55,604 nucleotides of DNA from Chloroflexota bacterium. GTDB taxonomy: Bacteria > Chloroflexota > Limnocylindria > Limnocylindrales > CSP1-4. Positions within the stretch are counted from its first letter, which is position 1. Every line of letters starts with the position of its first letter. Below the pieces are notes generated by a model, which was given only the letters and a program-made list of their open reading frames with translations, was not told where the DNA came from and did not search any database. The stretch covers positions 1 to 55,604 of the forward strand of contig PLZO01000029.1 of assembly GCA_003152165.1 (NCBI GenBank), given 5' to 3'. The position numbers and the translations under genes were made by a program. Positions 1 to 55,604 of the stretch are shown one piece after another.

Positions 1-344
1 CCTTCGAGGATCGACAGGTGGGCCGTCTCGCCGGTCTCGTGGCTGACGCGCTCGAGGACCGGGTGGGCAACGTCGCGGAGTAGGATCAGCTGGATGGGCC
101 GTCGTCTGTAGAGCCGTATGAGCGCGGGACCGCGCCGGTAGCGGCGTCCGGCGGGGGAGCGCATCGCGAAGCCGTGGGCGAGGAATGTCGTCAACAGGCG
201 ATGAGCGGTGCTGGGCGCCACCGACAGGCGGCGGGCCGCTTCGGTGACCCCGATCGAACCATCCGCATCGGTGAGCACCCGCAGCAGGTCGAGCGCGGTG
301 CTCACGGACCTTAGCTCGCCTTTCGGACGGTCAACATTTCGCAT
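1..344 (-). CDS. IclR-family transcriptional regulator, 5' part (gene continues past the left window edge)
   Basis: Edge-truncated, so absent from the ORF track. The reverse complement from the ATG at 342-344 reads MRNVDRPKGELRSVSTALDLLRVLTDADGSIGVTEAARRLSVAPSTAHRLLTTFLAHGF...HPVLERVSHETGETAHLSILEG. That is an IclR winged-HTH plus the start of the effector domain. It is divergent from the hyuA-like operon. Confidence 0.8.
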   Translation of the reverse strand, partial: MRNVDRPKGELRSVSTALDLLRVLTDADGSIGVTEAARRLSVAPSTAHRLLTTFLAHGFAMRSPAGRRYRRGPALIRLYRRRPIQLILLRDVAHPVLERVSHETGETAHLSILE

Positions 345-430
345 AGCGGAACTCAGTTTGACAGCATTTGCGACGGCCGGTCACTGTGAGCCGAAAGAGC
401 CCAGGTAACCACATTCCGTAGGGGAGAACC

Positions 431-2539
431 GTGGCCTTGACCAGCCCAGCACGGCCCCGCTACACGATCGGCGTCGACATCGGCGGCACGTTCACCGACG
501 TCGTCGTCCTGGCCGCCGACGGCGCGGTCTCGACGAGCAAGGCGCCGACGACACCGGCTGACTTCTCCGGCGGTGTCCTCGACGCCATCCGCGAGGCGGC
601 CGTCGGGCTGGGTCTCGGGATGGCCGAATTCCTCGCCCGGACGGACCTCGTCAAGCACGGCAGTACCGTCGCTACCAACGCCTTGATCACTCGTCGGGGT
701 GTCACCGTCGGCTTGATCACGACCCGCGGCTTCGAAGACACGACCCTGATCATGCGCGCGGTCGGCCGGGTCGACGGTCTGCCGGAAGAGGAGGTCCGGC
801 GGGTGACGTCGATCACCAAGCCGGAGCCGCTGGTCCCGTCGGAGCGGATCCGGGGCGTCTCGGAACGGATCGATGCGGAAGGCGAGATCGTCGTGCCGCT
901 CGATCACGACGGCGTTCGGGCTGCGGTCCGGACACTGGTCGAGGACCTCAGCATCGACGCCTTGGCGGTGAGCCTGCTCCACGCCTGGCGCAACCCTGTC
1001 CACGAAGCGGCGATCGAGGCGATCGTCAGGGACCTCTACCCGGATGGCCGCCTCTTCGTCAGCCTCGGCAGCCGGTTGAGCCAGGTGGCCGGTGAATACG
1101 CCCGGGCGAACACGGCGATCGCCGACGCATTCGTCGGCCCGACCGTCCGGCGATACCTGTCCAGCCTGGAAGCGCAGCTCCGGGCCGACGGGTTCGCCGG
1201 ACGGATCCTCGTCATGCAGGGCAATGGTGGCCTAACCATTCACGAGCTGGCCACCCCAATCTCCACCCTCCAGTCCGGACCGGCCGGCGGCATGCTCGCC
1301 TCCGCGCTCATGAGCGAGGTGCTCGGCCACCGCCGAGCGATCACCGCCGACATGGGTGGCACGAGCTTCGACGTGGGGATCGTCGACGGTGGCTACTGGC
1401 GCTACGCGGACGAACCGGTCTTCGAACGATTCCGCATCCTCCAGCCGATCACGGGCATCACGTCGATCGGTGCCGGCGGCGGGACGATGGCGCGGGTCGA
1501 CGAGGCGACTGGCCGGCTCCTGGTCGGGCCGGAGAGTGCCGGGGCTCGGCCCGGGCCGGTCTGCTACGGCCTCGGCGGCGAGATCCCGACGGTGACCGAT
1601 GCCGATCTGATCCTCGGCTACATCGACCCGGACTACTTCCTCGGTGGGCGGCAGCGGCTCGATCTGGGGGCCGCCCGGGCGGCCATCCACCAGCAGCTCG
1701 GCAAGCCGCTCGGGCTCAATCTGGTCGAAGCGGCGGCAGGGATCGTCCGGATCGTCGACAGCAAGATGTCCGACCTGATCCGCCGCGAGGTGATCCGCAG
1801 CGGGCGGCGGCCGGATGAGTTCGTCCTGTACGCCTTCGGAGGTGCCAGCCCGGTCCACGCCGTCGGCTATGCCCGCGACCTCGGCGTCCGCGAGATCATC
1901 GTCTTTCCGACATCGCCTGTGTTCAGCGCCTTCGGGATCGCCGGCGCGGATCTCGTCCACACCCGGCTCGCCACCCGCGCCTATCCACTGCCGATGCCGT
2001 CCGCGACCCTCAACGCGGATCTCGAGGCACTCGAGTCGAGCCTGGCTGCCGAGCTCGGCCGGGACGGTCTCGACGAGGCGCCGGAATTCCGCCGCTACGT
2101 CACCCTCCAGTTTCGTCGCCAGAGCACCGGCGAGGAGATCCCGCTGCCCTGGGACCGCTTCACGGACGAACGGGTGGCCGCCCTGCCGGACATCTTCGTC
2201 GAGCACTACGAGCGGCTCTACGGCAAGGGCATCGCCTATGCGGAGGCCGGGCTCGACATCGCCGGGCTCCGGGTCGATGCCGTTGGCCGTGTCGCCAAGC
2301 CAGAGCTCCGACCGACCGAACCCGGCGTGGTATCGGTCGGCGAGGCGAGGAAGGGCGAACGCGATGCCTGGTTCAGTGGCCGTTTCGTCGCGACTCCCGT
2401 CTACGACGAAGCGCGACTCGGGACGGGTGCGCGCCTAGACGGTCCGGCGATCGTGGAGTCGCCGTTCACCACTGTTGTCGTGCCGCCGGGCGCAAGCCTG
2501 GCCGTCGATCCTTATCGCAACCTCGTGATCCGCCCATGA
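431..2539 (+). CDS. hyuA: Hydantoinase A / oxoprolinase / acetone-carboxylase-beta-type ATPase subunit
   Basis: 702 aa. IGVDIGGTFTDVV and a later DMGGTSFDVG motif are typical of the HyuA family. GTG start after GGGGAG; the stop overlaps the next start (ATGA). Confidence 0.9.
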   Translation: MALTSPARPRYTIGVDIGGTFTDVVVLAADGAVSTSKAPTTPADFSGGVLDAIREAAVGLGLGMAEFLARTDLVKHGSTVATNALITRRGVTVGLITTRGFEDTTLIMRAVGRVDGLPEEEVRRVTSITKPEPLVPSERIRGVSERIDAEGEIVVPLDHDGVRAAVRTLVEDLSIDALAVSLLHAWRNPVHEAAIEAIVRDLYPDGRLFVSLGSRLSQVAGEYARANTAIADAFVGPTVRRYLSSLEAQLRADGFAGRILVMQGNGGLTIHELATPISTLQSGPAGGMLASALMSEVLGHRRAITADMGGTSFDVGIVDGGYWRYADEPVFERFRILQPITGITSIGAGGGTMARVDEATGRLLVGPESAGARPGPVCYGLGGEIPTVTDADLILGYIDPDYFLGGRQRLDLGAARAAIHQQLGKPLGLNLVEAAAGIVRIVDSKMSDLIRREVIRSGRRPDEFVLYAFGGASPVHAVGYARDLGVREIIVFPTSPVFSAFGIAGADLVHTRLATRAYPLPMPSATLNADLEALESSLAAELGRDGLDEAPEFRRYVTLQFRRQSTGEEIPLPWDRFTDERVAALPDIFVEHYERLYGKGIAYAEAGLDIAGLRVDAVGRVAKPELRPTEPGVVSVGEARKGERDAWFSGRFVATPVYDEARLGTGARLDGPAIVESPFTTVVVPPGASLAVDPYRNLVIRP

Positions 2540-4776
2540 CTGGAACGACTGAGACGACCGCACCTACCCGGATCGACCCGGTCGACTACGAGATCTTCGC
2601 CCACCGGTTGTGGGCGATCGGAGAAGAGGGCCGGATCGTCCTCCAGCGGGTAACCGCCTCGCCGATCGTCGCCCAGGGCGGCGAATGCATGTGCTCGTTC
2701 TACGACGTCGGCGGGACGATGATCCTCGCCTGCTCCGGCCATCTCCGGTTCGCGTCCGCCACTTCGGATGCGATCCGCCGGATGATCGAGTGGTTCGACG
2801 ACGATCCGGGCATCCACGAAGGTGATGAGTTCATCATCAACGACCCCTACGTCGCCGGCTCGCACACCTACGACGTCATGCAGATCGCGCCGATCTTCCA
2901 CGTCGGCCGGCGGGTGGGCTGGATCGCCTCAAGCTCGCACACCTCCGACACGGGCGGAGTTCTCCGCGGCGCCGCCACCGAGATCTTCCACGAAGGGATC
3001 CGAATTCTGGGTCTGAAGATCGTCGAGGGCGGCATCTTCCGACAGGACGTCTTCAAAACCATCGTCGAGCAGTGCCGCGACCCCCATTACGTCGGCATGG
3101 ACATCAAGTCGCGAACGGCGGCCAATGTCGTCTGTGCCCGTGGCTACGCGTCCCTGATCGAGCAGTTCGGGATCGACTTTGTTCAGGCGGCCGGGGCGAA
3201 GCTGATCGCCGACGCGGAAGCGATGGCACGACGCAAGCTGGCATCGATCCCGAATGGCACGTGGCGCAGCCGGATCTACGGCTCGGCCCGGAATCACGCC
3301 ACTCGGGCGTCCGATCCGTACCAGGTCATCTGCACGGCGACGAAGCGCGGCGACGAACTCGAGCTCGACTTCGCGGGATCCAGCGACCAGCTGACGAGCG
3401 ACCAGAACTCGACCCTGCCGAGTACGACCGCGCACGTCGCCATCGCCCTGACCAATCAGCTGTTTTGGGACGTGCCGTGGAGCGATGGTCGCCTGGCGCC
3501 CGTCCGGATCATCGTCCCGGAAGGCTCGGCCCTCAACTGCCGCTTCCCCGCGGCCTGCGGGCGGTCGCCGCGGATCGGCCAATACGTCGTCGAGGCGGTC
3601 CGCGAGTGCCTGACGAAGATGCTCTTCGCGGCCGGCCATGACGACGACATCAACGCCAGTTGGGGCGCCTTCTGGTACCTGGGCGGTCCAGGCTTCTTTT
3701 ATGGCGGCCACAATCGCCGCGGCCTGCCGAACCCGCAGGGCCTCTACGACATCCACGGCGGCGGCCTCGGCGCCGCCCCAACCCGCGACGGTGTCCCCAC
3801 CGGCGGCCAGATGAACATCCCGTCGGGCGGCATCAGCGACGTGGAGCGGGTCGAGCTCCAGTACCCGTTCCTCTACTTCAGCCGGAACCACGCCGTCGAC
3901 GGCGGTGGGGCCGGACGCTGGAACGGCGGGACCGGCAGCGCCCGCCTGCTGATGGTCCATGGGTCGCAGGACCTGTCGGTGGACTACGCTCCGTACGCCG
4001 GATTACCGCATGGGGCATTCGGGTTGTTCGGCGGCTATCCCGTCGGTACGGGGGGCCTGCGGGCGATCCTCGAACCTGCGGCCGGGTTCCGCCAAATGCT
4101 TGCCGACGGCTCGTATCCGGCCGACGCGACCGAGGCGACCGCCGACGAGATCGCCCGGGTCTCGCTGCCGCCAGAGGGCTCCGGTCGCGTGCCGGTCCCG
4201 GAGGGCCATCTCCTGTCGGACTTCACCCAGGGCGGCGGCGGCTATGGCGATCCGTTGGATCGCGAGGCGGAGGCCGTCGTTCGCGACGTGCGCCGTCACG
4301 TCGTCTCACGCCGTAGCGCGGACGTGATCTACGGTGTGGTCCTCGACGAGCAGGGGAGCCTCGATGCCGCGGCGACGGACGCCCGGCGGGTGACCATCCG
4401 CGCCGAGCGCCGGACAGGAGTGCGGTCGGCGATGTCGGCGACCGCGGGTAGCCCAACCGATGCCGCGCCGGACGGTCCGCTCCTGCGCTTCCACGAGACG
4501 CTCGAGATCGTCGGGACCGGGGCCAACGCGGCCGTCCGCTGCCGCCGTTGCGGGGAAGGACTCGGCCCGGCGACCGACAACTACAAGCGCTACGCCCTCC
4601 GCCGTGACCGCCCGCTCGACGAGCTAGCGGGCCGCGCCATGCCGGATGGTAGTGCGTACCGGGCGGTCCTGCGTGAATACGCCTGTCCCGGTTGTGCCAC
4701 GCTCCTCCAGGTCGATGTGTGGTGCGCGTCGCTCGGTGGTGAGGAGGACCTGTGGGACATTCGGATCGATCGCTGA
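2536..4776 (+). CDS. hyuB: Hydantoinase B / oxoprolinase-type subunit with a C-terminal acetone-carboxylase-gamma-like Zn-ribbon extension
   Basis: 746 aa. The HyuB core (INDPYVAGSHTYDV ... GGGGYGDPLDR ... YGVVLD) is followed by about 135 extra residues (nt ~4369-4773) carrying CRRCGE ... CPGCATLLQVDV. Confidence 0.85.
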   Translation: MTGTTETTAPTRIDPVDYEIFAHRLWAIGEEGRIVLQRVTASPIVAQGGECMCSFYDVGGTMILACSGHLRFASATSDAIRRMIEWFDDDPGIHEGDEFIINDPYVAGSHTYDVMQIAPIFHVGRRVGWIASSSHTSDTGGVLRGAATEIFHEGIRILGLKIVEGGIFRQDVFKTIVEQCRDPHYVGMDIKSRTAANVVCARGYASLIEQFGIDFVQAAGAKLIADAEAMARRKLASIPNGTWRSRIYGSARNHATRASDPYQVICTATKRGDELELDFAGSSDQLTSDQNSTLPSTTAHVAIALTNQLFWDVPWSDGRLAPVRIIVPEGSALNCRFPAACGRSPRIGQYVVEAVRECLTKMLFAAGHDDDINASWGAFWYLGGPGFFYGGHNRRGLPNPQGLYDIHGGGLGAAPTRDGVPTGGQMNIPSGGISDVERVELQYPFLYFSRNHAVDGGGAGRWNGGTGSARLLMVHGSQDLSVDYAPYAGLPHGAFGLFGGYPVGTGGLRAILEPAAGFRQMLADGSYPADATEATADEIARVSLPPEGSGRVPVPEGHLLSDFTQGGGGYGDPLDREAEAVVRDVRRHVVSRRSADVIYGVVLDEQGSLDAAATDARRVTIRAERRTGVRSAMSATAGSPTDAAPDGPLLRFHETLEIVGTGANAAVRCRRCGEGLGPATDNYKRYALRRDRPLDELAGRAMPDGSAYRAVLREYACPGCATLLQVDVWCASLGGEEDLWDIRIDR

Positions 4777-5987
4777 GCAACGTCGCCGCCGCGACGGCCG
4801 TCGCGGCCGCCACCGGCGCCCCGCTCCGCGGCGTCCGCGTCCTCGAGCTGGCCAGCTATGTCACGGGGCCCTACGCCTCGGCACTACTGGCGGACATGGG
4901 CGCCGACGTGGTCAAGGTCGAGGAGCGGACGCAAGGTGATCCATTCCGTGGCTGGGGCAAGGGCGGCTACAGCCCCACGTTCCGCTCCGTCAACCGCGGC
5001 AAGCGCAGCCTCGCGATCGACCTCCGGACGGACGCCGGCAGGGAGGCCGCCCAGGCCATCGCGGACCGTGCCGACGTCCTGATCGAGAACTACCGACCGG
5101 GGGTCGTCGATCGGCTGGGTCTTGCCTACGCCTCCGTCCGGGCCCGCAACCCGCGCATCGTCTACTGCTCGATCTCCGGTTTCGGGTCCAGCGGCCCGTA
5201 CCGCGACCGGCCCGGGTACGACACCGTGGGCCAGGCAATGAGCGGGCTCCTCGGTCTGCTGACCGACTTCGAGGCTCCGAAGGCGATGGGTATCTCACTG
5301 TCGGACCACATCACCGGGATCTTCGCTTGTACCGGGATCCTGGCCGCGCTCGTCGGTCGAGGTGCGACGGGCCCAGGCCGCCGTCTCGAGACGTCGCTCC
5401 TCCAGGCGACGACGGCCTTTGTCGCGGAGAACGCCGCCCGCTACTTCGACGACGGCGAGGTTCCCAGCCGGGCGACGCGGGCTCGAATCGCCCAGGCCTA
5501 CGCCTTCGTCGGCGGTGACGGCGGGGCGTTCGTCATCCACCTGTCCTCACCCCCGAAGTTCTGGCAGGGTCTGACGGAAGCTGTCGGCCGGACCGACCTC
5601 CGGGACGACCCGCGGTTCGTCGATCGTGCCGCCCGCGTCCATCACTACGACGAGCTCCAAGCGATCCTCGACGGGATCTTTGCAACGGAGCCGCGCCGGA
5701 CCTGGCTGGACCGACTCGAGGCGAGCGACGTCCCAGCCGGTCCGATCAACCGGCTCGACGAGGTCTTCGACGACCCCGGTGTCCAGGCGCTGGATCTCAT
5801 CCAGACAGTCGTCCATCCGACGGCCGGGCCCATGCGCCTCGTCGGCAGCGGGGTCACGCTCGAGGGTCATGACGAACGGACGATCGGGCCGCCGCCGCGC
5901 CTCGGCGAGCACAGCGAAGCGATCCTCCGCGAGGTCGGCTACACGGATGAGGCGATCGCAGGGCTCCGGGCCCGTGAGGTGATCTGA
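4752..5987 (+). CDS. Family III CoA-transferase (CaiB/BaiF type)
   Basis: 411 aa. The N-terminus LRGVRVLELASYVTGPYASALLADMGADVVKVE and ENYRPGVVDRLGL are classic for the family. GTG start after GAGGAGGA. Confidence 0.9.
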   Translation: MGHSDRSLSNVAAATAVAAATGAPLRGVRVLELASYVTGPYASALLADMGADVVKVEERTQGDPFRGWGKGGYSPTFRSVNRGKRSLAIDLRTDAGREAAQAIADRADVLIENYRPGVVDRLGLAYASVRARNPRIVYCSISGFGSSGPYRDRPGYDTVGQAMSGLLGLLTDFEAPKAMGISLSDHITGIFACTGILAALVGRGATGPGRRLETSLLQATTAFVAENAARYFDDGEVPSRATRARIAQAYAFVGGDGGAFVIHLSSPPKFWQGLTEAVGRTDLRDDPRFVDRAARVHHYDELQAILDGIFATEPRRTWLDRLEASDVPAGPINRLDEVFDDPGVQALDLIQTVVHPTAGPMRLVGSGVTLEGHDERTIGPPPRLGEHSEAILREVGYTDEAIAGLRAREVI

Positions 5988-5989
5988 CG

Positions 5990-6751
5990 ATGCGGACGAA
6001 GCTGGGCAAGGCCGAATCGGATCGGGTGCTCGTGCGGGGGATCGATCTCACCGCCGAGCTGCTCGGTTCGACCACATACACGGAGATGGTCGGCCTGATG
6101 CTTCTAGGCCGGCGACCGACGGCGGCGCAGACACGGATGCTCGACGCCCTGCTCGTCGTCCTCGTCGAGCACGGCCTGGTCAAGCCCGTCGTGGCGGCCA
6201 GGTTCGTCTATAGCAATGCGCCGGAGTCGCTCCAGGCCGCCGTCGCCGCTTCGCTCCTCGGCGCCGGGAGCCGGCACCTGGGCTCGTCGGAATGGTGCGC
6301 CATGGTCCTCCAGGATGCGCTCGCAGCCGGCTCGACCGACGAGATCGAGGCGGTCGCCGTCCGGATCGTCGACGAACATGCCGCCAAGAAGGAGCGGGTG
6401 CCCGGGATTGGTCATCGGACCCACGCCGGCGGCGACCCCCGCGCCGAGCGCCTGTTCGCGATCGCCCGTGAGACCGACAGCTACGGCCGTTACTGCGCCC
6501 TCCTCGAGCGCGTCTCGGCCCTTGCCTCGGAGCGGGGCGGCCGGCTCCTGCCGGTCAACGTCACGGGGGCGATCGCCGCGATCGCGAGCGACATGGGATT
6601 CCGCTGGCAGATCACCCGGTCGTTCGCCCTGATCGGACGCGTCCTCGGAGCCCTGGCCCACATCCAGGAGGAGATGGACGACCCGATCTCCGACGAACTG
6701 ATCCGCCTGGTCCAGCGCTCGGTCGACTACGAGCCCGACCCGAGCGACTGA
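5990..6751 (+). CDS. Citrate-synthase-fold protein, citryl-CoA lyase-like (short form)
   Basis: 253 aa. LVVLVEHGL ... GAGSRHLG ... VPGIGHRTHAGGDPRAERL resemble the catalytic core of citrate synthase and Ccl without the large N-terminal domain. Confidence 0.7.
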   Translation: MRTKLGKAESDRVLVRGIDLTAELLGSTTYTEMVGLMLLGRRPTAAQTRMLDALLVVLVEHGLVKPVVAARFVYSNAPESLQAAVAASLLGAGSRHLGSSEWCAMVLQDALAAGSTDEIEAVAVRIVDEHAAKKERVPGIGHRTHAGGDPRAERLFAIARETDSYGRYCALLERVSALASERGGRLLPVNVTGAIAAIASDMGFRWQITRSFALIGRVLGALAHIQEEMDDPISDELIRLVQRSVDYEPDPSD

Positions 6752-6754
6752 AGA

Positions 6755-7819
6755 TCAGGCGAGGACCGGCTGCGGTTCGCCGACCCTGTCATGGCCGGGA
6801 CCAACGGCTTCCTCACCGGCGACCGGACCATGCTCCACCCAGGCCGCCTCGATAGCCACCGGGGGGTGATAGCCGGCCACCCGGCGCATGAGCCGACGGA
6901 TCCGGAGACCCTCGAGCGGGCCCAGGGCGTAGAGCGGCATTCGTGTGAGCCAGACGGCACTGCCGAGGCTGACGGCATCGGCGCCGGCCCAGAAGAACTC
7001 GCGACAGTCGTCGAAATCCCGGATCCCGGCGGTCGCGATGATCGGCAATCGGATCCCGGCGTCGCGCAGCTCGGCGACGACGCGCAGGCCGATCGGTTTG
7101 ATCGCCCGGCCGGAGATGCTGCCGAAGCGGTTCTTCATGAACGGCTCGCCGTTCTCCGGATCCACTCGGAGTCCCTTGACCGCGTTGATCGCGGTCAAGG
7201 CCGCGATGCCCCTCCGTTCGGCTAGTTTGCCCTGCTCGACGTAGTCCTCGTCCGGCGACAGCTTGAGGATCACCGGGTGGCGCGACAGCGGGACCGCCTG
7301 GGCGAGGATCTCCTCGAGGATCGTCTCGAACGGGAAGTTGACGTTGTGGCAGGAGACGTTGAACTCGACCGCAGCGATATCACCCGGCTTGGCCCGCCGG
7401 TTGACCGTCTCGACGAGGGTGCACAACTCCTCGGCCGAGAACCCGCCGACGGAGATGATCCGGTTCTGGTCGCTCGTCCGCGGGTAATACTCGTCGAAGT
7501 ACGCCTCGATCCCGATGTTGCACCAGCCGAAGGCGTTCATCCAGCCGCCGTCGACGCGTCGGAGGGCCTTGGCGTAGAGCCGGAGCATCGCCGGGAACTC
7601 GGTCAGGCTCCAGTCGTCGCGGAGGCTGAAGTGACCTTCGCGCGGCTCGACGGTCAGGGTCCGGGTCGTGACCGCGCCGAACCCGTCGAGCGGGACCCAT
7701 TGGGCGATTGGGCTCAGGCCGTACAGGATCAGCTTCTTCTTCGAAGCCCCGTAGCCGAGCATACTGGCCGAGGTGAGAAGGCGGTTGCGAAGCTGGATCC
7801 CGTTGAGGTCGATTGTCAT
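6755..7819 (-). CDS. Class-1 dihydroorotate-dehydrogenase-fold flavoprotein, divergent paralogue
   Basis: I start it at MTIDLNGIQLRNRLLTSAS (ATG 7817-7819) rather than the longer track ORF. AAVEFNVSCHNVN and GSISGRAIKPIGLRVV...IIATAGIRDFDD...AGADAVSLGSA parallel the PyrD motifs seen at 21107-22063. It has an atypical N-terminal half and a C-terminal tail. Confidence 0.7.
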   Translation of the reverse strand: MTIDLNGIQLRNRLLTSASMLGYGASKKKLILYGLSPIAQWVPLDGFGAVTTRTLTVEPREGHFSLRDDWSLTEFPAMLRLYAKALRRVDGGWMNAFGWCNIGIEAYFDEYYPRTSDQNRIISVGGFSAEELCTLVETVNRRAKPGDIAAVEFNVSCHNVNFPFETILEEILAQAVPLSRHPVILKLSPDEDYVEQGKLAERRGIAALTAINAVKGLRVDPENGEPFMKNRFGSISGRAIKPIGLRVVAELRDAGIRLPIIATAGIRDFDDCREFFWAGADAVSLGSAVWLTRMPLYALGPLEGLRIRRLMRRVAGYHPPVAIEAAWVEHGPVAGEEAVGPGHDRVGEPQPVLA

Positions 7820-7829
7820 GACCGGAAGC

Positions 7830-8063
7830 CTACCCGGCGCGCCAGTCGGCCGTGATGGAGCGGGGGAGCGTCGTGCTCTCCTTCGGCTCGCCGCACTTCT
7901 CCTTGAACTCTCTGCGCAGATCGTCAAGGATGTGGCGCAGGTCCCGATAGCGCTCGCCGCCGACACCGCCCTGGCTGACCTTGATCCAGAGGCTTTCGAA
8001 CTCGGCCTGGAGCGTGTCGATCTGGGCCTGCATCGCCTCGCAGTCCGTCATCGTTTCGGCCAT
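7830..8063 (-). CDS. Small hypothetical protein (77 aa, predicted helical/coiled-coil)
   Basis: Strong GC3 codon bias. It ends 10 nt before the DHOD-like start. I recognise no family. Confidence 0.5.
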   Translation of the reverse strand: MAETMTDCEAMQAQIDTLQAEFESLWIKVSQGGVGGERYRDLRHILDDLRREFKEKCGEPKESTTLPRSITADWRAG

Positions 8064-8137
8064 CGTGCATCCTCGCTGTCAGCTGTCGGGTCAAGTGTTG
8101 TGAGTCGGGACTGCCCGGGGGTCCTAATAGAACTGTA

Positions 8138-8184
8138 TCCCGTTCGGGCCCGGCCGCGGTGGGGAGCGGAGCGACCGAACGGGA
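8138..8184. promoter_or_regulatory. Perfect 10-bp inverted repeat TCCCGTTCGG-N27-CCGAACGGGA in a divergent intergenic region
   Basis: Arms at 8138-8147 and 8175-8184, between the small ORF/DHOD-like unit (-) and the LLM operon (+). Possible operator or RNA hairpin. Confidence 0.3.
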
Positions 8185-8283
8185 CCGGAACGTCGCGAGC
8201 AACCTTGTGTGTGCAACGGCATACTGTCACCGGCACCACCGGGTGCGGACCTGCGGCGGCGTCGCCAACAGAGGAGGACGCGG

Positions 8284-9168
8284 ATGCGACTCGGCATCGG
8301 CCTGCCGACCTATCTCGGCAACGTGATCGACTCGCGGACGGTGCTTGACTGGGCCCGCAGGGCGGAGAAGGCCAGCTTCGCGGCCGTTGCCGTCCACGAC
8401 CGCCCGCACGCCGACACGTGGGACCCGCTGGCAACGCTTGCCGCCGTCGCTGCCGTGACCGAGCGCGTCCGCCTTGCCACCGCCAGCATCATCCTGCCCA
8501 CGCGCGATGAGGCGCTCCTCGTCAAGCAGGCGGCGGTCGTCGACCGGATCTCGGGCGGTCGGCTGGACCTGGGGGTCGGTGTCGGCGCGCGGGCCAATGA
8601 CTTCGAGCTGTTCGGCCGCCCGTTTGCCGGTCGGGGCCGCGAGTTCGAGCGCCAGCTCGCGCGGATCGACGAACTGTGGGCTGGCGCCGTCGCCTCGGAG
8701 AAGAGCGGCACGCAGCTCGGCCCAGCCCCGATCCAGCGCCCGCGCCCGCCGCTTTGGGTCGGCGGCTATGCGCCGGCGGCGATCGATCGAGCCGTCCGCT
8801 ACGGCGACGGCTACATCTTCGGCGCCGCCGGTGTCGCCGGGATGGCCGCGAAGATTCCCGTGATCCGCGAGGCGGCGGCCAAGGCCGGCCGGTCCGACTT
8901 CCCGATTGCCGGGCTCGCCTATGTCCTGCTGAGCACCGATGCCGGCGAGATCGCGGATGCCGAATTGCTGCTCACCCGCTATTACCAGCACCTGCACAAG
9001 CCATTCAACGACCTCGTCGCGGTCGGCGACGAGCGCGCCATACAGGCGACCCTCGCCGCGTACCGCGAGGCCGGGGTGGATCGTCTTTACCTGATCCCCG
9101 TGTCGCGTTCGGCCGACCAGATCGAGCGGATAGCCGCCGTCGCCGACGTGCGTCCGGAGGGAGCGTGA
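8284..9168 (+). CDS. LLM-class (luciferase-like) flavin/F420-dependent oxidoreductase
   Basis: I start it at MRLGIGLPTYLG (ATG 8284). AVHDRP, LATASIILPTRD and RLDLGVGVG are typical of the LLM family. Confidence 0.85.
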   Translation: MRLGIGLPTYLGNVIDSRTVLDWARRAEKASFAAVAVHDRPHADTWDPLATLAAVAAVTERVRLATASIILPTRDEALLVKQAAVVDRISGGRLDLGVGVGARANDFELFGRPFAGRGREFERQLARIDELWAGAVASEKSGTQLGPAPIQRPRPPLWVGGYAPAAIDRAVRYGDGYIFGAAGVAGMAAKIPVIREAAAKAGRSDFPIAGLAYVLLSTDAGEIADAELLLTRYYQHLHKPFNDLVAVGDERAIQATLAAYREAGVDRLYLIPVSRSADQIERIAAVADVRPEGA

Positions 9169-9824
9169 CGAACGTGGGGACCAAGGTTGGCTCGTTCGTT
9201 CCGGTTCGAGTCGGGATCGCCGAATCCGCCGGCCCCGAGGCGGCCCTCGTCGCCGCGCTCCTGGCGGTCGGCGGGCTGAGCTCCGCCGCCGCGGACGCGC
9301 TCGATGGTCGCGGACTTCGGCTGGCTGTCCCGGCCAGCGTGATCCCACCGCTCGGCGACGGGCACGCGGTTGTCGGGCGTGCCCTGACCCTGCGCTACCT
9401 GCCCGCCCGTGCCGAGGTGGGCGCGCGGGAGCCACTCGGCCGCCTGGCTCACCGGACTGTATTCGACCTGGCCGAGGCGGGCGATGTCCTCGTCATCTCG
9501 GCGCCCGCCTCGATCGATGCCTCAGTGATGGGTGGTGAGGCGCTGGCCGCCGCCCGCCAGACCGGGATCGCCGCCGTCGTCGTGGACGGCGCCGTGCGCG
9601 ATATCGACGAGCTGCTCGCGGTCGGCGTCCCGGTCTGGACGCGTCGCCGGACGCTCCTGACGGGTCGTGGCCGGATCGACGCCGCGGAGATCAACGGCCC
9701 GATCGAGATCGCCGGTGTTCAGGTCGTGCCGGGCGATATCGTTGTCGCCGACGCCAGCGGGATCGCGTTCGTTCCGGCGGACCTGTTCGCGGAGGTCGCC
9801 CGCCAGATCCTCGGGCATGACTGA
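9165..9824 (+). CDS. RraA-family protein (RraA / HMG-CHA aldolase / oxaloacetate decarboxylase fold)
   Basis: The GTG at 9165 overlaps the previous stop (GTGA). GDVLVISAP...VMGGEALAAARQTGIAAVVVDGAVRDIDEL...VPVW...VVPGDIVVADASGIAFVP. Confidence 0.8.
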   Translation: MTNVGTKVGSFVPVRVGIAESAGPEAALVAALLAVGGLSSAAADALDGRGLRLAVPASVIPPLGDGHAVVGRALTLRYLPARAEVGAREPLGRLAHRTVFDLAEAGDVLVISAPASIDASVMGGEALAAARQTGIAAVVVDGAVRDIDELLAVGVPVWTRRRTLLTGRGRIDAAEINGPIEIAGVQVVPGDIVVADASGIAFVPADLFAEVARQILGHD

Positions 9825-10608
9825 CGGGCCCGTCGCGGACGGCCACAAGCAGGCCGTCGCGGAGCGGTTCGGGCGGGCCTCGCACGACTACCTCCGCAGC
9901 TCGACCCACGCGGCCGGGGCGGACCTCGAGATTCTCACCGAGCTGCTCGACCCGGACTCGTCGATGACGGTCCTCGATGTGGCGACCGGGGCGGGTCACA
10001 CCGCTGTCCGGATCGCGCCTCAGGTCGCTGGCGTGGTCGCCGTCGATCTCGCCGCCGACATGATCGAGCGGACGCGGGAGCTCGCCCGCGAGCGTGGCGT
10101 CACGAACCTCACCGCGCGGGTCATGGATGTCGAACACCTCGAGTTCGCGGACGGCCAGTTCGATGCCGTGACCTGCCGGATCGCGCCGCACCACTTCACC
10201 GACATCGCGCGGGCCCTGGGCGAGATCCACCGGGTCATCCGCCCCGGCGGCCGGTTCGTCGTCGAGGACAGCTGCGTACCCGTCGACCCGTCGCTCGACG
10301 CCTATCTCAACGACGTCGAACGGCGCCGCGACCCTACCCACGTGCGCTCGTTCAACGAGACGGAATGGCGAGCCATGCTCGAGCCTGCCGGTTTCACGAT
10401 CGCCGCCGTGACCCAGGTCCGCAAGCTCCACGTCATCGAGGACTGGCTGATGACCGCCGGTCTGCCCGCCGTCGAAGCGGGCCCGATCTACGCGGCCTTC
10501 GCAGCCGCCCCGCCGCAGGCGATCGCCCATTTCGAGATCGTCTTCGTCGACGGCGTCCCGGTGAGCTATGTCGACGACAAGATCCTGATCCGCGCCGACC
10601 GCAGATGA
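9817..10608 (+). CDS. Class I SAM-dependent methyltransferase
   Basis: The ATG at 9817 overlaps the upstream gene end. Motif I is VLDVATGAGHTA; also FDAVTCRIAPHHF and GGRFVVED. Confidence 0.85.
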   Translation: MTDGPVADGHKQAVAERFGRASHDYLRSSTHAAGADLEILTELLDPDSSMTVLDVATGAGHTAVRIAPQVAGVVAVDLAADMIERTRELARERGVTNLTARVMDVEHLEFADGQFDAVTCRIAPHHFTDIARALGEIHRVIRPGGRFVVEDSCVPVDPSLDAYLNDVERRRDPTHVRSFNETEWRAMLEPAGFTIAAVTQVRKLHVIEDWLMTAGLPAVEAGPIYAAFAAAPPQAIAHFEIVFVDGVPVSYVDDKILIRADRR

Positions 10609-11363
10609 CGCCCCCGGTCGAGGTCGCGGTCGAACCGACCGGGGTCGGGAGCAGGACCGGAGTCTCGATCGTCACGGCCGTTCCGACGACCGAGCCCGCC
10701 ACCCTCGACGCCCTGTTCGTGGCACTCGAGACCGCCCTGGCCGGCGCCGGTCTCCAGCCGGCGGACGTGGTCCGTAACCGGCTCCTGGCCTCCTCCCAGC
10801 CGGTGCGCGACACGGCCAGCGCCCTCCGCTTCCGGCGGTTGGCCGGCCCGGCCCGCTGCGCGACGTCGAGCTACATCGACGAAAGCCGCCACGCCGGCGG
10901 CGACGGCGTGCGGCTCGACACGGTCGCCCTACGCGGCACGGCCGCGACGAAGCTGGCGATCGAACACGACCCAGTGCAGCCGTCCTGCCAGCTGGTCGCC
11001 ACCGGCGATCTTGCCTTCCTGTCTGGTCTGACCTCGACCGCCCCGGAGCTGCACGTCCAGATCCAGCAGATCCGCGTGCGGTTGGCGGAAACCCTGGCGC
11101 TCGCCGGGATGCGGCTCGGCCGCGCCGTCCGGCCGATCGCCGCCACCATCTACATCCATCGGAGCGTCGGCCTCGACGAGCTCGCCGACCTGGCGGAGAT
11201 GATCGGCATCGTGGGCGTCCCACTGGCCGTGGGGCATTGCGACGGGTTCTCGAAGCCCGACAAGCTGCTCGAGCTGGAGATTGACGCCGAGGTGTTCGGC
11301 GAGCCGAACGTCGTGGAGCCCGCGGAACCGCCCTCCGGGCTAGAGTCGGCACTACGTCGCTAA
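10605..11363 (+). CDS. Hypothetical protein, possibly a tandem RidA/YjgF-like fold
   Basis: The ATG at 10605 overlaps the previous stop (ATGA). Two halves each resemble YjgF-type segments (LETALAGAGLQPADVV ; GDLAFLSGL...LAETLALAGMRLGRAV...IYI). The assignment is weak. Confidence 0.55.
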   Translation: MTPPVEVAVEPTGVGSRTGVSIVTAVPTTEPATLDALFVALETALAGAGLQPADVVRNRLLASSQPVRDTASALRFRRLAGPARCATSSYIDESRHAGGDGVRLDTVALRGTAATKLAIEHDPVQPSCQLVATGDLAFLSGLTSTAPELHVQIQQIRVRLAETLALAGMRLGRAVRPIAATIYIHRSVGLDELADLAEMIGIVGVPLAVGHCDGFSKPDKLLELEIDAEVFGEPNVVEPAEPPSGLESALRR

Positions 11364-11398
11364 CGCCCGCACCACCGCCAGGATCCGGAGGTCGCACC

Positions 11399-11878
11399 GT
11401 GCCCACCGCCGAGGAACGCCTCGCCGCCCTCGGCATCATCCTGTCCGAACCGGTTCCGGGCCGGCCGAGCGTCGTTCCGGTCGCGCGCTACGGCGACCTC
11501 GCCTTCGTCTCCAGCCGGGGACCGACGGTCGACGACGACGGCCGCCGGTACACGGGTAGGGTCGGCTTGGATCGCAGCTCGGAAGAGGCCTATCGGGCGG
11601 CCCGGCTGACCGGGCTGAACCTCCTGGCGATCCTGCGCGCCGAGCTCGGGTCGCTCGACCGGGTGACCCGCTGTCTGAAGGTGACCGGCCTGGTGAATGG
11701 GGCCCCGGGGTTCACAGCGACGGCCGCCGTCCTCGATGGCTGCTCGGATCTCCTGGTCGAGGTCTTCGGGCCCGAGATCGGCCGCCACGCCCGGACCGCC
11801 CCGGGCGTGGCGGAGCTGCCGAACGACTACCCGGTCGCCTTCGACCTGGTGGTCGCCGTCAACGCCGATCGGCGCTAG
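11399..11878 (+). CDS. RidA-family protein
   Basis: 159 aa. GDLAFVSSRGP ... EAYRAARLTGLNLLAILRAELGSLDRV ... GRHARTAPGVAELP. GTG start 8 nt after GGAGG. Confidence 0.8.
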   Translation: MPTAEERLAALGIILSEPVPGRPSVVPVARYGDLAFVSSRGPTVDDDGRRYTGRVGLDRSSEEAYRAARLTGLNLLAILRAELGSLDRVTRCLKVTGLVNGAPGFTATAAVLDGCSDLLVEVFGPEIGRHARTAPGVAELPNDYPVAFDLVVAVNADRR

Positions 11879-11891
11879 GGGACCGCCAGGC

Positions 11892-12194
11892 ATGCCGGAC
11901 CGGCCGACCCTCGAACACCGCCAAGTGACCGCCCTCGAGCTGGGTGGCCGGCCGGTCGAGATCACCTCGGCCCAGCTCGTCTATACTCAGTACTGGAACG
12001 GCGAGCAGCCGGCACAGCGTGAGTGGGAGGTCCTCGGCCGGACCCACGAGGACGACCTGACGGAAGGCGTCGAGGCGATCGTCGTCACAGTCGACGGAAA
12101 GCGGCTCAAGGGCCGGGTAGTCATAATGAGCTCGCGATCGTACGGGCTATCCGTCTTCCAGGCGGTCGGTCTCGACGAGCTGGCCGATGCCTGA
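11892..12194 (+). CDS. Hypothetical protein (100 aa)
   Basis: In-frame ATG at 11892, 13 nt after the RidA stop. Codon bias looks coding. No family recognised. Confidence 0.45.
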   Translation: MPDRPTLEHRQVTALELGGRPVEITSAQLVYTQYWNGEQPAQREWEVLGRTHEDDLTEGVEAIVVTVDGKRLKGRVVIMSSRSYGLSVFQAVGLDELADA

Positions 12195-12206
12195 GATCGC
12201 TCCCCG

Positions 12207-12610
12207 ATGAGCGGGCAACCTAGCGGGTCCGGCAACGGGACCGCTGGCGGCTTGGTGCGTTCGTTCTCGCGCGACCCGTCGGTCCGGTCGCGGGACCTGT
12301 CGCCGGGCATCTGGCGGCCGATCGGCGGGGCGGCCGCACCCGACCGCCGGATGCTCCTGATCTTCCTCGCCCTGATCGTCGCCGATGCCCCGGTGCGTGC
12401 AGCAAATCCGCTCATCTAGCGGGCGATCATCGACGATGGGATCCTCGGTCGGAAGGGCGGGCCCGTCGCCCAGCTCCCGATCGGGCTGGCCGGCCTCGCC
12501 CTTCTGGATGACGGGCTGTCACTGGTCTACCGCTGGATCTGGGCCCGATCGGCGAGGGACTGATCTTCGACCTAAACCAAGGACCCAGGTCTGCGGCCAT
12601 GTCCAGCGGA
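12207..12610 (+). pseudogene. Remnant of the N-terminus of an ABC exporter (fused TMD-NBD type)
   Basis: Pieces in three frames: LSPGIWRPIGGAAAPDRRMLLIFLALIVADA ; RAIIDDGILGRKGGPVAQLPIGLAGLALLDDGLSLVYRW ; GPIGEGLIFDL. It is cut off by the 3' end of the permease gene. Confidence 0.55.
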
Positions 12611-13432
12611 CTAGGCGGCCGCCCAGCGCGTCCATCTCGCGTCGAGCAGGCGCATAAGGACGTCGAGCACCAGGGCGAGGGCGACCACCACGAGAATGAC
12701 GGCGAAGACCTTGACGGCCGCGAACTCTCCGCCGAACGTCTCGATCAACCCGCCCAGGCCGTAGATGGCGATGAACTGTTCGCCGTTGATCATGCCCTTC
12801 ACGGCCCGGCTCAGGCCGACCCGAATGGTCGCCAGTACAAGCGGCAGTGCCATGGGTACAACGACATACCGAGTGCGTTGCCAGCGACTTGCCTGGAAGG
12901 ACTCTGCCATCTCCATCAAGGCAGAGTCCCGCTCGAGGAAGGCGGTGTGGAAGTTAAGGGCCATGTAGAAGAAGCAGTAGACGAAGATCACCGCCAGCCT
13001 AGTGAGGTCGCCAATGCCGAAGACGGCCAGGAAGACCGGTACCAGGGCGATCGACGGCAGCAGGAAGAACGCGTAGATGTAAGGCCCGATCGCCAGGTCG
13101 ACCAGCTCGAACTCAGCCATCAGGAACGCGATGACGAAGCTCGCCAGGAGTGCCGCGGCGAAGCCGATGGCAAGCGCCTGGACGCTGTCCGCGAGCTGGG
13201 CGAGGATGAGCCCCTGGTTGATGAGGTCGATAAGCGCCCCAACGCACGCGCTGAAGGGCGGTAACCAAGACAGGCCCAGGACACGACCGAGGAGCTCCCA
13301 AGCCAGGAGCCCGCCGAGGAGGCTGCCGATCTCAACGAGGGGTCCCGGCGTCGAAGTTACTCTGGACTTGCCGGACGGGTGGCCCATCCGGCCAAGGGCA
13401 GAACGTCTCGCGTTAACCCTTGCAATGCCCAT
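12611..13432 (-). CDS. ABC transporter permease (NitT/TauT-type)
   Basis: I start it at MGIARV (13430-13432), just after the ATPase stop. Multi-TM with the motif EMAESFQASRWQRTRYVVVPMALP. Confidence 0.85.
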   Translation of the reverse strand: MGIARVNARRSALGRMGHPSGKSRVTSTPGPLVEIGSLLGGLLAWELLGRVLGLSWLPPFSACVGALIDLINQGLILAQLADSVQALAIGFAAALLASFVIAFLMAEFELVDLAIGPYIYAFFLLPSIALVPVFLAVFGIGDLTRLAVIFVYCFFYMALNFHTAFLERDSALMEMAESFQASRWQRTRYVVVPMALPLVLATIRVGLSRAVKGMINGEQFIAIYGLGGLIETFGGEFAAVKVFAVILVVVALALVLDVLMRLLDARWTRWAAA

Positions 13433-13433
13433 G

Positions 13434-14222
13434 TCAGGCCACCACGTCGCTCGAATCGACCGCGTCGCGCGTTTGGGTCCGCCTGAGCTGCTCCCATAGG
13501 TGTTCGCGGAGGCGTTGGAACTCCAGGGAGGTGGTGATCGAGCGGTCACGAGGGCGGTCGAACGGGACCTCCAGGTACTCCTGAACCACGCCCGGATGGC
13601 CCGTCAACAGCAAGACACGATCACTCAGCAGCAGCGCCTCCTCCATGCTGTGCGTCACGAAGACGATCGTCTTGTGCGCCTCCTGCGTGATCCGCAGCAA
13701 CTCCTCCTGCATGAGCAGGCGCGTCTGCTCGTCCAGGGCCGCGAAGGGCTCGTCCATTAGCAGGATCGCCGGCTCCACGGCGAGCGCCCGCGCCAGGCCC
13801 ACGCGCTGCTGCATGCCGCCCGAGAGCTGCCGCGGGAAGAAGTTCTCGAAGCCCTGGAGCCCCACCAGCTGGGCCAGCTGGAGTGCCTGCTTGGACCACA
13901 TCGCCTTTGGCACACCCCGCAAACGCAGCCCGAAGCCGATGTTGTCGAGCACCGACATCCACGGCAGCAACGAGAAATGTTGGAAGACGACGGCCCGGTC
14001 GGGACCCGGCCCCGACACCTCCTTGCCCTCCACTTGGATGCTGCCGCCATCGTGGTCGACGAGGCCTGCGAGGATCCGCAGAAGCGTCGTCTTGCCACAT
14101 CCGCTAGGGCCCAGGATTGACACAAATTCGTTGTCCCGGACCTCAAAGCTGACATCGCGCAGCACTGGCACCCCTCCGACCTTGCTGGCGAACGTCTTGT
14201 TCAGCCCGGTGACGGTGATCAT
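13434..14222 (-). CDS. ABC transporter ATP-binding protein (NitT/TauT-type)
   Basis: Walker A GPSGCGKTT, signature LSGGMQQRVGLARA, Walker B ILLMDEPF. Confidence 0.95.
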   Translation of the reverse strand: MITVTGLNKTFASKVGGVPVLRDVSFEVRDNEFVSILGPSGCGKTTLLRILAGLVDHDGGSIQVEGKEVSGPGPDRAVVFQHFSLLPWMSVLDNIGFGLRLRGVPKAMWSKQALQLAQLVGLQGFENFFPRQLSGGMQQRVGLARALAVEPAILLMDEPFAALDEQTRLLMQEELLRITQEAHKTIVFVTHSMEEALLLSDRVLLLTGHPGVVQEYLEVPFDRPRDRSITTSLEFQRLREHLWEQLRRTQTRDAVDSSDVVA

Positions 14223-14235
14223 GCGGTGTGCCTTT

Positions 14236-15039
14236 CTATACCGATGGTGGTTGGAGCCTGCGCTCCAAGCGTCGCATCCCGGAGCTGATCAAGGTTGCCT
14301 CGACGAGCAGGACGACGACGACGGCGAAGACATGGTCGCTCGCATTGGCGGCGCGGTAGGTCAACAACAGGAGTCCGATCCCGGATGACAGCAGCAGCAA
14401 CTCCCCTAAGACCATGCCGGCGAACGCACGGCCAAGCCCGATACGGAGCCCCGTCGCGATCGCAGGCAGGGCGCCCGGGATCAGCACGTAGCGCCAGAGG
14501 TTCAACTCGTTCGCGCCGTACGAGTGGGCCATCTCCACCAGTCGAGGATCCACACTGCGGATCCCTGCGCGCGTGTTGACCACGATGTAGACGACCGTAA
14601 ACACCATCACCAGTAGCACGCCGGCCGAGAGGCCGAACCCGATCATCATCACGATGATCGGAAGAAGGGGTGCAGCCGGCATCACGACAAGCAGCGAGAC
14701 GTAGGGCGCAGCCGCACGATCGATGAACAAGTGCCGGCCCATCACCAGGCCCAGTGGCACCGCAATCACCGCCGAGATGACGAAGCCGATGATCATCGTC
14801 AGATTGGACCGCAGGAGCGGCTCCCAGATGGCACCGCCGACGACGATGTCCACGAACGCGGAGACTGTGGCCGTAAACGTCGGCAATAGGATGTTGTGGG
14901 CGTCGGCCGCTCCGAGCTGCCAGATGATGGCGACAATGGCCAAGAAGGCGAGCGGCGGGGCCACCCTCCAGAGCCCACTCGAGCTCCGGAGGGCCGAGCG
15001 CCGCGTACCCTGCTCTAGGGCGCCTCCACTCTGAGTCAC
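14236..15039 (-). CDS. ABC transporter permease (second TMD)
   Basis: 267 aa, multi-TM, with EMAHSYGANELNLWRYVLIPGALP. GTG start. Confidence 0.85.
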   Translation of the reverse strand: MTQSGGALEQGTRRSALRSSSGLWRVAPPLAFLAIVAIIWQLGAADAHNILLPTFTATVSAFVDIVVGGAIWEPLLRSNLTMIIGFVISAVIAVPLGLVMGRHLFIDRAAAPYVSLLVVMPAAPLLPIIVMMIGFGLSAGVLLVMVFTVVYIVVNTRAGIRSVDPRLVEMAHSYGANELNLWRYVLIPGALPAIATGLRIGLGRAFAGMVLGELLLLSSGIGLLLLTYRAANASDHVFAVVVVLLVEATLISSGMRRLERRLQPPSV

Positions 15040-15054
15040 AGAACCAGGGACCGG

Positions 15055-16107
15055 CTACGGGGTCGAAGCTTGCTGGAGAAATGAGGTGTTATCGACCTGA
15101 GCAGCCGACAGACCAAGCGCGATGCCGCCGTACTTCACGCCGAACTGGATGGTAAAGTTCATCGCGGCATCGGTGAAGGCGAGCGTCGGGTCGTAAATAC
15201 CTTGCTGGTACTCAAGCACGATGGCCGCCTGGGTTGGAGCGTCATACGTGATGTTGTTTTCCTTGGCCGGGGCCGCCATCAGGCTCGGGTTTGCCAGCGC
15301 GTCCTTGTAGCCCTTCATCAGTCCTTTGAGGAAAGCGACGACGACCTCGGGATGGGCCGCCGCGAAGGCGTCGTTGACCACGAAGGTCGTGCTCAGGTAG
15401 CCCTTGAGCGAGGGGTCGGCAGCGAAGTTCACGAGGACGTGGAACTTGCCCGGCGCCTGAGTATTGATATTGACGTCATCGAGGGGTGTTTCCATGGTCG
15501 CATCGAGCTGGCCAGCGACCATGGCCGACGCGCGGACCTCCGACCCGGAGATGTATATGGGCTTTATGGCCGTCTGACTCGCGGCGGAGCAATTGTTCTG
15601 GATCCAATAGTCCGCCAAGGCGGTGGTCACGCCGCCGGGGCTGTTGAGCCCCCAGCGCTTCCCGACCAGGTCGTCGCACTTGGTGAGGGCATTTGTGGCT
15701 ACTACGTCCCAGGCTATCAACGACTCGAGCCCGATCACGTGGATCTTGGCGCCGGCCTGGATGGCCGAGAGGGCCGCCGTGGTCGCGCCATCCACGATGT
15801 CCACGTCGCCCGCGGATAGGGCGCCGAATGCAACCTCGGGGGTAGTGAAGAAGGTCGTCGTGGCATGCCAGCCTACCTTGTTCATCTCATCGAAGGCCAG
15901 GAGAGTAGGCATGTGGCTGGAGTCCGGCGAAGAAGTAAAGCCCAATTTGATCGTCCCCGTGACCGGAGTCGCCGCCGCCGCCGGCGTCGCCGAAGCGCCG
16001 GCGCTCGTGGGCGCTGCGGTCGGGTTGGGGGTGGCCGAGCCACCGCAGGCCGCCACTGCCAGGACGGCCGTGAGACAGAACGCCAGGACGCGATGTTTCC
16101 TGATCAT
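15055..16107 (-). CDS. ABC transporter substrate-binding lipoprotein (NMT1/THI5/TauA-like)
   Basis: I start it at MIRKHRV, 10 nt after AGGAGGA. Lipobox LAVAACGG followed by an Ala/Thr/Pro linker. Confidence 0.85.
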   Translation of the reverse strand: MIRKHRVLAFCLTAVLAVAACGGSATPNPTAAPTSAGASATPAAAATPVTGTIKLGFTSSPDSSHMPTLLAFDEMNKVGWHATTTFFTTPEVAFGALSAGDVDIVDGATTAALSAIQAGAKIHVIGLESLIAWDVVATNALTKCDDLVGKRWGLNSPGGVTTALADYWIQNNCSAASQTAIKPIYISGSEVRASAMVAGQLDATMETPLDDVNINTQAPGKFHVLVNFAADPSLKGYLSTTFVVNDAFAAAHPEVVVAFLKGLMKGYKDALANPSLMAAPAKENNITYDAPTQAAIVLEYQQGIYDPTLAFTDAAMNFTIQFGVKYGGIALGLSAAQVDNTSFLQQASTP

Positions 16108-16139
16108 GATCGCCATTCCTCCTGCATTGGGCAGCACGG

Positions 16140-17564
16140 TCAGGCGACCGGCTTGCCAAACTCACCGGCAACATCACGACGGATCCAGGTCACGGGGTCG
16201 GGAGCGTAATCTCGGTCGTAGTCCCCGGGATAGTTCATGCCCGGGATCGCCGGGACCCAGTCGTAGGCTAGGAGGTCGTCGGGGTTCGCGATGAGCGACG
16301 CGAGGCGACGGACCGCCGGGTCGTCCAGGACGGTGAGCCGTCCGCGGTCGATCAACTTGATCCACTCGCCGGTCTCCCGATCCTTGATCTTGTAGTCCGC
16401 GAAATAGGCGTGCACGTGGGCCATGTGCTTGATCGGGACCTGCTGCTCCTTGCCGAACTTGATGAACTCGGGGTCGTCGTGCTCGGCGCCGAAGCCGAAG
16501 TGGATGACGCCCGCGCGGTAGCGCTCGTTGCCGCCGCCGTACCAGGGGGTGGCCGTGTGCCACAGGGTGTCGACCGCGCGGAACGTCTTCGGGTTGGCGC
16601 CGATTGTGGCGTCGTTGAGGAAGGCGTAGCCGGGTCCGGGATAGGCCGGGTACTGGACGTCCTTGAAGCGCTCGACGATATCCTTGAAGCGCCGGCCGTA
16701 CTCGCCGCCGCCCAATATCGAGGCGACCTTGCCGCCCTTGACCTCGAGCTCCATGCGTGGGAAGAAGCCGGTGTGGTTGACGGTCCCCGCGATCACCCCG
16801 TTGATGGTCGGGTAGTGCTTGGCCGCGATCGGGGCGAACTTGCGCAGGCTGTCGATGCGGTTGCCACCGAAGGCCGGCCGGACCTGGGCGAACCTGACCG
16901 CCTCGATGGTCGTGCCGATGATGTGCCACGGGATCCACGAGCCCTGTCGCCAGAGCTGCGCCTCGTCGACGCTGACATCCCAGCTGAGGTCGGTGCCCTC
17001 CGGGTCCGTGATATGGACGGCCGACGCCCGGGCGAAGAGATCGACGAGCTTGCCCTCGAGCAGACGCTGGATCTGGACCGGGAAGTTCGTGTAGCGCGCG
17101 AGCAGGTCCTCGCGGCGTCGATACATCCAGTTCGCCCGGAACTTGCTGCCGATGGCCATCTTGTAGTGGCCCTCGCCCGCGTCCCCAGCGTAGATCTGGG
17201 TGAATTCCGGGTGGTCCTCGACTAGCTTGAGGAGCGCGTCCTGCTCGACCCGTTCCCCGGCCGAGATGGTCGTCTCGACATGGGCGTCCGATAGCTCGCG
17301 CCAGCCATCGGCGGCGGAGAAGTCGCCGGTCGGCAGGCCGAGGCTCGACCACTTCACGTGGGTCACCTGGCTCGCACCCGCGCGACGCATCGCGTCGGCG
17401 ATCAGCTCGAAGATCGCCTCATCCTGATCCTCGGTCGTCAGGACGACGATGTTGGCGCCGTTGTCGATCGGGCCCAAGACCCCTCGACCGCCGACCCGCT
17501 GGACAGCGGCATCCGCCACCGCCTCGAGCTCGCCCTGGCTGACCGCGCTGTTCGCGTCGCCCAT
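16140..17564 (-). CDS. Conserved-looking protein of unknown function; weak resemblance to the M29 aminopeptidase-T / NicX fold
   Basis: Clear coding bias across the 528-aa track ORF. The start is uncertain (ATG 17564 or 17630). Segments NIVVLTTEDQD..., AVHITDPEGTDLSW and GVIHFGFGAE...HMAHVHAYF loosely parallel NicX/AmpT. It is the first gene of the ABC operon. Confidence 0.6.
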   Translation of the reverse strand: MGDANSAVSQGELEAVADAAVQRVGGRGVLGPIDNGANIVVLTTEDQDEAIFELIADAMRRAGASQVTHVKWSSLGLPTGDFSAADGWRELSDAHVETTISAGERVEQDALLKLVEDHPEFTQIYAGDAGEGHYKMAIGSKFRANWMYRRREDLLARYTNFPVQIQRLLEGKLVDLFARASAVHITDPEGTDLSWDVSVDEAQLWRQGSWIPWHIIGTTIEAVRFAQVRPAFGGNRIDSLRKFAPIAAKHYPTINGVIAGTVNHTGFFPRMELEVKGGKVASILGGGEYGRRFKDIVERFKDVQYPAYPGPGYAFLNDATIGANPKTFRAVDTLWHTATPWYGGGNERYRAGVIHFGFGAEHDDPEFIKFGKEQQVPIKHMAHVHAYFADYKIKDRETGEWIKLIDRGRLTVLDDPAVRRLASLIANPDDLLAYDWVPAIPGMNYPGDYDRDYAPDPVTWIRRDVAGEFGKPVA

Positions 17565-17847
17565 GTACCCGGGGTACCGGGGAGCCGTGTGAGTGGTATC
17601 ACCCTCGAGTCGCACCAGGCCACCTCGCATAGTTCGATGAATTCGCCGAGCGACGGTCTGCGAGCAATATTCTGTGCGCTTCCACGTGCGCAACGGTATG
17701 CCGCGGCATTCTACGGCCCCCGTCACCTTGCGTCAACGCCCCCTATGGTGGGCGTTCGAGCCGCCCCGTCGGTGGCTAAACTGGGCGTGCATACGCGTAC
17801 TGCATGCGGCGCCACGTCCCATCGACGCCCATCCAGAGGAGGTGGTG

Positions 17848-18300
17848 ATGGCAACGAGGCGAACCCGTCGCGAGGACGGCCTGCCCAGCAGCGAGTTCGT
17901 GTATCGCTCCGCTCAAGGAGCAGATCATCTCGCGGGCAATCGCGCCCAACACGCGCCTCGTCGAACTCGGTATGGCGGACGAGTTCGGGGTACACCCGGA
18001 CGCTTGTGCGCGAGGCGCTCAAGCGACTGGCGGCGGAACACCTGGCTGGCCGCCATCCTGGAGTCGACGCAAAAAGCCGTCCAGGCCGACCGCCGGGAAC
18101 GAGATGCTGGAGCGCATCGCACGCGACCTGCGCGAGTTCGTGCGCCCCTTCACGACCCTACCCTTCGCCAGCCCGGAACGCGTCGAGGACGTGCTGCGCG
18201 AGCACATCGCCATCCTCGCCGCGCTCAGGAAGCACGACCCGGAGGTGGCCGAACTGAAACCGGCCGCCACGGCCAGCCGGGGCGGCCAGGGCATCGGCAC
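17848..18300 (+). pseudogene. GntR/FadR-family regulator, multiply frameshifted and internally shortened
   Basis: RBS GGAGG precedes ATG 17848 (MATRRTRREDGLPSSEFVYRS). The next frame reads LKEQIISRAIAPNTRLVELGMADEFGV. The third frame reads RTLVREALKRLAAEHL. It then returns to EMLERIARDLREF...VLREHIAILAALRKHDPEVAE (FCD-like). Confidence 0.7.
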
Positions 18301-18527
18301 AGCCGGGCACGAGGAGGACCTCCGGCCGCTCCTGGAGCCGCCGCAGCGTGGCGACGGGCGGATCGCTGCATACACCATCGTTCGCGCACCGTACCACGCG
18401 CCTGGGTACGTCCGCAGCGGGCCGTGCCGGTCACGCTTGCGGCGTGGCGATGCTACCAGTATGCTATGTGTACCATCGTGTACAGAGGGTCTGGTGGGAC
18501 CCGCCTGAGGATTCGGAGGGACCTCGC

Positions 18528-19028
18528 TTGCGGCCCGAGATCACCCGCGAGATCGTGTCCGGTCTGAAACAAGCGGGCATCGACTTGGTGTCGTACCTGC
18601 CCGAATCGTGGCTGCACGACGTGTACGACGTGCTGCTGGCCGATCCCGCATTCGAGACCGTGCTGGGCACCAACGAGGGCGAATGCGTGGGCATCGCCGC
18701 GGGTGCCTGGCTGGGCGGCCGGCGGGCGGTGGTCATCATGGAGAACTCCGGCCTGCGCGTGGCGGCGGAGGCGCTGGCGCGCTTAGGCATGGGGCATGGT
18801 CTGCCGGTGCTCATGATCATGCCCTTCCGCGGCGACCTGGGCGACCCCGACTGGTGGGCGCAGGCCCACGGCGTCACGCTGCGCCCGCTCCTCGAGGCCC
18901 TGCGCATCCCCTACCGAGTGGTCGATCGCGACGAGGATGTCGCCCGTTCCATCGTCGCCGCCTGGACGACCATCCACGCCTCGAAGTATCCGGCCGCGGT
19001 CATCCTGGGCCAAAGGGTCTGCCAGTGA
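18528..19028 (+). CDS. Split ThDP-dependent decarboxylase, alpha subunit (sulfopyruvate/phosphonopyruvate decarboxylase ComD-like)
   Basis: TTG at 18528 after GGAGGG. NEGECVGIAAGAWLGGRRAVVIMENSGLRVAAEAL...LPVLMIM is the pyrimidine-binding domain pattern. About 166 aa, as for ComD. Confidence 0.75.
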   Translation: MRPEITREIVSGLKQAGIDLVSYLPESWLHDVYDVLLADPAFETVLGTNEGECVGIAAGAWLGGRRAVVIMENSGLRVAAEALARLGMGHGLPVLMIMPFRGDLGDPDWWAQAHGVTLRPLLEALRIPYRVVDRDEDVARSIVAAWTTIHASKYPAAVILGQRVCQ

Positions 19029-19630
19029 AGCGTATCGACTGCCTGCGGGCGCTCGGGCCCTCAGTCACCGACGAGGACCTGGTCATCATCTCGCTGGGTG
19101 GGACCGGCCTCGAATGGCACGCCACCCGGCCCGGCGACAACAACCTCTTCCTTGTGGCCATGGGATGCAACACGCCGGTCGCCCTCGGCCTGGCGCTAGC
19201 CCTGAAGCACCGCCGCATCATCCTGCTCGAGACGGACGGCAGCCTCCTGCTAAACATGGGAGCGCTGGCCACACTGGGCAACCTGGCCCCGCCCAACCTG
19301 CGCATCTTCGTCTTCGACAACCAGGGCTACGAGCGGGTTCGCCACGACATCTCGGCCACCAGCGGCAAGACCGACCTGGCCGCCATCGCCCGTGGCTGCG
19401 GCATCGCCGGTGCGTCCACGGTGCGCACCGACCACGAGTTCGCGATCGCCGCCGACGCTACCATGCGCGGCGACGGCCTCTCGTTCGTGGTCGCCAAAGT
19501 GGAGCCCGGCATCGCCGCCGTGCCCGGCCGACCGAGCGATGGGCTCGAGGAAAAGTACCGCTTCGTCCGCCACGTCGAGCGTCTGGAGGGACGAACCATC
19601 CTGGCCGCCTATCGGGCCAAACTGGACTGA
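19025..19630 (+). CDS. Split ThDP-dependent decarboxylase, beta subunit (ComE-like)
   Basis: The GTG at 19025 overlaps the alpha-subunit stop (GTGA). The ThDP/Mg motif region reads LLETDGSLLLNMGALATLG...LRIFVFDNQGY. Confidence 0.75.
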   Translation: MKRIDCLRALGPSVTDEDLVIISLGGTGLEWHATRPGDNNLFLVAMGCNTPVALGLALALKHRRIILLETDGSLLLNMGALATLGNLAPPNLRIFVFDNQGYERVRHDISATSGKTDLAAIARGCGIAGASTVRTDHEFAIAADATMRGDGLSFVVAKVEPGIAAVPGRPSDGLEEKYRFVRHVERLEGRTILAAYRAKLD

Positions 19631-19670
19631 CAGTGACCGCTCGCTGAACCCCGACAAGAGGAGCCGCACC

Positions 19671-21071
19671 ATGCCCAAAAATCTGCGCACGTTCCTCGAA
19701 GAGGTGCAGACCCGCTGGCCGGACGATGTCCGCGTCGTCAAGCGGTCGGTCGACCCACGCTTCGAGATCACCGGCCTGCTGGCCAACCTGGAGCGGACGG
19801 GCCGCTTCCCGGTCGTCCGCTTCGATGACGTGCAGGGCTCCGCGTTGCCCGTGCTCATCAACCTCTTCGGGACCTACGAGCGCTGCGCGATGGCCCTGGG
19901 CCAGTCCTCCCTGTGGGAGGCTATCACCCGGTCGTCCGAGCGCGAAGCCGATCCCATCCCCACCCACGAGGTCACCGACGCGCCGTGCCAGGAGGTCGTC
20001 CTCACCGGCGACCAGGTCGACCTTCGGCGCCTGCCCATCACCACGCACAACGAGCTCGACGCGGGCGCCTACGTCTGCTCTGGCGGCACGATCATCAAGG
20101 ATCCCGATTCCGGCGCGCACAACGTGGGGATCTACCGCCACCAGGTGTTCGGGCCCCGGGAACTGGGCTATTTCGTGAATCCCTCCCACCACGGCAACTA
20201 TGTCCGGGTGCGCTACGAGGAGCTCGACCGGCCGATGCCGGTGGCCATCGCGGTCGGTCATCACCCGGCCATGCTGCTCGCCTCGGCGGCCCAGTTGCCG
20301 CGCATCGGCGGCGAGTTCGAGATGGCCGGCGGGATCATGGGTGAGTCGATGGGCCTGGTGAAGGCGGCCACCCAGGACATCATGGTGCCGTCGGAGGCGG
20401 AGGTCATCATCGAAGGCCAGATCGAGCCCCGTCACAAGCGGGACGAGGGCCCCTTCGGCGAGTACCCCTGGTATTACACCGGCTTGGGCGACCGGCCGGT
20501 CATCACGGTCACCGGCATCACCATGCGCCACGACGCGATCTGGCAGGACATCAACGCCGCCCACCCGGAGCACAACTGCCTGGGCATGATCCCCAAGGCC
20601 GGCAGCATCTGGCGGCGGGTCCTGGATGCCGTGCCCCATGCCACCAAAATGAACCTGCCCATGTCCGGGTGCGCCCGGCTCCACTGCTACATCTCGCTGC
20701 GCAAGCGGGCCGACGGCGAGCCCAAGCAGGCTGCCTTCGCCGCCTTCGCCGCCGAGGCGAACCTGAAGATGGTAGTGCTAGTGGACGACGATATCGATGT
20801 GTTCAATGAGCCAGAGGTGCTGTGGGCCGTGGCCACCCGCTTCCAGGGCGACCAGGACCTCTCGGTCATCCCCAACGCCCTCGGGGCGCATCTGGACCCG
20901 ACCGCCTTCGATATCACGCGCCTGCAGCACGGGGCGATGTCCACCAAGCTCATTATCGACGCGACCAAGCCGGCGCCGCCGACCGACTTCCCGAAGCGCG
21001 CGCTGGTGCCGAGCGCGGTGATCGATCGGATGGAGCCCGATCAGTACCTGGAGCCGATCACGCCGGCCTGA
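19671..21071 (+). CDS. UbiD-family (prenyl-FMN-dependent) reversible decarboxylase
   Basis: I start it at MPKNLRTFLEEV after AGAGGAG. The N-terminus LRTFLEEV...VKRSVDPRFEITGL...PVVRFDDVQGSALPVLINLFG is typical of UbiD. 466 aa. Confidence 0.85.
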   Translation: MPKNLRTFLEEVQTRWPDDVRVVKRSVDPRFEITGLLANLERTGRFPVVRFDDVQGSALPVLINLFGTYERCAMALGQSSLWEAITRSSEREADPIPTHEVTDAPCQEVVLTGDQVDLRRLPITTHNELDAGAYVCSGGTIIKDPDSGAHNVGIYRHQVFGPRELGYFVNPSHHGNYVRVRYEELDRPMPVAIAVGHHPAMLLASAAQLPRIGGEFEMAGGIMGESMGLVKAATQDIMVPSEAEVIIEGQIEPRHKRDEGPFGEYPWYYTGLGDRPVITVTGITMRHDAIWQDINAAHPEHNCLGMIPKAGSIWRRVLDAVPHATKMNLPMSGCARLHCYISLRKRADGEPKQAAFAAFAAEANLKMVVLVDDDIDVFNEPEVLWAVATRFQGDQDLSVIPNALGAHLDPTAFDITRLQHGAMSTKLIIDATKPAPPTDFPKRALVPSAVIDRMEPDQYLEPITPA

Positions 21072-21081
21072 GCCGACGCGC

Positions 21082-21106
21082 GGGGCGGCCGTAGCACGGC
21101 CGCCCC
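21082..21106. terminator. GC-rich hairpin between convergent genes (candidate bidirectional terminator)
   Basis: GGGGCGGCCG-TAGCA-CGGCCGCCCC, a perfect 10-bp stem. It sits in the 35-nt gap between the UbiD stop (21071) and the pyrD stop (21107). There is no obvious U-tract. Confidence 0.5.
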
Positions 21107-22063
21107 TCAACCGGCCTGAGCCGGCATCAGGTCGTGGGCCGACGGCCCCGGCTCGAGCGCGCCGATCAGGTCGCGTACGGAAGCCACGCCGTCGTCAGCC
21201 AGGCGCGTCTCGAGCGCGGTGACGATCCTAAGCATGGTGTCGGGGCGGGTGAACGTCGCCGATCCGACCTGCACGGCGCTCGCCCCGGCGAGCAGGAACT
21301 CGAGCACGTCGTCGACGGTCGCGATGCCGCCCACTCCGATGACCGGGATGGCCACCGCCTGCGCCACCTGCCACACGCAACGCAGCGCCACCGGCTTGAT
21401 AGCCGGCCCGGTGAAGCCGGCGGTCGGGGTGCCGGTCCGAGTGCGTCGCGTGCGCCCGTCGATTGCCATGCCCATCAGCGCATTGACAGCCGTGATCGCG
21501 GTCGCACCGCCGGCCTCGGCGGCCCGGGCGATGGCCGCGATCGAGGTGACGTTAGGCGTTAGCTTGACGATGACCGGCACGTCGACGCGCTCGACCACGC
21601 CCCGCACGACTGCCTCCACTACCTCCGGCACGGCGCCGATCTCCAGGCCGCCCGCCTCCAGGTTGGGACAGGACACGTTGACCTCAAAGGCGGCGATCCC
21701 GGCCACGCCGGCCAGGCGCGCGGCGATCTCCAAATAGGCGGCTATGGTGAGGCCGCCGATGCTCACGATGAGCGGCGGCGACCATGTCCGGTAGCGTGGC
21801 AGCAGCTCGGCGATGAAAGCCTCGGCACCCCGGCTGGGGATGCCCACCGAGTTGAGCATGCCGGCGTAGGTCTCGGCCAGGCGGTGGGCCGGATTGCCTG
21901 ACCGCGGCTCGGCGAAGACCGTCTTGGTGACCATCGCGCCCAGGCGCTCGAGGTCGACCACGTCGCCCAGTTCTGGGCCGAAACAGCCGGAGGCGGGCAT
22001 GATCGGATTGCGCAGCGCCAGGCTGCCGAGCTCGATGCTCAGGTCAGGCGGCGGCGTGCTCAT
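21107..22063 (-). CDS. pyrD: Dihydroorotate dehydrogenase class 1B, catalytic subunit
   Basis: I start it at MSTPPPDLSIELGSLALRNPIMPASGCFG. Also MLNSVGIPSRG, EVNVSCPN, VKLTPNV, GFTGPAIKPVALR and IGVGGIATVDDVLEFLLAGASAVQVGSA. Confidence 0.9.
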   Translation of the reverse strand: MSTPPPDLSIELGSLALRNPIMPASGCFGPELGDVVDLERLGAMVTKTVFAEPRSGNPAHRLAETYAGMLNSVGIPSRGAEAFIAELLPRYRTWSPPLIVSIGGLTIAAYLEIAARLAGVAGIAAFEVNVSCPNLEAGGLEIGAVPEVVEAVVRGVVERVDVPVIVKLTPNVTSIAAIARAAEAGGATAITAVNALMGMAIDGRTRRTRTGTPTAGFTGPAIKPVALRCVWQVAQAVAIPVIGVGGIATVDDVLEFLLAGASAVQVGSATFTRPDTMLRIVTALETRLADDGVASVRDLIGALEPGPSAHDLMPAQAG

Positions 22064-22941
22064 GCCACCGGTGCGGACGGGAGGTGGCGGAAGACGGGCC
22101 CGTCGCGGCACACGAGCGGCGACTCCTCGACCAGCCCGGGATGGCCCGTGGCACAGCCGTGGCAGAAGCCCAGACCGCATGCCATGTGGGCCTCGAGCGA
22201 GACCTGGACGCCCGTCCCAGTCGCCCGCGCCATCTCCAGGGCCAGACGCAGCAACCGGTCGGAACCGCACGCATAGATCTGGTCGACGCCGGTACGACAG
22301 TTTTCGGCCAGCCACGCGCCGACCGGTCCGACGCCGCTCGAGCCGTCGGTGTCGACGACCTCCCGCACCTCGACCGCGCCGGCCGCGCGGTAGGCCTCGC
22401 CGCCCACCAGCGCGTCGGAGTGGCGCGCGCTCACCAGGGCGTGCACGGCGATGCCGCGCGCGGCGGCGACGCCGGCGAGGGCCGTCAGCGAGCACGTCCC
22501 AATGCCCCGCCCGAGCAGCACGATGCGCTGCGCCGCGGGGAGCAGCACGAAGCCCCGCCCGAGCGGTCCGACGGTCACGATCCGATCGCCGCACGACCAG
22601 CGCGTCAGCCGCCGCGTCCCCTCACCGACCACGCGGTAGACGATCTCGATCCGACCGCCCGCCCGATCCCAGCCATAGATGGCCATCGGCCGAGGCAGCA
22701 CGGGCCAGCTTTCCTCGCCACGTGCGACGGTGAGCATCGCGAACTGGCCGGGCTCGACGGTCCGCGCGATGGCCGGCGCATCCAGCACCAGGCGCCAGTA
22801 CTCCGGCGCGATCAGGCCGTGCGTGACGACGGCCGCCTCGAGCAGCGCGGGCGGCGCTACCCGCGGCGCGGACGGGCCGGTCTCGGGGAGACGGGCCAGC
22901 CGGGGCAGGCTGCCCGTCGCCCCGGCGCTCGCGCCCACCAC
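22060..22941 (-). CDS. pyrK: DHOD 1B electron-transfer subunit (FAD / 2Fe-2S)
   Basis: RPMAIY FAD motif, LLGRGIGTCSL, and the C-terminal cluster MACGLGFCHGC...VCRDGPVF. I place the start at GTG 22941, just after the upstream stop. Its stop overlaps the pyrD start (ATGA). Confidence 0.85.
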   Translation of the reverse strand: MVGASAGATGSLPRLARLPETGPSAPRVAPPALLEAAVVTHGLIAPEYWRLVLDAPAIARTVEPGQFAMLTVARGEESWPVLPRPMAIYGWDRAGGRIEIVYRVVGEGTRRLTRWSCGDRIVTVGPLGRGFVLLPAAQRIVLLGRGIGTCSLTALAGVAAARGIAVHALVSARHSDALVGGEAYRAAGAVEVREVVDTDGSSGVGPVGAWLAENCRTGVDQIYACGSDRLLRLALEMARATGTGVQVSLEAHMACGLGFCHGCATGHPGLVEESPLVCRDGPVFRHLPSAPVA

Positions 22942-22943
22942 GG

Positions 22944-24323
22944 TCAGCCGCCCTCGGCGGTCGGCAGCGTCTCGAGCGAGCCGAGGAGGGTGTCGAGGCG
23001 CAGCACGGACCTGCGCAGGACCTCGACGCCGCGCGCGATATCGGACGCGCTGGTCCACTCCTCGGGTACATGGCTGAGGCCGCCGCGGCTGGGCACGAAG
23101 ACGATGCCCGCCGGCGTCACCCCGTTGATAACCTGGGCATCGTGGCCGGCGCCGCTGGTCATGACCTTGTAAGCGTAACCCAACTCGGCGCACACGCCGC
23201 TGGTCAAGCCGCGGATCCAGATGGGCAGCACGACCGGCGACGTGTCGGCGATGACTTCCGCGGTCACGCCTACCTTGCGGCGCTCGGCGAACGCCCGCGC
23301 CCGACGCACCACCTCGACCGCCAGCTGGCGCTGGCGATCCGAGTCGACGTCCCGGATGTCGACCGTCAGGCTGACCAGGCCGGGGATGGTCGTGATGCTA
23401 TTGGGGTGGACGTCCAGGCGCCCCACGGTGAGGCGGGCGCCCCGATTACGCGCGTCGTGCGCAATGGCCTCCGCCGCCAGCACGACCTCCGAGGCCGCCA
23501 CCAGAGCGTCCTTGCGGATGGCCATCGGCGTGCCGCCCGAATGGTCGGCACGGCCGGAGAGGACGAGGCGCAGGCGCGTGCTGCCCGACACGATGTCGAC
23601 TAGCCCGACCGGCGTGCCCTCCGCCTCCAGGGTGCGCGCCTGTTCGATATGCAGCTCGAGGAAGGCGGCCCAGTCGGCCGGCCGCCAGGCCGCACCGGGC
23701 ACCGCCCCCGGCTCCATCCCCAAGGATCGCAGCGCCTCCGCCAAGCTGACGCCGTCGGCGTCGCGGATGCGCGTCAGGTCGCGATCGGCGAGGTCGCCCG
23801 CCGCCGCTTTGCTGCCGATACACGGCTCCCCGAACCGGGCGCCCTCCTCGCCCGCGAAGATGACCACGCGCAGCGGATGTGCCAGCCGCGTCTCGTCCTC
23901 GATCAGCAGGCGCACCAGCTCGACCGCACCGACGACACCCACGATTCCGTCGAACTTGCCACCATGATAGACGCTGTCGAGGTGTGAGCCGACTCCGATG
24001 GCCGGGCGGGCGTCGCCTGCGCCGCCATAGGTGGCGATAGTGTTGCCGATCGCGTCCACCCGAACCTCGAGGGCCAACTCGCGCAACCAGCCCCCGACCA
24101 ACTCGTGCGCCTCGCGCTCCTCGCGTGTGAATGCCAGTCGGGAGACGCCACCGCCTGGGTCCGCGCCGATGCGGCCGATGCGAGCGATCTGCTCGCCGAT
24201 GCGCGCCGGATCGGCGCGGGTGGGCGTCGCGGCCGCTCCGGCCGCCGGTTCGTCCTCGGTCGTGCCGGCGTCCTCAGGCGACGACGGAACGGTTGTGCGC
24301 CCCCGGCCGCGGGCGATGGTCAT
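22944..24323 (-). CDS. M20-family amidohydrolase (N-carbamoyl-amino-acid / allantoate / beta-ureidopropionase type)
   Basis: GGVSRLAFTREE...WLRE...VRVDAIGN...GSHLDSVYHGGKFDGIVGV...GRADHSGGTPM...SGAGHDAQ. The ATG at 24323 overlaps the upstream stop (ATGA). Confidence 0.85.
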   Translation of the reverse strand: MTIARGRGRTTVPSSPEDAGTTEDEPAAGAAATPTRADPARIGEQIARIGRIGADPGGGVSRLAFTREEREAHELVGGWLRELALEVRVDAIGNTIATYGGAGDARPAIGVGSHLDSVYHGGKFDGIVGVVGAVELVRLLIEDETRLAHPLRVVIFAGEEGARFGEPCIGSKAAAGDLADRDLTRIRDADGVSLAEALRSLGMEPGAVPGAAWRPADWAAFLELHIEQARTLEAEGTPVGLVDIVSGSTRLRLVLSGRADHSGGTPMAIRKDALVAASEVVLAAEAIAHDARNRGARLTVGRLDVHPNSITTIPGLVSLTVDIRDVDSDRQRQLAVEVVRRARAFAERRKVGVTAEVIADTSPVVLPIWIRGLTSGVCAELGYAYKVMTSGAGHDAQVINGVTPAGIVFVPSRGGLSHVPEEWTSASDIARGVEVLRRSVLRLDTLLGSLETLPTAEGG

Positions 24324-24853
24324 CGGGCGGCCGCGTCCGATTGACTGCTGGCCGGCGGTTGCACCAGGCACACGATCCGGCCGGCCTGGTCGGCCACCTC
24401 GTCGAGGGCAGGGGTCGCCAGCAGCACGGCCGTCCCCACCAGGCTGCCCTCGAGCTGCTCCGCCAACGCGCGCGCTGCGCGTACGACATGACCATCGCGG
24501 ACGGCGTCCGCCACCAATAGCACGCGGCTGCCGGCCTCGATGCCCGGGCCGTGTCCGACCAGGCCATCGGCGTCATAGGCGCGCACGACGGAGACGCCCA
24601 GCTCGCGACCCACGACGTGCGCCAGCGCCACGTCCTCCGGGCGTTCCCAGATGAGCACCACCGACGGGTCCAGCTCGCGCGCCCGGGCGGCCAGCTCGAT
24701 GCCAAGCTGCTCCACGCCGGGTGGGTCGAGCAGCCCGTTGTAGGCGGGCAGCGCGTCGTCCCGCTCCGACCGGCCGGCCGTGGGCACGACCGCGGCGGCC
24801 GCAAGCAGCTTGCGCGCGCGATCCTCGTCCAGGCGCACGTGCGTCGCGCTCAC
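24320..24853 (-). CDS. Phosphoribosyltransferase-fold protein with a degenerate PRPP motif
   Basis: 177 aa. It has GSRVLLVADAVRDGHVV where PRTs have hhhh(D/E)D-h-x-T/S-G. Its GTG start overlaps the pyrE stop (GTGA). Confidence 0.6.
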   Translation of the reverse strand: MSATHVRLDEDRARKLLAAAAVVPTAGRSERDDALPAYNGLLDPPGVEQLGIELAARARELDPSVVLIWERPEDVALAHVVGRELGVSVVRAYDADGLVGHGPGIEAGSRVLLVADAVRDGHVVRAARALAEQLEGSLVGTAVLLATPALDEVADQAGRIVCLVQPPASSQSDAAAR

Positions 24854-25434
24854 AGTCCGAGCCCTGATCGGCTGAAGAGCGTCGAGAGGGTGAAACCGGC
24901 CGCCGAGATGGCCTCCGTGCCGCCCTGCTCGCGATCGATGACGGCCAGGATGCCGATGACCCGGGCACCCGCGTCGACGATGCGTTCCGCGGCGCGGATG
25001 GCCTGCGAGCCCGTGCTGATGACGTCCTCGATAAGTACCACGCGTTCCCCAGGATACAGCTCCCCTTCCACGAGGCGGGCCGTACTGTAAGCCTTGCTGC
25101 CCTTGCGGGCGATCACGAAGGGCAGCCCGGTCTCCAGCGAGAGGGCCGTGGCAAGGGCCACCGCACCTAGCTCGGTGCCCGCGATCCGGTCGGTCTCGGG
25201 GGGCACCAACTCGGCCAAGAACGAGGCCAGCCGGCGCAGGATGCCGGGCTTGGTCTCGAAGAGGTATTTGTCGAAGTAGTAGTTGCTGCGGGCCCCGGAA
25301 CTGAGCACGAAGTCGCCGCGCAGGTAGGCGGCCCCGACGGTGTCGCGGGCCAGCTCGGCGAGGCGACGCTCGCGGTCGCGGCGCACGCCAAAGACGAACG
25401 GCTCCCCTGCTTCGATCTCTGCCAGCTCGGTCAT
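24850..25434 (-). CDS. pyrE: Orotate phosphoribosyltransferase-like
   Basis: I start it at MTELAEIE (ATG 25432-25434). LRGDFVLSSGARSNYYFDKY, GTELGAVALATA, and the PRPP loop GERVVLIEDVISTGSQ. Confidence 0.85.
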   Translation of the reverse strand: MTELAEIEAGEPFVFGVRRDRERRLAELARDTVGAAYLRGDFVLSSGARSNYYFDKYLFETKPGILRRLASFLAELVPPETDRIAGTELGAVALATALSLETGLPFVIARKGSKAYSTARLVEGELYPGERVVLIEDVISTGSQAIRAAERIVDAGARVIGILAVIDREQGGTEAISAAGFTLSTLFSRSGLGL

Positions 25435-25835
25435 CCGCTCACCTGTTTCATACTGTAGCGACCCGCTGCCTAGCATTGGTGGCCTGGGAAGGAGGCCAAA
25501 GTATACCGTCGCGTACGTCCGCATCGCTGCAGGACGTGGCCTAGGGGCGTTCATGGTCCCGGCTGGAGCACGCCCTGGGCGCCCCGGACCAGCAGGTCCA
25601 GGCTGGCCAGCAGGAGCACCAGGAGGATGGCAAGACGATGTTCTGATCCGGAGGCGGACGCGGCGTATCGGAGCATTTGGAACGCCGACTGCGAAGGTAT
25701 GCGACCTCAAGTGACCAACGCAACATCCTCGACGAGGATCGTTGAGACGAGGCGCTTGAGGAGGCAGTCAGATGGGTTCAGCGCGGCGCGTGCCCAACGT
25801 GTCGGATGAGCACGCGCGTTCCCGCGCAGGGGCAG

Positions 25836-26552
25836 TCATCGCGGGTCGAACGGGAAGCCAGGGTCGAGCGCGGCAGGCTCCACGCGACTGTCGTCCATCG
25901 CCCAGGTCACGTCGGTGTAAACGTGTACGACCCCCGGGACCATGCTCACAGATCGCTCGATCAGCTCGGCGGTTGAGCGTCGCTCGACCCGCCCGCTGAT
26001 CGAGGCCATGCCGTCCGTGACGATGACCGTGAACAATGCCGGGTCGAGGCAGAGGATGCCGCGGAGGAAGTCCTCGCGGATCGTCCTGGCCAGCTGGTCG
26101 TCCGAGCGCACGTACGCTCGAACGAGATCGGCGCGCGTGACGATGCCGACGAGCCGTCCGTCGTCCACGACGGGTAGTCGGTTGACGCCTCGGGCGATCA
26201 TGACCGCGGCGGCCTCGGTGACGCGGTGACCCGACGTGATCGTGACGGCCGGCGCGGTCATGGCCTCGCTAGCAGTGACGGCACCGAGCTTGGCCAGCTG
26301 GGCTCGCGACTCCCGCGACTCACCCAGGAAGCGGGCGAGCGGCCGGTGCCGAACCGCGTTGGGACCCTGCTCCTTCACCAGCAGGTCGGCCTCGGACACG
26401 ACTCCGAGAACAGCGTCTTCCACATCGACCACTGGCAGGCCACTAATCCTGTGGTCGATGAGCAGATGGGCGACCTCCCTGAGAGGCGTGCCGCATCGGA
26501 CCGATATCACTGATTGGGTCATCACGTCGCGAACAGTCATCATCAGACTCAC
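25836..26552 (-). CDS. CBS-pair + BON domain protein
   Basis: MTVRDVMTQSVISV...ISGLPVVD and a second CBS (ASEAMTAPAVTI...VNRLPVVDDGRLVGIVTRADL), then a BON-like C-terminus (ISGRVERRSTAELIE). Confidence 0.85.
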   Translation of the reverse strand: MSLMMTVRDVMTQSVISVRCGTPLREVAHLLIDHRISGLPVVDVEDAVLGVVSEADLLVKEQGPNAVRHRPLARFLGESRESRAQLAKLGAVTASEAMTAPAVTITSGHRVTEAAAVMIARGVNRLPVVDDGRLVGIVTRADLVRAYVRSDDQLARTIREDFLRGILCLDPALFTVIVTDGMASISGRVERRSTAELIERSVSMVPGVVHVYTDVTWAMDDSRVEPAALDPGFPFDPR

Positions 26553-26940
26553 TCACCCTTCTAACCAAGGATGGCCCGCTGCCCCGCCAGCGACAGAGTC
26601 GAAGGTCGTGTCCTCATGGGCCAAGAGGCATGAGATCCCGGTGCCAACCCCTCGCCTCAAGCAGCCTGGCTGCCGAGCCGGTTGAGCCCGCCGTGACGAG
26701 CCGGATCGTATGGCACGCGATCGTGCCAGCAGCGCTAGATCACCCGCGACCAGGCTCTTGGCCAGGATCCGGATCGCGTGCGGGCGATCGGCCCCACGTC
26801 GTCGCGCTCGACGGTGGACGTCGTCGGCCCACGGGCTGACGTGCCGGCTGTTGTCGGCGAACTAACCTCGCGGAGCCGGGTGACGTCGTTGTCACGCACA
26901 GAGGAACCATAGGTCAGGGCGCGCTCATTCGGCGTCGGCC

Positions 26941-27207
26941 ATCGGGTGGCATGCTCGTCGAGGCGGGGTCGGCAAGACGTATATCACGGGCGCCCTCGCG
27001 CTCTCCGCCATCCGGGCCGGACACGGTGCTCTCTATGTGCGCACACCCCGTTTCGTCGCCGACGCGATCCTCGATCGACTCCTGGCAGGGTCCCAGCGGA
27101 TTGAACTGCGGGGTGAGTCGATGCGCCGAGTCGAGCCGCAGCAACACGCTTCGAAGGGCCTGGCGTCGGATCGGGTGACCACGCCCTTGGCGCATGAGGT
27201 TGCCTGA
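26941..27207 (+). mobile_element. IS21-family IstB helper ATPase remnant (internal deletion)
   Basis: Reads GVGKTYITGALALSAIRAGHGALYVRTPRF joined directly to VADAILDRLLAGSQRIELRGESMRR. That is Walker A fused to the extreme C-terminus. Confidence 0.7.
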
Positions 27208-27234
27208 AAGTCGACCCTGAGGCCGTTGACATCC

Positions 27235-27449
27235 ATAGGAGGGTCAACCTCGCTCGCTGGACGGCCCGGATCGGCCTGGGCGCCGGGATCGTCACGACCA
27301 AGACGTTCCGCCGGCGACTGTTCAACCTCGCGGGCCAGCTGACCCGCTCGGCCCGTCGCCTCCGACTCCACCTGGCGGCTCGCTGGCCGTGGGCGATCGA
27401 CTTCGCTGCGGCCCTCGCCCGGCTCCGGGCGATCCCGCTCCTCGCCTGA
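27235..27449 (+). mobile_element. IS1380-family transposase C-terminal remnant
   Basis: NLARWTARIGLGAGIVTTKTFRRRLFNLAGQLTRSARRLRLHLAARWPWAIDFAAALARLRAIPLLA*. Confidence 0.6.
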
Positions 27450-28021
27450 CCGCGCTCGACCACCGATCGCTGCTCGGGGCTCGCGGAAGCATGTGAAGAA
27501 CCTGGCACTACCCAGTCCACGGCACCTGCCGGGCCTGACCCGTCGCCGTCCGACCCTCGTTCGCCCTGGTCCGGGCTTGGTCATGACCTAGATCGGGGTC
27601 AATCGTCTTCTGCGACCGTCACCAAGCGCTCAGTCGGAAACGTTCGGTGGATCCGGGTTTAGATTGAGGTCAAGGGGGGCCCATCGGCGTCGCCTATCGG
27701 GGCAACGCCGTCATTGTCGCCTCGCGTGATCGCGTCGCGCGGCCGGCGACCGTCAGCGCGAGGGCGTCGGAGCCGGTCGGGTAAAGGCCACGGCCGCCAT
27801 GGTCGTCGTTCCGGCCGCGACGGGCTCCATCGCCCCGATCCCGACCGACAGGGCGATCGCCGGTCGGCTTGCCCTGTTCGGTCGGAGCGTCATACAGGGC
27901 GCTGCGAAACGAATCGTCGGTGACATGGCAGACTGCATTAAGCGCCGACTCGAGAGTAGCAGCCCTGACTCGTCGAGCTCGATTCCGGCTCCCGCGGAGT
28001 GATCCTCGTACCGGTCGGCGA

Positions 28022-29374
28022 GTGGGCAGACGAACTTCCGGTTCATGTGGCCTGAACGGGCAAAAGGAGTCGATCACGGACGATAGGGCCGAAACGAAGT
28101 ACCGCGGCGAGGCGGTTCTTAAGGTCGTCGACATGAGGACACGGCGAGCATACCGGATCCCGATCGAATGGGACGCGATCCGAGCCACTGACCTCTCGAA
28201 TATCCGCGATGACGCCCGCCAGGCACACGGCTTGGCGAGCTACGATCCTGCCCTGGTGAACACGGCCTCTTGCACCAGCGCGATCACGTTCATCGACGGC
28301 GACCGAGGCGTCCTGCGCTATCGCGGCTACCCAATCGAGCAGCTGCCTGGCCGGGTACGCTTCCTCGACGTGGCCTATCTCCTCATCCACGGCGAGCTCC
28401 CTGGTGGCATCGAGGCCCGCGATTGGGCGGCCGCAGTCAGCTCTGGGGCCGACCTGCCCGGAGCGATCACGAGTATGGTGGCAGGCTTTCCGGCCGAGGC
28501 ACATCCGATGGGCGTTCTGTTGGCGGCGTGGTCAGCGCTCGGGGCCTATCGCGAAGCGTCCAAGGCCGTGGACGACCCGACGGTCCGGGCTGCCGAGGTC
28601 CCGCGTTTCCTTGGCTCGATCGCGGCGCTCGTCGGGTTGGTCGTCCGCCATCGGACCGGGCGTCCGCTCGCCAGCCCAGCCGCGTCAAAGGCCGATTACT
28701 CGACCCGCTTCTATAGAGAGCTGTTTCCCGCTGAGGCTCCGCCCGATCCTGTTCTGGCCGACGCGCTCGACACCCTCCTGATCATACAGGCCGACCACGA
28801 GCAGAATTGCAGCACGAACGCCGTGCGGGCCGTCGGGTCGTCTCGGGTGGACCCGTATTCGGCGATAGCGGCAGGCATCGCGGCGCTATACGGCCCGCTT
28901 CACGGCGGGGCGAACGAGGCGGTCGTGCGGATGCTCCACCAGATCGGCACCGTCGATCGGGTGCCGCCTTACATTGAGAGCGTAAAGCGCAGCGAGCGTA
29001 AGCTGATGGGCTTCGGCCACCGCGTATACAAGAGCTACGACCCGCGGGCGAAGATCATCAAGGCGACGATGGAGCGGGTCTTCGACGTGACTGGGACGAG
29101 TCCGCTTCTCGACGTCGCCTTGGCGATCGAAGCAATCGCCCTCGAGGATGCCTACTTCATCGATCGTAAACTGTATCCGAACGTCGACTTCTACTCTGGC
29201 TTGGTTTACGAGGCGATGGGCTTGCCAATCGACACGTACACGACGATCTTCGCCGCGGCACGAATGGCCGGCTGGGTGGCGCACTGGCTTGAAGGGATCC
29301 AGGATCCCGAGCAAAAGATAACGCGACCACGCCAAGTTTACGTCGGTCGCGACGCCCGGGATCTGGGGCGTTAG
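28022..29374 (+). CDS. Citrate synthase (type II-like)
   Basis: SYDPALVNTASCTSAITFIDGDRGVLRYRGYPIEQL...AYLLIHGELP, ADHEQNCSTNAVR, GPLHGGANE and MGFGHRVYKSYDPRA. The start is uncertain (GTG 28022 or ATG 28133). Confidence 0.9.
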   Translation: MGRRTSGSCGLNGQKESITDDRAETKYRGEAVLKVVDMRTRRAYRIPIEWDAIRATDLSNIRDDARQAHGLASYDPALVNTASCTSAITFIDGDRGVLRYRGYPIEQLPGRVRFLDVAYLLIHGELPGGIEARDWAAAVSSGADLPGAITSMVAGFPAEAHPMGVLLAAWSALGAYREASKAVDDPTVRAAEVPRFLGSIAALVGLVVRHRTGRPLASPAASKADYSTRFYRELFPAEAPPDPVLADALDTLLIIQADHEQNCSTNAVRAVGSSRVDPYSAIAAGIAALYGPLHGGANEAVVRMLHQIGTVDRVPPYIESVKRSERKLMGFGHRVYKSYDPRAKIIKATMERVFDVTGTSPLLDVALAIEAIALEDAYFIDRKLYPNVDFYSGLVYEAMGLPIDTYTTIFAAARMAGWVAHWLEGIQDPEQKITRPRQVYVGRDARDLGR

Positions 29375-29479
29375 GCGGAGTTCTGGCCGAACGGTTGCCA
29401 ATCCGCGCACTGGCCACCTCACTTAAGGAGCGGTCCGGCCCTGCCGATTGCTGCCGCGATCGCCTCGCCGATTTCGACA

Positions 29480-29950
29480 GTAGTCACGCAACCGCCGAGA
29501 TCTCGCGTCCGCGAGCGACCCGCCGAAGCGGAGGGTCGAGCCGTGCCTGGTCACTGGGCCGGGGATCTGATCAGGGGCTCGAACAACAACCCACATGCGT
29601 GTTGCTGGTCAAGGTCGATGGGAAAGATACCGGCAGCGTCGTCGCAGTCGGAGCGCTGACCCGGCAGGTCAACCACCTCCCAGACCAGCTGATACAATCG
29701 CTCACCTGGGCCCGCGGGATGGAGCTCTGCCCCCAAGCAGTTCACCGTCGCCACCGATGCCCAGGCTACTTCGCCGACCCGAGAAGCCCCTGGCAGCGTG
29801 GCTCAACAAACGAGAAGAAGAACCCGCGGGATGGAGCTCTGCCCCCAAGCAGTTCACCGTCGCCACCGATGCCCAGGTCTACTTCGCCGACCCGAGAAGC
29901 CTCTGGCAGCGTGGCTCAACAAACGAGAAGAAGAACCCCATAGGCGCCCC
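29480..29950 (+). mobile_element. IS30-family transposase remnant (frameshifted, partly duplicated)
   Basis: Frames give RPAEAEGRAVPGHWAGDLIRGS, then VLLVKVDGKDTGSVVAVGALTRQVNHLPDQLIQSLTWARGMEL, then YFADPRSPWQRGSTNE. These correspond to the DDE region of IS30 transposases. Confidence 0.65.
29711..29935. repeat. Direct tandem duplication, 112 bp + 113 bp
   Basis: Copy 1 is 29711-29822 and copy 2 is 29823-29935. They differ by one 1-bp indel (caggctac vs caggtctac) and one substitution (aagcccctgg vs aagcctctgg). Confidence 0.95.
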
Positions 29951-30001
29951 ATGGAATGATTGATCGACGAATGCGACCAAAGACATCATGAGGTGACGGA
30001 G

Positions 30002-30841
30002 ATGGACTTTCGGGGTGAACCGATGCGCGTGCTGATCGGCTATGACGGCTCGGAGTCGGCGGACCAGGTCTGCGAACTCGTGGCCGGCATCGATTGGCCG
30101 CCCGGGAGCGAACTGCGGGTCGTGACCGCGTATCCACCGTACCTGCCGGGCGCGGACTGGCCGGGCGGGGGCGTCGAACCGGCGGTGGCTCAGGGGGTGT
30201 TCGAGGGCGAACGCAGCAAGGCGGAGGAGCGCGCCACGGCGGCCGCCGACAGGATCCGCCGCCCGGACGTGACGGTCACGTCGGGTGCGCTCATGGGTCG
30301 CGCCGCGAGTGTCCTCCTTGATGAGACCTCGGCACGGTCGACCGACCTCCTGATCGTCGGGAACCGTGGCCTCGGACCCTTCACGTTCGCGCTCGTGGGA
30401 TCGGTCGCCGCCGAGGTCATCGACGGTGCCGCGTGTCCCGTGCTCCTCGTTCGACGGCCGGCGATCGATCGGGTCCTTCTCGCTGACGACGGATCGGCAG
30501 GTGCTCGAGCGGCCGCCGCCCTCCTCGCCTGGCCGGTCTTCGCCCGCAGCCAGGTGCGCGTCGTGACCGTCTCCGAGACCGACGCATACGCGACCGAGGC
30601 GACACCTGCGCACAGCGCGGCTGAGGGGCTCACGGCCGCGGGCCGTGCGCCTGAGATCGACGTCCGCTCGGGCGACCCGGCGCACGAGATCGTCCGGGCG
30701 GCATCGGACTGGAAGGCTGACCTGATCGTCATGGGCAGCCGGGGTCGGACGGGGCTCGCTAGGCTGCTGCTCGGCAGTGTCGCCCGCAAGGTCGTGGAGC
30801 ATACGCCATGCTCGGTGCTCATCAAGCGCTTGTCGGCGTAG
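30002..30841 (+). CDS. Universal stress protein, tandem USP domains
   Basis: MRVLIGYDGSE..., LLIVGNRGLGPFTFALVGSVAAEVIDGAACPVLLVR and DLIVMGSRGRTGLARLLLGSVARKVVEHTPCSVLI. The start is ATG 30002 or 30023. Confidence 0.9.
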   Translation: MDFRGEPMRVLIGYDGSESADQVCELVAGIDWPPGSELRVVTAYPPYLPGADWPGGGVEPAVAQGVFEGERSKAEERATAAADRIRRPDVTVTSGALMGRAASVLLDETSARSTDLLIVGNRGLGPFTFALVGSVAAEVIDGAACPVLLVRRPAIDRVLLADDGSAGARAAAALLAWPVFARSQVRVVTVSETDAYATEATPAHSAAEGLTAAGRAPEIDVRSGDPAHEIVRAASDWKADLIVMGSRGRTGLARLLLGSVARKVVEHTPCSVLIKRLSA

Positions 30842-31034
30842 TCCATTTCCCAGTCGGGCTGGTCATGCCCTTCGGTGTCGCGGTGGTCGATCTTCTCGAG
30901 TCGCACAAGCCACAGGCGGCAGTGGCAGCGCGTCGAGCGTGGAGGCGGCTGCAGCGGTGATCGAGCTTCGTCCGAGGGATGATACTGAACTGGCAATGTG
31001 GGAGGCCACCCTCCGTCGCTCACCAGTCCGGGGG

Positions 31035-31400
31035 ATCCAGACCCAGGGCGACTGGACTGACTGTGGTGTCTGGCCGCTCGGCGATGGGGTGGCGGACCTC
31101 TCTGCCTTCGTCGCGATCCTCGGCTATTCGCGGATGAGCGCCGTCCGCTTCGCGACCGACAAGACGCCCGACGACGCTGCGCGCGATCGTCCGCTGCGTC
31201 GACGACCTCGGCGGCGCGAGCGCGGAGTTCCTGACCGACCGCGACACGGCGCTCATGAACGGGGTGAGATCCGACGGCAGCCCGATCTACGCGCCCGACT
31301 GGGTCGACGACAGCTGCTCGAGCTGGCCGGAGAGATGCTGCAGGCGCGTCGAGCATCTCCTCAGGGAGGCAGGCAGGGTCTCGGTCGTTGGAGCGCCCAC
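31035..31400 (+). mobile_element. IS21-family IstA transposase remnant (frameshifted)
   Basis: QGDWTDCGVWPLGDGVADLSAFVAILGYSRMSAVRFATDKT, then in another frame VRCVDDLGGASAEFLTDRDTALMNGVRSDGSPIYAPDWVD. Confidence 0.6.
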
Positions 31401-31469
31401 CTGCACGGTCAGCTACGGCGGGGTGGTCCGTCACCTCCAAACGAAGGCACCTGATCTCCCACGCCACGA

Positions 31470-31622
31470 ACTGGAGCGAGGGCGACCTCGAGCCCGAGAC
31501 CGAGACCGGGGAGGAAATGGCCACGCGACGTTTCTCTTCACGCCGCGGCCGGCGCGGAGGTTGAGGTCGACCTCGACACCGGGCGGATCGATGCGGTCGA
31601 CCTCCGACGCGCATACGCCTAG
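31470..31622 (+). pseudogene. Short remnant of a molybdopterin hydroxylase large subunit
   Basis: It ends AAGAEVEVDLDTGRIDAVDLRRAYA*. Compare VAGAQVRVDTETGSVQILHY in the intact large subunit at 42803-45124. Confidence 0.35.
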
Positions 31623-31638
31623 CTTTGGCAGCCTCCCA

Positions 31639-32613
31639 TCACACGTAGTGGGGCAGCTCGTCGAGCGTCGATGGCACGAACATCTCCTCGGCGGGGAAGA
31701 CGCGGTCGATCATGCCCTGCTCGTGCGACCAGCGGATCATCGCCTCGAGCGCTGAGCGGTTGCCCTCGAAGGTGTAGTTCCACGGGTCGGGGCCGAGGAT
31801 GCGCTGCTGCTCCTCGATCAGGTCGCGGACCCAGGCGAGGCTGATCGAGCGCGGGTCCTGCATGCCCCGGAATGCGAGATCCTTCGACTCGCGGAACGCT
31901 TCGAGCATGTTGACGGCCACCCACGGGTTCTGCTCCAGGACGTCGCGCCGGATGACCACCGTGTGCATGATCGGGAAGAAGCCGGTCTTCTGGAAGTGCG
32001 CCATCTCCTTGGCCTTGTAGTCGGGGAACAGGCGCGTGACGCGCGGGTCGCCGCGCAGCACTGAGGCGGGCATCACCGGGTAGATCAGGCAGTCGATCTC
32101 GCCCTCCTCGAGCATGCGCGTCACCGTCTTGCCTTCGGGCACGCGCTCGATCGGGAAGCCGGCCGGCGGCGCGAACGGCACGCCCGCCTCGTCCTGGCAG
32201 AGCCACTGCACCTTGGTCAGGTCGACGCCGTACTCGTCGGACAGGATGCCGCGGACCCAGAGGCCGGCGGTGTTCTGCCAGCTGCGCAGGCCGACGCGGC
32301 GTCCCTCGAGCTCCTTGGGCGAGCGGATTCCGGCATCCGCGTTGACGAAGATGAACGAGTGCCGGAAGCAGCGGTGGGGGAATGCCGGGATGGCGATGAA
32401 CGGGTTGTCACCGCGACCCTGGAGCATGAGAAAGGCCGACATCGAGAACTCGCACACGTCGAACTCGGCGTGGCGGCCCATCCGCCAGTGACGCTGCGGG
32501 TGCGGAGGTGTGACCACCGTGAGGTCGACCCCCTGAGGCCGAACCTCCCCGTCGATCAGCCCGCGATTGATGTCGTAGGTGTGGCATGCCAGGGTCAGGT
32601 GGATGTTGTTCAC
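31639..32613 (-). CDS. 4,5-dihydroxyphthalate decarboxylase-like (PhtD-type, periplasmic-binding-protein fold) non-oxidative decarboxylase
   Basis: 324 aa. LTLACHTYDINRGLIDGEV, FDVCEFSMSAF, IAIPAFPHRCFRHSFIFV and GFFPIMHTVVIRRDVLEQNPWVAVNMLEAF match my memory of the PhtD family. GTG start. Confidence 0.7.
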   Translation of the reverse strand: MNNIHLTLACHTYDINRGLIDGEVRPQGVDLTVVTPPHPQRHWRMGRHAEFDVCEFSMSAFLMLQGRGDNPFIAIPAFPHRCFRHSFIFVNADAGIRSPKELEGRRVGLRSWQNTAGLWVRGILSDEYGVDLTKVQWLCQDEAGVPFAPPAGFPIERVPEGKTVTRMLEEGEIDCLIYPVMPASVLRGDPRVTRLFPDYKAKEMAHFQKTGFFPIMHTVVIRRDVLEQNPWVAVNMLEAFRESKDLAFRGMQDPRSISLAWVRDLIEEQQRILGPDPWNYTFEGNRSALEAMIRWSHEQGMIDRVFPAEEMFVPSTLDELPHYV

Positions 32614-32695
32614 GGTTATACCTTGTGCTCGGAGTGTCTGCTCGGCATCTCATCCCCTCCGCGACGTCGAAGATCTCGATGATCGCCTCTTCATG

Positions 32696-32735
32696 TTACT
32701 GCCCCTTACTGCCCCTTACTGCCCCTTACTGCCCC
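32696..32735. repeat. Perfect 10-bp tandem repeat (TTACTGCCCC)x4; on the gene-sense (minus) strand it reads (GGGGCAGTAA)x4
   Basis: Four exact units at 32696-32735. The array starts 5 nt after the LLM stop (32741) and ends 82 nt upstream of the PhtD-like GTG (32613). On the minus strand it gives G4-5 N6 G4 N6 G4 N6 G4. Confidence 0.95.
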
Positions 32736-32740
32736 CGGTG

Positions 32741-33802
32741 TCAGCGCACCGCGGCGGCCTCTGGAGCAATGGCACGGCCGTCGCCCCGAAGGAGCTCCGG
32801 AAGAACCTCTTCGCCGATGGTCACGAGGCCCTCCTCCCATTCGTCGAAGCTCGGCCGCAGATCGAAGACGAAATGCCGGCCACCCACCGCCTGCCAGGCT
32901 CGGACCTCCTCGCCGATCCTATCCGCGGGACCGAGAATGACGGCGCCGTCGAGGTCGTTGGCCGACGTGAAGGCCGCCCCGTTCCCCTTGGCATAGGAGG
33001 CGTTGACCTCCTCGAGCAGCCGCTCTTCGTTGACCCAGCGAAGCGCATCCTTGACGGTGCGTCCGGGGACGACGACGGGGATCGTCCCGGCATCCGGGAC
33101 CGGCTTGCCCGCCTCCCCGGCCAATCGCTCCATCCGCTGCATGCACTTCGTGAAGACGGACTTGGGCATCCGGCCCGGTATCCAGCCGTCGCAGTACTCG
33201 ACGGCCCGCCGTACTGCCGCGAGGCTCGTGCCGCCGTACCAGATGGGAACGGACCGACCTTCAGGCCCGCCCGGAACCGGCTGGATCTCGACGCCCTCGA
33301 ACTGGTAGTACTTGCCGTCGTGGTCGACTGAGCCCCCGGCCCAGAGCTTGCGAACAATCTTGATCTGCTCCTCGATCACCTCGCGGCGGTCCCAGCCCGC
33401 CATCCCGATGGCCGCGAACTCGTGGTCGTACGTTCCGGTGCCCCAGCCGATGATCAGCCGCCCCGGGCCGGCGACGAAGTCCAGCGACCCGATCATGAGT
33501 GCCGCAAGGATGGGATGCCGATGGGGAATCAGTGTCCCGGTGGCGAGCTTGATCCGATCCGTCGCACCGGCCACGGCGCTGAGCACGACGAACGGGTCCA
33601 CGTGCGTCTTGTTCTGGTCCTCGTGGGCATGCGGATGGAAGACGATGTGATCTCGTACCCAGACGGAGTCGAACCCATACTGCTCGATCTGCCGGGCTCC
33701 GTCGATGAGGCGCTTCCGACTCGCGTTCCTCCCGAAGTGAGGGAGCAGCACGCCGTACTCGTAGCCTGGGTTGTTCGCGCCGATTGCTCCTGCGGCCATC
33801 AT
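32741..33802 (-). CDS. LLM-class flavin/F420-dependent oxidoreductase
   Basis: I start it at MMAAGAIG, directly after GGAGGAGAA. FDSVWVRDH, KLATGTLIPHRHP and LIIGWGTG. It is a clear paralogue of 45634-46674. Confidence 0.85.
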   Translation of the reverse strand: MMAAGAIGANNPGYEYGVLLPHFGRNASRKRLIDGARQIEQYGFDSVWVRDHIVFHPHAHEDQNKTHVDPFVVLSAVAGATDRIKLATGTLIPHRHPILAALMIGSLDFVAGPGRLIIGWGTGTYDHEFAAIGMAGWDRREVIEEQIKIVRKLWAGGSVDHDGKYYQFEGVEIQPVPGGPEGRSVPIWYGGTSLAAVRRAVEYCDGWIPGRMPKSVFTKCMQRMERLAGEAGKPVPDAGTIPVVVPGRTVKDALRWVNEERLLEEVNASYAKGNGAAFTSANDLDGAVILGPADRIGEEVRAWQAVGGRHFVFDLRPSFDEWEEGLVTIGEEVLPELLRGDGRAIAPEAAAVR

Positions 33803-34278
33803 TTCTCCTCCTTCGGCAGGCTGGACTTGAGGGTGTCGAGTCGACGTACGTAGAACAAGACCAGCGTTCTCTTGCATGCCGCCGGCCCAACTCCGCCGGT
33901 CCGAGCGGAGACCGTCGGATCCGGGCGTGTGACAGCGTCGACGAGGCGGGCCGGGGGTCGCGCCATTGACCGCGGTCGTTGGATAGCGGCCAGTATACGT
34001 GGCGCTCGCCGTCGACCGCGCACCGGGTCGACGTGGCCGACGGCGGTGGATGGCTGTCGTCAGACAGCGGGCCGAATGGGGGATCTCGGCGCGGAGCCGG
34101 GCTGAGCGTCGACGACCTACGACCGGTATGTCGAATCGGCCCCGACGTCGCGCGGAGCAGCGCGTTGAGGCCCCTTTGCGCCTGGAACTCGCAACGGAGC
34201 AACCGACGGAACCTGTTGACATTCAGACACGGGCCGCTGCGCTCATGCCCGGCCTGATCGGGGACCTGCGCGAGCGGG

Positions 34279-34392
34279 TCACGCATGCCTCGGTCTCGCT
34301 CCGGGATCGATTGCCAGGTAGCGGACGCCGCGCTCCATCAGGAAGTCGACGACGAGGTCCGAACCAAAGCGAGGACCGGGATGTCGTTTCAT
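34279..34392 (-). pseudogene. 37-codon N-terminal stub of a ThDP-dependent (acetolactate-synthase-like) enzyme
   Basis: MKRHPGPRFGSDLVVDFLMERGVRYLAIDPGA, then a stop. I recognise nothing in the about 470 bp between it and the LLM start. Confidence 0.35.
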
Positions 34393-34427
34393 CGGGAAAT
34401 CTGAACCGCGCCTACGTCAGCAGCAAC

Positions 34428-35468
34428 CTATATCGTGAGGATGCTCTCTTTAGGTCCCTGCTCACGAGCCGTGATCCCCGAGGCCTGCAGGTACCGTCCA
34501 TACCAGTCGAGGAACTGGTCGATGAGGACGAGATAGTTCTTGCGATATGCCTCATAGTGGGTGACGTTGTGCTGGCGGACCAACTTCTTCGGTGGCAAAG
34601 CCCGCTGGTATAGTTCCAGTGCATGGCCCACTGGCGTCACGACATCATCGTCGACCGCAGTCATTAACAGCGCGCAGTCGATCCGATCGACGATCTCAAG
34701 GGGACGGAAGCGCATGAGTGATTCGGCTGACGCGAGGTGAAAGTCACCGCCAACGCGCACGTCGTCCGTGCTTCGGACGCCAGAGGATCGGCGTTCGGGC
34801 GTCGCCACCATTAGCTCCTCCCGCGGTTCCACCAACTCGTCCACGTTCTCCACGGCTCTCCGCCGTCGATTCTCATCAACGCGCTGTTTGAATGAAACCC
34901 ATTCGTGCTCGCGGCGCATCTCGCGAAACCACGTCCCGCCATCAGCGACGACAGACTGTGCGCAAATCGCCTTCACAAGCGGCTCTTCGCGCGCCGCGTA
35001 CATGGCATTCCCACCAGCGAGGCCGCCGAGCGCAAACAACCCCAGCCGAGCCTCATCGCACTCGGCGCGGGTGCGGATGTAGGCAATCGCGTTCAGCAGA
35101 TCTTCGAGCTGATCCTGCGGCCGGATCCAACCGCGTTCGCCTTCACTGTCTCCGAAACCGCGGGCATCGTATCCGAACACGCCATACCCGCCGCCGACGA
35201 GACCCTCATGGTAGCTCTCGCTGATTGTTGAGCAACGAAGCTCAAGCCATCCCGGGTTCTGGACGATCACAGGCCAAGCGCCATCACCCTCAGGAAGGTG
35301 AAGGGTTCCAGCGAGTCGCTTGCCTTCGCTGAAGAAGGCGACCTGTTCACTGCGCACTGTGTTGGGTCCTCCAGTTAGTCTGGCAAGGCGCGTTCCGTCG
35401 GGATCTGCGGCGACGAAGATTGAGTGGCGCGGTCCACATGGGACGCGAACCGCGTAACCTTCAGGCAT
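34428..35468 (-). CDS. Alpha/beta-fold hydrolase family protein (nucleophile elbow apparently lacks Ser)
   Basis: 346 aa. PVIVQNPGW, YDARGFGDSEG, AVDDDVVTP and VTHYEAY. The elbow region reads RLGLFALGGLAGGN. GC is visibly lower than in its neighbours. Confidence 0.7.
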   Translation of the reverse strand: MPEGYAVRVPCGPRHSIFVAADPDGTRLARLTGGPNTVRSEQVAFFSEGKRLAGTLHLPEGDGAWPVIVQNPGWLELRCSTISESYHEGLVGGGYGVFGYDARGFGDSEGERGWIRPQDQLEDLLNAIAYIRTRAECDEARLGLFALGGLAGGNAMYAAREEPLVKAICAQSVVADGGTWFREMRREHEWVSFKQRVDENRRRRAVENVDELVEPREELMVATPERRSSGVRSTDDVRVGGDFHLASAESLMRFRPLEIVDRIDCALLMTAVDDDVVTPVGHALELYQRALPPKKLVRQHNVTHYEAYRKNYLVLIDQFLDWYGRYLQASGITAREQGPKESILTI

Positions 35469-35469
35469 A

Positions 35470-35925
35470 ATAGCAAGGAGAGCTTATCCTGGATCCACCG
35501 ATGGCCCCGGACCTTCGGTCCGCGCCGGCGGCCGAGCCTCTTCTTGGTGCGCTCGTACCGGTCGTGATACGCGGGGTGACGGGCGGAGTGGGTGGCGGCC
35601 TCGATGAGCGTCCAGCGGAGGTACTTCGGACCGTTCTTGGCGAGCGGCCCTCGATCGTCGCGGCGACCCGACTGGCGGACGAGTGGGCAGAGGTCGGTGT
35701 ATCCGGCCAGCTTCTTGGGCTGGCGAACCGGCCGATGTCGCCGATCTCGGTCGCGATCGTGTAACCGAGCACCCAGGCGATCCCGGGCACAGTCCGCAGG
35801 AGCGGGACGGACGGGTGATCGGCGCCCATCGCCCGCAGGTCGGCCTCACAGGCGCCGATCTCGGCGTCGAGCTGGTGGACGAAGTGGAGACTCGCGGCAA
35901 GCGTGGTCGCCCACGGCTCGGGGAC
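35470..35925 (-). mobile_element. IS110-family transposase C-terminal remnant (frameshifted, N-terminal catalytic domain missing)
   Basis: LHFVHQLDAEIGACEADL...LLRTVPGIAWVLGYTIATEIGDIGRFASP, then in another frame KKLAGYTDLCPLVRQSGRRDDRGPLAKNGPKYLRWTLIEAATHSARHPAYHDRYERTKKRLG. Confidence 0.7.
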
Positions 35926-35945
35926 GGCGAGCCCGGCGCCCCCGA

Positions 35946-36090
35946 GATCACGGCGGCCTGGGCGCTCACCCTTGACGCCGCCTATGCGGCTCACCCGGAG
36001 CGCTTCGTCCGTCGACCGCCCACGCCACCCGAGGTCCCGACGGCGGTCTGGATCAACCCGCCGGCCAGGCAGGAGGTGCCGACTCAGTAA
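35946..36090 (+). mobile_element. IS3-family transposase (integrase-core) extreme C-terminal remnant
   Basis: LTLDAAYAAHPERFVRRPPTPPEVPTAVWINPPARQEVPTQ*. It is followed by GTGTCTCACGGGGCTTGACA, which looks like a terminal inverted repeat. Confidence 0.55.
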
Positions 36091-36249
36091 TGCGCATGCC
36101 GGGGTGTCTCACGGGGCTTGACAGGCGCCGGTCCAGTGGATCAGCCAGTCGTTCCTCCAGCTGGTCCTGCTATCGGTGATCATCGTCGGCCAAAATATCG
36201 CGTCACGATTCTCGAACAAGCGGGCCGACATGACCTACAAGGATGCCGA

Positions 36250-36535
36250 GGACACACTGGCGACGATCGACGCTCCCGGGTCGGGGCCGACCCCAGTCGT
36301 ATTCGTCGGGATCTTTCTCCTTGCTTTCGTCGTCGCCGCCTTCTCCGACCGGCGATGCTGGCGGGGAACGCCCGTTCGCCCACCATATGGACGTCGACTA
36401 TTCCTGCTACGAGGGGCGGAAAGTCACCGGACGCTCGGAGATCGTCATGTCGCGCGGCTCGGTCGTCGTCCGGGATGGCGCCTCCCACGGCGCCCGGGGC
36501 CGGGGCCATGCTCCGCGAGCATCTCGAACCGATGA
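36250..36535 (+). pseudogene. Dihydropyrimidinase / D-hydantoinase C-terminal remnant
   Basis: HHMDVDYSCYEGRKVTGRSEIVMSRGSVVVRDGASHGARGRG resembles the C-terminus of cyclic amidohydrolases. The upstream part is frameshifted. Confidence 0.5.
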
Positions 36536-36620
36536 CCAAGGCTCCGCCGCCATTGGCCGAGCCGTTGCACTGGTTGATCTTGATGCCGTCAACACGGCTG
36601 CTGCCGCGGAGCGGAGCGGG

Positions 36621-36849
36621 TCATCCGGACGGTACCGCTTGGCGGATCGTGTCGTCCATGGTCACGGGGAGCGTGCCCTCGAACCCGAGCATCGTCATCC
36701 CCAGGCTGTCGCCGACGAGCACGATGTCGATGCCCGCCTGTTCCTGGAGGTGCCGTCGAGTAGTCGTAGCAGGTCAGCATCGTGATCGGCTGGCCGGCCG
36801 CGACCTTGACGAAGAGGGAGGGGAGGGAGACCTTCTTGCGATCGCTCAC
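36621..36849 (-). pseudogene. panB: panB (3-methyl-2-oxobutanoate hydroxymethyltransferase) 5' remnant
   Basis: [32 protein letters not shown], then after a 1-nt shift [40 protein letters not shown], then a stop. Its GTG start overlaps the NHL gene stop (GTGA). Confidence 0.65.
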
Positions 36850-37880
36850 GTCAACGCTCCTTGTGGGTGCTGGGCGGAACCGCCGAGGGATGAACGGCCC
36901 CGTGCGCCGGTGAGGGTGCACTTGTGGAGCGTGCGCTCGTGCTCCTGGTGGGTGAAGCTGAAGCTCACCTCCGCCACGTAGAGATCTCCGTGCGAGTCGA
37001 TGGCCAGGCCGTGTGGGGCGATGAGCGCCTGCGACCCGTCAGGGCCGGCCAGGTCGGTGCGTCTTCCGAGTACCACACCGTCCGCATCGAGGACCGTGAG
37101 CCGGGCCGGTTCATCTACCTCCAGGATGCCGCGGCGTAGGCGCCGCTCGCCGCTCCGCCACCCGAGCTCCGCCACGAGGATCCGCCCCAACAGGTCCTGG
37201 ATGACCGTCGTCGGACGCTGCACGTCCGTCCACTCGGTCACGTACCCGCCGGTCGGCGTGAAGATCTGGAGCCGGTCGTTCTCACGGTCCGCGACCACCA
37301 CCCGGCCATCCGCGAGCACGCACACGGAGTGGGGCAGATTGAACTGCCCGGGGCCGGTCCCCGGCTCGCCCCACGATCGGATCAGCGTGCCCTCGGCGTC
37401 GAAGTGATGGACGCGCGAGTTCGCATATCCGTCCGACACGTAGATGTCGCCATCCGCCCCGAGGGCAACCTTCGTGGGGTGGTTGAATGGGGCACCACCG
37501 TAGCGAACCGACGTGCACCAGGCGGGGACCGGGAGACTCTCGTCGAAGCCGGTGGCGGACGGCACACCCGGCGTCCCGATCACCCGGATCGGTTCGCCCG
37601 TGCGTCCGAAGACGCGCACGATGTGCTCCGGGTCATCAACGACGTAGGCGGTGCCGTCGGCGGCGACCGTGATAGCGTGCGGTCGCGCGCTCAGCAGGCC
37701 CTCGCCAAATGAGCGCAGGAAGCGTCCCTCGGCGTCGTAGACGAGCACGGCCCCGGGCATGCGGGTGAGGACGTACACGCGATCGGCCCCGTCGACCGCG
37801 ACGTCCGGCACCTCCGTGCGGGTTCGCCCAACCGGGATCTGTTCCCAGCCCGGGATCAGCTGATGGGCGAATTGCTGCAT
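36846..37880 (-). CDS. NHL-repeat six-bladed beta-propeller protein
   Basis: I start it at MQQFAHQLIPGW. Repeated blades include HAITVAADGTAYVVDDPEHIVRVF, PTKVALGADGDIYVSDGYANSRVHHF, PHSVCVLADGRVVVADRENDRLQIF and PHGLAIDSHGDLYVAE. Confidence 0.8.
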   Translation of the reverse strand: MQQFAHQLIPGWEQIPVGRTRTEVPDVAVDGADRVYVLTRMPGAVLVYDAEGRFLRSFGEGLLSARPHAITVAADGTAYVVDDPEHIVRVFGRTGEPIRVIGTPGVPSATGFDESLPVPAWCTSVRYGGAPFNHPTKVALGADGDIYVSDGYANSRVHHFDAEGTLIRSWGEPGTGPGQFNLPHSVCVLADGRVVVADRENDRLQIFTPTGGYVTEWTDVQRPTTVIQDLLGRILVAELGWRSGERRLRRGILEVDEPARLTVLDADGVVLGRRTDLAGPDGSQALIAPHGLAIDSHGDLYVAEVSFSFTHQEHERTLHKCTLTGARGRSSLGGSAQHPQGALT

Positions 37881-38477
37881 GGCCTGCACCGGTGCACCTC
37901 TCAGTTCGGTACCCGCACGGGCATCGACCGTGCTGTGAAACACAGGGTTGCCAAGTGAACGGGGGCTCGCCGCAGCGGAGTGAGCTCGCGTGTCATCCGT
38001 CGCGCAGCGCCTGGAGACTGGGACGCTCGAGGACCGCGGGATTGGCCACGAACACGGGCACGTGCCCGCGCCGAACGGCAACGATCGCCCGCATCGCGCT
38101 GCTGCCGCTCCCCAACGCCCACTCGTCGGTCATCACCAGCCCGTTAGGGCTCAGCATGACGTTGGGCATCCGGGTCAGCACGCATCTTGACAAGGGCTCA
38201 TCGCGGGCCCGGCGGCCGACAGCGATCGTCATGCCAGGTGCCCCCTGTGAACCGCCCGGGCGGGAGCGCCGAGTCTTGATTCGTGCCAAAGTTGCTCGCC
38301 GAGCGCGTGGGACAGGCGCCGTTCCAGTTGCTGGATACGCGCGGTGAGCCGGATGGTTCGTTCCTGCGCGACGAGAAGTGCGGCCCGCAGCGAGGCGCAG
38401 CTGACCATTCGGCCGATCCCGGCGGCGCGGGGGTTCGGCTTTCGGCTGGAGTAGGTCGCGGTGCAGGCAGCGGACCT

Positions 38478-39236
38478 TCAAAGTCGTTGGGCGATCTGTT
38501 CCGCGGTCAGCCGTACCTGTTCTCCGACCCAGTCCATGGCCTCGTTGCTGAACAGGGAGACGCCTATGCTCGCCTCGATCCGGCCATCTCGCACGGACAC
38601 AGGAGCGGACACCCCCCAGGTGCCGGGGATTACCTCCTCGTGGGTCACTACGTAGCCGACCACGCGCGCCTGGGTCACCTCGTATCTCTCACTGGACTCA
38701 GGTGCTCGCGCGGCGAGGATAGCGAGGCCAGCCGATCCGCGCGTGAGTGGGTGGCTTTGGCCCGCACGGTAAGCGATGTGGACGTCGGCTCGTCGGGGTT
38801 CAACGGTCGCGAGCACGACGACTTCGTCACCGTCAGCTATGGCTATGTTGGCCGTCGCTTTCACCGTGTCAGCCAGTTCCCCCAGAAGGGGCAACGCAAC
38901 CGAACGTAGGTCCTGACTGACCGCTTTCGCGAGGCGGATGATGCCGGCAGCGAGTTGGTAACGCTTGTCCTCGTCGCACGTGACGAGATGGTGCGCGGCG
39001 AGGGTGCGGAGGAGCCGGTGGACAATCGTGCGGTCGAGTCTGAGATTGGTGGCAATCTCTGTCATTGTGAGACCGCTCGGGAGATCTGCCACCAGGTCGA
39101 GGACCCTGAGCCCGCGATCCAACGTCTTTGCGACGTCATTGGCCTGGCGCACCGCGGCATAGTCACCTCTAACTGACCTGGGATCGGTGGCGCTCAACTC
39201 CAAACTGGATCCCAATGCGGATACCTCCATCGACAT
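38478..39236 (-). CDS. IclR-family transcriptional regulator
   Basis: TLDRGLRVLDLVADLPSGLTMTEIATNLRLDRTIVHRLLRTLAAHHLV plus an effector domain. It is divergent from the M24 gene. Confidence 0.9.
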   Translation of the reverse strand: MSMEVSALGSSLELSATDPRSVRGDYAAVRQANDVAKTLDRGLRVLDLVADLPSGLTMTEIATNLRLDRTIVHRLLRTLAAHHLVTCDEDKRYQLAAGIIRLAKAVSQDLRSVALPLLGELADTVKATANIAIADGDEVVVLATVEPRRADVHIAYRAGQSHPLTRGSAGLAILAARAPESSERYEVTQARVVGYVVTHEEVIPGTWGVSAPVSVRDGRIEASIGVSLFSNEAMDWVGEQVRLTAEQIAQRL

Positions 39237-39388
39237 CCCCCTTGACGCGGTAACTAGCCCGATCTACAGTTCAAGCATAACGCACGGTGCATGCGTATAT
39301 CGCACAGTCTACGGGCGATCGCTCGGGTCCGCAACTCGTCTGGCAGCCGACCACGAGCGACCGATCGGACGAAAGAGGGGAAAGCACG

Positions 39389-41074
39389 TTGCGCTTCGTG
39401 ACGAACGACCCAGCGAAGGTGGCCGAAGCCACAGGCTTCGACTCCTGGTATCGCTCGCTCCCGCCGAAGCTCGGCATCGACCAGTCCCGCACGGTACTCC
39501 CGATCCTCGTCACCGGCGGCGACATCGCCCCGGTCGTTGTGACGAAGGAAATCGATCGGACCAACCTCGAGTCGATCGACAACCCGGGAGTGCGGTTCGT
39601 CTTCCACAGCCCCTACTTTTCGTTCGACGCGCTCGACCGGCCCAGCGACGCTTACGCCAGTCTGCCCGAAGCCGTTTCGGACGTGGTTGGCTCCGATGCC
39701 GAGCTCGACCCCGACCTGGCGGTGGGCCTGTACGCGGAGCTGGCCGAGCGGCTCGGCACCCCGTCGGTCAGCAGCGGCGAGTTCCAGGCTCCGATGAACC
39801 ACTACCGGGTGCCACGCGCCACGGTTTCGGCCCAAGCGACCCACGGCCGGGACACCGCAGCGATCGCCGCCGCGCCGTACATCGACGCGATGGAGGCGCC
39901 GGGCCGGATCCGGGAGTGGCTCGCGAAGCCAGCCGGTGACGTCCTGTCGTCCCTGGACGACCTGATGCGGCGGGCGACCCTCGACGCCGTCCTCGCCAGC
40001 ACCCCACTCAACGTCCAGGAACTCACAGGGGTCCCGGCCGTTCTCCTCGCCGACGGGGTCTGGGCGGTCTACTTGCGGGAGGCGCCCGAGGTGCACGTTC
40101 TGGCGCGCAGGGAACTGCCATGGCTGGGACTGCCCGAGCCGGCACCCTCCGATCGTGGTTCGGTGCGGCGCCTCACGGACGGCGCGCGCCTCGGCTACGA
40201 GGAGCTCGACCTGACCCGCCGGGCGTTCGCAGGGTTCGGCCTCGACGGCGTGGCCGCCCTGCCCGCCAGCCTCGTGTTACGCCGGTGGCGCGAGTCCCGC
40301 ACCAGCGAGGACGCCGCCTACTACCTCATGGGCGCGCACATTACCCGTACCGGCATCGACGCCGCGATATGCCTGACCGAGCAGGCCATGGCCTCGGGGG
40401 ACTACGCCACCGAGCTTGACGCGTACGAACGCTACCGGGCCACCGTCGCCGCCGAGGTCGCTAAGCTGCCGATTCGAGTGCGCACGTATTTTACCCACAC
40501 CCACGCGGGCGACCGCACCCACATTCCGGCGAGCGCGACCACGCACCGGATTCACCCGCGGACCAGCCTAAAGATCGATGCTGGCCTAGAGGTCTATGAC
40601 GAGCGTGGTTACCTGCGCGCGGTCTCCGACATCACCCGGTCGGCGGTGGGCAGACCAGAGGCGAGGGAGTTCTACCGGCTGCTCGACCGGACACTCACCG
40701 AGAGCGTGATCGCTGCCTGCCGTCCCGGGCGGACCGGTCAGGAGGTCTTCGCAGCGGGCATGAACGAGCTGGAGCGGGACCGCTCGTGGCTGGTGGAATC
40801 GGGGTTCTGCCCGCCGTCGGACGGATCCCTCGCCGAGATATTCGGCCGTGACATCGGGCACCTGCTGGGCAAGCAAGAGCCGGCGACCGTCGTGCTGCAA
40901 AAGGGATGTGCCGAAACGCTCGAGCCGGGCATGGTCGCCGCAGCCGAGATCCAGTGGCCCTACCGTGACTACTGCATCGGCGTCGAAGACGTCTTCCTCG
41001 TCACACACGACGAGCCGATCAACCTCACCCGAGTGGCCAGACCGAGCGTGTCCTGGAGTCCGGGGATGCGCTGA
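39389..41074 (+). CDS. M24-family (creatinase / Xaa-Pro peptidase fold) hydrolase with a long N-terminal region
   Basis: The C-terminal pita-bread domain reads LKIDAGLEVYDERGYLRAVSDITRS, RDIGHLLG, LEPGMVAAAEIQW and GVEDVFLVTHDEPINLT. I place the start at TTG 39389 after GAGGGG; the track ORF starts at 39287. Confidence 0.75.
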   Translation: MRFVTNDPAKVAEATGFDSWYRSLPPKLGIDQSRTVLPILVTGGDIAPVVVTKEIDRTNLESIDNPGVRFVFHSPYFSFDALDRPSDAYASLPEAVSDVVGSDAELDPDLAVGLYAELAERLGTPSVSSGEFQAPMNHYRVPRATVSAQATHGRDTAAIAAAPYIDAMEAPGRIREWLAKPAGDVLSSLDDLMRRATLDAVLASTPLNVQELTGVPAVLLADGVWAVYLREAPEVHVLARRELPWLGLPEPAPSDRGSVRRLTDGARLGYEELDLTRRAFAGFGLDGVAALPASLVLRRWRESRTSEDAAYYLMGAHITRTGIDAAICLTEQAMASGDYATELDAYERYRATVAAEVAKLPIRVRTYFTHTHAGDRTHIPASATTHRIHPRTSLKIDAGLEVYDERGYLRAVSDITRSAVGRPEAREFYRLLDRTLTESVIAACRPGRTGQEVFAAGMNELERDRSWLVESGFCPPSDGSLAEIFGRDIGHLLGKQEPATVVLQKGCAETLEPGMVAAAEIQWPYRDYCIGVEDVFLVTHDEPINLTRVARPSVSWSPGMR

Positions 41075-41084
41075 CACGCGACCA

Positions 41085-41359
41085 GCTCAACCTTGACCTC
41101 CAGGATATCTGCTATCAGTTTACGAAGACGGTGGTGTTCGTCACTCACAGTATCGGGGAGGCTATTTTCCTGTCGGATCGCGTCCCTCGTGTTCGGCCCA
41201 CGACCAGGCCGCATCGTTGATGAGTTTCACATTGACTTGCCGCGCCCACGGCGATATGCAGACAGATCGTCATACCGGTTCGGCACGTACGCCGAGAGGA
41301 TCCGGAATACATTTCAGGAAATGGGCGTCATCAAGGAGAGGAAGCTCGACAATGGATGA
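41085..41359 (+). pseudogene. 3' remnant of a NitT/TauT-type ABC ATPase (frameshifted)
   Basis: LQDICYQFTKTVVFVTHSIGEAIFLSDRV, then a shift to FGPRPGRIVDEFHIDLPRPRRYADRSSYRFGTYAERIRNTFQEMG. Walker A, the signature and Walker B are absent. Confidence 0.7.
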
Positions 41360-41401
41360 ATGCCGCTGGCGCATTGTGCACCGGACGCGAGCGGACCCGC
41401 G

Positions 41402-42304
41402 ATGCTGAAGTCGTTTCGCATATGTGAGCCGGGATCTGTGGAGGAGGCATGTGAGTTCCTCGCCCAGCACGGTCTCGCTGCCGCCGTGTACGCCGGAGGC
41501 ACAGAGCTGCTTCTCGCGATGAAGGAGGACCTGCTCGCACCGGAGTACCTCGTCGACGTCAAGCACCTCGGTTTGGGGGGCATCTCCTTCAGCAGCTCCG
41601 GACGCGAAGTGCGCATCGGTGCCACCACGACCCACCGGGAGCTCGAAGCCTGGTCAGCGTCGCGTTCGCAGTGGGAGGCGCTGGCCGAGATGGAGCACGG
41701 CGTGGCCAACGTCCGTGTCAGGAACCAGGGAACTATTGGCGGAAATCTCTGCTTCGGGGAGCCGCACGCCGACCCAGGGACCTTGCTGAGCGCGTGGGAT
41801 GCGTCAGTGGAGATCACTGATCCGCATGGGCGTCGTCAGCTGCCGATCGGCGGCTTCCTTCTCGACGAGTTCGCGACCGCCCTGGCGGAAGGGGACGTGA
41901 TGACGGCGGTGGTCATTCCGCCCGCACCGGCGCGTTCCGGCACTGCGTATCTGCGGTTCGGCTTCCTCGAGCGCCCAACGATCGGCGTGGCGACTCAGGT
42001 TGCGCTCGATCCCGACGGCGAGACAGTAAGCCAGACCCGGATTGCGGTTGGGGCGGTTGGGCCGCGGCCGGAGCGGATCGAGCCCGCCGAGTCCGAACTG
42101 GTCGGAGTGCACTCCGGCACGGGGGAGTGGCCGATGGCAGTGGCGCGGGCGGCATCTCGCGCCGCCGAGACCTGCACGGTCGCCGCCGACGCCCACGGCT
42201 CCGAAGATTACAAGCGGCACCTGGTAGAGGTCTTCGTATGGCGGGCGCTGGAAGTGGCCCGCGCACGCGCACATGCCGATGCAGCACGAAACGCAGGGCA
42301 GTGA
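41402..42304 (+). CDS. Molybdenum hydroxylase FAD-binding (medium, CoxM/XdhB-like) subunit
   Basis: MLKSFRICEPGSVEEACEFL...AVYAGGTELLLAMKE, ATTTHRELE and VRNQGTIGGNLC. Confidence 0.85.
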   Translation: MLKSFRICEPGSVEEACEFLAQHGLAAAVYAGGTELLLAMKEDLLAPEYLVDVKHLGLGGISFSSSGREVRIGATTTHRELEAWSASRSQWEALAEMEHGVANVRVRNQGTIGGNLCFGEPHADPGTLLSAWDASVEITDPHGRRQLPIGGFLLDEFATALAEGDVMTAVVIPPAPARSGTAYLRFGFLERPTIGVATQVALDPDGETVSQTRIAVGAVGPRPERIEPAESELVGVHSGTGEWPMAVARAASRAAETCTVAADAHGSEDYKRHLVEVFVWRALEVARARAHADAARNAGQ

Positions 42305-42810
42305 TGGCGAGGAGCATCGCAATGAACCGGGTCAGTGAGCGACGCAGGATCCGCTGCAAGGTAAACGGTCACGACATTGACCGCGAGGTTCCAGTTACCC
42401 AACTGCTCGTCGACTTCATCCGTGAGGACCTCAACCTGACCGGTACGAAGCGCTCATGTGACGTACAAGTCTGCGGCGTCTGCACCGTCCTCGTCGACGG
42501 GCGTCCGGTCAGCGCCTGCACGTACCTGGCGTTCGAGGCTGACGGAGCTGAGATTCAGACAATCGAGGGACTCGCGTCCGGTTCGGAACTCCACCCGATC
42601 CAGCAGGCGTTCCTCGACGAGAACGCAACTCAGTGCGGCTATTGTACGCCGGGCATGATCCTGGCCACGAAGTCTCTGCTCGAAGATGATGCCCAGCCAA
42701 ATCGAGAACGCATACGGGACTATTTGAAGGGTAACCTATGTCGCTGCACCGGGTACCAGCCGATCCTGTCCGCCGTTGTTCTTGCATCGGAACGGATCCG
42801 GCATGACTAA
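42304..42810 (+). CDS. Molybdenum hydroxylase 2x[2Fe-2S] small subunit
   Basis: The ATG at 42304 overlaps the previous stop. CDVQVCGVCTVLVDGRPVSAC, QCGYCTPGM and NLCRCTGY. Confidence 0.9.
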   Translation: MARSIAMNRVSERRRIRCKVNGHDIDREVPVTQLLVDFIREDLNLTGTKRSCDVQVCGVCTVLVDGRPVSACTYLAFEADGAEIQTIEGLASGSELHPIQQAFLDENATQCGYCTPGMILATKSLLEDDAQPNRERIRDYLKGNLCRCTGYQPILSAVVLASERIRHD

Positions 42811-45124
42811 CACGGTGGTCGGGAAGAGCATCCCCCGTGTGGACGGCATCGATAAAGTAACCGGCCGCGCGAAGTACACCGGGGACCTGAAGTTCGCGGG
42901 AATGGTACACGCCGCAATTGCGCGCAGCTCGTTCCCCCGCGCGCGCATAGACGTCATCCATGCCGACGATGTGCGACAGCGACCCGACGTGATCGCCGTC
43001 CTCACAGCAGAGCAAGTGCCGCCAAGACTCTACGGAACCTTCATCGAGGACCAACCCGTACTCGCGCACGGCGAGGCTCGGTACCAAGGCGAGCCAACGG
43101 CGGTGGTGATCGCGCGCAGCCACGAGGACGCGGTCGGCGGCGCCGCCGACCTCGAGATTGACTGGGACCCGCTCCCTGCGTTAACCACAATCGACCAGGC
43201 GCTGTCCGCAGATGCGCCGCCTGTGCACGCGGAGCAGGGGAGTGAGGGCGTGCCGTGGCTGGCACGTGAGGGCGCCAGCAGCAGGAACTGCTGCCACACG
43301 TTCGCTCGGGAACATGGCGACGTCGACCGTGCACTGGCCTCCGCTACGCACGTCTTCGAGGACACATTTGAGGTACCGGCGCTGCAGGCATTTCCCTTGG
43401 AGCGCTACGAGTGTATCGCCCTATGGGATGGCTCGGAGCTCACGATTTGGTCGGCGACGCAGTCGCCCTTCATCGTCCGGCGCGACCTCGCGCGGCTGTT
43501 CGACCTGCACCTGCACCGAGTGAACGTTGTCGCGCCCCTGATCGGCGGGGGGTTCGGCGCCAAACTCTACACAAAGATCGAACCGATCGGTGCCGCGTGC
43601 GCGTTCGCTGTCCCGGGTCGCCCGGTGAAGCTCTCGCTCAGTGCCAACGAGTCCGCCTTAACGATCACGCAACACGCAGCGCGTGTTCGACTGACAACCG
43701 GCGTCTCGGCTGACGGACTAATCGTCGCCCGTGACTGTCTCAGCCTGTTCAACACCGGCGCGTACGCCGACGCGGGTGCGCGCGTCGCGGACAAGGGCGG
43801 CTATCGCGCGCCCGGCCCGTACCGCATCGACAACGTGCGCAGCCGGTCATGCGCCGTTTACACCAACCTGCCGCCCGCCGGGGCGTACCGCGGGTTCGGC
43901 GCACCGCAGGTCGTTTGGGCCTACGAGTCGCAAATGGACGTGATCGCAGAACGCCTCAGCATGAGCCCGCTCGAACTCCGGCAGCGCAACATCCTGCATC
44001 GAGGGGAACACTTCTCCCCAGATGACACGCCGCTGGATTGCGACCTGCCTGCTTCACTCACCGTCGTTCGCGAACACATGCACGGCGCATCTACCGTCCC
44101 GCCAGACGAGTCTGGTCCGTGGCGCGTGGGCGAGGGTTACGCGGTCGGCCTGAAGGACGGCGGAGGCCAGCGCACGGCATCGAACGCCGAGGTACGCCTT
44201 GAGGAGGACGGCAGTGCGACGGTCCTCGTGGGATCCACCGAAATCGGCCAGGGCATGCTGACAGTGTTCGCGCAGCTCGTCGCGGAAGAGCTTCAGCTTG
44301 AGATCGAGCATGTGCGCGTCGCGTTGCCGGACACGCGTCGAGCCCCATACGACTCGGGAACCAATGCGAGTCGGACCCTCACGCTCGTCGGCAGTGCCGT
44401 CGTGATGGCTGCGCGCCAGATACGTGAGCAGCTCATCGACGCCTTCCGTGACCTCTACGAAGTGCCACCCGGGGCGCAGGCCGTGCTGCGACACGGTGCG
44501 CTCTCGGCCGGCCAGGTTACGGCCTCCGTCGACGAGGTGATTCGGAGGGGGAGCCTGCTGCGAGGAGGGCAGCTCATCGGGACCGGTTACTTCCGCACGA
44601 AGGCAGCCGACAACGTCCTCGGCGGCATGACGGCGTTCTGGGAGCCCGGTGTTGCTGGTGCGCAAGTGCGGGTCGACACCGAGACAGGCTCCGTTCAAAT
44701 CTTGCACTATGTCTCGATACTCGACGTAGGCAGGGCGATCAATCCGAAGCTCTGCGAGGGGCAGGACATCGGGGCTGCCGTCATGGGGATGGGAGCAGCG
44801 CTCTGCGAGCGCCTCGAGTTCGAGGGGGGGCAGCTGCTCAACGCGAGCCTTGTGGACTACCGACTCCCGACGTTCGCCGAGCTGCCGGAGCGCTTCGAGA
44901 CTGTCCTGATCGAGAATGGGGACGGCCCCGGCCCGCACGGTGCACGCGGGATCGGCGAGGGCAGCATCCTTCCCGTTGCGGCCGCGCTTGGGAACGCCAT
45001 CGCCGCTGCGACCGGCGCGCGCGTGTACAACCTGCCGATGACACCAGAAGTCATCTGGCGGGCCATGCGAGAGGCCGCAGCGGCCGAGGGATCGAACACG
45101 AGCGTTGTGCCCGAGGTCAAGTGA
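42803..45124 (+). CDS. Molybdopterin-binding large subunit, xanthine dehydrogenase / aldehyde oxidase family
   Basis: MTNTVVGKSIPRVDGIDKVTGRAKYTGD. The active-site region is PPAGAYRGFGAPQVVWAYESQMD, which is not the CO-dehydrogenase loop. 773 aa. Confidence 0.9.
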   Translation: MTNTVVGKSIPRVDGIDKVTGRAKYTGDLKFAGMVHAAIARSSFPRARIDVIHADDVRQRPDVIAVLTAEQVPPRLYGTFIEDQPVLAHGEARYQGEPTAVVIARSHEDAVGGAADLEIDWDPLPALTTIDQALSADAPPVHAEQGSEGVPWLAREGASSRNCCHTFAREHGDVDRALASATHVFEDTFEVPALQAFPLERYECIALWDGSELTIWSATQSPFIVRRDLARLFDLHLHRVNVVAPLIGGGFGAKLYTKIEPIGAACAFAVPGRPVKLSLSANESALTITQHAARVRLTTGVSADGLIVARDCLSLFNTGAYADAGARVADKGGYRAPGPYRIDNVRSRSCAVYTNLPPAGAYRGFGAPQVVWAYESQMDVIAERLSMSPLELRQRNILHRGEHFSPDDTPLDCDLPASLTVVREHMHGASTVPPDESGPWRVGEGYAVGLKDGGGQRTASNAEVRLEEDGSATVLVGSTEIGQGMLTVFAQLVAEELQLEIEHVRVALPDTRRAPYDSGTNASRTLTLVGSAVVMAARQIREQLIDAFRDLYEVPPGAQAVLRHGALSAGQVTASVDEVIRRGSLLRGGQLIGTGYFRTKAADNVLGGMTAFWEPGVAGAQVRVDTETGSVQILHYVSILDVGRAINPKLCEGQDIGAAVMGMGAALCERLEFEGGQLLNASLVDYRLPTFAELPERFETVLIENGDGPGPHGARGIGEGSILPVAAALGNAIAAATGARVYNLPMTPEVIWRAMREAAAAEGSNTSVVPEVK

Positions 45125-45154
45125 TCACGGGTTGGCGAGAGAGGGCGGTTCGGC

Positions 45155-45637
45155 ATGAAGCTGGAACGACAAGTTGACGTCATGGCGAGCCCAGAGGAAG
45201 TGTGGAAGTTCTTCTGGAACATACCAGAGCTCGCGTCCTGCATTCCTGGATGCACGAGCGCCCGCGCCGAAGGTGAACCGGGACACTACGCAGCAACGGT
45301 GAAGGTTCGCGTCGGGCAGTTTCGTGTCGAGTTCCAGCTGGAGATCGACGTCGTCGACGTGGTGGATGGTCAGAAGATCACCGCGCGCGTCCAGGGAACC
45401 GACCGGCATACGGGGGCCAGGATGGTCTCGGACCTCCAGCTCCGGGTCCTCGCCGCCGAAACGGGCGGCGCAGTCGTCTGGCTGGAGAACGACTTCCAAG
45501 TGTACGGGCGGCTGGCAAGCATGGGTCATAGCATCGTGATGCGGAGGGGCGAGGACATCATGGACGAGTTCGCCCAGAACGTGCGTACCCGCCTCTCACA
45601 CAGCGCACCGAAAGACGATGCGAGTCAACTCGCATGA
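45155..45637 (+). CDS. CoxG-like SRPBCC-fold protein
   Basis: MKLERQVDVMASPEEVWKFFWNIPELASCIPGC...GQFRVEF. Confidence 0.8.
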   Translation: MKLERQVDVMASPEEVWKFFWNIPELASCIPGCTSARAEGEPGHYAATVKVRVGQFRVEFQLEIDVVDVVDGQKITARVQGTDRHTGARMVSDLQLRVLAAETGGAVVWLENDFQVYGRLASMGHSIVMRRGEDIMDEFAQNVRTRLSHSAPKDDASQLA

Positions 45638-46674
45638 GCGCTTCGCCCCAGGGTGCAACTGAGCAAAGCGCACCTGCGTCACCGCACAAAGTCGAGTTCG
45701 GCCTCCTCATGCCGCATTTCACGGAGCACGCGTCGATGGAGTTGCTGCGGGAAGGCAGTCAGCTCGCAGACTCCCTGGGCTTCGACTCACTCTGGGTCCG
45801 CGATCACCTGTTCATATCGCCTGATCACCGGGAGCACGGCGGGATCAGCGACCCCGGGTTCATCACCGAGGGAACGCTGACCCTTGCGGCGCTCGGCGCA
45901 ATGACGAGCCACGTCAAGCTCGGCGCGGCGATCATCACGCCCCACCGTCACGCCATGAAGGTGGCGCAGCTCTTCGCGACGCTCGACTACATGACCGGCG
46001 GGCGCGCAATCCTGGGTATCGGCATGGGCTGGGATGTGCAGGAGTTCAACGCCGTGCAGATGCCCTTCGCCGCGCGCGAGCAGCTCGTCCGCGAGACCGT
46101 AGCGGTATGCCGGCGCGCGTGGGGCCAGACGGAGTTCAGCTTTGAGGGCGAGCAGTTCAAGATCCCATGGGGTAGCGTCAGCCCGCGACCCGTGAGCGGC
46201 GACCTGCCAATCTGGTATGGCGGGCTGTCATTTAAGGCGGTGGGCTTTGCCACCGAGTTCTGCGACGGCTGGATCCCTAGCCGGTTGCCGTACGACCGCA
46301 TGGCTCCGCGCCTCGAACGTGCCAGAGAACTGCTGAAGACTCGCCCGACGACGAAGCCGTTCACATTCGCCGCCATGCCACAGACCTCAATCGCGGCATC
46401 TGCGAACGACGCGCTCTCCAGTTTTAACCTGGACAAGGTCAAGGCGGAGGCGCTCCACCGCGTGCCGGTTGGGGGCGGACGGACGAGCCTCACACTCGAG
46501 GACCTCGAGGGGTATTTGATCTGGGGCAACGGGCGGGACCTTTGCCGCTACGTCGAGCGCTTCATCGAGCTCGGGGTCACCCACATCGTGTTCGACATGC
46601 GCTCGTCATTCAATCGGTTCCTGGAGAACGTGCGCCTCCTAGGCACCGAAGTGATCCCGGAGTTCAACCGATGA
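45634..46674 (+). CDS. LLM-class flavin/F420-dependent oxidoreductase
   Basis: FDSLWVRDH, KLGAAIITPHRH, ILGIGMGW and PIWYGGLSFKAV...CDGWIPSR. The ATG overlaps the CoxG stop. It is a paralogue of 32741-33802. Confidence 0.85.
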   Translation: MSASPQGATEQSAPASPHKVEFGLLMPHFTEHASMELLREGSQLADSLGFDSLWVRDHLFISPDHREHGGISDPGFITEGTLTLAALGAMTSHVKLGAAIITPHRHAMKVAQLFATLDYMTGGRAILGIGMGWDVQEFNAVQMPFAAREQLVRETVAVCRRAWGQTEFSFEGEQFKIPWGSVSPRPVSGDLPIWYGGLSFKAVGFATEFCDGWIPSRLPYDRMAPRLERARELLKTRPTTKPFTFAAMPQTSIAASANDALSSFNLDKVKAEALHRVPVGGGRTSLTLEDLEGYLIWGNGRDLCRYVERFIELGVTHIVFDMRSSFNRFLENVRLLGTEVIPEFNR

Positions 46675-47429
46675 CTGAGCAACCAAGGCAAACTGAGCAA
46701 CCATGGCAATCGGCTATCCCGGAGCATGAATGCGCGATTTACGCAGCGGCCGGATACGGGCGGCGGGTGGTCGCCGGCCGGCGACCCGCACTCATCGTCG
46801 TCGACGCCACACGGAACTTCACCGGCGACCGCCCGCAGCCGATCCTGGAGTCGATCCAACGCTATCCCAACAGCTGTGGAGAGCAAGCCTGGGGCAGCGT
46901 GGCTGCCATAGCACGTCTGCTCGACGCCGCGCACACCGCCGGCGTACCCGTGGTCTTCACACATGGCCCAGTCAACAAGACCGCATGGCCGCTGGGGGGC
47001 TGGGCGCGCACGAGTGCATCTGCTGAGCTCCCTGAGAACGATGCGGAGGGCGAGTCCTTCGTCGCCGAAATCCAGCCTCGTCCGGATGACATGGTGGTGG
47101 AGAAGCGCATGCCCAGCGCGTTCTTCGGCACGTCACTCACCTCGCTGCTCGTGGACGTCGCCAGAGACACGGTAGTGCTCTGCGGCAGGACGGCGAGCGG
47201 GTGTGTCCGAGCATCGGCGATCGATGCCTTCTCCTACGGCTTCCGAGTGCTCGTGGTCGATGAAGCCACCTTCGACCGCAGCAACACCAGCCATCTCGTG
47301 AACCTCTACGAGATCGACCAGAAATACGGAAATGTCATCGGGACTGATGACGCGGTAGAAGTGCTTGGCAGAGTCGACCCGGCGGACGATGTCGACGCTC
47401 CCGCCGACGGAAAGGAGACAGGCCAATGA
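46671..47429 (+). CDS. Isochorismatase-family cysteine hydrolase (amidase type)
   Basis: The ATG at 46671 overlaps the previous stop. A D/K/C triad context is present: ALIVVDATRNF, VVEKRMPSAFFGT and LCGRTASGCVRASAIDA. Confidence 0.85.
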   Translation: MTEQPRQTEQPWQSAIPEHECAIYAAAGYGRRVVAGRRPALIVVDATRNFTGDRPQPILESIQRYPNSCGEQAWGSVAAIARLLDAAHTAGVPVVFTHGPVNKTAWPLGGWARTSASAELPENDAEGESFVAEIQPRPDDMVVEKRMPSAFFGTSLTSLLVDVARDTVVLCGRTASGCVRASAIDAFSYGFRVLVVDEATFDRSNTSHLVNLYEIDQKYGNVIGTDDAVEVLGRVDPADDVDAPADGKETGQ

Positions 47430-47845
47430 CACGCGATACCGCATCGAACAGGCCGTCGCTGCTTACGCGCAACCCTGACGGGATGCCGGCCCCGCGCGGA
47501 TTCTCGCAGACAATCGAGACCCGCGGTCTCGTCTTCGTCTCCGGTCAGCTTCCAGTCGATCAGAACCGGCGCTTGGTCGGCGACGGTGATCCGATCGCAC
47601 AGGTCCGTCAGGTCTTTCATAACCTGAGCGTCGCCCTGGAAGCCAGCGGCGGCGGCCTGAAGCACATTGTCAAGTTTACGGCGTTCGTCGTCGGGACGGA
47701 CGCCTCTGAGGCATTTCGCACCGTTCGTGCAGAGCTGATCGAGCCGCCGTTCCCGACCTCGACAGTCGCCTGCGTCACCGAAATCGTGATCCCCGGAGCG
47801 GTCGTAGAGATCGACGCCATCGCAATCAGCGGGAGCCAAGAGTGA
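47426..47845 (+). CDS. RidA-family protein
   Basis: GLVFVSGQLPVD...QVRQVFHNLSVALEASGGGLKHIVKFTAFV...IVIPGAVVEIDAIA. ATGA overlap with the upstream stop. Confidence 0.9.
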   Translation: MTRDTASNRPSLLTRNPDGMPAPRGFSQTIETRGLVFVSGQLPVDQNRRLVGDGDPIAQVRQVFHNLSVALEASGGGLKHIVKFTAFVVGTDASEAFRTVRAELIEPPFPTSTVACVTEIVIPGAVVEIDAIAISGSQE

Positions 47846-48693
47846 CACCACCCCGAGAGACACCACCCCGCGCCCAAGGACGCATCGCCATGGCCGCTCA
47901 CAGGCAGAGTGCCTCCGCCGTGTGCGCGCCAGGGAATCGCTACGAGAGCCTGCGCGGCAAGGTGGCGCTGGTGACGGGCGCCAGCGGCGACATCGGCCGA
48001 GCCCTCGCCATCGGACTCGCCGCATCCGGCGCCGACGTCGTCGCCGTCGGACGGCGACAAGCCGCCATTTCCCGGCTGGGCGAGGAGCTCACCGCGGCGC
48101 ATGACGTCTCATTCAAAGCGGTCGTCGGCGATCTGTGCGACACAGAAACAGCCGAGCGAATCGCCGAGGAGGCGTGGCGCTGGCACGACGGCGTGGACAT
48201 TGTCGTGAACGCGGCCGGCGTCATCCTGCGCTCCGCGGCGGAGCAGACGACGCCAGCGGAGTGGGATGACACGTTCGCCGTCAACGTGCGCGGCACTTTC
48301 CTGCTGACCCAGCGGCTCGGCGAACGCATGCTTGCCGGAGTCGGCGGATCCATAGTCAACATCACCTCCCTTGCCGGCCACGCAGTGACAGGCGCGCCGA
48401 TCACATACGGTGCCAGCAAGGCCGCCCTGATCTACATAACTCGCTACCTGGCCGTGCGCTGGGCGCCGAAGGTTCGCGTAAACGCGGTGGCACCAGGCTA
48501 CATCCGGACGAGCTTGAATGAGCAGTGGCTCGAGGAGGAAAGCAATCAGCGCTATGTGCTAGATCACACCCCGATGAGACGCGTCGGAAGCCCCGAGGAC
48601 GTGCTGGAAGCGGTGCTGTTCTTGGCCTCACCAGGCGCAGGATTTATCACGGGCCAAAACCTAGGCGTGGACGGAGGTTGGAGTTCGCAGTAA
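47842..48693 (+). CDS. SDR-family oxidoreductase
   Basis: LRGKVALVTGASGDIGRAL, NAAGV and YGASKAAL. The start is GTG 47842 (GTGA overlap) or ATG 47890. Confidence 0.9.
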   Translation: MTPPRETPPRAQGRIAMAAHRQSASAVCAPGNRYESLRGKVALVTGASGDIGRALAIGLAASGADVVAVGRRQAAISRLGEELTAAHDVSFKAVVGDLCDTETAERIAEEAWRWHDGVDIVVNAAGVILRSAAEQTTPAEWDDTFAVNVRGTFLLTQRLGERMLAGVGGSIVNITSLAGHAVTGAPITYGASKAALIYITRYLAVRWAPKVRVNAVAPGYIRTSLNEQWLEEESNQRYVLDHTPMRRVGSPEDVLEAVLFLASPGAGFITGQNLGVDGGWSSQ

Positions 48694-48879
48694 GTGTTCG
48701 CCAAGGCGAACGAGTGGGATCTACGTCCTGGTATGGTCGCCGCGGAGTTCCAGTGGCCGATCGGGAACTACTGTTTCGGCGTCGAAGACGTCTTCATGGT
48801 CACCGACGGCGAGCCTGTGAATCTGATGCGTCAGCGCCAGGAGATCGGAGAACCGCGACGCGTGAGGCGCAGGTCGTGA
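48694..48879 (+). pseudogene. 3' fragment of a second M24 hydrolase gene (paralogue of 39389-41074)
   Basis: LRPGMVAAEFQWPIGNYCFGVEDVFMVTDGEPVNLMR compares with LEPGMVAAAEIQWPYRDYCIGVEDVFLVTHDEPINLTR. They share a 19-nt identical run, cggcgtcgaagacgtcttc. Confidence 0.75.
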
Positions 48880-48892
48880 GAGGAGCAGCTCA

Positions 48893-50104
48893 GTGAATGA
48901 ACTACCTGGGGGCGGGAAAAGCCGCGCCGGCCTGGCATCCCGCCTGCGGGACTTGCCACGATCCGGGATCCGCGAGGTGATGGACCTCGCGGCGACCATC
49001 CCGAACGTCATCCATTTGGAAGTCGGCGAACCCGACTTCCCGACGCCGCCGCACATCGTCGAGGCGGCTGTCCGGGCTGCCCGAGACGGCTACACGAAGT
49101 ACACGCCATCGCGCGGCTACCTGTCGCTTCGTGAGGCACTCTGCGAGAAGCTCGAGCGCCAGAACAAGGTGTCGGCGGCACCGAATGACGTCATCTTCAC
49201 GGTAGGCGGCGTTGGCGCTCTCTTCGAGGCGTTCATGGCGCTGGTGGAGCCCAACGACGTCGTGCTGATCCCCGACCCTGGCTGGCCTCACACTGAGGCG
49301 ATGGTCCTGCTCGCCGGCGGACGCCCGGTCCGTTACCCGCTCCTCCTGGAGCGCGGCTTCGAGCCCGACCTGCAGGCGCTCGAAGAGCTGGCCACGCGGA
49401 CCGCGGCCAAGGCGATCTATATCAATTCGCCGGGGAACCCAACCGGTGGAGTGTTTGGGCGGGCGACCGTGGAGGCCATCTGCGCCATCGCCGACCGTTC
49501 CGGGGCCTACATCGTCTCGGACGAGTGCTACGAGGCGATCACGTTCGGCACCGACCACGTGAGTCCGGCGTCGCTCCTGCCGGAGCGGGTCTTCAGCGCG
49601 TGGAGCTTCTCGAAGACCTACGCCATGACAGGCTGGCGGGCTGGCTATCTGCTCACCCCTCCCGGCCTTGGCGCGGAGGTGACGAAGATCCAGGAGCCAG
49701 TCATCAGCTGCGCCACTGGCATCGTCCAAAAGGCCGCCGAGGCGGCCCTTATTGGACCGCAGGAGTGCGTCTCCGAGATGGTCTCCGCCTATCGTGACCG
49801 ACGTGACCTCATCGTCCGTCTGCTCGAGGGAACCAGCCTTCTGCTCGCGGTTCCGCAGGGTGCGTTCTACGCGATGGTCGACATTTCGGCGGCCGGCCGA
49901 GATTCCCGCGCCTTCGTCCGCTGGCTGCTGACCGAGAAGGGGGTCGCCGTAGCCCCTGGAAGCACGTTCGGCCCGAGCGCGGACCGAGCGGTCCGTGTCT
50001 CGCTGGCATCCGGTCGGCGATCCCTCGCCGAGGGCGTTGGCCGGCTGGCCGAGGCGCTGGGCCAGCAACCGCGCGGTGTCGAGCTCGCCGTTTCGGGGAG
50101 GTGA
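48893..50104 (+). CDS. Class I/II PLP-dependent aminotransferase
   Basis: IHLEVGEPDFPTPPHIVEAA, INSPGNPTG and SFSKTYAMTGWRAGY (PLP Lys). GTG start after GAGAGGAG. Confidence 0.9.
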   Translation: MNELPGGGKSRAGLASRLRDLPRSGIREVMDLAATIPNVIHLEVGEPDFPTPPHIVEAAVRAARDGYTKYTPSRGYLSLREALCEKLERQNKVSAAPNDVIFTVGGVGALFEAFMALVEPNDVVLIPDPGWPHTEAMVLLAGGRPVRYPLLLERGFEPDLQALEELATRTAAKAIYINSPGNPTGGVFGRATVEAICAIADRSGAYIVSDECYEAITFGTDHVSPASLLPERVFSAWSFSKTYAMTGWRAGYLLTPPGLGAEVTKIQEPVISCATGIVQKAAEAALIGPQECVSEMVSAYRDRRDLIVRLLEGTSLLLAVPQGAFYAMVDISAAGRDSRAFVRWLLTEKGVAVAPGSTFGPSADRAVRVSLASGRRSLAEGVGRLAEALGQQPRGVELAVSGR

Positions 50105-50278
50105 ACACGTGGCGGCGTTCATCCTCCTCCGCTCCGGCCACCGCCGCTCCGACCATGCTCCGAGCTCGGGCGCGACCCTCATGAGAGCCTCGACCGCGGG
50201 GCCGCTCTCCGGGACCCGAAGGGCCGTGATGCCCTCAAGCTCTTCTCGGTCTCGAACGCCGTTGTTGAGGAGGTAGAG

Positions 50279-51067
50279 ATGCAGCGAACGTCGCCCGGTG
50301 AGTTGAAAGACCGCGTCAGCGCGGGCGAGCACGTGGTCGGTACATTCCTGAACCTAGGATCACCCCTCGCGACCGAGATCTGCTCGACGGCGGGCCTCGA
50401 TTGGCTCCTGCTTGACCTTGAGCACGGCGCCGGTCCCGAGGCCGACTTGCTGGCCCACTTGCAGGCAACGGGAAACGGGAGCGCCTCACTGGTCGTGCGC
50501 GTCGAGTCCAACGATCGACCGCGTTTCGCCCGTGCTCTCGATATTGGCGCAGCGGGTGTGATGGTTCCGCGCGTCGAAACCGCCGAAGAAGCGGCGACCG
50601 CCGTCTCCTACATGCAGTATCCGCCCGCCGGCACGAGGGGTGTCGCGCTGATGACCCGGGCGGCTCGCTTCGGCGTGGAAGGCTACGATCCGATCCACAG
50701 ATCAGCCAGCCAACTCCTCGGGGTGATCCAGATCGAGAATGAGCGCGCGGTCGCGAACGTCGATGCCATCGCCGCCGTGCCGGGCGTCGATGTGCTCTTC
50801 GTGGGCCCGTCGGACCTTACGTTCTCGATGGCAATCCCCGGCCAGACTCGCGATCCTCGTTATCTTGACGCCCTAGACAAGGTATGCGCAGCCGCCGGCC
50901 GACATCATAAGGCGGCGGGGATCCTCCTCAGGGGCATCCAGGAACTCGACAGCCACATCAGCCTCGGTTTCACATTCATCGGACTCTCTTCTGACAGCGG
51001 CGTCCTTGCGGCCGGCATGCGCGAGCTCGCAGCGGGGTTCCGGCTAGCGGCCAAGTCCAGTGCGTAA
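50279..51067 (+). CDS. HpcH/HpaI-family 2-keto-3-deoxy-acid aldolase
   Basis: VGTFLNLGSPLATEICSTAGLDWLLLDLEHG, VRVESND, IGAAGVMVPRVETAEEA and YPPAGTRG. RBS GAGGAGG. Confidence 0.85.
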   Translation: MQRTSPGELKDRVSAGEHVVGTFLNLGSPLATEICSTAGLDWLLLDLEHGAGPEADLLAHLQATGNGSASLVVRVESNDRPRFARALDIGAAGVMVPRVETAEEAATAVSYMQYPPAGTRGVALMTRAARFGVEGYDPIHRSASQLLGVIQIENERAVANVDAIAAVPGVDVLFVGPSDLTFSMAIPGQTRDPRYLDALDKVCAAAGRHHKAAGILLRGIQELDSHISLGFTFIGLSSDSGVLAAGMRELAAGFRLAAKSSA

Positions 51068-51170
51068 AGTAGCCCTCTACGTCGGGCGACGTCGTGGCGC
51101 AGCTGTCGGGACGGACACGGTGGGGCGTCCAGGCATACGGGTGTCACGGCCTCGACTCGTCCTCCGGTCA

Positions 51171-51920
51171 GTGGCCAGGAACCAGGCGACGCTGCCGGTG
51201 CTGTCGGTGGCCGTCTTTCTTGTGGCTTGGGAGATCGTTGGATCGGGGCTAAACCCGATCCTCCTCGCGACCCCATCCGCCGTCGCGATCGCGTTTTACC
51301 AGATCATCCAGGACGGCACACTCGCGCCCGCGTTCCTGCGCGCCATGGAAGTGCTCGCAGTCGGGTTTGCGCTCGCGGCGCTCCTCGGCATCGCGATCGG
51401 CGTCCTCATGGGCCGGAGTCCAGCGGCCAATCGGGTGTTGTCGCCGTACGTCAGCTTCTTCCTGGCCACACCTTTGGTTGGGGTGGTACCCCTGATCGTG
51501 ATCTGGTTCGGCATCGACTTCCGGCAGAGGTTGCGGTCACCTTTCTGATGTCCATCTGGCCCATCATCGTCGCCACATCCGAAGGCGTCCGTGACACTCC
51601 AGCGACGCGTCTACCACGCGACCGAGCGTTCGGTCATCCGGAACATCGCGATGCCGCATTCGCTGCCGTTCATCTTTGCGGGACTACGCATCGCACTGGC
51701 CAGAGCGCTGGTCGGCGTCATCATCGCCGAGATGGATGTGAGCCTCAAGGGCTTGGGTGGACTCATCACGAACTTCGGTGATTCCTTCGAGACCGCGTCG
51801 TTGATGGCTGCGATCATCACGTCCTCGATGGTCGGGGTGATCGGGACCATGTTCCTCGAGATCCTTCGTCGACGCCTCACCCCCTGGGCGGCCCGACCCA
51901 CCGCTTTGTTCGAAGCCTGA
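51171..51920 (+). pseudogene. NitT/TauT-type ABC permease with two frameshifts
   Basis: Frame A reads ...LVGVVPLIVIWFGIDF. Frame B reads AEVAVTFLMSIWPIIVATSEGVRDTPA. Frame C reads SVIRNIAMPHSLPFIFAGLRIALARALVGVIIAEM.... The first shift sits at a C-run (ttccgg where ttcccgg is expected). Confidence 0.7.
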
Positions 51921-51980
51921 GGGCCCACTTCGATGATCGCCCAGCCTGCGGCTCGTCACCTCAAACGGACGCGAGCAGAC

Positions 51981-52300
51981 ATGATGGATGCAGGCGGCCG
52001 CAGCGGGCGCATCGAAGTCCGCAACGTATCCAAGCGGGATCCCAGGCCCGGGAAGGGATTGGAGAGCCTCTCCTCGTCCTCTCGAAGGTGTCTCTGACAA
52101 TCAAGGAGGGCCGTTTCGTCTCGCCGATCGGCGCGTCGGGCTGTGGCAAGACAACGATGCTCCGGATCATGTCGGGCCTCGTGGCGTACGACGAGGGATC
52201 GGTCCTGCTCGACGGTCAGGTCGTGCGGGGGATCCCATCGTCGATCGGCTTCGTATTTCAGGAGCCGGCGCTTCTTCCGTGGCGTACCGTGCACGACGCG
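51981..52300 (+). pseudogene. 5' fragment of a NitT/TauT-type ABC ATPase (frameshifted and truncated)
   Basis: MMDAGGRSGRIEVRNVSK, then a shift to VSLTIKEGRFVSPIGASGCGKTTMLRIMSGL...GFVFQEPALLPWRTV. It then breaks off; the signature and Walker B are missing. Confidence 0.7.
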
Positions 52301-52311
52301 GCCTGCCCCTG

Positions 52312-53193
52312 CTATGACCGCTGGCCACCGTCTGCGGCGCCGGTGAGCACCGCCCACCAACGCCGGTGCGAGACCCGCACGCCCCGTCGGATGAGGCTGA
52401 CGTAGCGGGCGGCCCGGTAACCGCCCAAGCTGGAGCCCACGACGGCGATCCGTGCGGGATCGACGCGCGGCTCGTTGAGCAACAGCTCGAACGCGGCCCG
52501 CCCGGGAACCTCGTAGTCATGCCGGTTCGGCATACCGCGGAAGGCCACAGCCTCGCCGATGCCCGGCCCGTCGCACAGCAAGGTAGCGATCCCGCGCTCG
52601 GCGAGGGCGGCCGCGAGCCCACTCCCCTGCTCCTTCGTGCTGTCCCAGCCGGGAAGGTAAATGGCGCACGGCACCGCACCCTCGGCGGCCGGGCGGACGA
52701 GCCAGCCGGGGAAGGAGGTGCCCTCGTATGGCACCTCCACCCGCTGGATCGGAGGATCAGAGACGACGGCATAGGCAGTGAACAGCTCGATGGAGCGCCG
52801 GTGACCCTCCGTACGCCGAGCGTCGTCGACCGGCAGGAACGCCACCGACCACTGCACGTAGATCGCCGCCCGTCGCCACGACGAGGCGGCCGTCAGGAGA
52901 TGGCCCCGCTGCCGAGCCGTTTCCGCGCGCTCCGCGAGCCGATCGCCGATCTCGCGCCAAACCTTATGCCAGCGCTCGGGGTCGGCGGTGTGCTCAACCG
53001 ACAGTTCCTCCACCGCGCGCAAGACATCGCCCGGCGAGCCGCCGACGAACATCGCCCTCAGGGCGCCCTGAGACCAAGTGCGCATTTCGCTGAATTCGCC
53101 ACTCCAGTTCGCCGGAATTCGCCACCCTGTTTCGCGGGTTTTCGCCGCCTTCTCGGAGGCCGCGCTAGCGGCCGACGCAGGGCGCCAATTCAT
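52312..53193 (-). pseudogene. Alpha/beta hydrolase, C-terminally truncated
   Basis: It has an N-terminal helical region and a nucleophile elbow VVGSSLGGY. Only about 30 poorly conserved residues follow, so the Asp/His part of the triad is missing. It abuts the truncated ABC ATPase. Confidence 0.6.
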
Positions 53194-53247
53194 CCCCTGA
53201 TCCTCACCTCCTTCGAGCTTCGCTGGTCGGCCTAGTGTGCCACGAGC

Positions 53248-53395
53248 TCAGCGACCATCGGACGGGGCCTCGGCGCCAGCCGAGGACTTCTGCGGCTCTG
53301 CCCGCCGCATCGACTCGCCGCGCAGCTCGATCCGATGGGCTCCGGCGAGCAGGCGATCGAGGATGGCGTCGGCGATAGTCGCCTCGATGCCTATC
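53248..53395 (-). mobile_element. Second IS21-family IstB C-terminal remnant (opposite orientation to 26941-27207)
   Basis: The reverse complement reads EATIADAILDRLLAGAHRIELRGESMRRAEPQKSS...*. By eye it is about 75-80% nucleotide-identical to 27061-27150. Confidence 0.65.
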
Positions 53396-53507
53396 CATCA
53401 AGCACAGGCTGAGGGATAGGCATCAGGGGAGAAGCTCGCGAAATCAGCCCTGTTTCGAGGCGTGAGTGGGAGCCAATTTCACTGATTCCCGTTACTGACA
53501 CACACTC

Positions 53508-54653
53508 CTAGGGCGCGATGCCATTCGCCTGGTACCACCCGAGCGATTGCAACTGGTCAACGAACTGGGTGGTGAAGGCCTGCGATACGTCGACTTTGGC
53601 CAAGGCCGGGTCGGTCTTCGAGAAGAAAGACTGGGCGAGCTGGAACTCGGCCAGCGTGGGCCGTCCATTCTGGGGTGTCCATCCCGGCAGATCGGCCTGG
53701 ACGTCGGCCGTGGCGGTGGCCAGATCGATCTTCTCGAACTTCACCGCCGCCTGCGCCGCGTCGGCCGGATTGGTCAGAAAGGTGTGCAGTCCCTGAAGCA
53801 GTGACGCGACGACGGCGAGCACGGTGTTGGGGTTCTTCTGCGCGTACGCCCTCGTGGTGACCACAGCGCTCACGGGTAGCTTGCCGGTGATATCCTGACT
53901 CGCGAGCAGGACATTGAAACCGAGCGCCGCCATCGCCGGCTTCTCGGCTCGGTCGTTGAGCGACCCGGCCACACTGCCCGCGACGAGCGCGGCACGTCGC
54001 GCGGCGTCGTCGCCGATCGGCGTGATGGTCACGTCGCTGGGCGACAGCCCCAATTGCGCGAGCATGACGAGGGCCTCGCCATAGGTGTCCGATGCGAAGC
54101 TGCTGATGGCGATGGACTTGCCCTTGAGATCCGCGGCCGTCTTGACGTTCTTGGCCGTGTACAGATTGTCGGGGATGTTGTCGTGGCTCATCATCACGAC
54201 CACGAGCGGCGAGTTAGTCGCGAGGGATCCGATCGGCCCGGCCACACCCGCAGTAAAGATCATGTCAACCTGCCCGGCGAGCAGCGCGGTGACCATGTCT
54301 CCATCGGTCGTGAACATCTGCGTGGTCACCGTCAAGCCGTTCTTGGCGAACAGGCCATCTTCGACGGCGACCTCAGCGTCATGGGCCGTCGTGTCCGGGA
54401 CCGTGCCGGCCTTGACTTGGGTGACCTCGGGTGCGGGCAAGGCGCCTGGCGATCCCGCGGGGCCCGACGGCGAGGCGGAGGTGCCCGTCGCGGCGGGGGC
54501 GCTCGTCGCGGCGCTGGGCGTGCCTGTCGGCTGGCCCGGAGTAGACGTCGCCGGCGGCGTCGAGGCGGTCCCCGAGCAGGCGACCACCACGAGTGCCGCG
54601 ACCATCGGGAGCGCTAGTCGAGTCGCCCGCCTCGCGCGTCGAACTGGACTCAT
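53508..54653 (-). CDS. ABC transporter substrate-binding lipoprotein (NMT1/TauA-like)
   Basis: I start it at MSPVRR after GAGGAG. Lipobox VVVACSG and a long Pro/Thr/Ser/Ala linker, then the binding-protein core. Confidence 0.85.
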   Translation of the reverse strand: MSPVRRARRATRLALPMVAALVVVACSGTASTPPATSTPGQPTGTPSAATSAPAATGTSASPSGPAGSPGALPAPEVTQVKAGTVPDTTAHDAEVAVEDGLFAKNGLTVTTQMFTTDGDMVTALLAGQVDMIFTAGVAGPIGSLATNSPLVVVMMSHDNIPDNLYTAKNVKTAADLKGKSIAISSFASDTYGEALVMLAQLGLSPSDVTITPIGDDAARRAALVAGSVAGSLNDRAEKPAMAALGFNVLLASQDITGKLPVSAVVTTRAYAQKNPNTVLAVVASLLQGLHTFLTNPADAAQAAVKFEKIDLATATADVQADLPGWTPQNGRPTLAEFQLAQSFFSKTDPALAKVDVSQAFTTQFVDQLQSLGWYQANGIAP

Positions 54654-54905
54654 CGGTGCTTCTCCTCTGCCTTCACGGCTGGGTCGGTTGGGGGCACGCA
54701 ATGAACGAGGACGGGGGCCCATGGCCAGCGACCACGTCGCTCCCCAACGCGCAGGCCGGCAGAAGACACGAGGGCGGGTGGGCCCGACGGACCCCCCGAC
54801 TCATCCGATCGACTCCGTCTGGCTGTGATGACTGTTACACATGGGAGGTTGGGAGCCTAGCAGGTTTGTCAAGGCTGTCAAGGCCTTGCGGCGGCCGGTA
54901 GTGCA

Positions 54906-55604
54906 TCAGTTTGAATCGTAGGGCTCCGACTCTTCCGCAGCGCGTTCCGTCTCGAACAACTCCAGCGGCTCCGGTTCGGGTCCCCGAATGCGCTGCGCCT
55001 TCCGGAGCGTGATGTTCGCTCCGGTGACGTGCGGATAGTCGATGCCCCTGCCGTTGAGCAGTTCCCGGATCGTCCGGAGCTGGATCCGGGGGTGTCTGCC
55101 CCACGGCGACGGACTGGGCTCGGCATCGCCATCGTCTTGCGCCCACCCGGTCACATGGGTTCCAGGGTCGGGTCGATAGAAGCCAGCCTCCGCCGCCTCG
55201 GACCGCATCCCAGCGGTGGGCTCCTCGAATGAGATCAGGTCGCCGATCTCCGCTTTCTCGCGTTCGATCACGCCTCGGAGGTCGCGAACGTGGTTCGGGA
55301 CTAGGTGCCCCGCCTTCACACTGAAAACGATCTGTCGTGTCTCCGATGTCCACTCATGGAAGTAGAGGCGCCCGTCAATCCCTTTGTCGCCGCCCTTCTT
55401 GTCGCTCCCAGCGACCCGAGCCCCGACTAGACCCAGCGCCGCTTCCACGATCTCCTCGTAGGCCGCCCTGGCCTCGGTGTTCCATTCCCAGGTATCTGAA
55501 CCGCCCTGGGTCTGATGGGAGACTCTGGCCTGCCCTGGGTTCCGTGGAGCCGAGTTGCTGGATATCAGGCCACTGTCGTTGTCTGATGCCGAGTCTCGAA
55601 CTCG
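54906..55604 (-). CDS. Restriction-endonuclease-like (Mrr-type) domain protein, probably the C-terminus of a DNA methyltransferase/R-M protein (5' end beyond the window)
   Basis: The frame stays open to the window edge (the track shows only 54906-55448). GGDKGIDGRLYF...QIVFSVKAGHLVPNHVRDLRGVIEREKAEIGDLISFEEPTAGMRSEAAEAGFY...IQLRTIRELLNG. Confidence 0.55.
   Translation of the reverse strand, partial: RVRDSASDNDSGLISSNSAPRNPGQARVSHQTQGGSDTWEWNTEARAAYEEIVEAALGLVGARVAGSDKKGGDKGIDGRLYFHEWTSETRQIVFSVKAGHLVPNHVRDLRGVIEREKAEIGDLISFEEPTAGMRSEAAEAGFYRPDPGTHVTGWAQDDGDAEPSPSPWGRHPRIQLRTIRELLNGRGIDYPHVTGANITLRKAQRIRGPEPEPLELFETERAAEESEPYDSN

Follow-up and report, generated by a model that had tools for sequence, protein, structure and literature searches.

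What pathway is served by an operon that joins a HyuA/HyuB-type enzyme to a family III CoA-transferase and a citryl-CoA-lyase-like protein, and in which order do these enzymes act? The window, which is the whole 55,604-nucleotide stretch analysed (contig C24:1-55604), carries the four genes on the + strand at 431–2539, 2536–4776, 4752–5987 and 5990–6751 in its list of open reading frames. The sequence-only reading had described them as linked through a shared ATGA, then a second overlap of 25 nt, and finally a spacing of 2 nt, and these coordinates and junctions are confirmed. The stop codon of hyuA and the start codon of hyuB share the ATGA at 2536–2539, as read from the sequence. The CoA-transferase gene starts with GTG at 4752, directly downstream of a GAGGAGG Shine-Dalgarno sequence, and overlaps hyuB, whose stop lies at 4776, by 25 nt; no alternative start codon is seen in the sequence ahead of its conserved domain. 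The citrate-synthase-fold gene begins with the ATG at 5990, 2 nt after the CoA-transferase gene. Pfam and NCBIfam assign all four families, as had been proposed, together with the helix-turn-helix of an IclR-family regulator. The composition of the window gives no island signal.

The identical four-gene order is present in all 10 genome loci with enough flanking sequence, which belong to Chloroflexota and Actinomycetota MAGs at 64–93% identity, and also in the metagenome loci L066, L067, L069 and L074. Because the four genes recur in one order in both genome and metagenome loci, the arrangement is not due to chance, and the co-conservation elsewhere that had been set beforehand as a test is borne out by the 10 genome loci and the four metagenome contigs. 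The genes of the cassette are translationally coupled and co-conserved, and the cassette is conserved in uncultured soil bacteria. Neighbourhoods were read with GC3-based gene calls, and some open reading frames are over-extended in this 70% GC DNA. A literature search found no paper describing the gene combination or the side leads, in agreement with the earlier remark that the combination was not recognised as a described pathway, and the cassette matches no pathway found in the searchable literature.

A DHOD-fold flavoprotein gene (6755–7966, − strand; Pfam DHO_dh, 2.8e-28) is convergent to the operon. Such a gene adjoins the cassette in L001, L004, L011 and L066 and lies about 9 kb away in L005, and none was seen in the remaining loci of those compared. 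Since the association is limited to the closest sub-clade, the DHOD-fold protein is probably accessory. A PcaD-like alpha/beta-hydrolase (TIGR02427, 190 bits, below the PcaD model cut-off of 255.85) is encoded beside the cassette in six of 11 close loci and probably in the source genome as well. In L002 and L003 the operon goes on to genes for a crotonase and another CoA-transferase. The cassette encodes no thiolase and no conserved deaminase or aminotransferase.

The HyuA/HyuB-gamma enzyme

The first gene (431–2539, +) encodes a HyuA-type ATP-binding subunit of 702 residues with the three Pfam domains Hydant_A_N, Hydantoinase_A and Hydant_A_C. The motifs D16IGGTFTD, D307MGGT and G371ARPGP are intact with respect to the ASKHA ATP motifs DxGGTxxD, DxGGT and GxxPGP (PMC8453981), and domains and motifs place the protein among the HyuA subunits of the hydantoinase/oxoprolinase/ketone-carboxylase superfamily. 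The 746-residue product of the second gene (2536–4776, +) is a HyuB subunit of the same superfamily by its Hydantoinase_B match (1.3e-102) and its metal tetrad, in which E50, H110, D113 and H135 align with E89, H150, D153 and H175 of Acx-alpha. Acx-alpha E89 has a gate role, and Asp occupies this position in other enzymes (PMC8453981); Glu is present in all 82 HyuB relatives read. The C-terminus of HyuB carries a fused Cys4 zinc-ribbon tail (CRRC ... CPGC; 4369–4776, +). Its residues 654–728 match Acetone_carb_G with 25.3 bits, above the Pfam cut-off of 21, so the gamma-like tail proposed from the sequence holds, and 19 diverse fusions share C669, C672, C717 and C720 without exception. Small subunits of this kind are specific to Acx/Apc (PMC13677872). 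In all, 105 protein clusters contain the fusion, which also occurs in at least 396 stretches of metagenome DNA, and this HyuB-gamma branch with its fused zinc subunit is therefore widespread, and it is uncharacterised.

The best solved relatives of HyuA are acetophenone carboxylase (5l9w_B, 4.9e-125), caprolactamase (6yra_A) and acetone carboxylase beta (5m45_B), and acetophenone carboxylase chains are also the best for HyuB, except that the N-terminal third of HyuB has N-methylhydantoinase as its best solved match. Both subunits score similarly against lactamases and against carboxylases. The NCBIfam equivalog cut-offs are missed for Apc (ApcC 445 against 1500, ApcA 275 against 1250, ApcD 195 against 1500) and for caprolactamase CapAB (CapA 484.5 against 1000, CapB 154.7 against 1000).

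The AcxABC enzymes of Xanthobacter autotrophicus and Aromatoleum aromaticum (5svb, 5svc, 5m45) resemble the cassette enzyme in having one HyuA, one HyuB and a small Cys-rich zinc module, a Glu-His-Asp-His metal site with Glu as the first ligand, and intact ATP motifs. However, the scores against Acx chains are only about 340 bits for HyuA and 158 bits for HyuB, the gamma module of the cassette is fused to the C-terminus of HyuB, and its neighbours are the genes for a CoA-transferase of family III and the Ccl-like protein instead of acetoacetate-converting enzymes. The Apc/Rhodococcus Acr type (5l9w; PMC13677872) includes the best-scoring solved relatives of both large subunits and an equivalent of the small zinc subunit, but it has two HyuA-like subunits and an essential epsilon subunit, whereas the cassette has one HyuA and no epsilon-like fifth gene. 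Taken together, the gamma domain, the Glu gate, the Apc chains as best relatives and the single HyuA as in AcxABC suggest that HyuB is of the carboxylase type. Against this stand the N-terminal match to N-methylhydantoinase, the missed Apc and caprolactamase cut-offs, and the occurrence of the gamma-fused HyuB type in amide-type contexts too. Biotin-free ATP-dependent carboxylases of the HyuA/HyuB type have few known substrates (acetone, butanone and acetophenone).

More distant HyuA/HyuB-gamma pairs (54–60% identity) are followed by a thiolase-like gene in 13 metagenome loci, with a DUF35 gene next in eight of them. Ltp2–ChsH2 is an aldolase that releases a ketone, and in the one thiolase-like protein examined, that of L119, Gly occupies the putative nucleophilic Cys position and the Ltp2 aldolase (6ok1) is among the best three solved relatives. 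The thiolase-like and DUF35 genes resemble those of the Ltp2–ChsH2(DUF35) steroid side-chain aldolase, a second type of CoA-ester aldolase of unrelated fold that is linked to HyuA/HyuB-gamma and is absent from the window. The distant pairs are also ringed by uptake genes of the NMT1-type ABC, TAXI-TRAP and TTT families, suggesting that polar or anionic solutes are taken up; such genes in relatives of the cassette argue against acetone as the substrate. The second HyuA/HyuB-gamma pair of the source genome is flanked by amidohydrolase and isochorismatase genes, and OCD and M24 genes adjoin other pairs.

The CoA-transferase and the threonine-type citrate-synthase-fold protein

The third gene (4752–5987, +) encodes a family III (CaiB/BaiF) CoA-transferase of 411 residues, in which CoA_transf_3 is matched over its full length (residues 25–388 to profile positions 1–366 of 366, 4.8e-111). 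Among named models and structures, the closest belong to dicarboxylate enzymes (succinate-glutarate, SUGCT, formyl-CoA:oxalate and YfdE). D185 aligns with the Asp of the YfdE 'SLAD' motif and with the equivalent Asp in four other chains, which we take to be the catalytic Asp that forms the acyl-aspartyl anhydride in family III.

The 253-residue product of the fourth gene (5990–6751, +) has the short citrate-synthase fold of citryl-CoA lyase, both by profile (NF004868 at 278.5 bits, above its cut-off of 193; 6hxp Ccl, 9.4e-42) and by its AF2 model (pLDDT 94; Foldseek TM 0.87 to 6hxp, 36% identity). The positions of the triad H274, H320 and D375 of pig citrate synthase are taken by His96, His142 and Thr192. 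The catalytic Asp is replaced by Thr (NVTGA in place of NVDGA) in the window protein and in all 120 close relatives, 119 of which read NVTGAI/V and one a shorter NVTGA, as well as in all 11 HyuB-linked metagenome copies. Because this replacement is clade-wide, the protein cannot be classified as a canonical Claisen-type citryl-CoA lyase: that label, and the complete His/His/Asp set on which it depended, fall. According to the titles of their PDB entries, the structures of the ATP-citrate lyase Asp-to-Ala mutants D1026A and D541A contain bound substrates or citryl-CoA; together with Thr192, these mutants make the canonical retro-Claisen step doubtful. The rest of the site is retained. The equivalents of H238, H274, H320, R329 and R401 are kept, with H238, H320, R329 and R401 strictly conserved, so that His96, His142, Arg151 and Arg217, including the oxaloacetate-binding arginines, are in place. 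Glu79, Tyr74 and Arg71, which are invariant and specific to the Thr-type clade, may be candidate substitutes for the lost Asp; in the alignment, the counterpart of Glu79 in citrate synthase is the structural Asp in the 'SDxY' motif.

Ccl of Hydrogenobacter thermophilus (6hxp) and the CCL module of ATP-citrate lyase share with the cassette protein the short fold, the two His residues and the oxaloacetate-binding Arg, and Ccl likewise adjoins a CoA-activating enzyme. In contrast to Ccl, the cassette clade has Thr in place of Asp and a CoA-transferase as its partner instead of citryl-CoA synthetase; neither CcsAB citryl-CoA synthetase nor an ATP-citrate-lyase fusion is encoded in the cassette, which is catabolic and patchily distributed and does not belong to the reductive TCA cycle. 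His/His/Asp is kept in only 21 of 115 sequences of a representative alignment, and in many related clusters the first His is missing as well. It is therefore unsafe to annotate this large, mostly triad-less family as 'citryl-CoA lyase', and equally unsafe to infer the reductive TCA cycle from such labels, as MAG studies do. The genes of more remote paralogues are coupled in translation to those for acyl-CoA ligases or CoA-transferases, indicating that CoA esters are the substrates of the family. SdgB, from the salicylyl-CoA pathway of Streptomyces, may possibly be a protein of the citrate-synthase fold that partners an AMP ligase.

Thr-type copies with 52–59% identity occur in five Chloroflexota genomes in which HyuB-gamma was not found (E ≤ 1e-100, top two candidates per genome scored). 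A role of the Ccl-like protein as an obligate extra subunit of HyuA/HyuB-gamma, comparable to Apc-epsilon, was rejected on this ground. The source paper reports no family for Apc-epsilon, a point that was also weighed against such a role.

Order of the reactions

We favour, with a probability of about 0.35, an operon under IclR control that serves the catabolism of a small organic acid: the CoA ester of the acid would be formed and cleaved to a ketone, and the ketone would then undergo ATP-dependent carboxylation. The acid is probably imported as an anion, and the PcaD-like hydrolase may release it from a lactone. The family III CoA-transferase would form the thioester, with acetyl-CoA or succinyl-CoA as the likely donor. 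The citrate-synthase-fold protein would then cleave a beta-hydroxy (citryl-CoA-like) thioester to acetyl-CoA and a ketone or keto acid, using His96, His142, Arg151 and Arg217 and some substitute for the absent Asp. HyuA and HyuB-gamma would finally carboxylate the otherwise inert ketone to a beta-keto acid with ATP and bicarbonate. As judged from the alignments, each enzyme type keeps its cofactor-binding or catalytic residues, the one exception being the Asp that the citrate-synthase-fold protein has lost. In transferring CoA first and then cleaving the ester by a retro-aldol step to acetyl-CoA and an oxo compound, the scheme resembles the citrate lyase cycle and the itaconate pathway (CoA-transferase, hydratase and citramalyl-CoA lyase), which the added crotonase and second transferase of L002 and L003 also recall. 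However, the lyases of those pathways have the CitE/HpcH fold, and an ATP-dependent carboxylase is not known to be part of them, whereas the cassette has the carboxylase-like HyuA/HyuB.

The product of a ketone carboxylase is a beta-keto acid, whereas the citryl-CoA-lyase fold cleaves beta-hydroxyacyl-CoA, and so the order proposed from the sequence, with CoA activation and the lyase following carboxylation, needs either a missing reductase or new chemistry; the order of CoA activation, cleavage and carboxylation requires neither. The order beginning with the CoA ester is also favoured because the distant HyuA/HyuB-gamma pairs adjoin the Cys-less Ltp2-like aldolase genes. Nevertheless, carboxylation as the opening step agrees just as well with the gene order, in which hyuA and hyuB lead, and with the PcaD-like enol-lactonase encoded nearby. 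In that case a keto acid, perhaps released from a lactone by the PcaD-like hydrolase, would be carboxylated to a beta-keto dicarboxylate and converted to its CoA ester, and the Thr-type protein would cleave the beta-ketoacyl-CoA via a hydrate to acetyl-CoA and an acid, replacing thiolase in a non-orthologous lower pathway like that of beta-ketoadipate. The IclR-type regulator, as in pca operons, the lack of a thiolase gene in the cassette and the systematic change of a catalytic residue, which suggests altered chemistry, are in line with such a route. We consider it unlikely, since the reaction has no known precedent in the citrate synthase fold and the hydrolase misses the PcaD cut-off. In addition, the Thr-type protein occurs together with the thiolase-like gene and DUF35 in L100, L126 and L131, and a simple replacement of thiolase by the Ccl-like gene was rejected.

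Ring opening as the first step, the other variant proposed from the sequence, is possible but doubtful. HyuA/HyuB-gamma would then be an ATP-dependent lactamase of the oxoprolinase, N-methylhydantoinase or caprolactamase type that acts on a carboxylated cyclic amide, and the resulting dicarboxylic or amino acid would pass to the CoA-transferase and the citrate-synthase-fold protein. The similar scores against lactamases and carboxylases, the N-terminal match of HyuB, the DHOD-fold reductase adjoining the operon in the closest sub-clade, the amidohydrolase, isochorismatase, OCD and M24 neighbours of other pairs, and uptake systems pointing to a polar substrate all agree with it. There is also precedent in the iaa cluster of A. 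aromaticum, which like the cassette combines a HyuA/HyuB-type enzyme with a CoA-transferase for a succinate derivative; we take IaaL to be a family III enzyme and ring opening by IaaCE to precede CoA transfer, and we know of no report of a gamma domain in the iaa enzyme. IaaCE is a hydantoinase-like hydrolase (PMC8453981) and IaaL is a phenylsuccinyl-CoA transferase (PMC8360864). The later iaa steps, however, are those of a mutase and a dehydrogenase, whereas the cassette has the citrate-synthase-fold protein. A gamma-like zinc domain and a Glu gate are characteristic of carboxylases, the cassette lacks a conserved deaminase or aminotransferase, and an amino-acyl-CoA would leave a site like that of citryl-CoA lyase without an evident role.

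The citrate-synthase-fold protein may also not be a C–C lyase at all, being either an acyl-CoA thioesterase, which would perform the hydrolytic half of the citrate synthase reaction, or a non-catalytic CoA-binding or scaffolding partner. The clade-wide loss of the Asp, the scarcity of the triad in the family and the Thr-type copies in genomes in which HyuB-gamma was not found would fit, as would the distant paralogues placed directly after acyl-CoA ligases, as if ligase and thioesterase enclosed a CoA-dependent step between them. This is improbable, because a thioesterase straight after a CoA-transferase would be futile and because the strict retention of the H238, H320, R329 and R401 equivalents favours an enzyme that acts catalytically on a hydroxy or oxo acid group.

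Within the favoured reading, HyuA/HyuB-gamma is repeatedly linked to CoA-ester C–C cleaving enzymes of unrelated folds, which points to a general, undescribed coupling of retro-aldol cleavage to ketone carboxylation in soil Chloroflexota and Actinomycetota. It is rather unlikely that the Thr-type proteins form a new class of acyl-CoA C–C cleaving enzymes with a relocated or substrate-provided base, which together with a fused-gamma biotin-independent keto-acid carboxylase would make up an unrecognised route by which a keto or hydroxy acid common in soil is assimilated. An enzyme of the citrate-synthase fold that works although its catalytic Asp is lost would be interesting for its mechanism. 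In such a new class, the Thr-type protein might be a beta-ketoacyl-CoA hydrolase standing in for thiolase, for example in a route from levulinate via 3-oxoadipate to acetyl-CoA and succinate; alternatively, a tertiary-alcohol acid might yield acetyl-CoA and a ketone that is then carboxylated.

The IclR regulator and a candidate operator

The regulator gene (3–344, − strand) is divergent from hyuA, as had been noted from the sequence, and is truncated by the contig start. Its N-terminal 114 residues are visible and include the helix-turn-helix (Pfam HTH_IclR, 47.9 bits, 1.1e-12), and the C-terminal part lies beyond the contig start; the orthologue in L010 is complete and carries IclR_C in addition to HTH_IclR. 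Orthologues are located upstream of hyuA in eight of the 10 full genome loci. A candidate operator, TTTCGCATAGCGGAA (337–351), overlaps the iclR start codon and is followed by TTGACA. Within the window alone, its pattern has 2 matches against 1.4 expected, which is not significant. At the matching position, the ATTYC-N7-GGAAY motif is present in L001, L002, L003 and L011, and related ATTCC-N7-GGAAT repeats are found in L007 and L010.

Gene coupling and conservation of the cassette

Four genes lie on the plus strand in a region with a G+C content of 68–72% throughout. Pfam and NCBIfam searches bear out the four family assignments of the sequence-only reading: HyuA (431–2539) with three domains, HyuB (2536–4776) with a C-terminal Acetone_carb_G tail (Pfam, residues 654–728, 25.3 bits against a cut-off of 21), a family III CoA-transferase (4752–5987) with a full-length domain, and a Ccl-like protein (5990–6751) with a half-length citrate synthase domain that scores above the cut-off of the NCBIfam 'citryl-CoA lyase' subfamily model NF004868 (278.5 bits against 193). 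The ORF calls and a reading of the junctions agree on the co-directional arrangement proposed before. HyuA and HyuB are joined by ATGA at 2536–2539, the CoA-transferase starts with GTG at 4752, 25 nt inside hyuB and just behind a GAGGAGG Shine-Dalgarno sequence, and a 2-nt gap separates it from the ATG of the Ccl-like gene at 5990. Sequence reading found no alternative start of the CoA-transferase ahead of its conserved domain. The divergent IclR gene is likewise present, running from 344 on the opposite strand and visible up to residue 114 at the contig start, the window beginning at base 1 of contig C24.

With the 253-residue Ccl-like protein as query, a search of GTDB genomes, one from each species, gave 11 loci from Chloroflexota (Limnocylindrales and Chloroflexia) and Actinomycetota MAGs. 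The order HyuA, HyuB-gamma (HyuB with the fused tail), CoA-transferase, Ccl-like protein is kept in all ten loci with enough flank, at 64–93% identity, and the divergent IclR gene in eight of these ten. When metagenomes were scanned with aligned HyuB-gamma fusions, at least 396 related stretches were found; four of these loci (L066, L067, L069 and L074) hold the complete cassette, with HyuB identities of about 70% or more. The four-gene synteny is thus conserved elsewhere. The distribution is patchy: no Ccl-like gene was found in 23 genomes from the family to which the window belongs, and HyuB-gamma at E ≤ 1e-100 in only 3 of 401 sampled Chloroflexota genomes. Outside the core clade the modules are reshuffled, and in four loci (L073, L130, L136 and L140) a Ccl-like gene with Thr at the catalytic Asp position directly follows hyuB. 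A 76% identical Ccl-like gene lies with a PcaD-like hydrolase gene on a 5-kb contig (L008, DASPHN010000310.1) binned as Candidatus Saccharimonadales, which looks like mis-binning.

A citrate-synthase fold with Thr at the catalytic Asp position

Ccl and the CCL module of ATP-citrate lyase are the closest known systems to the fold of the Ccl-like protein, which is 36% identical to Hydrogenobacter Ccl (PDB code: 6hxp; 9.4e-42); its AlphaFold model (pLDDT 94) superposes on that structure with a TM score of 0.87. His-238, His-274, His-320, Arg-329 and Arg-401 of pig citrate synthase are kept as His-61, His-96, His-142, Arg-151 and Arg-217, but the equivalent of Asp-375 is Thr-192, in NVTGA versus NVDGA in Ccl. 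Thr occupies this position in 120 of 120 close relatives (119 with NVTGAI/V and one shorter match with NVTGA), in all 122 aligned rows including the window, in 52–59% identical copies from five other Chloroflexota genomes, and in 11 of 11 metagenome copies near HyuB-gamma. According to PDB entry titles, Asp-to-Ala mutants of ATP-citrate lyase have been solved with substrates or citryl-CoA bound, consistent with a need for this Asp in the lyase step. With both His kept but the Asp replaced throughout the clade, the protein lacks the complete His/His/Asp set on which the sequence-only reading had made a canonical Claisen-type lyase depend, and by that reading's own standard this assignment is refuted. 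Residues invariant in the Thr-type clade only include Arg-71, Tyr-74, Glu-79, Ser-94 and Leu-97.

Most members of the wider short citrate-synthase family are non-canonical too: of 115 aligned sequences (the window, five close relatives and 109 cluster representatives at 50% identity), only 21 keep His/His/Asp. In paralogues with 41–49% identity, the first His is replaced by Phe or Tyr and the Asp by Thr or Ala, and their genes overlap by 4 nt with those of AMP-forming acyl-CoA ligases (L047:9709–11891, L049:8256–10711 and L053:9936–12297, and similarly L048, L050–L056 and L058); this pair is an uncharacterised module. In L047 it is followed by a VOC-fold dioxygenase-like gene and a mycothiol maleylpyruvate-isomerase-like gene. 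Two remoter copies (34% and 38% identity) come after CoA-transferase genes. As a rule, then, short citrate-synthase-fold proteins come directly after an enzyme that activates with CoA, and this pairing indicates that the family acts on CoA esters. The CoA-transferase of the cassette is complete; its catalytic Asp-185 aligns with the Asp of YfdE and relatives, and its nearest named relatives act on dicarboxylates (succinate-glutarate, SUGCT, oxalate and mesaconate).

The HyuA/HyuB-gamma enzyme and the order of reactions

The three ATP motifs are kept in HyuA, and so is the metal tetrad in HyuB. By alignment, HyuB begins this tetrad with Glu, the equivalent of Glu-89 in acetone carboxylase alpha, whereas acetophenone carboxylase (Apc), caprolactamase and N-methylhydantoinase have Asp there; all 82 relatives read have Glu as well. 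The four Cys of the HyuB tail are invariant, and the fusions form 105 clusters at 90% identity. Homologues of Apc-beta and Acx-gamma are carboxylase-specific, while the large subunits occur in hydrolases too (PMC13677872, 2026). The closest known system is AcxABC, with a similar subunit inventory of one HyuA and one HyuB, the gamma subunit being fused in HyuB-gamma. Acetophenone carboxylase chains score highest for both large subunits with modest margins, N-methylhydantoinase is the best match to HyuB residues 1–255, and neither HyuA nor HyuB reaches an NCBIfam equivalog cut-off. These results place HyuA/HyuB-gamma on a separate branch outside every characterised orthologous group.

Another contig of the same genome carries a second HyuA/HyuB-gamma pair (C161:15450–19912, equal to L145:7451–11913; 48% and 42% identity), with neither a CoA-transferase nor a Ccl-like gene in its vicinity. 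Around this pair lie genes for an amidohydrolase, CoxG, an isochorismatase-family hydrolase and a sugar-type ABC importer, a context like that of amide catabolism. Because of these neighbours, the gamma fusion is no proof of carboxylation.

Recurrent neighbours were also tallied for more distant pairs (54–63% identity). NMT1/SsuA-type binding-protein genes occur in 34 loci (L081, L086, L087 and L103 among them), often between hyuA and hyuB-gamma and in some cases together with permease and ATPase genes. The window itself has an NMT1-type ABC operon (12611–17564) 6 kb downstream of the cassette, and L005–L007 have one near the cassette too. TAXI-TRAP and TTT uptake genes and OCD-family, M24 and zinc-ADH genes also recur. 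In 13 metagenome loci (L119:4136–5329, L103:9402–9833 and 11 more) a thiolase-like gene directly follows hyuB-gamma, with a DUF35 gene (OB-fold and zinc ribbon) behind it in eight and FKBP, SIR2 and MFS genes often next. The one copy examined, from L119, has GGASA at what we take from the thiolase motif to be the nucleophilic Cys position, and so appears to lack this Cys; the solved structures that it matches best are 4u4e, 9myr and the Ltp2 aldolase (6ok1). We infer that HyuA/HyuB-gamma is repeatedly tied to enzymes of unrelated folds, citrate-synthase and Ltp2-like thiolase, that cleave C–C bonds of CoA esters.

The analysis thus shows which enzymes are present, that their ATP and metal sites and the Asp of the CoA-transferase are intact, that Thr systematically replaces the Asp of the Ccl-like protein, and that the genes are coupled and conserved together. 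In the preferred order, an acid would first be converted to its acyl-CoA, which would then be split into acetyl-CoA and a ketone, and the ketone would be carboxylated last. A ketone is the product of retro-aldol lyases and the substrate of ketone carboxylases, which argues for this order, and no unseen reductase is required. For this order, as for any other, we put the chance at about one in three at most. The sequence-only reading had instead placed ATP-driven ring opening or carboxylation before CoA activation and cleavage. This order is possible, through lactam opening or a new hydrolytic cleavage of a beta-ketoacyl-CoA, and we rate it no higher; the gene order and the PcaD-like neighbour favour it, but a beta-keto acid would then enter a fold that cleaves beta-hydroxy thioesters.

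CoA transfer followed by a lyase, as in the cassette, is also the logic of citrate lyase and itaconate systems, and the iaa pathway is a described cluster in which a HyuA/HyuB-type enzyme occurs together with a CoA-transferase. None of these systems, nor AcxABC or Ccl/CCL, unites all these parts, and no description of the gene combination was found in the literature searched.

Flanking genes and a candidate operator

A PcaD-like alpha/beta-hydrolase gene (TIGR02427, at best 190 bits, below the cut-off of 255.85) adjoins the IclR gene or follows the Ccl-like gene in L001, L005, L006, L008, L010 and L011. An 82% identical orthologue, cut by the contig end, lies on another contig of the same genome (C61:8026–8642). 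On C61 a GmrSD-like gene is followed by the hydrolase gene on the minus strand, the same order as in L001, where the hydrolase precedes iclR; at the window start it is iclR that is cut. From this matching order, C61 very probably adjoins the first base of the window, the two contigs probably being separated by a gap of about 0.7 kb.

A conserved palindrome-like sequence, TTTCGCATAGCGGAA (ATTYC-N7-GGAAY), at 337–351 overlaps the iclR start codon, with TTGACA coming after it. Motifs of this type also occur in the intergenic regions of L001, L002, L003, L007, L010 and L011, and several loci have a second, similar motif closer to hyuA. The 337–351 motif is a likely IclR operator and TTGACA the likely –35 box of hyuA.

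In the closest sub-clade only, a DHOD-fold flavoprotein gene is convergent on the Ccl-like gene. In two Chloroflexota MAGs (L002:10851–12856 and L003:8521–10526) the operon is longer: behind the Ccl-like gene come a crotonase-family gene and a gene for another family III CoA-transferase, which shares 46% identity with the first. Two Actinomycetota loci (L009:10719–13007 and L006:15030–17270) have a gene for the large subunit of a molybdopterin hydroxylase (xanthine dehydrogenase family) no more than about 5 kb downstream of the Ccl-like gene. In L009 it converges directly on the Ccl-like gene, whereas in L006 the two share a strand and the hydroxylase gene comes about 4 kb further on.

Follow-up and report, generated by a model that had tools for sequence, protein, structure and literature searches.

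A rare cassette of pyrimidine-biosynthesis paralogues in Chloroflexota and Actinomycetota, a candidate orotate utilisation module

In the orotate fermentation of Clostridium oroticum, a class-1B dihydroorotate dehydrogenase acts as orotate reductase and is followed by dihydroorotase and then by ureidosuccinase (EC 3.5.1.7). M20 carbamoylases end the bacterial reductive pyrimidine pathway, and in yeasts a catabolic route is opened by a uracil phosphoribosyltransferase (PRT), URC6. Here we analysed a 55,604-nucleotide stretch of Chloroflexota DNA (hereafter the window), in which five minus-strand genes encode, in order, an orotate phosphoribosyltransferase (OPRT)-like protein, a PRT-like protein, an M20 amidohydrolase, PyrK and a class-1B PyrD. 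An earlier note on this DNA had interpreted the set as catabolic or salvage and tied it to a converging ComD/ComE/UbiD decarboxylase unit. Our analysis supports an accessory module of pyrimidine-biosynthesis paralogues rather than an ordinary pyr operon, but the linkage to the decarboxylases is weak. We found no experiment or paper in the literature that bears on the cassette.

All five open reading frames translate cleanly, and their junctions, read directly from the sequence, are a GTGA overlap (cTGTGAg, OPRT/PRT-like), an ATGA overlap (gATGAc, PRT-like/M20), a 2-nt gap (TGAccGTG, M20/PyrK) and a further ATGA overlap (cATGAg, PyrK/PyrD). Between the stop codons of PyrD and the converging UbiD lies a G+C-rich hairpin (21,082–21,106, assigned to neither strand; GGGGCGGCCG / TAGCA / CGGCCGCCCC) with a perfect stem of 10–11 bp, a dG of -26.6 kcal/mol and a z-score of -3.2 relative to shuffled sequences; as no T-run follows it, its role as a terminator is putative. 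The eight genes of the two units, their overlaps and the hairpin all lie where the earlier note had placed them, and the 10-bp stem that it described gains an eleventh pair in the fold. Profile searches agreed with its family assignments for the five minus-strand genes, only weakly at the Pfam level for the PRT-fold protein.

The first cassette gene (24,850–25,434, minus strand) encodes a 194-aa OPRT-like phosphoribosyltransferase that scores 127.7 bits against TIGR00336 (pyrE; cut-off 106.8), can be aligned with the human, Leishmania and M. tuberculosis OPRTs, and keeps FVLSSG..S.YY.D (orotate motif), RKGSKAYSTARLVEG (flexible loop) and VVLIEDVISTGSQ (PRPP motif). The gene caller placed its start at 25,476; the ATG at 25,434, chosen in the earlier note, is favoured by 194-aa orthologues and by an AGGTGAG 6 nt ahead of it. 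Conservation within the cassette is highest for this gene, with 60–94% identity across related loci, except in Phytohabitans (locus L013; 40%). The overlapping second gene (24,320–24,853, minus strand) encodes a 177-aa protein with a weak Pribosyltran match (16.5 bits, under the gathering score of 26.3). Its AF2 model (pLDDT 89) was assigned by Foldseek to the type I PRT fold (TM ~0.68 to XPRT, APRT and OPRT), and a conserved VLLVADAVRD stands where the PRPP motif would be. It is probably a conserved, catalytically degenerate partner of the OPRT, and might act as a non-catalytic or regulatory subunit gating salvage versus breakdown. In Phytohabitans the two genes form a single fused ORF of 338 aa, which has neither the catalytic RK..K loop nor the N-terminal orotate motif, and the PRT pair may therefore not work as an OPRT there. 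The degenerate but conserved partner, its fusion with the OPRT-like gene in a single species and the lack of an obvious place for an OPRT in a purely catabolic scheme had all escaped the earlier note.

One way to accommodate a PRT is a nucleotide-level catabolism modelled on the yeast URC pathway, in which phosphoribosylation of the base comes first and the ribotide, or else a heterocycle other than orotate, is the substrate of the later enzymes. This would make sense of a PRT gene that leads the cassette, is its most conserved member and is otherwise unexplained, and URC6 provides a precedent; however, PyrD and the dihydroorotases found in these clusters look like ordinary free-base enzymes, and the Phytohabitans PRT domain is without the catalytic loop, so that we regard the reading as highly improbable.

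The third gene (22,944–24,323, minus strand) encodes a 459-aa M20 protein of the hydantoinase/carbamoylase family (TIGR01879, 395 bits) that keeps metal- and ureido-binding motifs, with SHLDS, KFDG, GEEG, HIEQ, DIRD and GHDA present as metal/catalytic motifs. Among solved relatives the L-N-carbamoylase 3N5F comes closest (313 bits), above ureidoglycolate and allantoate amidohydrolases, and we regard the M20 protein as a candidate N-carbamoyl-L-aspartate amidohydrolase (ureidosuccinase). The 293-aa PyrK-like FAD/NAD, 2Fe-2S electron-transfer subunit (22,060–22,941, minus strand; DHODB_Fe-S_bind, 37.4 bits) falls under every NCBIfam PyrK equivalog cut-off (118 vs. 314) and belongs to its own clade, apart from the housekeeping PyrK of locus L037. 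The last gene (21,107–22,063, minus strand) encodes a 318-aa class-1B dihydroorotate dehydrogenase catalytic subunit that scores 353 bits against NF005574 (cut-off 269) and aligns over its full length with L. lactis DHODB (1EP1, 250 bits). This PyrD retains all DHODB orotate/FMN residues, with the conserved motifs NVSCPN (containing the catalytic Cys), MLNSVG, VKLTPN, AVNALMG and GPAIKP; the other DHO_dh gene of the window is a divergent paralogue and not a standard PyrD. Judging from the motifs kept in PyrD, OPRT and M20, the cassette enzymes look active on orotate-type substrates.

These matches also bear on reductive uracil/thymine catabolism, for which PyrD-PyrK would be a dihydropyrimidine dehydrogenase, the M20 protein a beta-ureidopropionase and the PRT a uracil salvage enzyme. 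The terminal place of M20 carbamoylases in that bacterial pathway is in its favour, as is a 193-bit match of our M20 protein to a solved N-carbamoyl-beta-alanine amidohydrolase. Nevertheless, PyrD reaches 137 bits with PreA (cut-off 335) against 353 with the DHODB model, the orotate-binding motifs are kept, the PRT is of the OPRT rather than the UPRT type, and the ring-opening enzymes of relatives are dihydroorotases, not dihydropyrimidinases. We consider this the least probable of the explanations.

The five-gene set recurs in about 13 contexts in two phyla, among soil Chloroflexota and Actinomycetota. Our neighbourhood survey confirmed that the insertion of M20 and PRT-fold genes between pyrE and pyrK/pyrD is conserved in relatives, and gene order is constant in all Chloroflexota-type contigs of sufficient length to reveal it. 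Among the Actinomycetota loci, PyrD lies upstream in L012 and L036, the L037 cassette is without its own PyrD, and in Phytohabitans IclR, the fused PRT and M20 are followed by a dihydroorotase that exceeds its equivalog cut-off (611.7 > 538). An intact pyrC immediately follows PyrK in L012, and a DHOase/allantoinase-type amidohydrolase converges on the cassette in L037. IclR regulators (37–53% related) precede the cassette in L008, L012, L013, L036 and L037, the gene in L036 overlapping that of the OPRT by 4 nt, and MFS, TauE or ABC transporters adjoin it in relatives. The PRT-like marker family is rare, with 65 clusters among 5.8e9 proteins and a presence in 4 of 185,579 species genomes. OPRT clusters at least 67% identical to that of the window number more than 120, so some close OPRT relatives could sit outside cassettes; where the contig measures 4 kb or more, roughly half of these clusters pair with cassette contigs, solely by identical contig size.

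We consider it very unlikely that the pyrE, pyrK and pyrD of the cassette simply serve de novo UMP synthesis, with two unrelated genes inserted between them. PyrD and PyrE do exceed equivalog cut-offs, and the cassette adjoins pyrF and pyrK-pyrD in L037 and pur genes in L012. By contrast, the inserted genes are conserved as strictly as the pyr genes, so few species genomes carry the set, IclR control and adjoining transporters are atypical of pyr operons, and in Phytohabitans the PRT pair, M20 and pyrC are present but neither pyrD nor pyrK is. The pyrK and pyrD beside pyrF in L037, a Nitriliruptorales MAG, are moreover a second, housekeeping-type pair, 33% and 45% identical to those of the window, whereas the L037 cassette PyrK is 58% identical; the evidence for paralogy to housekeeping genes comes from this one genome. 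Recurrence, rarity, co-transcription with IclR in Actinomycetota, nearby transporters, the dihydroorotases of three Actinomycetota loci and the L037 pair thus sustain the accessory-module claim.

The reading that we favour, to which we assign about an even chance, is that the cassette is an inducible module for the utilisation of orotate, dihydroorotate and N-carbamoyl-aspartate, with M20 as the candidate ureidosuccinase. The five genes would form one accessory, substrate-inducible operon that gives the pool of these compounds two exits. In breakdown, the NAD-linked class-1B PyrD-PyrK, which interconverts orotate and dihydroorotate, could run as an NADH:orotate reductase, as the C. oroticum enzyme does; dihydroorotase would open the ring, and M20 would irreversibly cleave N-carbamoyl-L-aspartate to L-aspartate, CO2 and NH3. 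In salvage, the OPRT would turn orotate into OMP. We infer the direction of flux, the M20 substrate and the role of the PRT pair. Several Actinomycetota carry a dihydroorotase gene within the operon or next to it, and in three loci the enzyme completes the route from orotate through dihydroorotate and N-carbamoyl-aspartate to aspartate that the earlier note had proposed; in the window it would have to come from a housekeeping PyrC.

As had been reported, pyrB, pyrC, carAB, pyrF and ubiX are absent from the annotated window genes, and tblastn of the window with two dihydroorotases, a cyclic amidohydrolase and UbiX returned nothing at E <= 1. A dihydropyrimidinase remnant claimed at 36.3 kb is unconfirmed because the amidohydrolase queries gave no match at that threshold, and the claimed HyuAB is present at 0.4–4.8 kb. 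Several points weigh against the utilisation reading. A dihydroorotase or other ring-opening amidohydrolase is missing from most Chloroflexota versions as well as from the window; a purely catabolic route has no need of the OPRT and its partner, which would be assigned to salvage and regulation; the best NCBIfam match of M20 over its cut-off is a subfamily labelled allantoate amidohydrolase; close OPRT relatives may exist outside cassettes; motifs are lost in Phytohabitans; and the reading does not explain why UbiD genes recur in the vicinity of the cassette.

The converging plus-strand unit comprises a split ThDP decarboxylase and a UbiD. Its ComD-like alpha subunit (18,528–19,028; TTG start) matches TPP_enzyme_N and scores 89.9 bits with TIGR03845, under the cut-off of 147.95. 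A GTGA overlap (aGTGAa, read directly) joins it to the ComE-like, ThDP-binding beta subunit (19,025–19,630; TPP_enzyme_C, 53 bits), for which sulfopyruvate and phosphonopyruvate decarboxylase models are all under cut-off and whose closest annotated relatives (46%) occur in N-heterocycle-type clusters of Rhizobium megaplasmids. The 466-aa UbiD-family decarboxylase (19,671–21,071) has all three UbiD domains (TIGR00148, 339 bits) and is HmfF-like, its best solved relative being the furandicarboxylate decarboxylase HmfF (6H6V, 271 bits), from which it differs in having Lys for Arg304 while keeping Arg331 and the heteroatom-recognising His. Upstream of ComD is a decayed GntR/FCD regulator gene (17,854–18,508, plus strand), with homology to the L031 GntR scattered over three frames and residues 76–156 missing; the truncated gene call recurs identically in independent assemblies. 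On the minus strand, a divergent transporter operon begins with a 491-aa protein (16,140–17,615). Its family is unnamed and rare, with 324 representatives among 1.84 billion, and the protein has no Pfam, NCBIfam or PDB sequence match and a NicX/M29-aminopeptidase-like fold (AF2 pLDDT 93; Foldseek top 2,5-dihydroxypyridine dioxygenase 7CN3, then PepS and AmpT). The operon encodes an NMT1/THI5-type ABC transporter (12,611–16,107, minus strand; binding protein, permease, ATPase, permease). Transporters of this type, with non-orthologous binding proteins, occur near the cassette in L005, L013, L028, L030, L031 and L032. With its decayed GntR and the back-to-back NicX-like operon, the ComD/ComE/UbiD unit most likely constitutes a heteroaromatic-acid module of its own, grouped with that operon.

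Alternatively, a UbiD-type decarboxylase, perhaps joined by the ThDP enzyme, could form one pathway with the cassette for a carboxylated N-heterocycle, UbiD making orotate from a dicarboxylated precursor or interconverting uracil and orotate. Locus L011 keeps the convergent ComD/ComE/UbiD arrangement at 65–75% identity, and the window UbiD retains the HmfF His that recognises a ring heteroatom beside the carboxylated carbon. UbiD genes from three different clades are situated no more than 10 kb from the cassette (window and L011; L008; L030, L031 and L032, plus a remnant in L005), a recurrence that the earlier note missed and of which the utilisation model gives no account. An Ensifer plasmid operon with dihydroorotase-family, M20 hydrolase, UbiD and UbiX genes indicates that these families can cooperate, but its proteins are just 33–38% identical and it fits the known xanthinase route better. 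The UbiD genes, moreover, are non-orthologous between contexts (30–37% identity) and absent from L012, L013, L028, L029, L036 and L037, and L005, L031 and L032 are syntenic and thus not independent observations. An orthologue of the window UbiD (74%) was found beside a cassette only in L011, ComDE likewise only in the window and L011, and the whole unit is missing in L029, the closest relative with a long contig. The decayed regulator and divergent operon of the window unit, and the failure to find ubiX in the window or in any of the cassette loci surveyed, also speak against a joint pathway, which we judge unlikely. No support was found for the suggestion that UbiD replaces PyrF.

The cassette most likely enables the soil Chloroflexota and Actinomycetota that carry it to feed on orotate and its precursors or to obtain nucleotides from them.

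Five genes on the minus strand of the window form a compact cassette, consisting of an orotate phosphoribosyltransferase (OPRT)-like gene (24850-25434; TIGR00336, 127.7 bits, cut-off 106.8), a gene for a 177-aa PRT-like protein (24320-24853) that matches Pribosyltran only below threshold, an M20 hydantoinase/carbamoylase-family amidase gene (22944-24323; TIGR01879, 395 bits, cut-off 204), a PyrK-like gene (22060-22941) that matches the DHODB Fe-S domain and falls below the cut-off of every PyrK equivalog, and a class-1B pyrD (21107-22063; NF005574, 353 bits, cut-off 269). All five ORFs translate free of stops, and their junctions read, in order, GTGA, ATGA, TGA-cc-GTG, and ATGA, in agreement with the gene families and junctions claimed for them in an earlier note. 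Also confirmed was the convergent plus-strand unit of ComD-like, ComE-like, and UbiD genes described there, together with the hairpin between the two units: the 35-nt spacer separating the UbiD and PyrD genes holds a perfect 10-11-bp G+C stem (dG -26.6 kcal/mol, z = -3.2). The window, with ~67% G+C, corresponds to a contig of 55.7 kb from a soil metagenome (ENA ERZ27254241 k141_2149633). No riboswitch or PyrR-type leader was found 5' of the cassette, nor any Rfam family at threshold across the whole window, and neither a sigma-70-like promoter nor a T-run terminator was found in 25380-25900. The genes pyrB, pyrC, carAB, and pyrF are absent from the cassette operon and from the annotated genes of the window. 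By tblastn the window contains no dihydroorotase, and searches with three cyclic amidohydrolase queries found no dihydropyrimidinase, including the remnant of one that had been suspected at first reading.

The PRT-like protein, as the most distinctive gene product of the cassette, was used as the search marker. Its homologs form 65 clusters among 5.8 billion proteins, and it occurs in four loci among 185,579 species genomes, i.e., in two Chloroflexi MAGs, one Actinomycetes MAG, and the cultured Phytohabitans kaempferiae. Source labels of close homologs include Candidatus Limnocylindria, Chloroflexota, Actinomycetes, and Nitriliruptorales. The assemblies that carry the cassette include GCA_034420275.1, GCA_040960095.1, GCA_009379795.1, and GCA_054608855.1, the MAGs with contigs CANJLL010000002 and JAKADK010000017, and NZ_JBHLUH01 of Phytohabitans kaempferiae. 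The order OPRT > PRT-like > M20 > PyrK > PyrD is constant in all Chloroflexota-type contigs of sufficient length; PyrD lies upstream of the cassette in two Actinomycetes MAGs (L012 and L036), and the cassette of a Nitriliruptorales MAG (L037) has no PyrD of its own. OPRT, the most conserved gene, is 60-94% identical to that of the window outside Phytohabitans, and the corresponding values are 55-89% for M20, 58-78% for cassette-type PyrD, 46-81% for PyrK, and 29-86% for PRT-like; the OPRT-like domain of Phytohabitans is only 40% identical. The OPRT and M20 clusters recovered outnumber those of PRT-like, probably because PRT-like evolves fast. About half of the OPRT matches on contigs of at least 4 kb lie on a contig equal in length to that of an M20 or PRT-like match, which is a rough sign of co-location. 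A search of plasmids with the PRT-like protein gave no match, and one with M20 gave unrelated contexts only, such as a Streptomyces biosynthetic cluster.

In alignment with the human, Leishmania, and M. tuberculosis enzymes, the cassette OPRT retains the FxLxSG…Y.D orotate motif, the RK..K.Y.T…EG flexible loop, and the PRPP motif VVLIEDVISTGSQ. It looks active from these residues, and conversion of orotate and PRPP to OMP is predicted. For its PRT-like neighbor, a type I PRT fold is predicted with confidence (AF2 pLDDT 89; Foldseek probability 1.0, TM ~0.68 to XPRT, APRT, and OPRT). At the site of the PRPP motif, an acidic pair followed by a T/S-G-x-T/S loop, the PRT-like protein reads VLLVADAVRDGHV, and throughout the family this loop is swapped for a conserved L-V-A-D-A-V-R-D (D-A-V-R-D). 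Lacking the motif, and with a Pribosyltran score of 16.5 below the gathering score of 26.3, it was not filed among type I PRT enzymes. Further loops conserved in the family are KYNGLADP and RAYDADGLVGH. Since the fold is kept, the PRPP loop replaced, and the family's own motifs conserved, the sequences indicate that PRT-like is a catalytically degenerate PRT paralog under selection. Two divergent members, P0062 and P0063, are extended at the C-terminus by a segment containing a CP.C motif, which may bind metal, and one of them bears the JGI annotation orotate phosphoribosyltransferase.

In Phytohabitans (L013), OPRT-like and PRT-like domains form a single 338-aa ORF whose product no longer contains the catalytic RK..K loop. 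PyrR and PurR are PRT-fold proteins that act as regulators rather than catalysts. Based on the translational coupling, the fusion, and these precedents, we infer that PRT-like could be a regulatory or scaffolding subunit of OPRT. PyrR/PurR and HisG-HisZ, the latter a pair of a catalytic protein and its dead paralog, likewise couple a degenerate PRT fold that is still under selection to an active enzyme. PRT-like differs from them in that it has no RNA- or DNA-binding region and that its predicted partner is OPRT. We know of no OPRT/pseudo-PRT pair described to date.

The cassette PyrD also exceeds the class-1 equivalog cut-off of TIGR01037 (295 vs. 270) and aligns over its full length with the DHODB of Lactococcus lactis (1EP1), with conservation of NVSCPN (containing the catalytic Cys), MLNSVG, VKLTPN, AVNALMG, and GPAIKP, and of the Lys and Asn residues that hold orotate and FMN. 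By sequence, it looks like an active, full class-1B enzyme. PyrK has an Fe-S domain above the Pfam gathering score and the 2Fe-2S Cys motif, and its best PyrK equivalog score is 118 against a cut-off of 314. The best solved relative of the M20 protein is the Geobacillus L-N-carbamoylase 3N5F (313 bits), ahead of ureidoglycolate amidohydrolase (235 bits), allantoate amidohydrolase (206 bits), and the beta-alanine synthases, and its translation shows the metal, catalytic, and ureido-binding motifs of the family. We consider it a candidate ureidosuccinase (EC 3.5.1.7), which would convert N-carbamoyl-L-aspartate to aspartate, CO2, and NH3; this assignment is drawn solely from its operon partners, namely PyrD and PyrK in the window and a dihydroorotase in L012 and L013. 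Ureidosuccinase activity was described in the 1950s, and to our knowledge no gene or sequence has been assigned to it and no sequence model for it exists.

The Phytohabitans cluster (L013; NZ_JBHLUH010000060, 9392-12971) encodes an IclR regulator, the fused OPRT/PRT-like protein, M20 (WP_377256389.1), and a dihydroorotase (WP_377256386.1) that passes the equivalog cut-off (611.7 vs. 538) and is named dihydroorotase in RefSeq as well. Its divergent operon encodes an NMT1-ABC transporter, an AbgB-like M20 protein, a ThDP enzyme, and an aldehyde dehydrogenase. An intact pyrC lies immediately 3' of PyrK in L012, and a DHOase/allantoinase-type amidohydrolase gene converges on the cassette in L037. 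Taken together, the gene contents of these clusters suggest that they jointly encode the series orotate <-> dihydroorotate <-> N-carbamoyl-aspartate -> aspartate. The Amidohydro_1 genes near the cassette in the related loci L008 and L031 were considered as dihydroorotases and set aside, being TRZ/ATZ or guanine-deaminase-type deaminases instead.

That the module is built from paralogs of pyrimidine-biosynthesis genes, as proposed in the earlier note, is borne out by L037 (GCA_009379795.1, 5284-13662), where a housekeeping-type pyrK-pyrD pair and pyrF directly adjoin the IclR-led cassette. The housekeeping-type pyrK and pyrD are 33% and 45% identical to those of the window, and the cassette PyrK of L037 is 58% identical to the window PyrK. 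Because this cassette has its own PyrK beside the housekeeping-type pair, the cassette PyrK is a paralog and not the housekeeping gene; in L037 it may pair with the housekeeping PyrD.

In L008, L012, L013, L036, and L037 the cassette is led by an IclR regulator gene, and these regulators are related at 37-53%; the IclR gene precedes the OPRT gene in L012, L036, and L037, with a 4-nt overlap in L036. MFS, TauE, or ABC transporters adjoin the cassette in most loci. Together with the dihydroorotases and the paralogy, the regulators and transporters fit an inducible utilization operon and do not fit a biosynthetic one of the PyrR type. NMT1-type ABC transporters were rejected as a specific partner of the cassette, as the loci do not share orthologous binding proteins and two genes of this kind occur in the window; their co-occurrence is probably a background effect.

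The closest biochemical precedent compared here is the orotate fermentation of Clostridium oroticum, in which a class-1B DHODH acts as NADH-linked orotate reductase and is followed by dihydroorotase and ureidosuccinase (EC 3.5.1.7). This pathway is known as biochemistry only, from an anaerobic Firmicute, and our search of the accessible literature on ureidosuccinase, orotate catabolism or degradation, and C. oroticum genes found nothing relevant. The cassette shares with it the predicted orotate reduction, ring opening, and carbamoylase release of aspartate, CO2, and NH3, as well as a dihydroorotase, which is encoded within the operon in L012 and L013. It differs in its hosts, which are Limnocylindria-type Chloroflexota and Actinomycetota, in the added OPRT and degenerate PRT, and in that most versions, including that of the window, have no dihydroorotase of their own. 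The Bacillus-type de novo pyr operon (…pyrK-pyrD-pyrF-pyrE) similarly holds pyrK-pyrD and pyrE in one unit with overlapping junctions. However, the cassette lacks the pyrB, pyrC, carAB, and pyrF of that operon, starts with pyrE, includes a carbamoylase that would destroy a pathway intermediate, is under IclR rather than PyrR, and is rare and patchy in distribution. Reductive pyrimidine catabolism (PreT/PreA or PydA, dihydropyrimidinase, and an M20 beta-ureidopropionase/L-carbamoylase) follows the same logic of reduction, ring opening, and decarbamoylation with an M20-family carbamoylase. By contrast, the cassette reductase is DHODB-type rather than PreA-type (137 bits on the PreA model, below 335), the ring opener of its relatives is dihydroorotase, and its expected product is aspartate, not beta-alanine. 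The cassette was not filed under this pathway because it has neither a PreA-type reductase nor a dihydropyrimidinase.

We propose, with about an even chance of being right, that the cassette is an inducible operon linking the pool of orotate, dihydroorotate, and carbamoyl-aspartate to both aspartate and OMP. PyrD-PyrK, dihydroorotase, and M20 acting as ureidosuccinase would take the pool to aspartate, CO2, and NH3, and OPRT would take it to OMP. If the substrate entered as orotate, PyrD-PyrK would run backwards; if it entered as dihydroorotate or carbamoyl-aspartate, PyrD-PyrK would run forwards toward OMP, and the sequence is compatible with either entry. The PRT pair is the weak point of this model, as breakdown needs no OPRT.

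The convergent unit comprises a ComD-like gene (18528-19028, plus strand; 166 aa, TPP_N-type, split ThDP alpha), a ComE-like gene (19025-19630, plus strand; 201 aa, TPP_C, split ThDP beta) that overlaps it by GTGA, and a UbiD gene (19671-21071, plus strand; PF20695, PF01977, and PF20696; TIGR00148, 339 vs. 245). The split alpha/beta ThDP architecture is that of sulfopyruvate decarboxylase (ComDE). Nevertheless, identification of the split enzyme as ComDE or phosphonopyruvate decarboxylase was rejected, as the scores are below all cut-offs (89.9 vs. 147.95 and 105.8 vs. 221.5 for the ComDE equivalogs; 76 and 97 vs. 312.5 for phosphonopyruvate decarboxylase), and the ComE-like protein is ~33% identical to true ComE vs. 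46% to an unnamed Rhizobium clade. These nearest annotated relatives (46%) lie on Rhizobium megaplasmids in clusters with GMC oxidoreductase, amidohydrolase, Rieske oxygenases, and molybdenum hydroxylase. One such locus, L035 on Rhizobium tumorigenes pRt1078 (8504-18588), has LysR, ThDP-alpha, ThDP-beta, GMC oxidoreductase, and amidohydrolase genes, followed by genes for Rieske oxygenase, molybdenum hydroxylase, and aldehyde dehydrogenase; a BMP-family ABC transporter adjoins it. The split ThDP enzymes of this clade belong neither to ComDE nor to phosphonopyruvate decarboxylase.

The UbiD of the window is closest to the furandicarboxylate decarboxylase HmfF (271 bits) and retains the His that matches the furan-substrate residue of HmfF, which is reported to be key for furan-type substrates (PMC7976604). 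A GMC oxidoreductase gene lies upstream of ComD in the related locus L011, as in HMF clusters. The unit differs from HmfF/HmfG systems in that no UbiX/HmfG is nearby and in its split ThDP decarboxylase, which HMF clusters lack. A tblastn search with Ensifer UbiX gave no match in the window at E <= 1, in line with the earlier note, and none in the fetched loci at E <= 1e-8. A plasmid search with UbiD returned relatives of at most 37% identity only.

Of the linkage that the earlier note suggested surveying, the insertion of M20 and PRT-like is kept in relatives, but only a single further lineage, that of L011, has orthologs of all three ComDE/UbiD genes (65-75% identical) converging on the cassette; the DNA of L007 and L010 is ~93% identical to that of L011. 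Among long contigs, L029 has the PRT-like protein nearest to that of the window (83%), and there different genes come after the cassette and transposases flank it. The GntR/FCD gene 5' of ComD (17854-18508, plus strand) is a pseudogene whose homology to the L031 regulator extends over three frames with an internal deletion, and the same shortened gene is called in independent assemblies from other samples. The unit is arranged divergently to an operon for an NMT1-type ABC transporter. The simplest reading of the gene content is that ComDE/UbiD would be a separate heteroaromatic-acid module; among known pathways of that kind, the xanthinase route of clostridia has a UbiD step.

UbiD-family genes nevertheless occur no more than 10 kb from the cassette in several loci, and they fall into three clades. 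One is represented in the window and L011, a second in L008, and a third in L030, L031, and L032 and by a remnant in L005. These genes represent three or four independent associations, given that L005, L031, and L032 share synteny, and by informal estimate seem to exceed chance expectation. This recurrence keeps a joint pathway, including a uracil/orotate (de)carboxylase, alive at low probability. In its functional form, which we regard as very improbable, the prFMN enzyme would reversibly interconvert uracil plus CO2 and orotate, and the cassette would pull the reaction by orotate reduction and hydrolysis to aspartate or by conversion to OMP; if true, this would be a carboxylative uracil catabolism or salvage without dihydropyrimidinase or PyrF-type free-base chemistry. 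Separately, L039 on the Ensifer canadensis plasmid pT173d (10216-17949) carries a compact operon for a dihydroorotase-family protein, an M20 Zn-dependent hydrolase, UbiD, and UbiX, with an MFS gene on one side and a LysR gene on the other. Its three enzyme types match consecutive steps of the 'xanthinase' purine route, namely ring opening, decarbamoylation, and decarboxylation. This route has been reported from Clostridia and Bacilli, so a version on a rhizobial plasmid could be noteworthy.

Most related loci, like the remainder of the window, are catabolic islands that encode HyuAB, CoA transferases, molybdenum hydroxylase, isochorismatase-family amidases, luciferase-like monooxygenases, and aldolases. 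The plus-strand genes at 437-6751 encode the HyuA/HyuB that had been recognized earlier (ATP-dependent hydantoinase/oxoprolinase family), a family III CoA transferase, and a short citrate-synthase-like protein (citryl-CoA-lyase-type), and form a separate putative catabolic operon. Next to them, a 354-aa divergent class-1 DHODH-like paralog (6755-7819, minus strand) has NVSCHN instead of NVSCPN, Arg in place of the FMN Lys, and insertions; with 149 bits against a cut-off of 269 and the altered motif, this DHO_dh gene was rejected as a housekeeping pyrD. It is 75-78% identical to a gene of L029 (7469-8497) 1.3 kb upstream of the cassette, and a similar DHODH-like gene lies upstream of OPRT in L014. 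The region 41360-51067 encodes medium and large molybdenum hydroxylase subunits, a luciferase-like monooxygenase, an isochorismatase-family amidase, an SDR, an aminotransferase, and an HpcH/HpaI aldolase, enzyme families that recur around the cassette in L029-L032.

The first gene of the NMT1-type ABC transporter operon (16140-17615, minus strand) encodes a 491-aa protein without a Pfam, NCBIfam, or PDB sequence match, whose rare family has 324 representatives in 1.84 billion and a conserved His-rich H..H.H motif. Its AF2 model (pLDDT 93) has the fold of the 2,5-dihydroxypyridine dioxygenase NicX and of M29 aminopeptidases, and a possible role for the protein is to cleave the ring of a hydroxylated N-heterocycle. 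We rejected it as the missing ring-opening amidohydrolase because of this NicX/M29-like fold and its absence from all other cassette loci; a 487-aa Phytohabitans protein considered as its homolog is an AbgB/HmrA-type M20 protein.

Overall, the searchable literature appears to contain no description of the cassette, of its occurrence in Chloroflexota and Actinomycetota, of the gene suggested here for ureidosuccinase, or of the OPRT/pseudo-PRT pair. If the proposed function is correct, ureidosuccinase would have a gene, and the 'pyrE, pyrK, pyrD' annotations in these genomes would not denote biosynthetic genes. The PRT-like proteins would be a rare new degenerate PRT-fold family, always found with OPRT and once fused to it, and possibly a type of catalytic/regulatory pair new for pyrimidine enzymes. 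Breakdown of orotate to aspartate would extend beyond one anaerobic Clostridium to soil Chloroflexota and Actinomycetota, encoded there by a cassette that is mobile and regulated. One organism in culture, Phytohabitans kaempferiae TBRC 3947, has the cassette in reduced form, which makes direct testing possible.

Follow-up and report, generated by a model that had tools for sequence, protein, structure and literature searches.

The window analysed here, a stretch of 55,604 nucleotides from a Chloroflexota bacterium (contig PLZO01000029.1), carries a tightly packed operon that joins a molybdenum ring-hydroxylating enzyme to a rare luciferase-like (LLM) oxidoreductase, an amidase and helper enzymes. 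Judging from the sequence, the chance is somewhat better than even (about 0.55) that it was acquired horizontally and is a partly eroded version of a conserved, uncharacterised operon for N-heterocycle catabolism. Comparison with related loci shows that the putative Mo enzyme is genetically locked to the rare LLM protein, a predicted cysteine-hydrolase amidase, a Rid-family protein devoid of the usual arginine and a short-chain dehydrogenase/reductase (SDR). No description of this gene set was found in the literature searched.

Pfam domain calls placed all twelve genes of the island where the first-pass annotation had put them, and direct reading of the sequence found six start/stop overlaps, including one that had been listed only as possible: TGATG at 42302-42306 between the medium and small subunit genes of the Mo enzyme, the large-subunit ATG at 42803 overlapping the TAA at 42808-42810, ATGA at 45634, 46671 and 47426, and GTGA at 47842 between the Rid and SDR genes. 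The 30-nt gap reported ahead of the CoxG gene is also present (45125-45154). The region had been described as a lower-GC island, and the GC content agrees with this, being 65.0% in the operon and 65.4% in the whole island versus 68.3% in the genome (sd 1.75%, same-size windows); the operon falls at about the 5th percentile of same-size genome windows, which makes the island genuine though not pronounced. The contig also carries IS elements close by. The sole sigma-70-like site of the region (39242..39270, forward strand) is located between the IclR and M24-like genes and, since 1.4 such sites are expected by chance, it is suggestive by position only.

The Mo enzyme is encoded on the forward strand by genes for an FAD-binding medium subunit (41402..42304; FAD_binding_5 and CO_deh_flav_C), a small subunit with two [2Fe-2S] clusters (42304..42810; Fer2 and Fer2_2), a molybdopterin large subunit of the xanthine dehydrogenase (XDH) family (42803..45124; Ald_Xan_dh_C, MoCoBD_1 and MoCoBD_2) and a CoxG/SRPBCC fourth component (45155..45637; COXG). 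The FAD subunit is 70% identical from residue 1 to its orthologue in the related locus L027, and the small subunit, with Cys motifs CxxxxCxxC, CxxC and CxC, is 74% identical. The AYRGFGAPQ loop noted in the first pass is residues 361-369 of the large subunit (window 43883-43909), which also retains the catalytic Glu (GIGEG, 716-720), Gln220 (TQSP) and GGGFG248 and does not have the CODH cysteine. Motifs and HMM scores thus uphold its earlier assignment to the XDH-family hydroxylases with intact catalytic residues rather than to form-I CODH, and this predicted four-component enzyme is shown by its motifs to keep all hydroxylase catalytic features. No curated equivalog cut-off was reached by the large subunit: the best NCBIfam model was XdhA (460 bits, cut-off 780), and the XdhA and 4-hydroxybenzoyl-CoA reductase (4-HBCR) models scored above those of PaoC-type aldehyde oxidoreductases. 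The best PDB match was the alpha subunit of 4-HBCR (3e-73), a reductase, which counts against our main reading. No characterised close relative of the large subunit was found, so that its placement is by HMM and PDB scores only, and its orthologues at 67-72% identity are all metagenomic. CoxG is kept in the L027, L012, P0006 and 3300047677 contigs and is absent from the L011 locus. Maturation factors of the XdhC type are encoded elsewhere in the genome.

The LLM gene (45634..46674, forward strand; Bac_luciferase) starts at ATG 45634, the sole start upstream of the conserved EFGLLxPHF strand. Its product is rare: among 5.8 billion proteins, 47 reached E ≤ 1e-40, and it was not found in 400 genomes sampled from the phylum. 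The best family was the F420-dependent TIGR03619 (159.2 bits, just under the cut-off of 166.9), the RutA model giving 39.7 bits, and the best PDB match was Mer by sequence, profile and fold (predicted model, pLDDT 87). FMN enzymes came close behind Mer by profile and fold, with FMN-dependent monooxygenases nearly as close. None of the related clusters examined has a flavin reductase gene, and in locus L017 an npdG scoring above its cut-off adjoins the cluster. The source genome carries cofD, cofE and an FGD-like gene; however, this assembly, 92% complete, yielded no cofG, cofH or npdG, which counts against the F420 reading. Taken together, the scores favour F420 as the probable cofactor. The first-pass annotation had proposed a ring-opening monooxygenase, which stands as one of two readings; given that F420 families score best, that the clusters have no flavin reductase and that one has npdG, a role as reductase appears at least as likely as ring-opening oxygenation.

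Pfam and PDB comparisons assign the next gene (46671..47429, forward strand) to the isochorismatase-fold cysteine amidohydrolases of the N-carbamoylsarcosine amidase/maleamate amidase type. Its Asp45/Lys145/Cys178 triad is invariant among orthologues, and the PDB matches were N-carbamoylsarcosine amidohydrolase (2e-30), 4l07 (1.8e-29) and 3ot4/3uao (4.8e-20), the last two of which we take to be the maleamate amidases Ami and NicF; its relatives are named maleamate amidohydrolase by JGI. The Rid-family gene (47426..47845, forward strand; Ribonuc_L-PSP) had been annotated as a RidA that handles enamines or imines. This assignment does not hold well: the protein reached 60 bits against a TIGR00004 cut-off of 106, and Ser112 occupies the position of the catalytic Arg105, the arginine being aligned to serine in two PDB alignments. 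The nine Rid copies linked to such clusters all have serine there, together with a P-(T/V/A)-S/T-T motif. As this arginine is essential in RidA and RutC (PMC4433059; PMC8113886), imine deaminase activity is doubtful. The eighth gene (47842..48693, forward strand; adh_short) encodes a classical SDR with NAAG123 and YGASK189 motifs; L027 has an orthologue of 71% identity in the equivalent position.

The first pass had set as a test whether co-conservation ties the genes downstream to the large subunit, and synteny in related contigs shows that it does. A handful of contigs from soil metagenomes have the same gene set, and the order M, S, L, CoxG, LLM, isochorismatase-fold amidase, Rid, SDR is kept in independent ones with large subunits of 52-73% identity. 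In L027 the eight genes are 62-85% identical to ours and are followed by NMT1, permease, HyuA, HyuB, HpcH and an ELFV dehydrogenase; the same core occurs in the L011, P0006 and 3300047677 contigs. An ABC transporter of the NMT1 type, a HyuAB pair resembling caprolactamase and an amino-acid dehydrogenase are features of the closest relatives. In L012, whose large subunit is 52% identical, the genes are shuffled, yet L, CoxG, LLM, the amidase and two Rid genes are kept. Of 11 independent contexts with an LLM family member of at least 50% identity, 8 have both an XDH-family large subunit and a Rid gene no more than 10 kb away, and this linkage persists even at 30-35% large-subunit identity, the hydrolases and aldolases being interchangeable among related clusters. 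No orthologue of the large subunit was found in 40 relatives (best, 42% identity); as the LLM and M24-like proteins were likewise not found in the 400 phylum genomes, the pattern is what one would expect of a rare accessory island.

According to these comparisons, the Mo enzyme would use water to place an oxo group beside the ring nitrogen, yielding a lactam or pyridone, and the activated ring would then be reduced by the LLM protein, most likely with F420H2, in the hydroxylase, reductase, enamidase logic of nicotinate fermentation. Amide bonds would next be hydrolysed, in the closest relatives by the ATP-dependent caprolactamase-like HyuAB and in others by a dihydropyrimidinase-like or M24 enzyme, with the NicF/N-carbamoylsarcosine-amidase-like cysteine hydrolase presumably acting at this stage too. 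The resulting alpha-amino acid could be converted to a 2-oxo acid by the aminotransferase here and by a Glu/Leu/Phe/Val-type dehydrogenase in the relatives, and the SDR and a pyruvate aldolase would finish the carbon skeleton.

Several genes flank this core. The IclR-family regulator (38478..39236, reverse strand; HTH_IclR and IclR_C), divergent from the M24-like gene, reached no NCBIfam equivalog cut-off and had no match to the IclR of L017, so it is not orthologous to it. The M24-like gene (39389..41074, forward strand) encodes a divergent M24-fold hydrolase of about 561 residues, in which Peptidase_M24 covers the C-terminal part only. Translation most likely begins at TTG 39389 and gives 561 residues, because the alignment with the top full-length homologues (551-556 aa) begins at residue 37 of the long ORF and there is a GGGG-rich ribosome-binding site ahead of this codon; the N-terminal part is coding (GC3 0.84). 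The protein is one of a rare family whose members measure roughly 555 aa (a search of 1.84 billion representatives gave 124 homologues); it was not found in the 400 genomes sampled from the phylum and had no PDB sequence match, and its Asp/Asp/His/Glu/Glu positions are visible by eye in the alignment. The Creatinase_N plus M24 genes of L015 and L018 are of a different family (31% and 23% identity), so that only its position links it to the pathway. Downstream of the SDR, the class I/II aminotransferase (48893..50104, forward strand; Aminotran_1_2) is aspartate-aminotransferase-like (300 bits, under the cut-off). No counterpart was seen in related loci, which have the dehydrogenases mentioned above instead, and, given its position past a deletion scar, it may stem from a different context. 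The HpcH/HpaI-type class II pyruvate aldolase (50279..51067, forward strand; HpcH_HpaI; about 185 bits with the GarL and HpaI models, under their cut-offs) lies beyond the same scar, yet it recurs in related clusters, with 52% identity to the HpcH of L027. In L017 the aldolase is instead of the DHDPS type, in agreement with an aldolase step kept through non-orthologous replacement.

The first-pass annotation saw in these genes a near-complete route, which the window copy does not bear out: the NMT1-ABC transporter and HyuAB of the closest relatives are missing and deletion scars are left. At 41065..41356 (forward strand), tblastn found the C-terminal ~97 codons of an ABC ATPase (L011_ABC residues 185-281), split across two frames at 67-78% identity; in L011 and the P0006 contig, an intact ABC_tran gene immediately precedes that of the FAD subunit. 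Joined directly to the SDR stop are the last ~47 codons of a second M24-like gene (48694..48831, forward strand; residues 536-582 of the window's M24-like protein, 60% identity, E 4e-11 by tblastn). This stub marks a deletion scar, its position in L027 and the 3300047677 contig being taken by NMT1, permease and HyuAB. Translations, and tblastn queries with the permeases and ATPases encoded at related loci, revealed a degraded ABC importer at 51060..52354 (forward strand), in which part of the permease is out of frame, a stop interrupts it at 51546-51548, and the ATPase breaks off after the Q-loop. An SsuA/NMT1-type substrate-binding protein (53508..54722, reverse strand; SsuA_fam, 82 bits) appears intact and is 27% identical to the NMT1 protein of L012. 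The window copy is thus, as far as these alignments indicate, a rearranged derivative in which the block from M to SDR, the aminotransferase and the aldolase are intact and the cognate transporter and the putatively lactam-opening HyuAB have been deleted, with stubs and a degraded importer left behind.

The two stubs, the missing segment, the broken importer and the nearby IS elements could also mean that the copy is a decaying relic and that the pathway no longer runs in this genome. We give this only tentative credence, as the genes of the eight-gene chain, like those for the aminotransferase and the aldolase, match their orthologues in length and keep their catalytic motifs and overlapping junctions. 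Moreover, contig C56 encodes a related, intact transporter of the NMT1 type (57% identity in the ATPase), the window has a HyuAB pair outside the island, at 431-4776, and a frameshift seen in a metagenome-assembled genome can stem from faulty assembly. As for the chemistry, the rings of pyridine and tetramethylpyrazine are known to be opened by LLM-type enzymes with no dioxygenase involved. Uracil is a further case (the Rut pathway is summarised in PMC8113886), and an FMNH2-dependent LLM might likewise cleave the ring amide bond of the Mo-made lactam as RutA does with uracil, the amidase acting like RutB, Rid like RutC and the SDR like YdfG in reducing an aldehyde. This oxygenolytic route, close to the first-pass view, is mirrored in the LLM-isochorismatase-Rid-SDR order (rutA-rutB-rutC plus ydfG), in weak matches to the RutA, RutB and RutC models (4e-10, 2e-12 and 8e-12), in FMN-dependent LLMs (SfnG, 2i7g, RutA) structurally almost as close as Mer, and in locus L024, which has the Mo large subunit, LLM and Rid and no hydrolase within 12.6 kb. 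We nevertheless find it rather unlikely: the three scores are 40, 47 and 45 bits against equivalog cut-offs of 498, 378 and 169, no cluster has a RutF-type flavin reductase (one has npdG instead), and the amidase is nearer to N-carbamoylsarcosine/maleamate amidases than to RutB (2e-30 versus 2e-4). In addition, the R104A variant of RutC is inactive (PMC8113886), and all nine cluster Rid proteins have serine at that position.

It is improbable that no heteroaromatic is broken down at all, the Mo enzyme being an aldehyde oxidoreductase or 4-HBCR-like reductase and the other genes processing an unrelated amide or amino acid. The top PDB match to 4-HBCR, followed by a Sulfolobus oxidoreductase (presumably the glyceraldehyde oxidoreductase), the glyceraldehyde dehydrogenase beta and gamma subunit models that lead for M and S, and the unreached equivalog cut-offs would agree with it. 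However, the conserved partners (HyuAB/caprolactamase-like, dihydropyrimidinase-like, NicF/CSHase-like) act on cyclic or linear amides, in keeping with C-N bond chemistry once a lactam has formed. Among full-length matches, the PaoC-type and pterin-aldehyde models scored lowest, and the clusters encode neither a CoA ligase nor a ferredoxin partner of the kind typical of 4-HBCR.

Among known systems, Rut of E. coli has the same four folds in the same order, whereas our cluster has no RutF, RutD, RutE or RutG, its Rid has serine in place of the essential Arg104 of RutC (PMC8113886), its LLM is nearer to F420 families, and a Mo hydroxylase and CoxG precede the module. The pic (picolinate) and nic (nicotinate) clusters, with maleamate amidohydrolase PicF/NicF (bioRxiv 10.1101/530550), pair a Mo dehydrogenase acting on a pyridine carboxylate with an isochorismatase-fold amidase, as our cluster does; it lacks their 6-hydroxypicolinate monooxygenase, decarboxylase, 2,5-dihydroxypyridine dioxygenase, deformylase and maleate isomerase, and clusters of its type have LLM, Rid, SDR, HyuAB and aldolase instead. 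HpdA of Ensifer adhaerens HP1 is a four-component 3-hydroxypyridine dehydrogenase (bioRxiv 10.1101/2020.01.08.898148), likewise an XDH-family hydroxylase with an extra SRPBCC/CoxG-type component in its operon. The best plasmid-borne Ensifer large subunits are ~35% identical to ours, a figure not tied to HpdA itself. The 3hpd cluster reportedly continues via 2,5-dihydroxypyridine and the maleamate pathway, in contrast to our cluster, which has no ring dioxygenase, deformylase or maleate isomerase. In the creatinine/N-methylhydantoin route, an ATP-dependent HyuA/HyuB hydantoinase precedes N-carbamoylsarcosine amidase; similarly, HyuA/HyuB adjoin the amidase nearest to solved N-carbamoylsarcosine amidohydrolase in L027 and the 3300047677 contig, although there HyuAB is best described as caprolactamase-like (517 bits, cut-off 1000), no creatinine deaminase or sarcosine oxidase is present and the window island has no HyuAB. 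Nicotinate fermentation by Eubacterium barkeri employs a Mo/Se nicotinate hydroxylase, 6-hydroxynicotinate reductase and enamidase. The protein families are unrelated to those of our cluster at every post-hydroxylase step (here LLM, isochorismatase-fold amidase or HyuAB, SDR and HpcH aldolase, with no B12 mutase), and our route is predicted from genes. Nevertheless, it would share with that pathway (cited in PMC9304392) hydroxylation next to the ring nitrogen, ring reduction, hydrolytic opening with loss of ammonia, and later dehydrogenase and lyase steps ending in pyruvate.

Every gene call of the first-pass annotation was borne out by Pfam and NCBIfam scans. The eight chained genes (41402-48693) encode the FAD subunit M of an XDH-family molybdenum enzyme (41402-42304; Pfam FAD_binding_5/CO_deh_flav_C), the S subunit with two [2Fe-2S] clusters (42304-42810; Fer2/Fer2_2), the molybdenum subunit L (42803-45124; Ald_Xan_dh_C/MoCoBD_1/MoCoBD_2), a CoxG/SRPBCC protein (45155-45637), a luciferase-like protein (LLM, 45634-46674), an isochorismatase-fold hydrolase (46671-47429), a Rid-family protein (47426-47845) and an SDR (47842-48693). 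In the same island lie an IclR gene (38478-39236, minus strand; Pfam/NCBIfam), a class I/II aminotransferase (48893-50104) and an HpcH/HpaI aldolase (50279-51067). The overlapping junctions reported for the chain are all present, as TGATG at 42302-42306, an ATG at 42803 overlapping the TAA at 42808-42810, and ATGA at 45634, 46671 and 47426; a sixth, previously considered only possible, occurs as GTGA at 47842, and the 30-nt gap before CoxG is there as well. The lower GC content ascribed to the island also holds, since GC is 65.0% in the operon and 68.3% in the 3.6-Mb genome as a whole, which ranks the operon near the 5th percentile of windows of the same size. The predicted start of the LLM must be ATG 45634, because its orthologues conserve an EFGLLxPHF strand, which is cut off by gene callers. 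For the M24-like gene (39389-41074) the most likely start is TTG 39389, giving a product of 561 aa; a ribosome-binding site precedes this codon, the N-terminal part has coding-type GC3, and the full-length homologues (551-556 aa) align from residue 37 of the long ORF.

No orthologue of the large subunit was found in 40 relatives, where the best match has 42% identity, and the genome itself encodes 12 paralogues. In a plasmid collection searched with this subunit, all 210 matches were below 40% identity, none of them an orthologue. The true orthologues (67-72% identity) are exclusively metagenomic and lie on contigs that carry the same genes in the same order. One of these loci, L027, contains M, S, L, CoxG, LLM, isochorismatase, Rid and SDR genes with 62-85% identity to those of the window, followed by genes for an NMT1-type binding protein, a permease, HyuA, HyuB, HpcH and an ELFV dehydrogenase. 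Another, L011, has LysR, an ABC ATPase, M, S, L, LLM, isochorismatase, Rid, NMT1 and permease genes. Two JGI metagenome contigs (P0006 and 3300047677) have the same isochorismatase and were read jointly, giving the order HpcH, QRPTase-like, LysR, ABC ATPase, M, S, L, CoxG, LLM, isochorismatase, Rid, SDR, NMT1, permease, HyuA, HyuB, ELFV dehydrogenase, aldehyde dehydrogenase and ThDP enzyme. Even in L012, whose large subunit is only 52% identical, L, CoxG, LLM, isochorismatase and two Rid genes are grouped around an NMT1 transporter and a dihydropyrimidinase-like amidohydrolase. The proposal of a common pathway had been made dependent on the downstream genes being co-conserved with the large subunit; they are found with it, in gene order, in the related contigs, and therefore that ground for rejecting the proposal falls away and the cluster is a real unit.

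The LLM family is rare: of 5.8 billion proteins, 47 match at E<=1e-40. For members with at least 50% identity, an XDH-family large subunit and a Rid gene occur within 10 kb in eight of 11 independent contexts, and this linkage holds even where the large subunit is only 30-35% identical to that of the window (L015, L017 and L024). A search of 400 genomes sampled from the phylum turned up neither the LLM nor the M24-like protein, and scans of genome and metagenome contig collections with patterns from the LLM alignment returned matches that were only remote (25%) or few (50%). That the cluster is a real and rare module is well supported. Two loci, L018 and L030, have LLM relatives (53-54% identity) without any molybdenum hydroxylase; these adjoin citryl-CoA synthetase/lyase-like genes, an HD-domain protein and a second LLM, and in L018 also a methylaspartate ammonia-lyase. 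The QRPTase-like gene beside the P0006 cluster was considered as a clue to quinolinate and rejected, as ModD-type proteins have the same fold.

The copy in the window is a rearranged and partly eroded derivative of this module. Of an ABC ATPase gene directly upstream of the M subunit gene, the C-terminal third is left (41065-41356), with 67-78% identity to the ATPase that precedes this subunit in L011; the remnant is split over two frames and overlaps the end of the M24-like gene. On the other side, the SDR stop is followed without a gap by the final ~47 codons (48694-48831) of another M24-like gene, 60% identical to residues 536-582 of the one at 39389-41074; this stub is a deletion scar, and relatives have their NMT1, permease and HyuAB genes in this position. 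Downstream of HpcH, a permease gene has an out-of-frame stretch and a stop at 51546-51548, and an ABC ATPase gene ends after the Q-loop, near 52354. After this shortened ATPase there is a fragment of an alpha/beta-hydrolase (52411-52740, minus strand), 36% identical to a hydrolase of L015. The SsuA/NMT1-type binding protein (53508-54722) looks intact, a related transporter is intact on another contig of the genome (C56), and a HyuA/HyuB-type pair 37 kb upstream of the island (431-4776) is 39% and 29% identical to HyuAB of L027. The chain of eight genes is full length throughout, as are the aminotransferase and the aldolase, and all of them keep their motifs. For this genome, the region represents an accessory island caught mid-decay. 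Just past the window (L031; G000:C24:55000-71878) is a mosaic catabolic region. An IS3-type integrase and an IS1595 transposase are encoded there, together with two Amidohydro_1 genes, of which one has 43% identity to the dihydropyrimidinase-like gene of L012, a further S-M-L hydroxylase operon and an isolated hammerhead fragment of a molybdenum subunit.

The domains of the M, S and L subunits all score far above the Pfam gathering thresholds, as expected of an XDH-family heterotrimer, and two XdhC/CoxI maturation factors are encoded elsewhere in the genome. In the large subunit, GIGEG716-720, with the active-site Glu that acts as base, aligns with GVGES of CODH (1n5w), TQSP219-222, with the Gln near Mo=O, aligns with FQAP, and GGGFG is found at 248. 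The view that this protein is not a CO dehydrogenase proved correct, since its loop reads AYRGFGAPQ (residues 361-369; 43883-43909) instead of AYRCSFR with the Cu-binding Cys, and the form I CoxL model TIGR02416 gives 262 bits against a cut-off of 991. It also falls short of the models for bona fide xanthine dehydrogenases (NF043082 (XdhA), 460 vs 780; PRK09970, 445 vs 916; pucD, 368 vs 784) and of those for 4-HBCR (435 vs 995) and PaoC (279 vs 1180), so that no equivalog is reached. Its best solved relatives in the PDB, all of them remote, are 4-HBCR (3e-73), 6-hydroxypseudooxynicotine dehydrogenase (3e-63), quinoline oxidoreductase (4e-57) and nicotinate dehydrogenase (1e-51). For a fourth, SRPBCC component, as is present here, there is a precedent in the four-component 3-hydroxypyridine dehydrogenase HpdA (bioRxiv 10.1101/2020.01.08.898148). 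The large-subunit clades that come closest without being orthologous (46-48% identity) have tandem L-L genes in neighbourhoods quite unlike that of the operon, one of them beside TctABC and cupins, and the other beside TenA/THI-4, UbiD, a split ThDP enzyme and several NMT1 binding proteins; for the latter clade, TenA and NMT1 as neighbours are a hint of a pyrimidine (HMP-like) substrate.

The amidase is an isochorismatase-like cysteine hydrolase, with Asp45, Lys145 and Cys178 invariant in the proteins of the window, L011 and L012. In the PDB its best matches are N-carbamoylsarcosine amidohydrolase (2e-30) and 4l07 (1.8e-29), the Ami maleamate amidase from Pseudomonas putida S16, with RutB matching only at 2e-4; its relatives are named maleamate amidohydrolase by JGI. 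The Rid protein departs from the RidA archetype (TIGR00004, 60 bits vs 106). It lacks the catalytic Arg105 (Arg104 in RutC), as Ser112 aligns with this residue in two PDB alignments, and in all nine cluster-linked Rid proteins the position is occupied by Ser or, in one copy, Thr. Imine hydrolysis by RidA needs Arg105 (PMC4433059) and the R104A variant of RutC is inactive (PMC8113886). Therefore the role in handling enamine or imine products that had been assigned to the Rid protein is unsupported, and a strict analogy with the Rut pathway is weakened as well. About 10% of RidA-subfamily proteins have Ser at this position, with consequences that are not known according to Niehaus et al. (PMC4433059), and the strict conservation of the Arg-to-Ser change in the cluster offers a handle on what Arg-less Rid proteins do.

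The LLM had been proposed to be a ring-opening monooxygenase. It is true that the order LLM-isochorismatase-Rid-SDR mirrors RutA-RutB-RutC plus YdfG, and there are weak matches to all three Rut models. However, the LLM reaches only 39.7 bits with the RutA model (cut-off 498.3), no flavin reductase gene, including the RutF partner, was found in any related cluster, and the best family by far is TIGR03619, of F420-dependent LLMs (Rv2161c family), with 159.2 bits vs 166.9. A paralogous LLM in the window (32741-33802, minus strand), 32% identical to that of the operon, passes this model (167.9 vs 166.9). The best PDB relative of the operon LLM by sequence, profile and fold is the F420-dependent Mer, although the fold search with its model cannot separate F420 from FMN users, Mer coming first with SfnG, 2i7g and others in the same score range. 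As to the supply of the cofactor, the genome has an F420 gene cluster (G000:C167:9220-14241) with an FGD-like LLM, cofD, cofE and another LLM, and in L017 npdG, for an NADPH-dependent F420 reductase (155.8 vs 149.8), lies ~5 kb upstream of the LLM gene; cofG, cofH and npdG were not found in the window's genome, which is 92% complete. An F420H2-dependent reductase is favoured over a RutA-like oxygenase, a preference that we hold to roughly two to one because FMN enzymes are structurally nearly as close and the published classification of these proteins offers no sequence fingerprint or rule (PMC8518648).

The genes that accompany this core differ among the clusters. As the additional hydrolase, L017, L027 and the JGI contig encode an ATP-dependent HyuA/HyuB of the caprolactamase-like type, L012 an amidohydrolase resembling dihydropyrimidinases and hydantoinases, L015 an enzyme of Creatinase_N+M24 architecture and the window a divergent M24-like enzyme. 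The last belongs to a rare family (124 matches in 1.84 billion representatives, the full-length ones about 550 aa) with an extra N-terminal region; Pfam Peptidase_M24 covers residues 351-573 with 58 bits, ligand-like Asp/Asp/His/Glu/Glu residues can be picked out by eye in the alignment, and searches for an NCBIfam model or a PDB sequence relative found none. We also considered whether it could be the equivalent of the M24 genes of L015 and L018, which was rejected, the identities being only 31% and 23% and the architecture different. An amino acid would be converted to a 2-oxo acid by the aminotransferase of the window, and in L027 and the JGI contig by an ELFV dehydrogenase; C-C cleavage would be carried out by HpcH in the window, L027 and the P0006 contig and by a DHDPS-type aldolase in L017. 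The JGI 3300047677 contig has instead an aldehyde dehydrogenase and a ThDP enzyme, with HpcH at the other end of apparently the same cluster, and L015 has OrtA/OrtB-like genes. The aldolase of the window has the expected fold (Pfam HpcH_HpaI, 133.8 bits) and reaches ~185 bits with the GarL/HpaI models, against cut-offs of 369-407. Taken as a whole, the variable modules fit a pathway in which the ring of a lactam or cyclic ureide is opened and the alpha-amino (di)carboxylate so formed is deaminated and then split to pyruvate and a small aldehyde. Two classes of substrate seem compatible with this, acids of the pyridine- or pyrrole-2-carboxylate type and ureides of the pyrimidine or hydantoin type.

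A more far-reaching reading, to which we give a probability of roughly 0.3, is that a natural N-heterocyclic carboxylate is degraded by a hitherto undescribed route that needs no oxygen, operating through an F420H2-dependent LLM and an Arg-less Rid protein with a new, non-deaminase function. The water-dependent molybdenum hydroxylase would convert the substrate, for which picolinate, pyrrole-2-carboxylate and a pyrimidine or imidazole carboxylate are candidates, to a lactam. This would be dearomatised by the LLM, a new role for F420, and the ring could then be opened by the ATP-dependent and cysteine-type amidases to an alpha-amino dicarboxylate, to be deaminated and finally split by the aldolase.

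Soil bacteria are exposed to many N-heterocycles, such as carboxylates of pyridine and pyrrole, nucleobase derivatives and fragments of alkaloids, and for many of these we know of no catabolic genes. The module provides a defined and testable gene set, composed of a molybdenum hydroxylase, CoxG, LLM, cysteine amidase, Rid protein and SDR, with HyuAB, an amino-acid dehydrogenase and an aldolase as optional members. It recurs in nature, and the literature searched yielded neither a description of this gene set nor a matching pathway. Two sharp biochemical questions arise from it, the cofactor of the LLM and the role of the Arg-less Rid protein. Should the LLM turn out to depend on F420H2, the known reactions of F420 would be widened to include the dearomatisation of hydroxylated N-heterocycles, and the route would need no O2.

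Judging from its gene content, the operon would be a member of neither the Rut pathway, nor the nicotinate route of Eubacterium barkeri, nor the known clusters for N-heterocycle catabolism, because the equivalog scores are not reached and RutF, the Rid arginine and the dioxygenase and isomerase of the maleamate pathway are missing. Nevertheless, it has something in common with each of them: the first step would work as in the known N-heterocycle catabolic clusters, the composition in folds resembles that of the Rut pathway, and the logic favoured here for the operon resembles that of the E. barkeri nicotinate route.
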